Origin: Salisapilia sapeloensis CBS 127946
Taxonomy: Eukaryota; Protista; Oomycota
Direction: 5' to 3'
NCBI GenBank assembly: GCA_023334545.1
Contig: JAADVB010000154.1
Coordinates: 1-45,878, forward strand
Length of the DNA: 45,878 nt
Positions within the stretch are counted from its first letter, which is position 1. Each line of letters starts with the position of its first letter. A program made the translations under genes and the position numbers. Of this stretch, positions 1-45,878 are shown one piece after another. Under the pieces are notes generated by a model that had not been told where the DNA came from, made no database searches, and saw nothing but the letters and a program-made list of their open reading frames with translations.

Positions 1-1423
1 GAAATCGAACTTCTACCTTCGGAAAAGGTTCTCTCTTTGCAGCGTAAAGTTTCTCGGATAAATCTCGGTGAAGCTGCCTCGAGCCATGCGCTGTCATGGT
101 CGCACTTGACGTGTACGAAATCGTCGGTGTGTCCACCATTGCAATGATGTACTACAGGTGCAAGCACAAGAGCTGGTAAGCGAGTAAAATGCGATGGTAG
201 GCAGTTGGAAAATTGAAAAGTGAGGTAAGATATTTAGGAAGATTGGATGGTATTCGTACTATTATTAATCACATCAGGGGCCGCAATTGATACAATCAGC
301 GCAGTATCATCATTTGGTGGTACATGAAGAATTTAAATCGACCGTCTGTTGTACCAGAGGTGCCTTCGTTATCAAACGCGTCGTATTGAAAGCATGAGAC
401 ACACAAAGTAAAGGTGTACCGCCGCGGCTGCCTGTAGTCGGGCATGCTTGCAAGATACGCTATGAAGCAAACTGTACAACGCCTGAGTGTAGACAGGAAA
501 GGTGCTAGAAATCTCTTATCATGTCAGCCAGGTGCGATTAAACTGACTGTATCTGGTGTATTACAAGCAAACAGGTCGTGGTTGCAGTCTAACCGTGGAA
601 GTTTCAAAATGAATAGTTTCTAGAGACATTTGACTGACGTGATTAAAGGCACATGATAGAGCTTAACTTACTACTACCGAATCTGGCGTGCCAGCGGACG
701 ACCATACATTTAGCATGCGAATGTTCGCAGTTTATGAAACTCAGCTTCAAGGTTTAACGATCACAAGATGCTTATCATCGCTTAATCTTCCTGCGAGATC
801 GAGAAGAGGATACGAAAAACCGTCATCGTTGAAATGATACAAATAGAACACAGTCCAGCGCTCACACATACTCGTTGTCCAGGTTTCCAGTAAAAGCAAT
901 AGCTAAGAATCGTAATCTAGCTGGGTCTTGCTGCGGCAAGATATGTATTACTCATTAAAAGCAATGGAGATTGGCATGTTCTATGAAGTGAATGTAGGAT
1001 AGAGATAATAAATCACTCTTGTGCCCTCTTCTAGCTGTGAGCTTATGCTTTGTTTCTTAAGGCGATATCATTGTTCGTAACGAACATCCTGCCTTAATGT
1101 CTATCGTTAAACGTAGCTAACTTTATGAGAGGAAATGCGTATGAATCTACTGCTTAAAAACAAAACTATGTTTCAATAGCTAGTATATAAATTATTTGCA
1201 ATCTTAATACATGTGTGAGTATTAACTATAATATCCGTCCATTTTCTCGAGTCTGATTGTCTAAAGCAAATATACTTTCGATATCTACATTCATACAGCG
1301 AGTAGGCAGTAAATCTACCACATTATCCTTCATCCCAATATATTACGTTTACTAAATGGCTACATCCGAACCGTTATATCGGACCAAGAACAAGATCTTG
1401 GGAATCGAATCGCCGAAGAAGAG

Positions 1424-2374
1424 ATGATTCTGAATACGATGATGTTTTGGCTGATGGTGGTCGAGGCGACTGTGTGCCTCATCATCAGCCTTCCATTCGG
1501 CCGAGAGCTATCACAGCGACTCATCCAGTTCGTTTCCTCCCACGTCAGTCGAGACTCGAATGCCACAACCGTTGTCACAAGCACACTCGTCCTTGTCGCT
1601 GTTCTCTTTGCTTGTACGTTCTTTTAAAATCTTGTGACCATAAAGCAGGCTTATAATCTCTTAATTAGCCGATGTGAATACGACGTACCAGCACAGTGGC
1701 ACAGATGAAGACTGGAGTGACAGCATGCGCATCCACCTATTGACTGCCCAACGCAACATGTACATCTCTGGCTTTTGTCTCTTCCTCTTCCTGTACGTCT
1801 ATCCATCCATATTATTCAAGTAGCTCTTTTATATCTCATCGATCGATACAGACTACTCAGGCTCGTCTACATTTCATTGGAAACCAATCTAAAGCTCGAA
1901 AAGAGTTTAAACGCGATGAAAAAGCAGGCGCAAAGTGCTTCCAATGGATATACGCAGCTTTTGGAAGAGAATGAAAATATTACAAAACAGCTAAAGAAAG
2001 TGAATGAACTATTGGAAGATGAAGATGAGTCGGATGGGAAATCCAACAAGGCAGCGAATGTCCTGAGTAAACTCGTGGCTGAGAATAACAAGCTCACGAG
2101 CGAGCTGAGTGCTGCTCAGGTCGAAACGAAGAACTTAGGAGTAAAGATGGAGACACTACGAAAGCAAGCGGACGGGCAGAGCTCAGCGTACATGAAGTTG
2201 GTGGATGAGAAGACGGAAGGAGATAAACGAGATGAACGTCTGGCGGTCTTAGAGAAAAAGTTGGAGGAGAAGGAAAAGGAGATGGAAGAGATCAAGAAAG
2301 ACCGAGATTCTTTGCGTAGTCAAGTGCAGGACTATGACTTTATGTTTGCGGATGCGAGGAAGAAGGCGGATTAA
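1424..2374 (+). CDS. BAP31: B-cell receptor-associated protein 31/29-like ER membrane protein (3 exons: 1424-1613, ~1692-1792, ~1852/1861-2374)
   Basis: N-terminal hydrophobic helices (MMFWLMVVEATVCLIISLPF). The spliced exon 2 reads ...LLTAQRNMYISGFCLFLFL, the Bap31 signature. Long C-terminal coiled coil ending in a KKxx ER-retrieval motif (KKAD). GTACGT donors at 1614 and 1793. The exact acceptors are uncertain. Confidence 0.88.
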
Positions 2375-3445
2375 GTAGGAATACGATATCATTCGACTCG
2401 TTATGTGGTTTGAGGCATGGATTTATTCCGTTCGTTTGGTCGAATTAGTATAGTCAAACTGATTGTGCTCCTCTTTTCTACGTTCTTGTATGTTGACAGA
2501 ATGGTATCCTACGCCTATGTGTTTTGCTTGTATGTGGGTGGCTAAGATAACAAGACAAAGATGAAGCTCTGATCCATACTGTCATGATACAAGAATGCTC
2601 TCGTTATATCGATAGCGATTGAAGTTCTAGTATTTGAGATCTTACAGTTATGAATCTGTTCTGCAGAAGTCTGAAGTGCAGGACTCGTCTACCAATTTTA
2701 TCATATATAGCGTCTAACTTCTTAAATCTACAGTACCTCATGTAAACTTGAAAGGTAGATGTATCTCGCGGTAGCCTGAAGCCGATGGATATGTCTTTCG
2801 AGTGATAACAATCGCTTACATGAGTGATCTTGATATAGCTAGTTTACCTATCGAATAAGGTTACCACTTCTTATTCCATAAAGTCTCATCGTCGATTTGT
2901 ACCATTTGCTGCCTGCAAGAAGCCAAAGTTATCCACATCGCTTTATACTGTCCAAGTACACTTACGCGCTCATCATAAAAAGCATGGAGAGAACTATTTT
3001 AAACTACGTTTCTCGTCATGATAGATCGATAGCAAGGTGAGGGCGGTGTGGTAACGTCCAGCCATACATGATACAGAGGAGAATCAAGGACAGCCATCAT
3101 GCAGTTCCCAGTCGAAACGCATGGAGTTTGAGATCATGACAGGCGATGTACTCTCGATGACCTCCAACTTAAAGACCCATCGACCTTGCACCCAACCAGC
3201 ATAGAAGCCTGTCCATAGTTGTTAAGCCATTCATACCTGCTCCATCGTCCACCTTGACTACCTAGATGCAAATTGACGGAACGAACGATAGTTTTACCAA
3301 GCCGCTTCCTGTATTCTAGTACTTAGGACCTTTCCACAACTTGTGCTAGTCGATATCGTCACGATCGCTCCATTCAAAACAAAACCATGGTAGAAACGCT
3401 TTGGCCAGCTTTCAACCCATCAACTTGTTTTTCTTTGGAACGTGC

Positions 3446-3927
3446 TTACGCAGCAGCCTTGCGGCCAGCGGCGATCGACTTCTTGACGAGCGTCGACTTT
3501 TGCTTGCGGGCAATCATGAGCTTGAAACGGTCAAAGTCGTTCAAGTTGCGGCGAGCCTTCTTGTTGGCGAGCTTCTTGGCCCACGTGGTGCTGTTCCAAG
3601 CGTTGACCGTGTCCGCCTTCTCCAAAGCCTTCTTCAGAGTCTTTTCACGCGGCTGACGCGGGATGGCGACCGTCAAGTCCGTAAGTGCGAGACGCTTGAA
3701 AGGCATCATCTGACGGTTGACGCCAGTGACGTTGAACGGACCGTCGACGAGGGCGCGGTTCTCATCGACAACGTCGATGATGGTGGCGATCTTGCCAGCG
3801 TCCGGACCGTACTGCACGAGGACGACACGGCCCACTTCCACAAAGCGAGAGAAAGTCTAGGTAGTGGCACGTGGTTGAGTATACTAGTCATATAGAAAGA
3901 TAGGAAGCATCATGGTGGACATACCAT
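3446..3927 (-). CDS. RPL14: 60S ribosomal protein L14 (eL14); ATG at 3927-3925, intron 3924-3857, exon 2 3856-3446
   Basis: Spliced product MTFSRFVEVGRVVLVQYGPDAGKIATIIDVVDENRALVDGP...LNDFDRFK matches eL14. GTATGT donor directly after the ATG, and a CTAG acceptor that restores the frame. Confidence 0.97.
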
Positions 3928-4011
3928 ATTTAGGTAAGCTGTTCCTGGTAAATGTCTTGACCGACTGCGCTTGGTTGCGGACGCGTTTGGATGGAGCGAA
4001 AGCCATTCATC

Positions 4012-4027
4012 TTTTCAGCCAATCAAA
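4012..4027 (-). promoter_or_regulatory. CCAAT box upstream of RPL14
   Basis: The minus strand reads TTTGATTGGCTGAAAA, about 85 bp upstream of the RPL14 ATG. This resembles the extended CCAAT element described in Phytophthora promoters. Confidence 0.7.
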
Positions 4028-5904
4028 TTTAAAATTGTTCTGAACTATGTTGTTAGAAACAGGAGGTGGTTTCGTTGAGGTCCGAGGTTGCTATTTGGTA
4101 ACTTTTATTGACAAGTTAGATGGGACGGAAAGGTAGGAGGAAGTGTACTCATATTCAATGAGTTGATGGGAAATGCATACATCTACATAAATTATACTTC
4201 AAACGGTAAATTGAAGTCAAAAGTGATGTTTGTTTCGAGACTATGAAAGCTTGTATGTTCGAGCAATGACGGCGTGTTTGTATGGATTAAAAAGTAAAAG
4301 TAAAGTTTATTCTTGTTCATAAATTTCAACATCGATGAGGAATAGTTCTTTCTTTGTTTTGAGTACAAGATAAAAATAGTCATTCGATGTGAAACTCCTT
4401 CTTCATTCATAGTAAGAGCCATTCGGCCCATCAAACGCAGCTTCAGAGACTTGATCTCGGATGCTTGAATGCGACAACTACGAAAACTCGGAACAATAGA
4501 TCAGGTAAATGCCCCAGATACGGAAAGCTACCTTGTAGTGAATGAAAACCAGACGATCTATTCATAGCCAAGACATTGGTTAAAGCAAAATACTCCGCAT
4601 ATTTGGCATTGCAGTGTCAAATGTGACCGACTCAGTATCAGAGGGCGTATAAAATGCGATGAGAAGACTGATAAGGAAAAGGAAGGTCTATGGATCGACA
4701 CTAATGAGGGAAAATGAGCTCCATCAAGTTCCAGTTGAGTTGTTAGTGAAAACACTGCAATTGGTATGCACCTTTATGAGGTGAATGAGTCCTCTAGAGT
4801 GGTCTTGGCTATAGCTCTGATTTGATTTGGATGAAAGCTTAATTACAATCAAGGATACACACAAAGCATGAGGAAGAATGATATCCGAGTCGAGGATATC
4901 ACTCTAGTACCAGCTTTTAGTCATATATCACAATCCGGACGGATCCAATGAAATTTAATATGGATGAGTAAATTTCAAAAAGTGCTCAGAAGCAGTGTCG
5001 GTTCTGCACCTAGTTGTTGGAAATAAGTTGGTGTTAAGCAATATGGTGTATGCAGCTTTATAAATCTTTCAAACTGTTGCACTCTCACAAAACAAAAGAA
5101 TTCGACTTGATTACGACTTTATCTTCTGAGTGGACATTGCCATCCATAACGGCAGCTACTGAAGAGCTGCTGTCGAGGTCTCCACCATCGTCGACCAAAT
5201 TTGATTATGCTTATCTTTACATAGGTGACAATGACAATCAGTTTGGTGAAGTAATGCAAGCAATACTTGACTTCCAGACAAAAGCTCTTCGGGTCATTTA
5301 GGCTTCGCTACCACTAGACGTTGAAGCATTTGGAAGTCGTGTCTTCGACTGAGGCTATGGGAATCCTTTTTAGATTATAACAGCTTTCGAATTCTTGCAA
5401 ACTAATTGAAGAGATCGTTCATCCGTTATTATTTTAATGACAGCATGATCCTGCTTGTCACGAGAAGAGGTAAAACCCGGCCATCTGGATAAAAAATTAG
5501 GCTATATAACTCCTTTAAAGCGTTTGGAGGTGGGGAAGAGGCTGCGACCCATCATGAGGTCAGAACAAGCAGTTTGATCTGAAGTCACAGATAGACAGAT
5601 CATTCCATTGTCTCACTTTCATGGTCCCAGTCATTACTCGAGATATAGCGGGTGCATGCTGATTGCTCGGCCACTTCTCCAGTCGATACATCGCTGACTT
5701 AGCTAGCACTGGAGAATTATGCAGTGATATGGAACTGCGTTATGATAAAGGATAGTTCATCAGGGGTACATACGGCCAATTCTTAAACATCATTCGCACC
5801 CCTCTTCTCCTCAATTAAAAGTTGTGCATATCAAATGCAAATAAAAAGGCTTGCGTTCGAGAGAGATACATTTGATTGTAGTTTAATGATGTCTATATTC
5901 CCAG

Positions 5905-6180
5905 CAATAAATTACAGCGGGTCACATAGCGTACGTGATAATTCGCTACATGGCACTTTCAATCGATGTAGGAAAGCTGTGGGTTTCTCATCACAGTGAC
6001 TAGCCTTCGCACTAATCCACCCGCAATCGAAATTCAAATTGCCAAAGCTAGATCTGTCCTGTAGCCGATTGACAATGCAAGACTTGGATACCATGACTAG
6101 CGTGTTGGCAATGACCAATTCAAAGATATCACCAATTCGAAAAGAAATGGTTATTATGGGCATCATCGCGCTGCAAAGTC
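5905..6180 (+). pseudogene. Decayed fragment of an LRR/RNI-like gene (copy A)
   Basis: The + frame reads ...LHGTFNRCRKAVGFSSQ*LAFALIHPQSKFKLPKLDLSCSRLTMQDLDTMTSVL, with an in-frame TGA at 5997 where copy B has TGG. It has an LxxLDLSxxxL pattern and is homologous to the inverted copy at 6768-7030. Confidence 0.55.
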
Positions 6181-6767
6181 GGTAAAGGATTGAGATTTTT
6201 GTAGTTGGCTATATTTTGTAATGTAGCATGCGCAGTCGAATGATGTGAGTCTGGCAAAGCTGGTCATAACTCATGTCCAATCTTGTAGAATAAAATGTTC
6301 TTTTCTCCAGGGTATCAAACACCAGTAGCATGGACGTGATACTGTATCCAGGGACGTATGTCGGCCTGAATCTTTAGCAATACTTCACTCTTGTCGATGA
6401 AAAATCTTGAATGAAGGTTTCCACTTGCCAACCATTGAGATATTAGAAATCGCGTAGCCCTCGAGATGCCCAACTTTGAATCAACCAGGCTTGATCCGGT
6501 CGAAGCGCTTTAAAAGCTTATCGCTTTGACATCAAATCGAAATCATGTGGTTTTGTCGGTGGAACAGAAGTATCGACGGATTGCAACGCACCATAAATTA
6601 TTAAAGAGATCAATACTTTTAATATTTCAAGGGCTCATATCTATTTGCACTAGAAACTATTCCTTAAGCACAACGTCTTTATGCGCGTAAGTTGTCTGGT
6701 TTTAGCTACCGAAGCACTCTGGCGCAGGATTTGTAGCTATTGCTAGCGTATGTTCACTTCGTTTGTG

Positions 6768-7030
6768 GCTTTGCAGAGCGCAATGTCGTCTATACTGACC
6801 ACGTCTTTCCGAAGTAGTGCTATCATTCCCAACATGCTACCCATGGTGTCCATGTATTATATTGCAGATCGGTTGCAGGATAGACCTAGACGCGGCAGTT
6901 TGGATTCCTATTACGGGTGGAATAGTGCGAAGGCTAGCCACATCCACGGCAAGCCCATATCCGTCCAACATCAATTGAGAGTACCATGTAGCAAATTCCC
7001 AGATGTGCTATGTGAATTGATGTAATCTTT
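6768..7030 (-). pseudogene. Decayed fragment of an LRR/RNI-like gene (copy B, inverted relative to copy A)
   Basis: The - frame reads ...LLHGTLN*CWTDMGLPWMWLAFALFHP**ESKLPRLGLSCNRSAI*YMDTMGSML, with several in-frame stops. It aligns without gaps to copy A over about 190 nt, including an identical 15-mer (6000-6014 vs 6923-6937). Confidence 0.55.
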
Positions 7031-8550
7031 AGTTGCGAAATTAAGGGTACTTCCTCACGAAGCAGCGAGTTGGACTTGGAGGCAGAAAGAAGATGTTGTG
7101 CCTAGTGAGCAAGCTTTAAAGCGAGCTTGGCAGGATGAATAAGCGTCGCAGTCTCAGCAGCTTCCCCGTTGTACACTAGTATTTTAGTAGATTCTGCGAT
7201 TCTTTTGCTTTCAAGCATCTCTCCACTTCTGTACATCTGCAGGTTTCTTAGTTAGTTGTGGATCTTAAGTCACTCATCTTCTCACGAGAGACAGCCAGAG
7301 TTTTTGAACACTCAAGTTTCTTGTTGCCTTAACAACCAATGAGCAACCCTTGCTAGATCTACTTCTCAAGACGTGAGGAATGGAATCTGTACAGAGCATA
7401 CACTCATCAGGGTAAGATAAGGTTTAGTAAATACCGAGGCATTGGTTCGATCATCAATCAATAATGCTCTAAAATTGAGCCTAGTTACGCGGTTCTTCGC
7501 TTGCTTCTCTTTTCAACCTATTCTTATAACTAAACGAATAAGTTTCCACGTTAATGAAATTTGCAGCAGTTGTGCGTATGTGCGAATATTTTTCACTGGA
7601 GTGTACACAATTGTTGCTGATGAGCCGAAATTCTGTCCCTTTAACCATGAATGTACTCTGATTTATTGCCCTGTGACTATCACTCGAAGACATCATCTTT
7701 ACTTATACGACGATCGCCCAACAGTGATGACTTTGCCTTGCTTTTAAGAGATAGGCACCTACTTCTGTTGAGTTAGTTGGGAAATACCATTCTTGTTGCA
7801 AGGAAGACAGCATTTTTGTTTGTATGTTTAAAATAGAGCAACTTTTCGGAGATGATGTCGCTATGACATTGTAGCTCGTGTTCGTAGTACTCACCGTCTA
7901 ACCATTCAATGCTCGAGAGCTAACTTTTCAATAGGAAACTTCATTCCAATAAAAACTTGAAGCGTATGCACTTCTAGGTTACCATATCCGTAAATTTGTC
8001 GCCAGCTTCTGTGGATATTAGCTTCCATGCGAAAGGCGAACCAATAGCTATTATCCCTTTCTCTGCCAAGAAAAAAGGCTACGGTCTGGACACTCCTCTT
8101 GCCATCCAACGCGCAGTCGATGGAAGGAAGCTCATGAAAAGGTATATACGTGCAATGTTGTCCTAATCGAATAAGATGCAGAGGATACTAAGAAACAGAC
8201 TTATGGAGTCTGCATTAAGACTTTCTAGGCGCAATATCAGTTAAATACGTATCTTGCCCTTTGTAAATGCTTTCAAGTCTTAATATTTCCAAAGTTGCTC
8301 AATATGGAAAAGATGACCGAAAGTTCCACTCCTTCAATTACATCACCACTTCAGCTTATCTACCAAGCATGCGTAATCTACCTACGGCTACCTGCCTACA
8401 ATCTCTCGTCAAGTGTCCATCGCAGCACTCGTCCAACCATCCAGCCCCTCGCACCTCCCCCGACTCTCAACTTCAACAATAACAGCATCTATTCAAACAT
8501 AACGTTAGAAACCCGTCCGATCGGTTGGCCAGGACGCTCCCTCACCTCTA

Positions 8551-8568
8551 TCACTTCTTCATTTTCCG
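8551..8568 (+). promoter_or_regulatory. Oomycete INR+FPR-like core promoter of RPL5
   Basis: TCACTTC-TT-CATTTTCC lies 10 bp upstream of the ATG at 8579. It fits INR (YCAYTYY) plus FPR (MWTTTNC), with slightly longer spacing than usual. Confidence 0.6.
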
Positions 8569-8578
8569 TCAAGCCGCA

Positions 8579-9484
8579 ATGTTTGTCAAGGTCGTGAAAA
8601 ACAAGGCGTACTTCAAGCGCTACCAGGTCAAGTATCGTCGTCGCCGTGAAGGCAAGACGGACTACCGCGCCCGTAAGCGTTTGATTACGCAGGACAAGAA
8701 CAAGTACAACAGCCCCAAGTACCGTCTTGTCGTCCGTCTGACGAACACCAAGGTGATCTGTCAGATCGTGTACGCCGAGATCGAGGGTGACAAGATCTTG
8801 TGCCAAGCCACCTCCGCCGAGCTCCCGCGTTACGGCCTCAAGGTTGGACTCAAGAACTACGCCGCCGCGTACGCCACCGGTCTCCTTGTCGGTCGCCGTG
8901 TGCTCCAGAAGCTCGGCCTCGACGAGAGCTACGAGGGCAACACTGAGATTGACGGTGAGATCGTCAAGACCGAGCAGAACGGTCGCACGTTCTTCGTCGA
9001 CGAAGTCGATGACGAGAAGCGTCCGTTCCGTTGCTACTTGGACGCTGGTATCCGTACCACGACCACTGGCTCCCGTGTCTTCGGTGCCCTCAAGGGTGCC
9101 GCCGATGCCGGTATCGACATCCCGCACTCTGAGAAGCGTTTCCCGGGCTACGACCGTGACGCCAAGTCGTACGACGCTGAGGTCCACCGTGACCGTATTA
9201 TGGGCGTCCACGTTGGTGAGCACATGAAGGAGCTCGAGGAGGACGATCCTGAGATGCTTGCCGCCCACTACGCTTCGTACCAGAAGGAGGGCATTGACGG
9301 TGACGAGATGGAGGACTTGCTCGCCAAGGTGCACGAGGCCATCCGTGAGGACCCGTCTCCTTCGGAGAAGAAGACGCCGGTCATCGACAAGAAGTACAAG
9401 AAGCAGCAGAAGCGCTCGCGCCAGCAGCGCATGGCCCGTATCGCTCAGAAGAAGGCGTACCTCAAGGCCAAGGAGCAGCTCTAA
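8579..9484 (+). CDS. RPL5: 60S ribosomal protein L5 (uL18)
   Basis: [53 protein letters not shown]...[18 protein letters not shown]. Very strong C/G-ending codon bias. The true ATG is 8579, not the TTG start in the ORF track. Confidence 0.98.
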
Positions 9485-11140
9485 GTTTTTGTAATCAATA
9501 ACATTGACAGGCATTGAATGGAAATCATTTTATGTTTATAGTTTCTTGTCGTTTGTGTCATGGTAGGTAGTGGCGGTTAGTCTTATACGCTGTCACGGTG
9601 CGTCGTTGCTGCTGGTGGTGGGTTGAATCGATAGACCGTGATCGTGTCGTTTTGGGATGCCATCATGTGGCCTTGGTACTTGCGACAGAAACCTAGCTTT
9701 CGTCTCCATTGGTGACATGCTGAAAGGACAAGGATGATTTTACTGTAGAAAGGAGGGTATTGACAAGGGTTACCTTCCAGAGCTTGCATAAGCGACCATG
9801 ATATGGGAATTGAGTCATGGGAAGTGCAGGCATGATGCTTTGTCAATATTCTGACGAGACGGCAAGAAAGAGGAAGTCAAGGAACTCGTGAACGTGTCTT
9901 AACCAAACCGACTTTTAATCAAGCGTGCAGATAATGCCTGTACTTGAAAACAGGTCTGGCAGCATCTTATAAGTACCCTCGTATGAGCATGACTGTTCTG
10001 TGAAGAATCGTGAATGAAAGCGCCAACGCTTGGACGCCTTCTGAAGCTCATGTATAAACGAGTTAGGTTTATACTACTATGAACGATAGCGTCCAAATGA
10101 TTTTCTCTACCAGAGTAGATGGCCTTGTTTCAAGATATGCAATTGCTCGAGTGTGCTACTTTCACGATCGTGCCTTTTGTTGAAACAATGCTACCATCGG
10201 TCCTTTCACATGAATATTTAGTCAGAAAGTAGTCCTACATGAGTGGCCTCTTCTTATAGTATGCTTTTGAGTGTCTAATTTTAATTCAGTGCAGTTTATG
10301 CTGGTAGTTTGGAGTGTGTTACCTGCCGCTTCTGTATTCTTTGTCGAAATTAGGAGTATTTTATTATAGATTGTTCTGGTGACATCTTTGTCATGAGTAT
10401 GGTGCAACAGTGCGGGTATATATTCGATCTTATTGTCCAAAGCTACGTTGCTTAAAACCACCAATAGTAAGGTGGTCAAGTTGCTTGTTGAGACTGGTGC
10501 GAGCAATCGTAATCTCTCCATTCTATCTTTACGAGAACAGCTCATTTTAACACAGACTCATATAACGACTTCGTGTTTAGTATTTCGATAGGTTTATGGC
10601 GATTTCTTTCTGTAATCTTCACTACGTTTGAGTGTATAAAGAGTAGATTGCTGTGCGAGAACAGTTTAAGACACGATCGACTTGATAGTCCCTTGTTAAC
10701 TTCCAGACTATTAAAGCAAAACTTCTGTTGCGCTAGCTGCTACGCAATCGCGCTTGTAAGCTTGAATGGATAGTAGACACCGCTATATTAATCAGATGTG
10801 CGCCTTTGGACTGGATCGCACCAAAATACGCAAGACTCAGAGAATTTGAACACACCACCATTGATATAATAATATAGTATAGTCAATTGTGGTCTTTGTA
10901 GATATAACATGTAATATGGAGCATATCAAGCTCAATGATTTCAAGCTATAAAGCACAAGGACAGCATCAAAGACCATGACGATTGATCTATTCCGTGTAT
11001 AGTATTATCATTTCTGAGTCGAATCTCAACCATGCACACGACTTTTATTCGACGAAAGTCTGTATTTTCATCCAATCACTGGCCCCTTTCAGACACGAAA
11101 CCGAACAACAAGTACCTAAAAGCTCGACTTCGCGACCACC

Positions 11141-12019
11141 ATGAGCTTCTCCTTGAGTATCAGTGGCAAGAAAGGCAAGAAACAGTATGGTCTTGTGCTG
11201 CCAAAAAGTAAACAAAAGGATAGTACTACGACTTTCAATGTATTTGCTGCAGCAGCTGCTCAAAACGAAGATCAAAGCAACGAAAATAATAGTGTCGGAC
11301 GCCAAGCACTCAACAGTGTCGAGCAGAAGAAAGTAGAAGCAGCGCATTCAGCAGCATTACAAGAAGACCCTTCCGTCTTTGACTATGACGGAGTATATGA
11401 CAGTATCACGGAAGAGCGAAACAAACAGTCTGCTCGAGCGAAAGCAGCTCGAGAAAAAGACAAGAAGAGTTCTAAGTACATTGGTACGCTCAAGGAAAAA
11501 GCCAAAGTCCGAGAGATGGAGCATGAACGTATGCGTGAACGTCGTCTCTTGAAAGAACGACAGAAAGAAGATGAGCTATACGGAGATAAGGAAAAGCTCG
11601 TGTCTGCTTCCTACAAGCGCAAGTTGATGGAAATGAAGCAATGGGAGCAAGAGGACAAACGATTGGATGCTGTGGAAGAAGCCGAGGACGTGACGAAGCG
11701 AGGAGATGAAGCCATGGCATCGTTTTACTCGAATTTAATGAATAAAAACTTGGCCATGGGGGGTGATGTGAAACACGCCAAGAGTGCGTACACGACGGCA
11801 GCCACCGACAAGGCAGAGACTGAAAAGAAGGAGGTATCAGATAGCAGGAAACGAAAGAGTCCAGAGCCAGAAGCGAAGAAGCTAGTGAAAACTCCAGAGA
11901 TAGAAGATAGTAAAGTGCCATCTCAAAAGGAGGACAACACTCCATCACAAAGTAAGGAAGATGCGATTGCTGCTGCCAAAGCTCGATTCTTGGCTCGTAA
12001 GAAAGCAAAACAGACGTAA
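11141..12019 (+). CDS. NSRP1: Nuclear speckle splicing regulatory protein 1-like (CCDC55/DUF2040)
   Basis: EDPSVFDYDGVYD...SKYIGTL...ERQKEDELYGDKEKLVSASYK matches the DUF2040 signature. Charged coiled coil and a basic C-terminus. Confidence 0.85.
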   Translation: MSFSLSISGKKGKKQYGLVLPKSKQKDSTTTFNVFAAAAAQNEDQSNENNSVGRQALNSVEQKKVEAAHSAALQEDPSVFDYDGVYDSITEERNKQSARAKAAREKDKKSSKYIGTLKEKAKVREMEHERMRERRLLKERQKEDELYGDKEKLVSASYKRKLMEMKQWEQEDKRLDAVEEAEDVTKRGDEAMASFYSNLMNKNLAMGGDVKHAKSAYTTAATDKAETEKKEVSDSRKRKSPEPEAKKLVKTPEIEDSKVPSQKEDNTPSQSKEDAIAAAKARFLARKKAKQT

Positions 12020-12079
12020 ATCAACATGCGAAACTCTTTTGTATTGCAAAGTATAAATACGCAAGGTGTATAGGATCCA

Positions 12080-13135
12080 CTAGTCCAAATATTTTTGATC
12101 GTGCAGACCGACGAGAGACGTCGCTGCCATAATCTCCAACTCTTTAAACGTCTCGAACGTTGTGGCATCCGTCGGAGATGTCATGGCGTCGCTGCTATCT
12201 TCCTCTGGGTTACACTCGTCGTTGAATTTTGTAGAAATGTATGTCACTGGAGAGCTACTGCGCGTCCGTTTGACCTGGTGCATGATCACACTCTCATCGG
12301 ACTCTGCATCACTGTCGCTCGAATCGTCCGAACGATCTTCCCATACACGTTTGCGTGGAGATGGACGACTCTTCGGAGAGCTGTCGTTGGATGCGTCTGG
12401 CTGCTGCTGTAAAAGAAGCTGCCGACAGCTTTCGGGAATGTCAAGCTCAGTGCCACGAGGACCTCCACGTCCGGTTGATAGAAAGTTTTTCACGTCCACA
12501 CCGGATTGACGCAGCACTGGCTGCCAGAGACGCTTGCGAGCGTTCGTAAACCAGTTCGAGAGTTGCTTGACTTCAATCCCAGCCTTGGTGGCCAATGCTT
12601 CCTTTTCTTCCTCACTCGGGTACGGATGCGCAAAGTGCTCTGGCGAGAACATCCAAGCCTTGAGGATCGCCTTGGCTTCGTTGTTTAGTGTACCACGCCG
12701 CGTTCCCTTCTTCATTCTAGATCGATGGTTACGGCTGATGGGAGCGCTTAATGGAGACATGTCGGAGTCGCTATGCTCTGGAGCGAGTTGTGAGCTGCAG
12801 GCAGTAAGCAAATTCATCTTGTCCTCGACGATGCCACAATGGAACAAACTCGATCGTAGCGACGCTTCAGGATATGCGGTACTTGTTGTCTGTATGGGAC
12901 TGGAAATGGGTACATGGCATGTGCGTGGTGGGGTTGGATTACCACACGAGGCCGAGGATGACAGAAAGCTCGAATGTGGGTGTGCGAATTGTGAGGAAAA
13001 AGAAGGCAGTGCTCGCGGTTTTTCCCGTTGTTGTTGCGACGTTGCGTAATGGAAGACTGGTAGACCGGACATTGACGATCGATCCTGTTGGAGTCGATCG
13101 GTCGGTAGGATAGCTAAGCGAGCTAGGTCGTTCAT
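12080..13135 (-). CDS. TALE-class (Homeobox_KN) homeodomain transcription factor
   Basis: RRGTLNNEAKAILKAWMFSPEHFAHPYPSEEEKEALATKAGIEVKQLSNWFTNARKRLWQP contains the PYP turn and WFxNAR helix 3. Ser/Pro-rich low-complexity flanks. The start could be a downstream Met (about 13072). Confidence 0.9.
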   Translation of the reverse strand: MNDLARLAILPTDRLQQDRSSMSGLPVFHYATSQQQREKPRALPSFSSQFAHPHSSFLSSSASCGNPTPPRTCHVPISSPIQTTSTAYPEASLRSSLFHCGIVEDKMNLLTACSSQLAPEHSDSDMSPLSAPISRNHRSRMKKGTRRGTLNNEAKAILKAWMFSPEHFAHPYPSEEEKEALATKAGIEVKQLSNWFTNARKRLWQPVLRQSGVDVKNFLSTGRGGPRGTELDIPESCRQLLLQQQPDASNDSSPKSRPSPRKRVWEDRSDDSSDSDAESDESVIMHQVKRTRSSSPVTYISTKFNDECNPEEDSSDAMTSPTDATTFETFKELEIMAATSLVGLHDQKYLD

Positions 13136-15936
13136 GGTTGCTTGAACAGTAGGTTGGTATAATTCGACAATGCCCGAACAAAGATAGAGATGCTTCAGGT
13201 CTCGGATAGAAACGCTGCCTAATTACGTGGCAGTGAGGCAGTGGACTTTATCGGTAGACGAGGGTCGAGTACGAAGGTAGGCTTGGTCGTTCAGATGGAG
13301 AAGGAATAAGCTGGCTTGTGTGTTCAATGTCGAAAGAACGAGGAAAATCGCAAAGTGATGAAAACCGAGGTCTGCCCACTTTTCGATTGCAAGAGAAAGT
13401 AGATCTTTTCAAGCTTTTTGCCAAGAGGCAGAGCCACCAAATCAGACGAGCCGAGAGCGTTTCTTTCACCTTTTGCTGGTCCGTTCGTGGGGAAGCTGAC
13501 ATGACGGGACGCGACCCTATCGATCAAGAGATTAGAGTCTGTTAAACTCTGTCATTGGCACACTCCGCCTCTCAAACTTTGACTTGGCAACAGTAATGGA
13601 GAGAGAAGACTCTTGATGTGGATCATACTGCCTGGAAAAGGATGCGAGCGGGCGTGAAACGGATCCGAGATTGATCTCATATCCGAATCCATCTTTCTGA
13701 TTGAAAGCGACTTGCTTACGTGTGACAATCAATGAGAATACTATTTTCATGTCAACAAGGCATGTGCAGTTGATTCGTACGAGGTCTAGAGTGACATATA
13801 TGAAAGAAAAGCAAGATTGATGGATAAGATGAGGATATTGTCATGTAGGTTTCTATCGCTATAATTACAATTTCACATGCCTCTTGGAAGGTCGCGTCAT
13901 GTGGATTCACTAATAGACACTCTACACCTGCCACGACCCAAAAGTTTTAACTGTCTGCAGGCACTGTACTTCATCCAAAAGACGCTTGACGTCTCTCTAT
14001 CTAATGTACCAGTGGCAGCGTCGCTGTAAGCCGTTATCCTGAACGTGCTTTTAAATAAAGTATTCATTCCAGCCCTTTCACACTTGGTCAATCATCTCCC
14101 AGTCCTCCATGAAAAGACGTGGTTCTGGTAGAGAATCTAGGTATTTGGGATACTCCATCAGTTATTTGTGCGTTTCACCCAGTGTCGATGGGGATAGATG
14201 AGTAAGACACAACAACACGATCTCTTTCCACGACATATCCTTGATATGTACAAGATACGAGAGAGAGTACTTGAATGCCAATCAAGAACCTGGTCAAGTG
14301 CGTTGAACATTCCCAGAATAGAGCTGACAACGGTATTTTTAGATAAGATCCAAGAAGAATATGTTACGTATTGCTCCGTCGCAAACAGGGACACTTTGTT
14401 GCTGCATGTGTATGCATGTCCAAAAGCCACTTTCTATGCGGTCCTCTTCATGCAGTGAGAACGCATACTAAATACATCTACAGTTTGCAATGAAAACCGA
14501 ATAAAAATCGTTAGCAATGAACCATTTCCTATTATTGTCGAAACGATCTAGTTTATTTCATTTGCAACCGTGCTTCCAACTGCCTTGTGACTCACTCAAG
14601 GAAACGATTCATGAAAAGGATCCTCCATGCTCCCATTTACAAGAATTTAATCGCTTTCCCAAATGATGATACTGCCGCTAAAGTTTGATACTTGCTTGTT
14701 CGGAATGCAATTCATCACTGTGTCTTATAGATCTAAGTTGCTTATTATTTCTCGCAGCTAGCAAGGATCGTTTGAGACGCTGCTAAGGCTATAATTTATG
14801 CCCCACAAGGATACCACTCCAGCCTTTGCATATTAACAATATCAAGTGAGAGCGATACCCTGTAGCTTTAATGTCTTTCTTTGCAGATTAGGATTGTTCG
14901 ATCAAGTAAAGCACTCTATGATCGATATAGTTGCGATGATCAAAGCAGCTAAATACTCTCGTTGGTAGTATACTAGATTAAAGTAAAAGATTTTCTAAGG
15001 TAAAACTAAACTTTACCGAAATGATATTTCTATGAGATAGTAGACGAAACATTCTTCCATATCGAGGCATAGTATCAAGCAAAAATTCTCTTTGTAGTTC
15101 TCGATTAATTCCTAGATATGTCGCAATAGTTCTAAATTCAATTTTGTAGTATACTCAGCACGGATGCAGATATCTTTCGAAACACAAGTGATTGGTAACT
15201 TGGAAATGCATGTGGCTATCGCATATGTACAACAGGCTTCAAGATCTGTACGCTAGTCCTTATGACCAAAAACAAGAAATTGGATTGCTTTATTCGCCTT
15301 AACATCTTTGCAAACAGAGGATGTGTAAGGGAGATTGTTTCGTCTTCTGTTTTCCACACCACTTCCGTGCAGGCACATTGTGCTGGCATCTCTTTGATCA
15401 TTGGATGCTTCTACATGGCAAAGTAATTAGCACTCACAAATGTGTCGCTTGCGATGTAGTATGCTCTCTTGGATGTGATGCTCCTTTAATAGAGTGTCAC
15501 GAATTCATTCGGGAAGATCATATGATGTCAAATACCTGCGAATCTCTTCGGTAATACCATACTGTCTACAGCAGCCATCATTCCTTTTGCTGCGAAGCAA
15601 CTGCAAGCGATTTGTTTGTCTCATCATTGATTCTGTTAGCGACCTCAAGAAAATAAGAATATATCAAAACGACCTGCTGAGATGATTCATGTATCAAACT
15701 CCACGACGTTTAAGTAGATCTATTGATATCTTCATGAACAAATATCTTGCAGTGGTATTTTTCAACTCGCACAAGCTACCAGATAGCATGATAAAATATA
15801 AAGGAGACTTGAATCGTCCTCCAGCTTCAAACGATCGCATCCTCCTACTCTTCAAAATCTTTTTCTTTTCTTAGCTCGTCGCTCACTTTGCAAGACTGCA
15901 CACATCACAATTTTACGCACCAGGAGTTATAGCACC

Positions 15937-17076
15937 ATGGCGGAGGCAGCATTGAAGCAGATCAAGACCGATCTTCACTGGCACACTCGTCCGGACGACT
16001 TGCACGTCCACTTGCGAGATGGAGCCGCACTAGAGCTCACTGTGCCTCACGTCTCAAGACAAGTCGCCCGGTGCATCGTCATGCCCAACCTCGTGCCACC
16101 AGTCACGACGACGGAAGAGGCGCTTACCTATCGCGATCGAATCCTAAAGCACATTCCAGAAGACCGTCAGGATAAGTTTACTCCAATGATGACATTGTAC
16201 CTCACTGATAAGACGACTGCGGACGAGATCGAACGAGCTGCTGCGAATGAACACGTCTACGCCGTGAAGCTCTACCCAGGTACCTCTTCCACTCCACTTG
16301 ATATGATATTCAACATCTAGTAGACTGGCTACTAATATGTTGCTCTTATAGCTGGTGCGACGACTAACTCGGATGCTGGTGTGACCGACTTTAAGCTGCT
16401 GGAGCCTGCTTTGACAGCCATGAGCGCTGCTGGCATGCCTCTCCTCGTGCATGGTGAAGCGACGGACCAAAGTATCGACGTATTTGACCGTGAAAAGGAG
16501 TTTATCGAAACGACGCTCAAGCCTCTGGTGGCGCAATTCCCCGACTTGAAGATTGTCATGGAGCACATTACGACAGAAAGCGCCGTGGCGTTCGTCCAGA
16601 ACGCTCCAGAAAATGTTGCAGCCACCATCACGCCGCAGCACTTGCTCTACAATCGGAATGCGATATTCCAAGGTGGTGTGAATCCACATAAGTATTGTCT
16701 ACCAGTGCTGAAGCGAGAGACGCATCGTAAGGCATTGATTGAAGCAGCGACGAGTGGTTCGAATAAGTTTTTCATGGGATCTGACAGTGCTCCTCACGTC
16801 CGATCAAAGAAAGAAGCGAGCTGCGGGTGTGCCGGGATCTACTCTGCGCACGCGACGTTGGAATTGTATGCCGCTGCATTTGAGTCGGTTGGGGCACTGC
16901 CAAAGTTGGAAGCCTTTGCGTGTGAGAATGGCGCCAAGTTCTACGGTTTGACGCAGAATGCTGGAGAGACGGTGATGAAGAGGGAAGCTTGGACGGTGCC
17001 AGACACGTACGAGTATGCTGGAGAAGAGCTGGTGCCGCTAAAGGCTGGAGAGACGTTGGATTGGAAGCTACAATAG
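15937..17076 (+). CDS. pyrC: Dihydroorotase, monofunctional type II (E. coli PyrC-like); exons 15937-16279 and 16352-17076
   Basis: [18 protein letters not shown], spliced VKLYPAGATTNS, HGE, MEHIT and FMGSDSAPH motifs. A 72-nt GT..ACTAAT..TAG intron restores the frame. Confidence 0.96.
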
Positions 17077-17262
17077 AAATAGAAGGAAGAGTTATGGAAT
17101 GAGCATGTCGCTTCGGGAAGAATTAAAGTTGGTTGTGTCTTGTTTGGACTTACCTACATGGTTCTATTGTACTCTACGGTAGATATGGATGCCAAAGAGC
17201 TAGGTTACTACCATTGGGATGACTTAGCTACGTTCGCAATCTAGTTAGAGCCTTTAATACAT

Positions 17263-17305
17263 GCTTTGATGGGATCGAACGTAATACGTTCGATCCCATC
17301 AAAGC
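17263..17305. repeat. Perfect 43-bp palindrome (21-bp arms, 1-nt spacer)
   Basis: GCTTTGATGGGATCGAACGTA-A-TACGTTCGATCCCATCAAAGC; the arms are exact reverse complements. Confidence 0.97.
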
Positions 17306-18336
17306 GAAGTTCCACTGGTATCAGTTACCATGGGCTCGTAAAGGCGAAGGATACATTCAAGATGGAAAGATTTGAAAGAGATAACAGGTGTATGCTACGA
17401 AAGACGACTGACAAGTGGTCCGAGTGATGTTGTTGCAGAAAGACTTAAGTATTCAAGTGTAGAGCACTTATGTGGGAGCAGGCTGATCTAAATTCCTCAA
17501 GTGAGTGATCGTGATGAATTGGCTGACTAGATATTCTAGGAACATGTTCAAGATACTACTGAACCAGTTTAGCTTGATGCTGCCACTTAATCTTGGGTTC
17601 TTGCATCAAGTGGCGTTTATGTATTACTAGAAGTAGTGGCGTCAGATTCACGCAGGTGCTCCTTCATTTCTTTGTGAGGTTTAATGGATGAGCTTGGTTG
17701 AATCTTGGCGAAGTATACCAAGAAGCAAAGTCATATCAAGAACAGCTTCTTTAGAAATTAATTACAAGTCAATCTTAAGAAAGAGGTAGTAGCTTCAAAA
17801 GCATGGACAAAGCCTATCGCTGCATTTATCCACTTGAGGAAACACACCCCATGCACTACGTCTCACCAACTTGCATGAGCAAATTATAATTTTCCTTTCA
17901 CTTTGCTCGGTAGGGATACTGCGTATTGAATTAACTTCGCGCAAACACGTTTCAAGGGCGCAGTTTTCAGACAGAGATAAGCTTCAAGCAGAGTCTATCT
18001 AAGATACTGCATCGCCAAATACAAACTCTTAGGAAGCAGATAATTCTCACATGAATTCGCATCCTTGAAAATGTGCTCTTACAATCCAAGTGGAAGCTCC
18101 AGCGCATGTCTACCAGGAAACCCTTCTCGTACTCGTTCAATGCAGCTACAACGAGAATCGAAATGGTTCTCTGAGGGATTAGTTCAGCCAGCTGGACTGC
18201 TATGAGCCATTGACGAAATTTTTTGGAATGCTGGATGTCCAAGTGGTACCTCTGCCATACTCAGGTGAAGTGTGTCTTCTTTGCAAGAGCTTACACGAGA
18301 GCGGTCATTCACAAATCGCACGCAAACTAGGACGAG

Positions 18337-19170
18337 ATGGAAACGCTCCTTGCCACCGAATTGTCTGCCGATACCTTGGCAGCACTGAACCTGCATTTGA
18401 ATGAGCGGCAGGCGCTAGAGGACAAGATTGACGAGGACTTTGGTCTATCCCAATTGTACCCATTCTACCTACATTTTAATCTACAGACGAGGAAGACATC
18501 TCACCACTTGACAACTTTTGTTAACTGGTAGTTTCTACGACGAAAAAACCGGCCAAGCATTTGCGGATGAAGCACGCGACCTGAGTCAAAACGGAGCGAT
18601 CGCCTTCATCAGTACGCCCGCCGCCTTTTGGTACTACGACCTCGCAAAGAACGATAATGTCTATCTCTTCGAGTACGACCGGAGATTTGGAAACAAGTAC
18701 CCCAACCAATACGTCTTCTACGACTTTAATGACCCAACGAATCTGCCGGAGCGATTCCACCATTTCTTTGACTACATATTTGTCGAACCTCCCTACCTGG
18801 TATGCTCACACGTATTGAATCAAGTCAATGTAGTATATAAACGCTCGAGTCTAGAACGACGAGTGCTTGAGCAAATTCGCGACGACGATGCGATGGCTTG
18901 CAAAGGATGTTGAAGAGGATCCGGAAAACCCGGGTAAACCTCGCATCTTAACTCCATGTTGCTATAGCACCGGTACTCTACGCTTCCATTCCTTCTTGTA
19001 CATTATCATTGACTTGTGACTTCGTAGCTCGAGTCCGGAAGCACGCCATCTACAGAGAGCTCGGGTTCACCCCAACAAACTTCAGTCCAACGTTTGAATC
19101 GAAGCTTTCCAACCATCTCGTAGCATACACAAACTATGAGTCGGAACGATTTGGAACACCGAAAGACTAG
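18337..19170 (+). CDS. EEF1AKMT1: EEF1A lysine methyltransferase 1 (N6AMT2/Efm5-like); introns 18456-18531, 18800-18854, 18973-19027
   Basis: Spliced product: LSADTLAAL...EDFGLSQFFYDEKT...IAFISTP...LFEYDRRF...FVFYDFNDP...FDYIFVEPPYLNDECLSKF...ELGFTPTNFSPTFESKLSNHL.AYTNYES. All three introns are GT-AG and keep the frame. Confidence 0.88.
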
Positions 19171-19247
19171 TGCACATAATAAACAACGTTCAGTGGAGGA
19201 CCTTGCCATTTGTTTCACGTCCACCTCCATAATAGATACTACTAGTG

Positions 19248-21698
19248 TCACGTCCTACTCTCCCTAGAATTCATATCAAAGACAGACGCTAAGATCCCAC
19301 ATGATGTAGGCCGCTCTTCTTCTCCATTGGAAGCTTGCGTCGCTGTCCTGCGCACACTGCCTCGGACAATGAGCGCCGTGAGCACACTTAAAAAGTCTGA
19401 AAAGTCCTTGAGCACTTGACTCACACGGTAGCACGTCTTGCCGACGTTATTTGACGTGAAGAGAGGATCATGAATCATGAGTCCACCGGTAGATACATGG
19501 TTCTGAGCGTCTGGTGGGGACGATGGACCGATGGGTGGAGATCGAATGAGTTCCTTCTCGTCCGCAGCAACATCCAGCGCTGTTAAGTCGAGGAGGGAGA
19601 CAATGTCCTGATCGTGTCGAAACTCATTGCTGTAGAAATGCAAAACATCCATCAAGAGTTTCCCCAGGACTCGTGACTCTTGCTGCTGACTTCGTTGATG
19701 ATGTGGCTGGAAGACATGCTTCACTGTTTCCTTGGTCGAACTTTCGCGATATGCATGTCGTTCGATATGTTGCTGGATGATGATGTCTGCTATCCTATTT
19801 CCCTTTTCCTTCTGAGCTCTCAGTCGATCGTTTCCATATTCGTCCACAACGTCTTCTTGGACGACAGTATCAGAGATAGGAGGCTGTAGCAACAAGACAT
19901 AGGCAATCATGAGGAAGAGACCGTACGAGGATAAACCGCCGCAGTACGGATCATTCACACCTCGCTTCACGAGCAACTGCTTTAGTACGAACGTGATCTC
20001 CTGTAGTCCACGCAAATGACCTGACAATCGCTGCACGAGTGTGGCACTCGCGACACCATTATGGGAAGTCCCATGCGGATCATCAAATGTAATATCAAAC
20101 GGAACGGAAAGAGTCGAGCCGTCTGTGTTTTGGAGGACAATGACCTTGAGAAGTGGGATGGCCGCTCGTGTGATAGCACTCACTTCGGACACTTGGATCG
20201 TATCGCTTGATGCAAAATGATCAGCCAAGGACGTGACGCAGTCTTGTGGCGACAGGTGCAGTCCATCCGCGACACCGAAGACGACAATGTCGACGTCACT
20301 AGAGCCACAGTGAAGACCAGTTACATACGATCCGTAGACTTCTACATGAGCTTGACTACCCCACATACGTTCTACCTCGTGCTTGACGCTAGCTATACTC
20401 TCTTCTCTCCACTTTTGACATCGAGATCCTTCTTTCTGCTGCTGTAAAACAAACGAACGAACTTCTTCATGCAAAACAGTCTGCACTACTGCTGTCTGCT
20501 CTTCATACAGACGCTGGAGGTGTGTCCAGGACAGTCGACCACGACCACGTCGAGTTGCCTCTGGAGACTTCCTGCTGTCCAAGTCTTCCTTCGGACCGCT
20601 CGACGTCGTTCCGTCCGACTCATCCTTCTCTTCTTCTGCTATGGCTGCGTCCTCATCCATCCGTCGCACACGCTCGGCTTCTGTTGCAAGAATGACGTTC
20701 TGTCGCCACGCCTGTCGTTCTTCATACTCCTTTTCACGTGTCATCCCGCCAACAGGGCATTCGCCCAGGTGATGTGCCAAGTTCTCTCGAGCACAAATGG
20801 CACTACATCCGAGAATAGCATTCGGACAAACGACGTCGTACGAATCAAAGTCGACGTCTTCATCAAATGCATGGGCAGGTTCAGGCGTCTCTCGATATGG
20901 GCAATGGAGCAAGTGCGCCTCGAGATCGCGCAGCATGCAAGAGTAGGCACACCCGAGCCAAGAGTATGGGCACACGACCTGGTAATCGGCATTGAAGGAC
21001 GATTTAATTGTTGACTGGAACCATTGCGTATTCGTCATGCTGTCGAGAAATAACTCGGTCTGCATCGCTCGCTGCTCTTGCTCAATGGCAGCAATGGCCC
21101 ATCGCCGTCGAGATAGCACTTCTTCCTCTTCTTCGCGCTGAAGCTGTTTTAATATGTTTAGTCGACGCGCTCTTTCTTTCTCAGCAGCAGCAATCACCCA
21201 TTGCGTCCAGTATGCTCGATCTCGAGCAGCTATCTCTAGCTCTAGTTCTTCGTCATTGCTGTCGTCGGACGAACAGGATTGATGATGAAGAGATAGAGGC
21301 AATGTGAACGAGTGAGAAAGAACATTGGATGCTGGAGATGGATGAATAGGACTGGGAGATGGAGGAGGGTCCGGAGTTCTCGTTGGTGGGTGAGAAATAG
21401 GCGTGGACAGAGGTGTTCGAGGCGGCGTGAATGGCGCCGCCGTTGCGTTCAAGTCCTTCTTTACACTACTCATGGGTGTTTCAGAAGCCGGTATGATCCA
21501 ATTGGCCCCATTCGGTGTCACGGTAGAAGCCTTCTTGCGTCGAGGACGGCGTTTGCGAGGTCCAGTGTGATTATGCTTTTTCGTTTGTCGATTCAATATA
21601 TGTAGGCCCTGGTCGTGCGTACTTTCATCGGACATTGCTGTAGGTCGTAGTGATACCTTGGATGGGAGTCGTGACTCATTCATAAAGGTATGTAGCAA
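19248..21698 (-). CDS. Non-canonical poly(A) polymerase / terminal nucleotidyltransferase (TRF4/TENT4-like) with a PAM2-like motif and two TRAF-type zinc fingers
   Basis: NTase core VEVYGSYVTGLHCGSSDVDIVV...AAIPLLK...FDITF...GGLSSYGLFLMI, and PAP-associated region LMIHDP..NNVGKTCYR. N-terminal LNATAAPFTP and two CP..xxGC..(C)...L..HL..C motifs. Confidence 0.88.
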   Translation of the reverse strand: MLHTFMNESRLPSKVSLRPTAMSDESTHDQGLHILNRQTKKHNHTGPRKRRPRRKKASTVTPNGANWIIPASETPMSSVKKDLNATAAPFTPPRTPLSTPISHPPTRTPDPPPSPSPIHPSPASNVLSHSFTLPLSLHHQSCSSDDSNDEELELEIAARDRAYWTQWVIAAAEKERARRLNILKQLQREEEEEVLSRRRWAIAAIEQEQRAMQTELFLDSMTNTQWFQSTIKSSFNADYQVVCPYSWLGCAYSCMLRDLEAHLLHCPYRETPEPAHAFDEDVDFDSYDVVCPNAILGCSAICARENLAHHLGECPVGGMTREKEYEERQAWRQNVILATEAERVRRMDEDAAIAEEEKDESDGTTSSGPKEDLDSRKSPEATRRGRGRLSWTHLQRLYEEQTAVVQTVLHEEVRSFVLQQQKEGSRCQKWREESIASVKHEVERMWGSQAHVEVYGSYVTGLHCGSSDVDIVVFGVADGLHLSPQDCVTSLADHFASSDTIQVSEVSAITRAAIPLLKVIVLQNTDGSTLSVPFDITFDDPHGTSHNGVASATLVQRLSGHLRGLQEITFVLKQLLVKRGVNDPYCGGLSSYGLFLMIAYVLLLQPPISDTVVQEDVVDEYGNDRLRAQKEKGNRIADIIIQQHIERHAYRESSTKETVKHVFQPHHQRSQQQESRVLGKLLMDVLHFYSNEFRHDQDIVSLLDLTALDVAADEKELIRSPPIGPSSPPDAQNHVSTGGLMIHDPLFTSNNVGKTCYRVSQVLKDFSDFLSVLTALIVRGSVRRTATQASNGEEERPTSCGILASVFDMNSRESRT

Positions 21699-21949
21699 TC
21701 AACGTGGAAGAGGTAGCACTGTACCTCCCAAGGTTCTCTTTCGCATTAATTTTTAGTTCCGACGTCTGGCGCTTTTTGCATACTTAATTCAAGTCATTCT
21801 GGGTATCAGACAAATGGACACTACGAATCATGTCTGGCATTCAAGAAATTCAAGAAATTTTCTTTCGAGAGTTTAATTGCTAGTAGTAGCTATTTATACT
21901 CATGCAGACGTTGTAGGTAGATATGGACATTATTGCTAGATGTATTTGA

Positions 21950-23623
21950 TTAAGGACATCCAGAATTGAATGTTATAATGGAAAAAATCTGGTAGTTGGT
22001 GATGCCTATCAACGTAAGCATCGCGAGGATGAAAAACGTATGCCGGCGCACTTGACGGTAATCGAGTCCGTTGTAGACTTCAATAAAGCATGAGATTGTA
22101 TCTGCTACCAAGTTCATCGTTGCACTGATGAAGAGTAGCAGTGTATCGTCTGCTGTGAAGTCTACACTTGACGAACCAGCATTGGCGTCAGTCGTTAGAG
22201 CGTGCATACTAGCTGAGTCACACTTTGTCGTCTCGAGTAGCTGATGGTATGGATGCTCCAGGTAAATGTGTATGACCGACGTTACTGTAAAGAGGGCAAT
22301 GTACTCGGAGCACATATCGGCATAAAGCTCAGCAGTGTTCAGTGCTACTGATGTTCTAGTTGCAACCGTAACGGCGGCATACTCATCTATGACATGAGTC
22401 GCTCGTCTTGAGGATATTTTCTCGGGCACGACTGTTCGACGTTTTAATTTTCCTTTGCGGAATTTTGGATTTTTCAGTCGACGTACATGCAGCTTAATCC
22501 AGGCGAGTTTTGCTATCCGGACGCCTACTTTTCCTAGACTCATGACAAACGCTCCTTGAATTTGTGCTTGTGTTCCTTTTATAAAACGAAGCACGACCCG
22601 TGTTTGTGTGTCAATTATAATGGTAACTGTAGAAATAGCAGCCACCATTATCTTCAAGTCATACACCTTGAAAAAGACTAATACTTTCTTACATCCCTCT
22701 TGCATGCACAATTTAAATACAATGCTTGCAGATGCAAACAATATTGGTTTAACTTTGGTAATCACAGATGTGTGGATAATATTCACATAGATGGCAGCAA
22801 CGGTCATCGCTAGTACCCATACTGAGTTGCGAACCAAACACAGGCGCATAAGTCCCACTACTGAGCGTTTCCTTCTTGATTGAATTTCACTGTTTTTCTC
22901 TTTCTCCTCTCTTCCAATCTTCCTAGTCATGTACTCGGAAGGAATAGAGCCAACTAACAAGCACAGCATTCCTAAAAGCCACTCACCATTTACGTATGGT
23001 ATCGATTTAGCAGCATACGATTCCCATACCCACATACTTGCCACAATACATCCAAGGGTCAAGATTTGAAAAGGCAGCGCAACCCTACGTAGCAAGTAGA
23101 TATAATGAAGTGTCGCTTGTATCATGTTAACTTTCACTTCTCTCTTTTGTCGGTCCTTCGCTAAAGTATTCGCATTGATGCAGTCAAAAAGGAGAAACTG
23201 AACCATAGCACTTGTCACCAAAAGACCAGACAAGTATTCAGTATTTGACTGGTCTTGAACAGGTTTTCCACTAGTCCAATCTCCAAGCACACATACAATG
23301 TTGATGACACTTGATATGCATTGGCAGGCGATGGAAAGTAGCAGAGTATTCAGGATAATATAAAGTGTTTCAACAATGGTTTTGCTGATGACCGCAAATC
23401 GCGATGATCTCAGCGATAAAATAGAAGTTGTAGCAGGTACAACTTGGTGGTTATGTCTGAGTCTCAAGGTGCTATAGTAGCTTAAGGTGCCTGGTCGATT
23501 TATGAACTCCAAAGAAGACGTATATCGTGGTCCATCCACCGATCTTTTCGCGCAACTGTTCTTGAAGGCACCAACAACAACTATGGCATTGCTAGGGTGC
23601 TTGTCATCTTCATGACCTTCCAT
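21950..23623 (-). CDS. Oomycete-type multipass transmembrane protein (paralog 1)
   Basis: 557-aa intronless ORF with many hydrophobic helices. It shares FKxCMQE, IIIDxQTRxVL and AELYADMCSEYIA motifs with the neighbouring gene. Confidence 0.8.
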   Translation of the reverse strand: MEGHEDDKHPSNAIVVVGAFKNSCAKRSVDGPRYTSSLEFINRPGTLSYYSTLRLRHNHQVVPATTSILSLRSSRFAVISKTIVETLYIILNTLLLSIACQCISSVINIVCVLGDWTSGKPVQDQSNTEYLSGLLVTSAMVQFLLFDCINANTLAKDRQKREVKVNMIQATLHYIYLLRRVALPFQILTLGCIVASMWVWESYAAKSIPYVNGEWLLGMLCLLVGSIPSEYMTRKIGREEKEKNSEIQSRRKRSVVGLMRLCLVRNSVWVLAMTVAAIYVNIIHTSVITKVKPILFASASIVFKLCMQEGCKKVLVFFKVYDLKIMVAAISTVTIIIDTQTRVVLRFIKGTQAQIQGAFVMSLGKVGVRIAKLAWIKLHVRRLKNPKFRKGKLKRRTVVPEKISSRRATHVIDEYAAVTVATRTSVALNTAELYADMCSEYIALFTVTSVIHIYLEHPYHQLLETTKCDSASMHALTTDANAGSSSVDFTADDTLLLFISATMNLVADTISCFIEVYNGLDYRQVRRHTFFILAMLTLIGITNYQIFSIITFNSGCP

Positions 23624-23932
23624 TTCCCGTAGTTACCAGGTATAATGATAGCTACAGCCTAAAATAGAATTTGAGACCACAATTGAATATTAGTGAATGG
23701 TAGGATATAGGCAATACTGCTTAAGATAAAAATTAAATTGCCTATTCAATAAAGCCATGAAATGCATACCTTCGTACTACCAAATTGTTGTGTTTGCCGA
23801 TAGTACAAGTCATTAAAAGCTTAGTATTGTACGCCTATGTGATGATATCTACGCAATTTTGTCTAGTTTCTGGTTCAACAACACAGTACTCTGTGCATAC
23901 GAATATATTTCATCGCCTCTGCAAGATTGCCA

Positions 23933-25582
23933 TCATGTGCATGTTCGCTTAAGATAAACAAGAGAGTATATCTGAACATTAGCAACTGCGATGAAAATGA
24001 ATATAGACAGCATAAACATGCGATGCTTCCAAAGTGTCCGGTATTCCAAACCGAAAGAGATTTCAATGTAGCAAGAAATCATATCCACTGCAATCTCCGC
24101 AAGCATCGAATAAAATGCTGGAAGTATGATCGACTGTAGTTCATCAAAGTGATGGATATCGTGACCATCGTACATGTCTTCATTGCCAATTAGATCACAG
24201 CCAAAGCTTGTAGTCAAAATGGACTCTTGCTTTCGACTAGTATGGTTGAGCCATACGTGACAAGCAGCACAGCAGATCGCAATGTACTCGGAGCACATTT
24301 CAGCATAAATTTCTGCCGTATGTAAAGATAATATCATGTCCTTCCCTTGTACAGTGTTTAAGCAGTAGTCGTCGTCAACATTGCCGCTGGATGGCGTCAA
24401 CGACTTCTGACGGGACGTCGCTCTACTCTTTAAGTAGTGATCGTATGCTTTAATGATAGTTAGTTTGCCCATCCTTAAAAGCGTTTCTGCAGCAGACATC
24501 AACATAATGCCGGTAATCTCGATAACTGCGCCTTTGCTCCTTCGGAGTACAATCCGTGTTTGGCAGTCAATGATAATGGTCGAAATAGAAATAGCAGAGA
24601 CCATGACACGAATGTCCCTGATATTACCAGCAACGAGCAAGCGCTTGCTCAGCTCTTGCATGCATACTTTGAAAAAGATGCTGATACCAGTAAAAAGCAG
24701 CGGGTTGACATGCGACGTATAGTAAGAATGGATGGCTTGCACATATATCGTCGCTACTGAAATACTGACGATCCCAGCTAGCATCTTTGCCAGGCTACGT
24801 AAGAAGTTGTGTAGAGCGGATATGTGCGTGATGATCAAATTCGGATTTGCCTCCTTTGTTTCCAGTCGGCGAATCTTCTTCATCCTGATGTCCATTGGCA
24901 CAGAGTAAAGTAAGCTGCACAAGAAGGCCAAGTACAATTCCCCATTGGTAAAGAAGTACCGACTTGGGATCAAGCACTGCCAAGTCCAGACCAAGAGGAT
25001 AGATATAGTCAAAGCTACGACATAATAGAGAATAGTGTGGCGAAGCAATGTGCCAAAATACTGGAATGCAGCTCGCTTGATGTTAATCCGACCCGACATT
25101 CGATTTTTCCTGTCACTTGCAAGTAATGCTGAGTTCATCATGCAAAGGGCAATATACTGAAGAGTAAATGTGATCAGAAGAAGCCCAGAAATGTATTGAG
25201 CATCCGTCTGGTCCTCATCACCTTGGGCACCAAACAAGTATCCTCTTAAAGCAGCATAATTCGCTGCGAAAGATATGACCAAGCAAATAAAGGAGGGCAG
25301 TTGCGCATTTGCAACTGTAGAAATGGAAAGTTCCATAACTTGACGGAGCGATTTCCTAGTAGCTTTTCGTATAGATGCTTTGGCGAGTTTTGCGATTCTG
25401 CCCGAGCTTTGCTTCATTACCACTCTCATTGCAGAAAACTTCTGAGATGGTAGCTTAATCAGATCTTGTTTTGATTGCCTATCATGAGAAGCAGAATGCT
25501 GATTCAGCTCTTTGTTCTGTTCGGGAATTTCGTCTCGGGGCTTCTCATCTTCGCTCCTTGCAGGCACACAATGAACTCGCAT
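23933..25582 (-). CDS. Oomycete-type multipass transmembrane protein (paralog 2)
   Basis: 549-aa ORF with FKVCMQE, IIIDCQTRIVL and TAEIYAEMCSEYIAICCA. Tandem paralog of 21950-23623. Confidence 0.8.
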   Translation of the reverse strand: MRVHCVPARSEDEKPRDEIPEQNKELNQHSASHDRQSKQDLIKLPSQKFSAMRVVMKQSSGRIAKLAKASIRKATRKSLRQVMELSISTVANAQLPSFICLVISFAANYAALRGYLFGAQGDEDQTDAQYISGLLLITFTLQYIALCMMNSALLASDRKNRMSGRINIKRAAFQYFGTLLRHTILYYVVALTISILLVWTWQCLIPSRYFFTNGELYLAFLCSLLYSVPMDIRMKKIRRLETKEANPNLIITHISALHNFLRSLAKMLAGIVSISVATIYVQAIHSYYTSHVNPLLFTGISIFFKVCMQELSKRLLVAGNIRDIRVMVSAISISTIIIDCQTRIVLRRSKGAVIEITGIMLMSAAETLLRMGKLTIIKAYDHYLKSRATSRQKSLTPSSGNVDDDYCLNTVQGKDMILSLHTAEIYAEMCSEYIAICCAACHVWLNHTSRKQESILTTSFGCDLIGNEDMYDGHDIHHFDELQSIILPAFYSMLAEIAVDMISCYIEISFGLEYRTLWKHRMFMLSIFIFIAVANVQIYSLVYLKRTCT

Positions 25583-25848
25583 TACAGTCTACGAGCGCTC
25601 ACACAAATAATGTGCACTAAAATGAACCGCGTTCTGTGCCTTTAAATCTTGTGTGACAGCTTCAGTCTGCTATGCTATATTAAGCAATAATGAGCGATGG
25701 TCCTGATCACATCATGCCTGCAGACTCGTCTTCTAGTTTAAGTTGGTTGAACTAGAGCTAAATATAGAAAAACGTCAGTACATTTATCTCAACGTCCGAT
25801 TCTAGTCGAGAAGGCGCCTATTCCAATTTGCTTAGCAGCCTCAAAAGT

Positions 25849-26211
25849 ATGACGGCAGTAACTCATGTTCAAGATCAAGAACAGTGGTCTCAGCTTTGCG
25901 AAGCAAGCGAAAAGATGCTTTTAGTCGTAGATATCTACAAGAACTGGTGCGGGCCTTGTAAAGTTCTAGAGCCGACGTACAAGAGGTTAACAACAGACAT
26001 TGATAATGCTGAAAGACGGGTCGCATTTGCGACGCTTGACTCGTCCATGGAGATTGAAGGAATCACTGAGAGCGAAAGCTGCAAGCCGCGCTTTGTTCTC
26101 TTCTCGAACAAACGACCAATCGCCGAAGTCTCTGGTGCGAATGCACCGCTACTAGAACAACTAGTAAAGCAACATTGCCCAGAGTTAGAGGATGAGGAAG
26201 AAGAAACTTAG
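25849..26211 (+). CDS. Thioredoxin-domain protein, NME8/TXNDC3 (dynein-associated TRX)-like
   Basis: LLVVDIYKNWCGPCKVLEP active site, then FATLD...SCKPRFVLF, resembling the TRX domain of TRX-NDPK and dynein light chains. First ATG at 25849. Confidence 0.8.
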   Translation: MTAVTHVQDQEQWSQLCEASEKMLLVVDIYKNWCGPCKVLEPTYKRLTTDIDNAERRVAFATLDSSMEIEGITESESCKPRFVLFSNKRPIAEVSGANAPLLEQLVKQHCPELEDEEEET

Positions 26212-26386
26212 CATTAGTGTGATGAAGATAATCAATTTCTAATTTCTATCTCAGCATAATTTCTCTTTGACTTGATAGGTTGAATGTAATTGACGCAAGT
26301 TAAACCTTTTGTTCAGGTATGTGATTTTTTTTCATAGCTCTGAAGAAAAACCAGATCGCCTTTAATTGCAGCTTTCTTGAACAAGA

Positions 26387-29300
26387 ATGCGATCTTGCCT
26401 GCATTCTGTTTTATTTTGTGTCGCGGTCTTCGGACTATGGTCATTTGCTGAACCGGACCTCGACGATTTGCTTTCTCCGTTTCTGGACTTGAATCATCTA
26501 TCCGACGATCTCGAGCAGGTCCTCGAATTATTACCTTTAGCTTTTAAAGACGATGGCGACATCGAACAACAGAGGCTACAAAATTCTAACTACTTCGCAC
26601 AAGCTGAAATGCATGCTCTCGTTCAGTTGTATCAGGAATGCGCTACAGCTGAGTCTAATGCTTTGAAGACATGGTGTGTCGGAAATGAATCGTCATATCC
26701 TGTAGACTTGGAGAAAAGTATGTTGTGTCCACGCAAGCGTTGGACGCACCCGTGTGGAGATCAGCTGCTTAATTACACTAAAGACAGCAATACATCGGGA
26801 TTTTGGCAGGGCATTCAGTGCACTCTTCATACGGATCCAGTGACAATTACTCACATATACCTACCAAGTCAGCACTTAGAATGCAACCTGAGCAGTGTTA
26901 ACTTGGGCATGATGCAATCTTTGCAATCGTTGGATCTATCCGGCAACTCTATCACTGGAGAAATTCCAGTTTGGATTCAGGAGATGAGCTCACTTCGCAT
27001 CCTTCGCCTTAGTGGTAATTACTTAGTTGGAGACATTCCGATTGAACTGGGATCCAATCACCAACTTGAGACTTTAGATCTGTCGAACAACCAGCTACAA
27101 GCGTCATCCCTTGGTATTTTGCGAACACTCCCTCAACTTCAGATTATAGACTTAGCGAACAACCGCATCGCAGCTTCTTTTGATGGAAATGATATACTAA
27201 GCCGTCGCGTTAGCTATCTAAATTTGAGTCGCAATCGCATCACTGGATCCCTTACCAACCTTCCATCATTCAGTGAAATCGTTGTCTTTGACGTATCACA
27301 CAATGAGCTCCATGGAAACTTATCGACAAACATGAGGACGTGGGGCCTTCTCGATCCGGACGACCCAAGCTTTTATTCGTCTTTACAGATTATAAATGTG
27401 TCAGGGAATGCACTTGCAGGGCCTATTCCAGATTTGTCCCTACAAACCTCTCTACGAGTATTCGACCTCACTAGCAATTCATTTACTGGAAAAGTACCGA
27501 TGTTGCCTCATATGAACAGGAGCGAGCTTCATATCGATCATAACTTATTTACGTGCCAGGTTGAGGCAAGGAATAGACGGCTAACTCAGTCATGCATATG
27601 CACTAGTAACCATACATTTGTGCTATTGGATATGCAACAATGGACTGTTCGAAGTGTCGACACGAAGAATTGGAAAGCTGGTAGTCTCATAGTGGACGAT
27701 AGACACAAATTTCAGGCGTGCCCAACGCATCGAAATGTAACTTCATTTATAAAGGAGTATTGTGATTCGTGTCCACCAGGGTATTTCTATGATGAAAGTA
27801 GAGAACCAAGTGCCAGTCACGTTAACTACAGCTTCTGTGAACCTTGTGCGTCAGGTACCTATTCAATGACAACAGGCTTTGAATCGTGCTCGTATTGCCC
27901 TCGTGGAACTAGTACAGAAGGAATGATTGGGCAAAGGGCTTGCTTATTATGTTCTCCAGGTACATATAGCCCAATACTTGGGCAAAGTACATGCCAATTA
28001 TGTCCTCATGGATATTTTACTGGTAAGCATGGACAAGGGAAATGTCAGCCATGTTGGCCGGGTACATTTTCCGACGTTCTAGGTGCTGCAGAGTGCTTTC
28101 AATGTCCTCCTGGACAGCATCAAAATCACTCGGATGCAGATCATTGCGATTTGTGTGAGGAGGGAAGTGTAGCACCAATGGAGGGAAGTACGAAATGCAC
28201 CTCATGTCCTAGGGGTACATTTCACGACAGTGCTAAGCAAAGTTGCCTCAAGTGTCCGCAAAATAAGATCGCAGAGGAACCAGGTCAGCTAGATTGTAAG
28301 ACGTGCTTGGATGGGTATATGGCCATGGAGTATGAATATGGTTATCGCTGTGTGCCAAAGAATTTAACAACTGGAGTGGAAACTAAGCGAGGAAGCACAA
28401 CAAAGTCATTATATCAACCTTGCCGACCTGGTACCTACAATAACGGAGGCACAAAATGTCAACGCTGTCCGAAAGGTTCGTTTGCCGCTAACAGTGGATC
28501 ATTTGAGTGTCAACAATGCCCTAAGGGTACATTTGCAAACTCTCGTGGAAGTGTAGTATGCAGTGATGCACAACCAGGCTTCTATGTGAATGTTCGAGGA
28601 GCCCATTATCCGACTTTATGTCCTCAAAACACGTTCACGAATAAGAATCGATCAACTACTTGTATGCAATGCCTATATCCTAAATACCGGACGTGGCCAG
28701 GTGGAAAGAAGTGTGACATCATCAAGGATGGACAAATTATCAAGTACATCGACTGGCCACTACTCACATTCCAGGTAAAAGGCATCGACATGGACCGTGG
28801 ACTTAAAAGAACGCTTGTAGAAAACATTGTGAAAGCAGTGAAAGACATATTGGCTGGCTATACTTTTGATCAACCGATCGTTCATTTCATTTCAAACCTT
28901 CGAGACGATAATGAGATCAACGTGACACTAGCTTTGGAGCCGCAGTCTTTGAAAATGCCGGATGAACACAATATCAAGCGTCCTTTTGAAAGCATAAAGA
29001 GACTTTTCGAGCCTGATGATACGATCAAGGACGAAAGCAGCAGCCCTGAGGATTGGACTGGTACGGTGATCGCACTGCCATCCGCCACAAGTATTCCCAC
29101 CGCGCTACAATTTGTACGAACCAAGAAGTTCATCCGACTACTGATTCTTGTACTGGAAGCATACCACGATAAGAAGGTAGAACCACAACCAATAACACAG
29201 TTCACAATTCGTGTTATGTCTGAAAATGACCGCCTTAAATCACTGCAAGCTGTAGCATGTCCTGCAGGCTCCTACTATTATGTTGCTGATTCCGCAAATC

Positions 29301-29686
29301 GGTCGTCTGCAAGATGCCTTGATTGCCCGCTAGGAACGTATAACTCGGAGGAACAGTCACTCGTATGTAAATCATGTCCAAAGGATACTTTTGGAGATAA
29401 AGAAGGATTGACTACCTGCAAGAAGTGCCCTTTCGGTAGTGCTTCTCAAAATGGTGCTATAAGCTGCACTGTTTGCACATTTCTTTCTACCGAATGCCGA
29501 GACTTTTATGAAGACCTCTTTTTAACATTTCTTGCTGGGATGTTGCTACTTGTTGTCGCACTCAAGAGGTTAAGAAGGTTTGTTAATACCAATCCAAACG
29601 ATAATGATCGTACGGAGTGTGCTGCACTGATGACACAGGTTCGAAGCGTCGGACGAGTATATGCTGGAAGCGAAGAAAGTAGCTGA
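26387..29686 (+). CDS. Single-pass receptor-like protein: signal peptide, plant-type LRRs, Cys-rich ephrin-receptor-like (GCC2/GCC3) repeats, TM helix, short tail
   Basis: N-terminal hydrophobic signal and a WQGIQC N-cap. Repeated LxxLDLSxNxLxGxIP (~26900-27550). Many CxxCxxGxY/F repeats (~27760-28720 and ~29250-29490). TM LFLTFLAGMLLLVVAL followed by KRLRR. Confidence 0.85.
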   Translation: MRSCLHSVLFCVAVFGLWSFAEPDLDDLLSPFLDLNHLSDDLEQVLELLPLAFKDDGDIEQQRLQNSNYFAQAEMHALVQLYQECATAESNALKTWCVGNESSYPVDLEKSMLCPRKRWTHPCGDQLLNYTKDSNTSGFWQGIQCTLHTDPVTITHIYLPSQHLECNLSSVNLGMMQSLQSLDLSGNSITGEIPVWIQEMSSLRILRLSGNYLVGDIPIELGSNHQLETLDLSNNQLQASSLGILRTLPQLQIIDLANNRIAASFDGNDILSRRVSYLNLSRNRITGSLTNLPSFSEIVVFDVSHNELHGNLSTNMRTWGLLDPDDPSFYSSLQIINVSGNALAGPIPDLSLQTSLRVFDLTSNSFTGKVPMLPHMNRSELHIDHNLFTCQVEARNRRLTQSCICTSNHTFVLLDMQQWTVRSVDTKNWKAGSLIVDDRHKFQACPTHRNVTSFIKEYCDSCPPGYFYDESREPSASHVNYSFCEPCASGTYSMTTGFESCSYCPRGTSTEGMIGQRACLLCSPGTYSPILGQSTCQLCPHGYFTGKHGQGKCQPCWPGTFSDVLGAAECFQCPPGQHQNHSDADHCDLCEEGSVAPMEGSTKCTSCPRGTFHDSAKQSCLKCPQNKIAEEPGQLDCKTCLDGYMAMEYEYGYRCVPKNLTTGVETKRGSTTKSLYQPCRPGTYNNGGTKCQRCPKGSFAANSGSFECQQCPKGTFANSRGSVVCSDAQPGFYVNVRGAHYPTLCPQNTFTNKNRSTTCMQCLYPKYRTWPGGKKCDIIKDGQIIKYIDWPLLTFQVKGIDMDRGLKRTLVENIVKAVKDILAGYTFDQPIVHFISNLRDDNEINVTLALEPQSLKMPDEHNIKRPFESIKRLFEPDDTIKDESSSPEDWTGTVIALPSATSIPTALQFVRTKKFIRLLILVLEAYHDKKVEPQPITQFTIRVMSENDRLKSLQAVACPAGSYYYVADSANRSSARCLDCPLGTYNSEEQSLVCKSCPKDTFGDKEGLTTCKKCPFGSASQNGAISCTVCTFLSTECRDFYEDLFLTFLAGMLLLVVALKRLRRFVNTNPNDNDRTECAALMTQVRSVGRVYAGSEESS

Positions 29687-30310
29687 CGACTACATGGCAT
29701 TTTGAGTACCATACCATACACCAGATCTATTCGCGTGTTATGAGGAATCTAGAAAGAGACAATTGAGCACACTATGCTTTTGCTATCTATCAGTGATATG
29801 TATATACACCGATCTTTGCTTTTCCGTTCCTTATTCATGTTGCTATTGAATAATATCTTGTGCAGTGTAGTACAAACAACTCGCAGTTAATTACAATACA
29901 CCATTGATATGCAAACAGACCATAGCAAATGGAAACGACAGAGTATACAGATCGTAAAAGCCAGTTACCGTTTCGAAACGAGTTAAGTGGTAACCTGCAA
30001 ATGCCATTTAAGCACTTCTCTTGTAAAGATACGTGGACTACTACTCTCTTTCATAGTAAATTTTCTGACACAAAGCCGCTCTTGCCTCGTTCGCGTTGTC
30101 AATACCCACTGACAGCCTTCCTGATACACAAATTCAGCAGATGGATTTTAGGAACACCTTGACACATGGATGGAGCAATTCATCAGAAGCGACTACTTTT
30201 CGCTATATGAGTTTCCCGAATCAATCTCGTTTTCGTCAGTTTGTATCGATGATGGGATTTGGTGAGATGCTTATTTTCAAATTGACCGACTGGTCTGCAA
30301 GTTAGCGACA

Positions 30311-31349
30311 ATGGTCAACTATCTGGGTTTCCTCGCAGTAGCATCCACACTGCTGTCGACTGCACTCGCTCAATACGCAGCTCCTGGCGCATGCTCTGGC
30401 ATTTGTGTTAACACGCATGACCCATCCGTCGTGCGCCGCGAAAGTGATGGCACTTACTTCCGTTTCAGCACCGGAGGCAAGATTGCAGTTCACTCTGCTC
30501 CAGGTATGCTGGCGACATTTACACCGCCCTATTGATCACATTGCTAATCAACTTAAATATTATGTAGACATTAGTGGACCGTGGAAGTACGAAGGTGCAG
30601 CGATTCCTGACGGTTCGATCATCAACCTTAAAGGCCGAGATGACTTGTGGGCTCCGGATGTCACGCTTATTGGAGACACCTACTATCTTTACTACACTGT
30701 GAGCTCGTTTGGTTCGCAAAACTCTGCTATTGGTTACGCCACCTCTCCTACAATGGATGTTGGCTCATGGACGGATCATGGCAGCACTGGCATTCAAAGC
30801 GGAGCAGGCAAACCATACAATGCGATCGATCCAGCTTTGATTTGGGCAAACGAACAGTTCCACATGACATTTGGCAGTTTCTGGGACGGCATCTACCAAG
30901 CGTCGATGGCTAATCCGCCAACAAAGGTAACTGGATCGGCCCACCAAGTTGCTCTGGAACCAGTTACGACTGCTGTGGAAGGCCCTTACGTCTTTACCTG
31001 GGGAGACAACTTCTACCTGTTCTTCTCGGAAGGAAAATGCTGTGGCTTCGACACTGACATGCCAGCGAAAGGAAAGGAGTATAAGATCATGGTATGCCGC
31101 TCCAGAGACCCGACCAGCGGTTTCGTTGATGCGAATGGCAGGGATTGCCGAAACGGTGGTGGTACTGTGGTGCTCGAGAGTCATGACAACATCTACGGAC
31201 CTGGCGGCCAAGGTGTCACGATGGACTCCCAGTACGGCCCTATTCTCTATTATCACTACGTTGACACCAACATCGGATACGCGGACGGTGACAAACGCTT
31301 CGGATGGAACAAGCTTGACTTTTCGAGTGGATGGCCGGTGGCCTTGTAA
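30311..31349 (+). CDS. abnA: Secreted GH43 endo-1,5-alpha-L-arabinanase, fungal AbnA type; exons 30311-30503 and 30568-31349
   Basis: Signal peptide, then [17 protein letters not shown]...DLWAPDV...NAIDP...FGSFW...VEGP...GKCCG...VYGPGGQG-type...GWPV. The catalytic Asp/Asp/Glu are present. The 64-nt GTATGC..GCTAAT..TAG intron restores ...SAPDISGPW. Confidence 0.93.
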
Positions 31350-31952
31350 GCTTTAGAAAATGTCATTTTCACTTGGTTGAGGCATTCAAGCACATTGAGA
31401 AATACAACTTATCTTTAGTGTTGAAAAGCTTCCTTTCATTATTAGATGGCATGCAGTATTCTTCACTATCTTATTTGCTCAAGCTGTGCTGAGATACTCT
31501 TCTGTAATCTTTCCTGAAAGCTATAAATGTTCTACGCCATCTTATAAACGATCGTTGCTTTCATTTGTTATTCAGTCATCTGGTCATCATTCGGATCTTT
31601 GGTAGGTACCTGCATTGTTATCGATGTATCTGTCGTTATCTAGCTTACTTTATGTTCGCAAGCATCGTCGCCAGACTTCACATGAAGCCTGCCTTTGACC
31701 GTCTACTCCATTTGAGATGAGGTCAATTGTCAAAACGTCAAAAGTATCAGCTCGCGGTCAATCTTGTCAATCAAGATGCTTCCCAAGAAACAGCTGTGTA
31801 TAACGCAAGACCACTTGCTTGGATACGAAGATACGAGGCAGTATGATGCCAAACATCAATAATCATGATCGAAGTGCTGTTGATCGCAGCAGTGACCAAA
31901 CAACCACGTGGAAATAGAGAAGGACGTGAAAGCGCTGTTGTGACTTAACTTC

Positions 31953-31967
31953 TCACTTTTCATTTCG
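31953..31967 (+). promoter_or_regulatory. INR+FPR-like core promoter of the AA17-PL1 gene
   Basis: TCACTTT-T-CATTTCG, about 35 bp upstream of the ATG at 32000. Confidence 0.6.
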
Positions 31968-31999
31968 CGAGCTTCGCCGTACGCCGACTGTCACTTGGA

Positions 32000-33802
32000 A
32001 TGAAGACCGGATTTGCTACTTTCGGGGTGGCCGCTTCGGCTATTGCTGCTCTCTCATTGCTACCAGAGGTAGAAGGCCATGCCTATCTCATCTCTCCTCC
32101 GCCGAATTGGGCAGTCCCCAATCACAAGGACTGGTACAATCCACTAGCCTTCCTCGAAGGCTCTGGCGTGCAGACGTCCGATGATTTGCCTGGATTCATG
32201 CGAGCTCACGGTTACGCGACGTTGCGTGACATGTTGGACGATGAGAACCTGTACAACGTTGACCCAGGTCTCGACTGGCACTGCGGTCTCACGACCACGG
32301 ACACTCCAGTCCCGATCCCGGACACGAATTCTCTTCGCCTCACGGGCTACACGCACGACGGTCCGTGTGAAGTTTGGCTTGACGACACGCTTGTGCAGTC
32401 TGGTCAGAATTGTCACGCAGAGTTCCCAGGCAAGGGACAGGAGTTTGACTACAGCGCCTGTGGCGATGGCTGCATGCTGCGCTGGTACTGGCTCGGTATC
32501 CGTTACTTGAAGAACCAGTGGTCGTGGCAAGTGTACAAGAACTGCGTTCTGCTTGGCAACGGCAACACGGGAGGACGTGCAGCCGCTCCTGCTCCTTTCG
32601 GCCAAGAAGCGCAAGCTCTTCCGGCAGCTCCTGCACAGAAAGCTGCTGAACCTGTCGCGGATGTCATGGCTCAAGGCGCTTCGAACTACGTCATTGGAGA
32701 CGCTCCGGGCTATGCAGTAGGTACGACTGGAGGTGCTGGTGGCAAAGAAGTCACTCCCAACACGATCGAAGAGTTAAAGAACTACTTGTACGCGGATGAG
32801 CCGTTGGTCATCCTCATTACGAAGAAGTTTGACTTCACCGGTACGGAAGGCTCCAAGACTGACAAGGTGTGTGCTTCCCACTACTCTGTTCAGTGTCCCG
32901 ACCAGGCTCAGTACGTGATTATCGACGGCGACATTGGAAACACTGGTGGATGTGATGGTGACTACACCCAACAGGACTTCACGTGGGACTTGGCTGGCCA
33001 GACTGCTTTGCGTGTCAAGGGCGACAAGACTGTCCGTGGTATCGGCCAAAGCGGTGAGATCGTCGGCAAGGGACTCAAGGTCGTCGGTGACAACGTTATT
33101 ATCCAAAACGTGTACATTCACGACATCAACCCTCAATTTGTGTGGGGTGGTGATGCCATCGCCATTGACGGTGGAAACCAAAAGCCAGTGTCGAACGTGT
33201 GGATTGACCACGTCCGTATCAAGAACATTGGTCGTCAAATGATCGTTACGCACTACGGTGGAGCGAGATCGACGACTGTCTCGAACAGTGAATTCGATGG
33301 TACCACCGCATACTCTGCTTCGTGTGATGGACGTCACTACTGGACCTTCCTCATCTACGGCACGCAGACCAGCATCAGTCTCCTCGGCAACTACGTCCAC
33401 GACACTTCTGGACGATCTCCCAAGGCCCAGGGTAACGAAGGCCAGCCGACGTACGTGCATGTTGCGAACAACTACTGGGCCAACAGTGCTGGTGTCTTTG
33501 AGCTTTCGGAGGACGCTTACGTTCTTGCGGAAGGCAATGTCTTCGAGTCGGACGAGTGGTCGGACCAGTCGAAGAGCAACTTCTTCTTTGCTACGGATGG
33601 TGCGGACTGTTCGGCCCTCGGACGTGACTGTGTTGCGAACCAACTTTCCGGTTCAAGTGGCGTCCAGAATGTGAACGGTGCCGCTGTCCTGTCTGGTATT
33701 TCGTCTCAATACAGTGTCAAGAACTACTCGCCAACGAGCCCGAAGAAGCTGTCTACCGGATCGTCTTTCTTTGGTGTGAACGGCGTGGAGCCATCGCTGT
33801 AA
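32000..33802 (+). CDS. Secreted bifunctional protein: AA17 lytic polysaccharide monooxygenase + Ala/Pro linker + PL1 pectin lyase
   Basis: A 26-aa signal ending in VEG exposes His1 (32078). The GYTHDGPCEVWLDD, MLRWYWLG and WQVYKNC motifs are AA17-type. After the linker come GTTGGAGG, IIQNVYIHDINPQFVWGGDAI, VWIDHV, IGRQM and SGRSPK, which are pectin lyase motifs. One open 600-codon frame. Confidence 0.9.
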   Translation: MKTGFATFGVAASAIAALSLLPEVEGHAYLISPPPNWAVPNHKDWYNPLAFLEGSGVQTSDDLPGFMRAHGYATLRDMLDDENLYNVDPGLDWHCGLTTTDTPVPIPDTNSLRLTGYTHDGPCEVWLDDTLVQSGQNCHAEFPGKGQEFDYSACGDGCMLRWYWLGIRYLKNQWSWQVYKNCVLLGNGNTGGRAAAPAPFGQEAQALPAAPAQKAAEPVADVMAQGASNYVIGDAPGYAVGTTGGAGGKEVTPNTIEELKNYLYADEPLVILITKKFDFTGTEGSKTDKVCASHYSVQCPDQAQYVIIDGDIGNTGGCDGDYTQQDFTWDLAGQTALRVKGDKTVRGIGQSGEIVGKGLKVVGDNVIIQNVYIHDINPQFVWGGDAIAIDGGNQKPVSNVWIDHVRIKNIGRQMIVTHYGGARSTTVSNSEFDGTTAYSASCDGRHYWTFLIYGTQTSISLLGNYVHDTSGRSPKAQGNEGQPTYVHVANNYWANSAGVFELSEDAYVLAEGNVFESDEWSDQSKSNFFFATDGADCSALGRDCVANQLSGSSGVQNVNGAAVLSGISSQYSVKNYSPTSPKKLSTGSSFFGVNGVEPSL

Positions 33803-35071
33803 GATCGAATGCGTCTGATAAATAAGCAAAGGATGTTTTCATGATGACTTCAATACACAAATGTTAATTTGCAAGTAGTTGTTTCTTGGCCAAGATTTGA
33901 ACATGTACGCTTCATTACTGCTTATAAGATTTAAACTATCAGTAAGAATAGATCTACAAACCAGTACGCTTCATCCGTGGCTGCACTACTCGCCAAATTT
34001 TTTCAACACATCCCGGCAATGCCCATGTGTCCATGCAAAAATGTGCTCTCTGTAAATCGAATGAAGACGTTGTTACACATAGAAACCTTGACGACGTATG
34101 CTACTTGATTGGAAGCGCCAGCAGATATAGCAGCATTTCCGATACTCTAGCTTTTCCGCATTCAAATGGATTCATGTTTTGTAGGTGCGAGATGTCGAGT
34201 CGACTGGAAGTAGATTGTTCGCCTTTAATACGCAGGTAGAATTTTTCGTTTAACACTTTGGTTTGCCCATCGCCTGGTCGCGCCTGACTCTACCAACGTG
34301 GATGTCTTTTCGGTTTAACAATTCGTACGTGAGTGCAGGACAGCGTATGGGAATTCTGCAAAACTTTTCAAAAGGATTAGCTACCGACTGCGCTGTTTCT
34401 ACTCTCTATGAAAAGATCAGCTAGAGATTTCCAATAGCCTATGATAAGGCAAAGTCGGAGGCAATGCGTATGCACATTGCGCATTCGCTTTCGACTTTGT
34501 ATCGTCGAGATCAGTTGACTGCGCGAGAAGTTGCTTTCTAGTAGCTTCAAGTTCGTACATAGACCATCACTTGAATCGATCCTCCACTTTAAACGTCGGC
34601 AGATGGGAGATCATCTGGAACGAGTGTTTCGTAAGCGTGCTTAGACGACACCAAGCAGAATGCTCTCCATTTGTATCCGCATGATCTCCACTCGCTCCCA
34701 TGCCTCTAACCACCGTCGTAGACTAGACCATACCTCCATCTGCATCTTCCTCCTACCTCTTCCCCACCACAAACATGCCAACGTCGATTGCGTTTCCAAA
34801 GTGTACATGCGTTCATAAAAATGCAACTAGAGTCCAATACCTATCACCTCCCTCTTCGTTCAGATGACCGCCGAAACCAGGTGCCTGACGAGTACGCGGT
34901 GTCTGAAGCGATCCGCGTCGTACTTGAGCGAATGAAAACCTGATAATCCACAAGTATCTTGCACTTTGTATACTGGCAAGTAAAGATCTTGGAACTTGGA
35001 CGTTGGAGCTCACAACAACTTTTGCGCCGGAGGAGACAGATCCCAGCTCTGCAACTCGAGGAGGTGGAAAG

Positions 35072-38000
35072 ATGTTTCGATTGCGCAAGTCGGCCGCTTC
35101 GGTCCGTCGCCATAGCCTCCAGCACACGTTGGCGCCTGGTCATGTCGGTTCCATTCGACACCAAACGACTATTAAAAAACTCATGGCAGCCAACCGCGGT
35201 GAAATTGCTACGCGCATTATGCGCGCGGGCAACGAGCTGAGCATTAACACCGTCGGTATCTTTTCCAAGGAGGATCGTTTCACCCAGCATCGGTACAAGG
35301 CGGACGAATCCTTCCTGGTCGGGGAAGGCAAAACACCTGTCGCGGCGTACTTGGACATTCCGTCGATTATCAAGATCGCCAAGGAAAACAACATTGACGC
35401 GATCCACCCTGGGTACGGATTCCTGTCGGAAAACGTCGGTTTTGCCGAGGAGTGTGCCAAGCATGGCGTCAAGTTCGTCGGACCTACGCCGGATAACTTG
35501 CGGACGTTTGGTGACAAGACGTCTGCGCGAGAGATTGCCATCAAGAGTGATGTATCGGTTGTGCCAGGTTCGTACTTTTGCTTTTCACTTTATTCCCATG
35601 GCACATCCTTTGCGATGGTGCAGAGTACATATCTTTAAAGGTCGCTTGCATGTGACTTGATGGGTTGACCTGCATCGTCCGACATGCGATATATCGGTCA
35701 GTTGCTTACAAACATATTCTCAATAGGCACGGATGGACCTGTGGCAACTTTCCAGGAAGCAAAAAAGTTCATTGACTCTGGTGTTGGATACCCGGTCATC
35801 ATCAAGGCTAGTATGGGCGGTGGTGGACGCGGTATGCGTGTCGTCAACTCGGCCGACGAGCTTGAAGAGAATTTTGAGCGCGCGACGTCCGAAGCATTGG
35901 CTGCTTTTGGTGACGGCACGGTCTTCATTGAACGCTACGTTAAGAACCCGCGTCATATTGAGGTCCAGATCTTGGGAGATGGTAAGGGAGAGGTCGTGCA
36001 CCTGTACCATCGTGATTGCTCCGTCCAGCGCCGTCACCAAAAGGTTTTAGAGACAGCTCCTGCTGTGGGACTGGACCCTGTAACGGAGAAGGCGATGATC
36101 GACGATGCCGTGCGTCTCACCAAGGCCGCTAACTACTTAAATGCTGGTACGGTCGAGTTCCTTGTGGATGAGCAAGGCCGCCACTACTTTATCGAAGTGA
36201 ATCCTCGTATCCAAGTGGAGCATACGATCACGGAAGAAATCACCGGCATTGACCTCGTGCAAAGTCAGATCCGTTTGGCTGGAGGAGACAGCTTTGAAGA
36301 TCTGGGACTCTATCAGGACAAGATCAAGCCGCGTGGACATGCCATGCAGTGCCGTGTGACGACGGAAGACCCATCGAAGGACTTCCAACCGGACTCTGGC
36401 GTCATTGAAGTCTTCCGATCTCCCGGTGGAATGGGCATCCGTCTCGATGACGGTCCTGGTTTCGTCGGTGCGCACATCACGCCGCACTACGATTCCCTTT
36501 TGGTGAAGGTGACGGCTAGAGCGCTGGAACGTGAGGACGCTGCCCGCAAGCTACGCCGAGCACTGTCTGAGTTCCGCGTGCGTGGTGTGACCACAAACAA
36601 GAGCTTTTTGCAGAACGTGTTGAACCACCATGACTTTGTGCACGGTACGGTAGACACGGGCTTTATCGCAGCGAACCCTCAGTTGCTCGAGCCTTCGCGA
36701 TCGACCAACCGTGGACAGAAGCTATTGAAATACATTGGTAACACGATTGTCAACGGACCGGAGAAGGCACTTGGCGCCACTGGCGACGCACCTGCGAACG
36801 TTGACGCCACGAAGCTTATCCCGAATATCCCGGAGCCTTCGAAGAAGTCCAAGTCGTTGCGTGAAGTGTACACTTCGCAAGGCCCCGAGGCATTTGCCAA
36901 GGCTGTGCGAGAGAACAAGGGCGTCTTAATCACGGACACGACATGGCGTGATGCCCACCAGAGTCTCTTGGCGACTCGTCTGCGTACGAGAGACATGGCT
37001 GCGGTTGCGCCTGCAACTGCCAATGCTCTGCACAACGCCTTCTCGCTCGAGATGTGGGGTGGTGCGACGTTCGATGTGTCTATGCGTTTTCTTCGTGAAG
37101 ACCCGTGGGATCGTCTGACAGAATTGCGAGAAATGGTTCCGGACATTCCGTTCCAGATGCTCCTTCGTGGTGCCAACGCCGTCGGATACACGAGTTACCC
37201 GGACAATGTGGTGTACAAATTCTGTGAACAAGCACAAAAGTCTGGCATGGATGTCTTCCGTGTCTTCGATTCGCTCAACTACCTCGAGAACATGCGTCTA
37301 GGCATTGATGCAGTCGGTGCTGCTGGTGGTATCATTGAAGGTACTGTGTGCTACACGGGTGATGTGACGAACCCAGGCAAGAGCGTGTACACGCTGGACT
37401 ACTACCTCGACTTTGTGCGCCAACTAGTCGACCTCGGCATTCACACGTTGGCGATTAAAGACATGGCTGGTCTGCTCAAGCCTCAGGCCGCCAAGCTGCT
37501 TGTTTCGAGCATCCGACAGGAGTTCCCAAACCTTCCGATCCACGTCCACACGCACGACACGGCGGGTACGGGTGTGAGCTCCATGCTGGAAGCGGCGTAC
37601 GCTGGTGCCGACGCGATTGACGTCGCGACGGACGCCATGTCCGGCACGACTGCCCAGCCATCGATGGGTGCGGTCGTGTCTGCTCTGCAAGGCACCGAGT
37701 ACGACACAGGTGTCGACCCAGCGCAGATCAACTCGATCAACGACTACTGGGAGACGCTTCGTGGTGTGTACGCTCCGTTCGAGTCCGGCCAGAAGTCTGG
37801 ATCCGCCGACGTGTACATGCACGAGATGCCTGGTGGACAGTACACGAACTTGCTGTACCAGAGTTCTCAGCTCGGTCTCGAAGGCCAGTGGCCGGCGATT
37901 AAGAAGGCGTACGCGACGGCGAACAACCTTCTCGGAGACATCATCAAGGTGACACCATCGAGTAAGGTCGTGGGTGACTTTGCCCAGTTCATTGTGCAGA

Positions 38001-38815
38001 ACAACTTGACGGAAGAAGAGGTGGTGGAGCAAGCGGAGAAGCTGTCGTTCCCGAAGAGTGTCATTGAGTACTTCCAAGGCTACCTTGGTATCCCTCACCA
38101 CGGCTTCCCGGAACCTCTCCGATCCCGTGTGCTCAAGGGCAAGACGCTTCCAAATGGCAAGACCATGTTTGAAGGTCGACCTGGTGCCGAGATGGATCCG
38201 TACGACTTTGACGCGGCGGAGAGTCAGCTCAAGGAAAAGTACGGAGCAGACAAGATTCGCGACCTGGATGTCATGTCCTACGCCATGTATCCGGATGTGT
38301 ACGAAGACTTTATGCGCTTCAAGGACGAGTTCGGGTCGATGCACTACCTCGACACGCGCACGTTCCTCGCCGGTCTCGAAGTCGGCCAAGAAGCGACGTT
38401 GGAGATTGAGCACGGCAAGACGATCTTTGTCAAGCTCAAGGCGCTTGGCGAAGCGAGCAAGACGGACGGCATGCGCGACGTGATCTTTGAGCTCAACGGC
38501 CACCAGCGTGTGGTGCGTGTCAAGGATGAGGCGGCTGGTGCGACCGAGATGGCCAAGCCCAAGGCGAATCCGTCGGTGGCTGGATCGGTCGGTGCCCCAA
38601 TGCCTGGTGTCGTATTGGATGTGCGTGTGAAGCCTGGTCAGGTCGTGGAAGAAGGCGCTCCGTTGGTGGTGCTCAGCGCCATGAAGATGGAGACGGTTGT
38701 GGCTGCCCCTGTGGCTGGAAAGATCAAGCAGATCTTTACGAGCGTCGGGGACAACATGCAGGGCGGCGACTTGATTGTCGACATTGATGAGGCTGGTGAA
38801 GCGGATGAAGAGTAA
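35072..38815 (+). CDS. PYC: Pyruvate carboxylase with a probable mitochondrial presequence; exons 35072-35567 and 35727-38815
   Basis: [25 protein letters not shown], spliced [43 protein letters not shown], biotinylation motif AMKM. 159-nt GT-AG intron. Confidence 0.97.
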
Positions 38816-39864
38816 ATGAAAATCGGTTTATGACTTTGGAATACATCCTTATAAGATTGCTTCCGTAGTGACTCGTAGGCAAGGGATGCATGTATCCTCG
38901 TCTAGCGTTGCTTAGTATATATCAGAGCTGCATGTCGCGTGCCTTTCTATAGGAAGCTTGGAAGGATTGATGGAGAGCGAGTAACCTTTAGTTTTCAGTC
39001 GCGTTGCATCGTTGTTTTCTGGTCGGAGGGTTTAGCTGAGATAGCGTCAACGACACACAGTATGTGGTAAGACATCGATCCGAATGCAGTGAAGGATGGT
39101 CTGCTAGAGGTGGATAGCGTGGTCATAATGACCTTGGCAGACGAGCGAGGTAGTTTGTAAATGACGACCGACGAAGTGATATACGATATGAATATTAATT
39201 AAGAAACCACGGTAGCTTCCTCGAGCAAGAGACAAAGTGCCGAGTCAGCGCGACACGAAAGAATCCAAACGCAGAGAATCATCAGATGGAAAGTAGCTAT
39301 GTGATGATGCTATGTGGGTTGTGATATCTCGTGTCGTACTCATGTCCTTCTTCTTGCGCGTACGTCATTTGCAACGGCAGTACGTCGGATTAGGATCTCT
39401 TAGATACCCAATCAATCAAGACTGGATAGACTCTTCTAGTCGACGAATATCGACAAAGTTCATACGACCACATCTACATATCGTCTCTAGTATGTTACAC
39501 ATTGTGTCCCATGGACACCTCGTGCTACATCGCGTTCTGCGGTCTAATACAGTTCACAGCGTTCCTTCGCTGTCGTGTCACGCATATCGCATCCATCTCC
39601 ATCTCTCCTTCCAGTAAAAATGTCGAAAGTGTACCTAGCACCTCGGTGTCGAAACTTGGCCGCCACGTGCGCTCGATTCGATTCCTTCCAACGCATCCTT
39701 GCCGTTGCTCTGGTCGTCCGAAGGTCCTCTGTATGGCCTGATCGTCTGCTCGCATGTCGTCGCAACAGCATTACATGCGCACGGACATTCGGTTCTCACT
39801 CCGCTTTTTCGCCTTCCTATCGCACGAGGAGCGAGCGTTTGGTATTTCGCTATTTGCTTTCATC

Positions 39865-42800
39865 ATGGCATCCAACAGTGCAGTCCAGGCCAAGATGAAC
39901 GACCTGCTCATGGTCGATTCAGCAGATGAAGCGCATATTGTCCAGGAGATCGTCCAGCGATATCGACAGGGCTATGTCTACACGTTCCTCGGCCCAGTGC
40001 TGATCGCCATGAACCCGTATCGACAGCTTACGAACAAGGACGGAACGTCCATCTACGACATGAGTCTCGTGAAAGACTTTTCAGGCAAAGAGCTCCATTT
40101 GTGCGACCCACATCCGTTCGCGATCGCCGAGGCGGCGTACACGAACCTCATGCGATTTAACAATGACCAGTCGATCCTCATCACAGGGGAATCTGGTAGT
40201 GGCAAAACAGAGACGTCCAAGCACGTCATGCAGTATCTCACGACCATCTCGACGCGCAGTCGAGCTCGCAGTGCAGTCATGGCCAATCGTCGGCTGTCGG
40301 TGGCACAGCGACAGGAGGTAGATGACCTCATCGGCAGAGTAACAGAAGTCCTGTGGGGCTCCAACCCGGTCTTGGAAGCCTTTGGCAACGCCCAGACGAT
40401 CCGAAATAACAACTCGAGTCGATTCGGCAAGTACATTGTCCTCCAGATGAACCGCATTGGACAGGTGACAGGAGGGTACATTGACAACTACTTGCTGGAG
40501 CGTTCTCGAGTCATCCAGCAATCCGAAGGCGAGCGGTCGTTCCACATTTTCTACCAACTCCTGGCTGGTGCGACGGACAAGCAGCGAGAGGAGTTTGACC
40601 TCTTGCCTGCTGACGAGTACTCGTTCCTGTCGAATGGGGATGTGACGATCGATGGCGTAGATGACGCTGCGCACTTTAAGCACACGATGGAGAAGATGTC
40701 GGCCGTAGGTGTCACCAAGGAGGAGCAGCACCAGATCTTCCAGCTCTTGGCGGCAATTCTCTGGACTGGTAACATCCAATTCACCGAGACGACGGACGAG
40801 GCGCACAATAAGATCGCCAAGCTGGATGGAGAGGATAGTCGCAAGGCTTTACAGAACGTCGCGCGTCTCCTAGGTATCGAAGAGCAGCGTCTAGAGAACA
40901 TGGTGTCGTATCGTACGCTGAACATCTACCGCTCGGACCAGCAGCTTCTCTTTGACGCTCGTCAAGCACGTAAAGTGTGCGACTCGATCGCTCGGTCTAC
41001 GTACGAAAAGCTCTTCAACTGGCTCGTCGGTCGTATCAACCAGAACGTCCACGTCGATCCGAAGCACGTGAGCAACTGCGTCGGTATCTTGGACATCTAC
41101 GGCTTTGAGATTTTTGAGGTGAACCAGTTCGAGCAGCTGTGTATCAACTATGTGAACGAGAAACTTCAGCAGCTCTTTATCTCCCAGACGCTCGAGCGAG
41201 AGCAGGAGGAGTATAAGAAGGAGGGACTCAAGTGGGATGGCGTGTCGTACTCGAACAACCAGGTCGTGTGTGACTTGATTGAGAACCAGAAGACTCATGG
41301 ACTCTTCCCGCTCCTAGATGAACAATGTGCCATCTCGCGATTGGACACGCTGGAGCTTATTGAAAGGTACAATGCGGCGCATAGTAAGAACCCGGCGTAC
41401 GTTGCGAGTCGTATCCAAGGTCCGAACTTTTCTGTCAAGCATTATGCCGGAGAAGTCGAGTATGACGTGACGCTCTTCTTTGAAGCGAATGTCGATACGT
41501 TCTTCAACGAGATGCATGAAGCCATGGCAGACTCGACCGTCCCGTTCGTCCGAGACATCTTTGTCGACGAACGGACGGACGCCGAGAAGAAGAAGCGACC
41601 GCCATCCACTTCGCAGCAGTTCCGTTCTCACGTCGCATCACTCCTTAAGAACTTGGAAGGATGTAACCCGAACTACATTCGATGCGTGAAACCGAATGAG
41701 AAGAAGCAGCCACTAGCTGTGAGTGAGAAGCTCGTGACGGAGCAAGTGCACTACCTCGGTCTCGTGGAACACCTCCACGTACGTCGTCAAGGCTTTTGCT
41801 ATAGCGAGACGTATGCCAACTTCCTCAAGCGATACAAGTTCCTGTCGCCTCGGACGTGGCCGGATTGTAAGGAGCATTCGTCTCGTAAAGCTGCCGTGGA
41901 GCTCTTGACGGATCCGAACCTTGGCATCCCAGATGTCGACTCTCCGGCTCTCATCCCGTTTGAAGAAGACTCGAACACGCTCGGATGCTTTGCACTTGGT
42001 CGCTCCAAGATCTTTTTGAAACACCCACAAGCATTGTCTGCGTTGGAGATGGCTCGAGAGAGAAACCTCCCGGTCATGGTAGCTCTCTTGGAGAACACTT
42101 GGCGTCGGTATAAGAACCGACAGGCGCTTAAGCTCTTCATGAGTGCCTCGACAGAGCTCTTTACAGCGCATGAGAAGCTCATGGGAAACTGTATTGAGCG
42201 TCGGAAGCGTCGGGTGGAAGATAAGGAGCGGAAGGCAGTCTTGTATCTCCACTGGAATGATCTGTCGTCCAAGCTCCTCAAGGACGAGAGTCGACTGTCG
42301 GCGCAGCTGCAGGAACGCGAGAAGGAGAACCTGGTTATCTTTACCCAGAGCTTTGTACGCATGCAGATCGCTCGACGACGTCTGCTCAAGATGAAGAAGG
42401 CGCAGCAGATGGTCAGTAAGGTCTATCGGGGCGTCCACACGAGGCAGCAGATGCCTCCGAAGCTGTATGAAGCCTGTAAGCAGGTGCTGCTAGGCATTCG
42501 TACGGACTTTGAGAAGTTTATGGGCGAGAAGAAACGGAGACGAGACTCGCTCGATCGACCGTGGACGCAGGATTACATTGGGATGAAGCAGCTGCCGGCG
42601 TACTCGACGCTCGTGAAGAATAAGAAGGAGAGGCATGTCAAGTTTGTGGCGCAAGTGGACAAGGTGAATGAGCGCTTTGTCCACCAGTCGCGCGTGTTGC
42701 TCGTGTCCGATCGATACTTGTTCAATCTCAAGGCCGAGCCACTGCAGAAACCAAAGGAGAGGCGTGTCGTAGACTTGACGAAGCTATCTGGCATTGTGAT

Positions 42801-43083
42801 GAGCACCCTTCCGGATGACTTTGTCCTGTTGCGCGTGAAGAATGAAAACGACTTGCTCTGTTCGTGTGCTCAGAAGACCGAGTTCGTGTCTGTATTGCGA
42901 GAACGAGTGGAGAGTCTTAGTGGAAGGCAGCTGCCGGTCGAGTTTTTGAGCGAAAGTGAGTTTTATGGGGTGAAAGGTAAGCCTCTGATGCTCAAGTTTG
43001 AGGCCCAGTCGGCTGCGCAAAAGGTCGAGTGTGTCAAGCAGGATAAGAAGACCATGGTCGTGCGCGTACCTGTGAGTCTGTGA
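39865..43083 (+). CDS. MYO1: Class I myosin (motor + IQ neck + TH1 tail)
   Basis: GESGSGKT P-loop, LEAFGNAQTIRNNNSSRFGKY, GILDIYGFE, NYIRCVKPN, IQ-like motifs and a C-terminal TH1-like region (VDKVN...RVLLVSDRYLFNL). Likely ATG at 39865. Confidence 0.93.
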   Translation: MASNSAVQAKMNDLLMVDSADEAHIVQEIVQRYRQGYVYTFLGPVLIAMNPYRQLTNKDGTSIYDMSLVKDFSGKELHLCDPHPFAIAEAAYTNLMRFNNDQSILITGESGSGKTETSKHVMQYLTTISTRSRARSAVMANRRLSVAQRQEVDDLIGRVTEVLWGSNPVLEAFGNAQTIRNNNSSRFGKYIVLQMNRIGQVTGGYIDNYLLERSRVIQQSEGERSFHIFYQLLAGATDKQREEFDLLPADEYSFLSNGDVTIDGVDDAAHFKHTMEKMSAVGVTKEEQHQIFQLLAAILWTGNIQFTETTDEAHNKIAKLDGEDSRKALQNVARLLGIEEQRLENMVSYRTLNIYRSDQQLLFDARQARKVCDSIARSTYEKLFNWLVGRINQNVHVDPKHVSNCVGILDIYGFEIFEVNQFEQLCINYVNEKLQQLFISQTLEREQEEYKKEGLKWDGVSYSNNQVVCDLIENQKTHGLFPLLDEQCAISRLDTLELIERYNAAHSKNPAYVASRIQGPNFSVKHYAGEVEYDVTLFFEANVDTFFNEMHEAMADSTVPFVRDIFVDERTDAEKKKRPPSTSQQFRSHVASLLKNLEGCNPNYIRCVKPNEKKQPLAVSEKLVTEQVHYLGLVEHLHVRRQGFCYSETYANFLKRYKFLSPRTWPDCKEHSSRKAAVELLTDPNLGIPDVDSPALIPFEEDSNTLGCFALGRSKIFLKHPQALSALEMARERNLPVMVALLENTWRRYKNRQALKLFMSASTELFTAHEKLMGNCIERRKRRVEDKERKAVLYLHWNDLSSKLLKDESRLSAQLQEREKENLVIFTQSFVRMQIARRRLLKMKKAQQMVSKVYRGVHTRQQMPPKLYEACKQVLLGIRTDFEKFMGEKKRRRDSLDRPWTQDYIGMKQLPAYSTLVKNKKERHVKFVAQVDKVNERFVHQSRVLLVSDRYLFNLKAEPLQKPKERRVVDLTKLSGIVMSTLPDDFVLLRVKNENDLLCSCAQKTEFVSVLRERVESLSGRQLPVEFLSESEFYGVKGKPLMLKFEAQSAAQKVECVKQDKKTMVVRVPVSL

Positions 43084-43986
43084 ATTTGATTTTTTTTTCT
43101 TGGAGAGGCCGAGAGCTCGTTGCGGTTGAAGTGACGAAGTCGAACGGCGTAAGGACAAATAAAGGGATTGAAAAGATAGTTTGACTCGTGGTGGAAGATG
43201 GTAGCTGCACGATGGCCCATAAACTTATATAGCACGGTTTCCAGTACTCGTTTCTGACTAGAATAAGGTGGTTGAAAGGAAGAAAATGGTGATTCATGCA
43301 AGTAGCAACTCTAGATCATACTGCGACTCCATAGGACAGTCTATCTGGCATCAAGAGACGGATTTGTCAAGAAGAGTTACCATTTGAATGCCTGGCGTTG
43401 CAAGACCAGAAAATGTTATTCGTTTGAAAAGTGACTTGTCTGTGGGGTGGCATGGTGGAATATATTGCTTATAGTGTAATGAACGGTTTACAGTGTCCAA
43501 GCGACTTGAAATCAACTACCTTCAAGATATAGTAACCTAGCGCTCGCAAAATAAAAGTCTTCGAGTGGATGATCTGCCATAGAGGCGAATATAGTTACAC
43601 TTGATACATTGAAACTGGTTGTGGTCGTAGCAATTGGTGCACATCATCAAGACATCACCTACACTCAATTAGCTTTGAAAAACCTCTTTCTCCGTGACAA
43701 ATGAAGCTGGTGCAAGAATGCAATGTATATGCTCCACTAGACCCAAGTAGCGCACCTGCTACGTAACGACCGAGTCGTCCATTAACCTGCATATCGCATT
43801 CAGCATTATGGTGGATGAAGTATGACATCTACTATCTCAACTACTACGTTACACCGTTGCTCGTGCTTTAAAATAACTAGTTCGTGGATGAAAGACCTTC
43901 GGACAATGCCAAGAATGGATAGTACAAATACAGAGTTGTATTTTTATTAATGTCTACTGTGCCGAGGCACACTATCGCTGAAAGCC

Positions 43987-44574
43987 TCAAATGTAGTCGC
44001 AGACACCGGATTTACACTTGAACCCAAGCGGACACTCCAATACGTATTTGCCAGACGATGCGTTCATGCATTTTTTGCTCGAGCTGTCGTCACTGTTCCT
44101 GTGATCTTCATTGTCTTTGCTGTCCTTTTGATCATCTTTGTGATCGTCCTTGTCCTTGTGATCTTCTTTGGTTTCGTGGTCGTTCTTGTCCTTGTGGCTA
44201 TCACTTTCCTTGTAACTATCGCTATCCTTGTTGCTACTACCGTCCTCGTGGCTACTATTGTCCTTGTGGGCTTTCTTGTCCAAATAGGCAGCGTAGTCTT
44301 TGTTGCCTAGTTGGCACGAATTCGAGTTCTTTTCACAATAGAAACCGACATCACAAGACTCGACAAACTCGGCAGTCATAACATTCCAGCATGAGCCTTT
44401 TGGCGGAGAACGGCACTTGTTCGTCCCTTTAGGACAATGCATTCCTTCATCGCAGCTCAAGTAGCAAATATCGTCGCCGTTGGTGGAAACGCGGAGGTGG
44501 ACGGAAGCCTCTTGTTCAGCGTTTACAGAGAGAGCCATGGCAAAGACGGCGGCGAGGATGGCAAAGACTTTCAT
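43987..44574 (-). CDS. Small secreted cysteine-rich protein with a charged H/K/D linker (195 aa)
   Basis: Signal peptide MKVFAILAAVFAMALSVNA, then EQEASVHLRV, an 8-Cys N-terminal region, an HKD-rich spacer and a 4-Cys C-terminal module. An INR-like element sits just upstream. Confidence 0.85.
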   Translation of the reverse strand: MKVFAILAAVFAMALSVNAEQEASVHLRVSTNGDDICYLSCDEGMHCPKGTNKCRSPPKGSCWNVMTAEFVESCDVGFYCEKNSNSCQLGNKDYAAYLDKKAHKDNSSHEDGSSNKDSDSYKESDSHKDKNDHETKEDHKDKDDHKDDQKDSKDNEDHRNSDDSSSKKCMNASSGKYVLECPLGFKCKSGVCDYI

Positions 44575-44600
44575 CGCTTGTGGTTTTGATAGAAAAATAT

Positions 44601-44615
44601 AAAATGGGAATGAGA
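44601..44615 (-). promoter_or_regulatory. INR+FPR-like core promoter of the secreted Cys-rich gene
   Basis: The minus strand reads TCTCATTCCCATTTT, about 27 bp upstream of the ATG at 44574. This supports that ATG over the upstream ORF-track start. Confidence 0.55.
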
Positions 44616-45878
44616 CGAAGATGGAGCGTAATGGAAACGAATGGATAATAGTTTGCAACGATTAAGTCGCACCCATCTAGCGCGTACTGCTGCTGCTGCT
44701 GAGATCGTGAATGGTGAACTTATGCCGTGGGAGAAATAGATGGTTTATATTGGCACGTAAATATCGCAATGGTGTGAAAGCATGGTACTATGGTTCAGAG
44801 GGGATAAATCATGCCGGAGGAAGGTACTCTTGGAGTCGACGGAGTATCTAGTTTTAGAGGAGTTGAGGTTGTGTTCGTTGAGAGCAGAATCGGGTATAAT
44901 GCAAGGCATACTAGGGATTAAGAAAGCGAACATGTGAAAACTGTAATAGAAATCAATGCCTACGTCTTTGGTGGTTCGTCCTAATCGTGGCTCGCTATCT
45001 ACCTTTCCATTTCTATCCGCGTACATCGTCCATTCCTTTGTCATTTTTGGCGGGAATCGTGTCGAGCGTATCGTGTTTGATCGTCGAAAGCCATTCAGGT
45101 TGAAGTTCCATTCGATTTACTTGCGCTAGTGAGCTCATCGTCATTTTATTGGGATGGTGTACTGTGTGAGTCGCAAATACTGCCCAATTATTCCGTCTAC
45201 TACTGTACTACGCCTGTTCCGAAATAAAAGCGAACAGCTCGCTAGTACAAGTAAAGCGAAGAGCTCACCAAACCTTTCGCGCGCTTTTTCAAACGTGCAC
45301 ATCTCGAGTACCAGGCGTGAGTGGAAATCTTCTCGAAGATCTTTTCCTCATGATTTCTGTAAAGATGAAGACAAAGGTGTACTAAAATCAAGCAAGGATA
45401 TGTTCATTTGTAGTAGTGAAAGTTTTATAATCGCGCACAAATTACCAGTAGTCTTTGTCCATGCTGACCTCTACAGACCTGCAGAATTATCCGACCTTTT
45501 AGATGATCGGACGAAAAATATATAAAAACTGGACGGCCGAGACATCAGTCCTCAAGACATGAACTTACAAAAGGATTATTGACAACTTTGACTCCTAATA
45601 CATGTATATACAGGACAATGTCGGCAACTTTGATACCCCCGAAATGAAATTCATATCTTCTCTATGGTTTCACAGATTTTTGTACGATATCAATCTAAGT
45701 GGTGGTTCAAGTGATGCATCATATAAAAAGATGACTGTACTCGTACCTGGGATAATAGAGACTCTGGACCGTAGCCCTCGAAACACGCACAAGAATGGCA
45801 ATTCAAAATACGGAATGGTTTTCCTTAAGAAACAAATGACCTACGTGCCGAGACACACTACCGTCGGAAACCTTAGGC

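Follow-up and report, generated by a model that had tools for sequence, protein, structure and literature searches.

Few lytic polysaccharide monooxygenases (LPMOs) possess a second catalytic domain, and a single example, bacterial and chitin-directed, has been studied. This enzyme, Jd1381 of Jonesia denitrificans (AA10-CBM5-GH18), is the sole characterised bicatalytic LPMO; it works better intact than as separate domains, which constitutes intramolecular synergy, and the LPMO domain of bicatalytic LPMOs is always N-terminal (PMC10154629). Characterised members of the AA17 family, PiAA17C and PsAA17A/B, cut de-methylated pectin with C4 oxidation (PMC11992081), and an AA17 LPMO of P. infestans carries a Ser/Pro/Thr-rich disordered tail (PMC8615602). 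A total of 31 AA17 genes, PITG_18450 among them, are listed for P. infestans alone (PMC8993506, supplementary file 7), and only a few members of the family have been assayed. The view of the earlier note that AA17 proteins are single-domain or tailed does not hold for all AA17-like proteins: members from Saprolegniales contain a CBM1 or PAN module, and some proteins are AA17-AA17 tandems. Secreted proteins with two catalytic domains and a low-complexity linker are represented in Phytophthora by PL1-PL1 (P0001-P0016) and AA17-AA17 (P0022, P0046) tandems, and the PL1-PL1 tandems occur in many Phytophthora species.

The locus described here is located in a window of 45,878 bp, the whole stretch of DNA analysed, on contig JAADVB010000154.1 of Salisapilia sapeloensis CBS 127946. 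Positions 32000..33802 of the forward strand form a single uninterrupted ORF of 600 codons, exactly as proposed in the earlier note. It starts with the first ATG (position 32000) past an in-frame stop at 31946 and encodes a protein of 600 aa. Upstream, positions 31953-31966 contain a candidate match to what we take to be a 14-nt degenerate core-promoter consensus of oomycetes. A single signal peptide is followed in one frame by an AA17 domain, a linker and a PL1 domain, and the AlphaFold model consists of two confident domains with a disordered linker between them. The predicted signal peptide (aa 1-26, 32000..32077, forward strand) has a hydrophobic core at aa 5-21 and would serve as the leader of the whole AA17-PL1 protein; cleavage is predicted before His27. 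Like Jd1381, the protein has an N-terminal LPMO domain tethered to the catalytic domain of a second carbohydrate-active enzyme, with both domains directed, here by prediction, at one polymer. However, Jd1381 is bacterial, acts on chitin, has a hydrolase as a partner and contains a CBM between the domains, while the fusion belongs to a eukaryote, has a predicted pectin target and a lyase partner, and contains no CBM. The Phytophthora tandems differ in that the same domain is repeated and the linkers are longer and Thr/Ser/Pro-rich; none of them pairs AA17 with PL1.

The AA17 LPMO domain (aa 27-189, 32078..32566, forward strand) was assigned by phmmer, a clade profile, fold comparison and conserved residues; Pfam contains no AA17 model. 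In phmmer searches, aa 27-185 matched the solved AA17 structures 6Z5Y (PiAA17C; E-value 2.4e-21), 8S6S (6.5e-21) and 8S71 (1.3e-18), the latter two being PsAA17A/B of P. sojae. The profile of the AA17 clade matched solved AA17 chains with E-values of 1.7e-42 to 1e-38 and coverage from residue 1. The domain was modelled with pLDDT above 90, and Foldseek aligned it to 8S71, 6Z5Y and 8S6S with an E-value of 1e-12 and TM-scores of 0.73-0.75, against E-values of only 0.01-0.2 and TM-scores below 0.45 for AA11, AA16, AA9 and AA10. Sequence, profile and fold thus agree on the AA17 assignment made previously. His27 (nucleotide 32078), preceded by the VEG cleavage motif, is aligned to the first residue of the mature AA17 chains in the crystal structures, and homologues also have a His here, likewise preceded by a comparable leader. 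His119 in GYTHDGP (nucleotide 32354) and Tyr179 in WQVYKNC (nucleotide 32534) were also found at the positions indicated earlier and correspond to His96 and Tyr164 of 6Z5Y, as counted in the alignment. Among 28 clade members, the His27 column contains His in at least 90% of sequences, His119 is conserved in at least 90%, and Tyr179 is invariant. Judging from this alignment, His27 and His119 would form a putative histidine brace with Tyr179 as the axial residue, and the domain probably binds copper. Six cysteines (95, 123, 138, 154, 158 and 182) are conserved across the clade.

PiAA17C and PsAA17A/B are also secreted oomycete proteins and share the fold, the N-terminal His, the second His and the axial Tyr with the fusion, but its N-terminal domain belongs to another clade and is followed by a second catalytic domain instead of a disordered tail. 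It is only approximately 27% identical to these three assayed enzymes; its score against them is 80 bits, whereas scores inside its own clade exceed 200 bits. The clade includes PITG_18450 of P. infestans (P0185; 45% identity), itself one of the listed AA17 genes. This clade is large and is present in Phytophthora, Globisporangium, Pythium and downy mildews. Its activity on pectin is inferred, as in the earlier note.

The C-terminal part of the ORF (aa 231-600 and the stop codon, 32690..33802, forward strand) encodes a PL1 pectin lyase domain, recognised by phmmer, PF00544 and Foldseek. The best phmmer match of aa 231-569 was the pectin lyase structure 1IDK (E-value 7.7e-63), and the pectin lyases A/B of Aspergillus niger (1IDK, 1IDJ and 1QCX) fell in the range of 8e-63 to 1e-59, while the best pectate lyase match had an E-value of only 1e-5. 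PF00544 scored 36.9 bits with a cut-off of 24. The model of this domain has high pLDDT and is rich in beta-strands, and Foldseek aligned it to 1QCX, 1IDJ and 1IDK with a TM-score of 0.77. In pectin lyase A of A. niger, Asp385, Arg412 and Arg472 have Asp154, Arg176 and Arg236 as their counterparts, and the WIDH motif and the disulfide cysteines are shared with the A. niger enzymes as well. Asp385 lies in WGGDAI and Arg472 in SGRSPK (aa 470), and conservation in these two columns reaches at least 90% across 38 oomycete and other PL1 proteins, where Arg412 also occupies an invariant or near-invariant column. The VWIDH motif is present as VWIDHV at aa 400, and all six cysteines of the domain are conserved. 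The full PL1 with the motifs of fungal and oomycete pectin lyases, including the SGRSPK arginine, that had been read from the sequence was therefore recovered, with the Asp/Arg/Arg set in place. Mayans and colleagues are said to have described in 1997 that Arg and Val in pectin lyases replace two of three calcium ligands; in the fusion, Arg412 is aligned to Arg176, and a Val four residues further on is aligned to Val180 of pectin lyase A. Residue correspondence and the structural model support assignment to the pectin-lyase type of PL1 (putative EC 4.2.2.10) rather than to pectate lyases. Pectin lyases favour methyl-esterified homogalacturonan and cut it by beta-elimination. Stand-alone PL1s of Phytophthora, Globisporangium and Pythium are 43%–49% identical to the domain, their C-terminal extension included, but the PL1 of the fusion is preceded by AA17 and the linker. 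It begins where stand-alone enzymes have their mature N-terminus and lacks a separate signal peptide.

The two domains are joined by an Ala/Pro/Gly/Gln-rich linker (aa 190-230, 32567..32689, forward strand) that is predicted to be disordered, with pLDDT below 50 over aa 190-246. The stretch of aa 187-230 contains 14 Ala, 5 Pro, 5 Gly and 4 Gln among 44 residues, in line with the Ala/Pro linker of about 40 aa noted before. An unspliced intron was considered for this region and ruled out, since it has a G+C content of 61% and Ala/Pro codons, unlike the AT-rich intron with GT..AG ends found in the neighbouring gene.

This neighbour is a separate gene 650 bp upstream, predicted to encode a secreted GH43 endo-alpha-1,5-arabinanase (30311..31349, forward strand). 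It consists of exon 1 (30311-30503), which encodes the leader peptide, an intron (30504-30567) and exon 2 (30568-31349). The product matched PF04616 with an E-value of 5e-30, and its best solved relative was 1UV4, an arabinan endo-1,5-alpha-L-arabinanase (E-value 3.5e-34). A second enzyme predicted to be directed at pectin is thus encoded next to the fusion gene.

The AA17-PL1 pairing is rare: it is represented by a single instance, and no fused orthologue was found in the collections searched. When 5.8 billion protein clusters were searched with the full-length protein and the matches parsed into domains, no second AA17+PL1 protein emerged; the matches were PL1-PL1 or AA17-AA17 tandems or had a single domain. 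Exhaustive phmmer searches of 1.84 billion representatives found no protein matching both domains, profile searches with lenient E-values over all 488 proteins collected gave only noise, and a metagenome scan with the AA17 alignment yielded one weak, short locus. No mention of an AA17-lyase fusion was found in the papers searched. Whether this architecture was already catalogued, a point left open in the earlier note, can thus be answered in the negative for both large protein collections and these papers. At the genomic level, the AA17 loci of G. splendens, P. ramorum and two Logan contigs comprised AA17 arrays or single genes without PL1 beside them, and the loci of myosin orthologues in two Logan assemblies contained neither AA17 nor PL1. 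The myosin-I of the window matches those of Pythium, Phytophthora, Lagenidium and Peronospora at 60%–63%, that of Albugo at 54% and those of Saprolegniales at about 47%; the host is thus about equally distant from the first four and farther from the others. Exact-sequence look-ups of two proteins of the window returned no record. Two kinds of candidates for related architectures were rejected. The 765-aa AA17 protein P0380 is AA17 merged with a sulfate permease, probably by a gene-model error, and the N-terminal extensions of some PL1 proteins are ricin-B, Flg_new_2 or unrecognised regions rather than LPMOs. Since the pairing occurs in no other protein of these very large databases, the fusion may be regarded as a rare natural two-enzyme pectin degrader. 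By analogy with bicatalytic LPMOs, the kind of protein would already be known, and the combination of AA17 with PL1 would be new. The host lineage is absent from the public protein collections searched, which suggests that such architectures are under-sampled.

The architecture, known here as one genomic instance at the level of genome sequence, is well supported. Probably, the ORF is a genuine oomycete gene that lacks introns and encodes a secreted enzyme of about 62 kDa, whose two catalytic domains carry out a tethered attack on pectin. Two features indicate that the fusion is genuine: the PL1 part has no separate leader and starts where the mature chains of stand-alone lyases start, and the domain order is the only one that an LPMO tolerates (PMC10154629). 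The GC3 values of both domains (0.69 and 0.63) equal those of the housekeeping genes of the window, which supports one genomic origin for both. Alternatively, the ORF could be artefactual or an accident that is never expressed, with an AA17 gene and a PL1 gene downstream of it brought together by assembly collapse, a sequencing indel or a deletion of very recent date. In favour of this, the pairing is confined to the window, the exact protein sequence has no database record, and the GC3 of the linker (0.37) is unlike that of the flanking coding sequence and would fit formerly non-coding DNA. Nevertheless, we regard such an origin as very improbable, because the junction is in frame, free of stops, of typical Ala/Pro linker composition and located exactly at the place of the would-be signal peptide of the lyase; moreover, all tested catalytic and structural residues are kept in both domains, their codon bias is that of well-expressed neighbours, and comparable tandem fusions are common in oomycetes.

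If the fusion is real, its AA17-like domain could still act on another substrate, serve as a copper or redox module or target the lyase, leaving only the lyase to cut pectin. The distance to the three assayed AA17s, expressed in the identity and bit scores given above, is compatible with this, as is the almost absent expression of PITG_18450 in one infection data set. The domain is also acidic, with a computed pI of 4.6, which is unexpected for a binder of a polyanion. On the other hand, the clade retains the pair of brace histidines, the axial Tyr and the six cysteines, the alignment with AA17 structures begins at His1 and spans the whole domain, and both the pectin lyase partner and the adjoining arabinanase gene point to pectin; a role unrelated to pectin cleavage therefore seems unlikely. 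Cutting of the precursor in the linker after secretion would release free AA17 and free lyase, and the fusion would then ensure co-secretion in equal amounts rather than tethering. The linker is long, exposed and predicted to be disordered, and with one Ser and one Thr in 44 residues it offers almost no sites for protective O-glycans, in contrast to the T/S/P-rich linkers of Phytophthora PL1-PL1 proteins. However, it contains no dibasic processing site, the sole KK pairs being inside the lyase, and Ala/Pro-rich linkers are usually fairly protease-resistant, which makes cleavage the least probable of these readings.

Most likely, the tethered domains of the fusion would both attack the homogalacturonan backbone of pectin. 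Removal of the signal peptide would make His27 the N-terminus of the copper monooxygenase domain. AA17 must sit first, since the mature N-terminus is the sole position in a polypeptide that allows the LPMO histidine brace. From AA17, a flexible, Ala/Pro-rich stretch of about 40-55 residues would lead to a complete PL1 that, having lost its signal peptide, probably relies on the AA17 leader for export. The AA17 domain could introduce oxidative cuts, as characterised AA17s do at C4 of de-esterified stretches, and the lyase domain could make beta-eliminative cuts, preferably in the methyl-esterified stretches favoured by the pectin-lyase type, while binding of either domain would hold the other close to the polymer. 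Because characterised AA17s prefer de-esterified pectin and pectin lyases the methyl-esterified form, the substrate stretches of the two domains may differ. The analysis establishes the ORF, the identities and folds of the domains, their catalytic residues and the rarity of the pairing; copper binding, the substrate, the regiochemistry, the synergy of the domains and the persistence of the protein in one piece after secretion are inferred. Both reactions change the non-reducing end of oligogalacturonides, and, as pure speculation, the products might be poorly recognised as plant damage signals.

We know of no earlier bicatalytic LPMO in a eukaryote. It is quite possible, and we propose it tentatively, that the protein is the first case in nature of an LPMO fused to a polysaccharide lyase and the first eukaryotic bicatalytic LPMO, that its domains cooperate on pectin of mixed methylation, and that the whole AA17 clade has a role in pectin degradation. 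The latter would follow in the Rosetta-stone fashion, with fusion to a pectin lyase indicating the substrate of an unassayed clade. If this is true, evolution has tethered oxidative and eliminative cleavage for pectin as well, and the fusion would be a ready-made model for proximity effects between an LPMO and a partner enzyme. It would also provide independent genomic evidence for the substrate of a large AA17 clade.

The fusion gene is a run of 600 codons without interruption at 32000–33802 (+). An in-frame stop lies at 31946, and the next ATG downstream is the start of the gene. The continuous 600-aa ORF described in the earlier note was borne out on inspection, and its motifs lie where they had been placed: VEG/H with His27 at the cleavage point (nt 32078), GYTHDGP with His119 (nt 32354), WQVYKNC with Tyr179 (nt 32534), VWIDHV at aa 400, containing VWIDH, and SGRSPK with Arg472, all on the + strand. 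The leader region has a hydrophobic core at aa 5–21. A short degenerate consensus, an oomycete initiator/flanking-promoter-like pattern, is matched exactly at 31953–31966 (+), 34 nt upstream of the ATG. Window-wide, 5 matches were found versus 2.75 expected, and at least 5 occurred in 16 of 100 shuffles, which is not above chance; the match is an unverified lead only.

No Pfam model matches the N-terminal domain. Its sole matches among all solved structures were three AA17 LPMOs: 6Z5Y (PiAA17C of Phytophthora infestans, E 2.4e-21), 8S6S (E 6.5e-21), and 8S71 (E 1.3e-18). The last two are PsAA17A and PsAA17B, both of which cut de-methylated pectin at C4 (PMC11992081). In pairwise alignment, His27 stands opposite residue 1 of the mature AA17 chain, His119 opposite His96, and Tyr179 opposite Tyr164. 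A domain-only search returned about 100 oomycete relatives of roughly 200 aa each (45–54% identity, mostly without annotation) from Phytophthora, Globisporangium, Pythium, Plasmopara, Bremia, and Peronospora. In an alignment of 28 members of this clade, Tyr179 and five of the six Cys were invariant, while His27, His119, and the sixth Cys were at least 90% conserved; the resulting profile matched the three AA17 structures over the whole domain (E 1.7e-42 to 1e-38). AlphaFold models had pLDDT >90 over aa 30–189, and Foldseek ranked AA17 structures first (TM 0.73–0.75, E ~1e-12), with AA11, AA16, AA9, and AA10 LPMOs matching at marginal scores only. The list of 31 P. infestans AA17 genes in PMC8993506 (supplementary file 7) includes a member of this clade, PITG_18450 (P0185). 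By each test applied (sequence, profile, and fold), the N-terminal domain is AA17, a predicted LPMO, and the residues of the proposed His27/His119/Tyr179 brace are in place.

Several clade AA17s (P0128, P0133, P0137, P0160, and P0180) carry the NCBI name "thioredoxin reductase," and the listed AA17 genes include PITG_18452 (3285 nt), named "thioredoxin reductase 1." At a Globisporangium splendens locus (L003, 4700–14000), six AA17 paralogues adjoin a pyridine-nucleotide disulfide oxidoreductase gene. A merged gene model is the probable source of this naming.

Residues 231–569 matched Aspergillus niger pectin lyases A and B at E 7.7e-63 to 1.4e-59, versus 1e-5 at best for pectate lyases. The domain passed the curated cut-off of PF00544, and its model matched the pectin lyases 1QCX, 1IDJ, and 1IDK with a Foldseek TM of 0.77. 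In the printed alignment, Asp385, Arg412, the Val four residues past Arg412, and Arg472 correspond to Asp154, Arg176, Val180, and Arg236 of pectin lyase A. These positions, which include the catalytic Arg, reportedly distinguish Ca-independent pectin lyases from pectate lyases, as Mayans et al. are said to have described in 1997. The same four columns and six Cys were invariant or nearly so among 38 aligned PL1 proteins, and the C-terminal extension of oomycete lyases is also present. The matches to 1IDK-type enzymes, PF00544, the fold, and the conserved Asp and Arg agree with the proposal of a full PL1 pectin lyase. The domain starts where stand-alone lyases begin past their signal peptide and has no leader of its own; it is therefore exportable only via the AA17 leader.

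The two domains are joined by an Ala/Pro-containing stretch (14 Ala, 5 Pro, 5 Gly, and 4 Gln among the 44 residues of aa 187–230), and the full-length AlphaFold model shows two confident domains with a low-confidence tether at aa 190–246. An unspliced intron was rejected, since the linker has 61% G+C and Ala/Pro codons, in contrast to the AT-rich GT..AG intron of the neighboring GH43 gene. At third codon positions, G+C amounts to 0.69 for AA17 and 0.63 for PL1. Both match the housekeeping genes of the window (pyruvate carboxylase, 0.66; myosin, 0.69), and therefore neither half looks foreign. The value of 0.37 in the linker (32567–32689), a sample of only 41 codons, may mean that this segment arose more recently, out of DNA that once was non-coding. 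AA17 followed by PL1 is the sole domain order that keeps the brace histidine N-terminal, and in multimodular LPMOs the LPMO is always N-terminal (PMC10154629). The fusion was found as one instance in one window; that the ORF is an artefact or an unexpressed accident is, given its continuity and composition, quite improbable. A precursor cut in the linker would suit a flexible tether, and a dibasic processing site sought there was not found; we rate this reading marginally lower still.

AA17-PL1 was absent from full-length search matches across 5.8 billion protein clusters; the same search recovered PL1-PL1 tandems (778–996 aa), AA17-AA17 tandems, and single-domain proteins. A phmmer scan of 1.84 billion representatives without a word index found no protein matching both halves; such a protein would outscore every single-domain match. 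Profile searches at lenient thresholds also gave no AA17-PL1 protein, and a metagenome scan gave one weak fragment. A 765-aa AA17 match was rejected because it joins AA17 to a sulfate permease, and its gene model is probably wrong. PL1 proteins extended at the N-terminus were rejected too, their extensions being ricin-B or other modules. No PL1 gene stands beside the AA17 genes of G. splendens (six tandem paralogues), P. ramorum, or two Logan contigs. Exact-sequence look-up found no record of the protein, and the literature searched held no description of an AA17-lyase fusion. The architecture search called for in the earlier note thus found AA17-PL1 uncatalogued in the protein collections and literature searched.

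Multi-catalytic pectin enzymes seem to recur in oomycetes, because PL1-PL1 and AA17-AA17 tandems exist. The former (P0001–P0020, ~780–1000 aa) occur in many Phytophthora species and Nothophytophthora, with linkers of 50–120 aa rich in Thr, Pro, Ser, and Ala; the latter come from [Pythium] brassicae and P. lilii (P0022 and P0046). In Saprolegniales, distant AA17-like proteins have CBM1 or PAN/Apple modules at the C-terminus (P0220 from Saprolegnia parasitica, P0221 from Achlya hypogyna, and P0217), so an AA17-type domain need not stand alone or bear just a tail. The remark in the earlier note that the AA17s known to it are single-domain or tailed needs broadening, given these and the AA17-AA17 tandems.

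A secreted GH43 gene (30311–31349, +; one 64-nt GT..AG intron at 30504–30567) precedes the fusion gene on the same strand, ~650 bp away. The best solved relative of its product is an endo-alpha-1,5-arabinanase (E 3.5e-34), and by this homology it is a second predicted pectin-directed secreted enzyme, aimed at arabinan side chains. The remaining genes are ordinary eukaryotic housekeeping, including NSRP1-like, KN homeobox, and Cid1-type nucleotidyltransferase genes. Pyruvate carboxylase (35003–38815, +) has at least one intron, with Biotin_carb_N in the ORF 35003–35638 and the remainder in 35684–38815; it adjoins myosin-I (39754–43083, +) here and, in opposite relative orientation, in an oomycete Logan contig (L001, 13721–17323). 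Myosin-I is 60–63% identical to Pythium, Phytophthora, Lagenidium, and Peronospora orthologues, 54% to Albugo, and ~47% to Saprolegniales, with no closer relative in the collections searched; the host is therefore a peronosporalean-side oomycete absent from them. Two of the window's proteins, looked up by exact sequence, gave no record. A 1099-aa ORF (26387–29686, +) has a leader-like hydrophobic N-terminal stretch, leucine-rich repeats, and six ephrin-receptor-like cysteine-rich repeats; a hydrophobic stretch near its C-terminus may be a membrane anchor, and the product looks like a receptor-like surface protein. Tandem paralogous ORFs at 21950–23623 (−) and 23933–25582 (−) (557 and 549 aa, 32% identity over 476 residues) matched no Pfam family and, with many hydrophobic stretches, may encode membrane proteins.

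The best-supported reading, which we consider likely, is that the fusion is a secreted bicatalytic pectinase. Upon leader cleavage, copper would be bound by His27 and His119, and Tyr179 would be the axial residue. The AA17 domain would oxidize homogalacturonan, its substrate and regiochemistry being presumed from PiAA17C and PsAA17A/B, and PL1 would cut by beta-elimination through Arg472. A tether of 40–55 residues would hold both on the same polymer; the protein would persist intact, and its domains would act in synergy. Counted against this reading are the single instance of the fusion, the distance of its AA17 clade from the assayed enzymes (only ~27% identity), the acidity of the AA17 domain (pI 4.6), and the preference of assayed AA17s for de-esterified pectin, whereas pectin lyases prefer esterified pectin. 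Another role for the AA17 domain is unlikely, although less so than an artefact or a cleaved precursor.

The only characterized bicatalytic LPMO is Jd1381 (AA10-CBM5-GH18), whose linked form outperforms the separated domains (PMC10154629). In Jd1381, CBM5 lies between AA10 and GH18, whereas here AA17 and PL1 are joined by a linker. We know of no earlier case of a eukaryotic host for a bicatalytic LPMO. Both domain families, and bicatalytic LPMOs as a kind, are already known; what is new is the combination of AA17 with PL1 and the joining of an LPMO to a lyase, besides the host.
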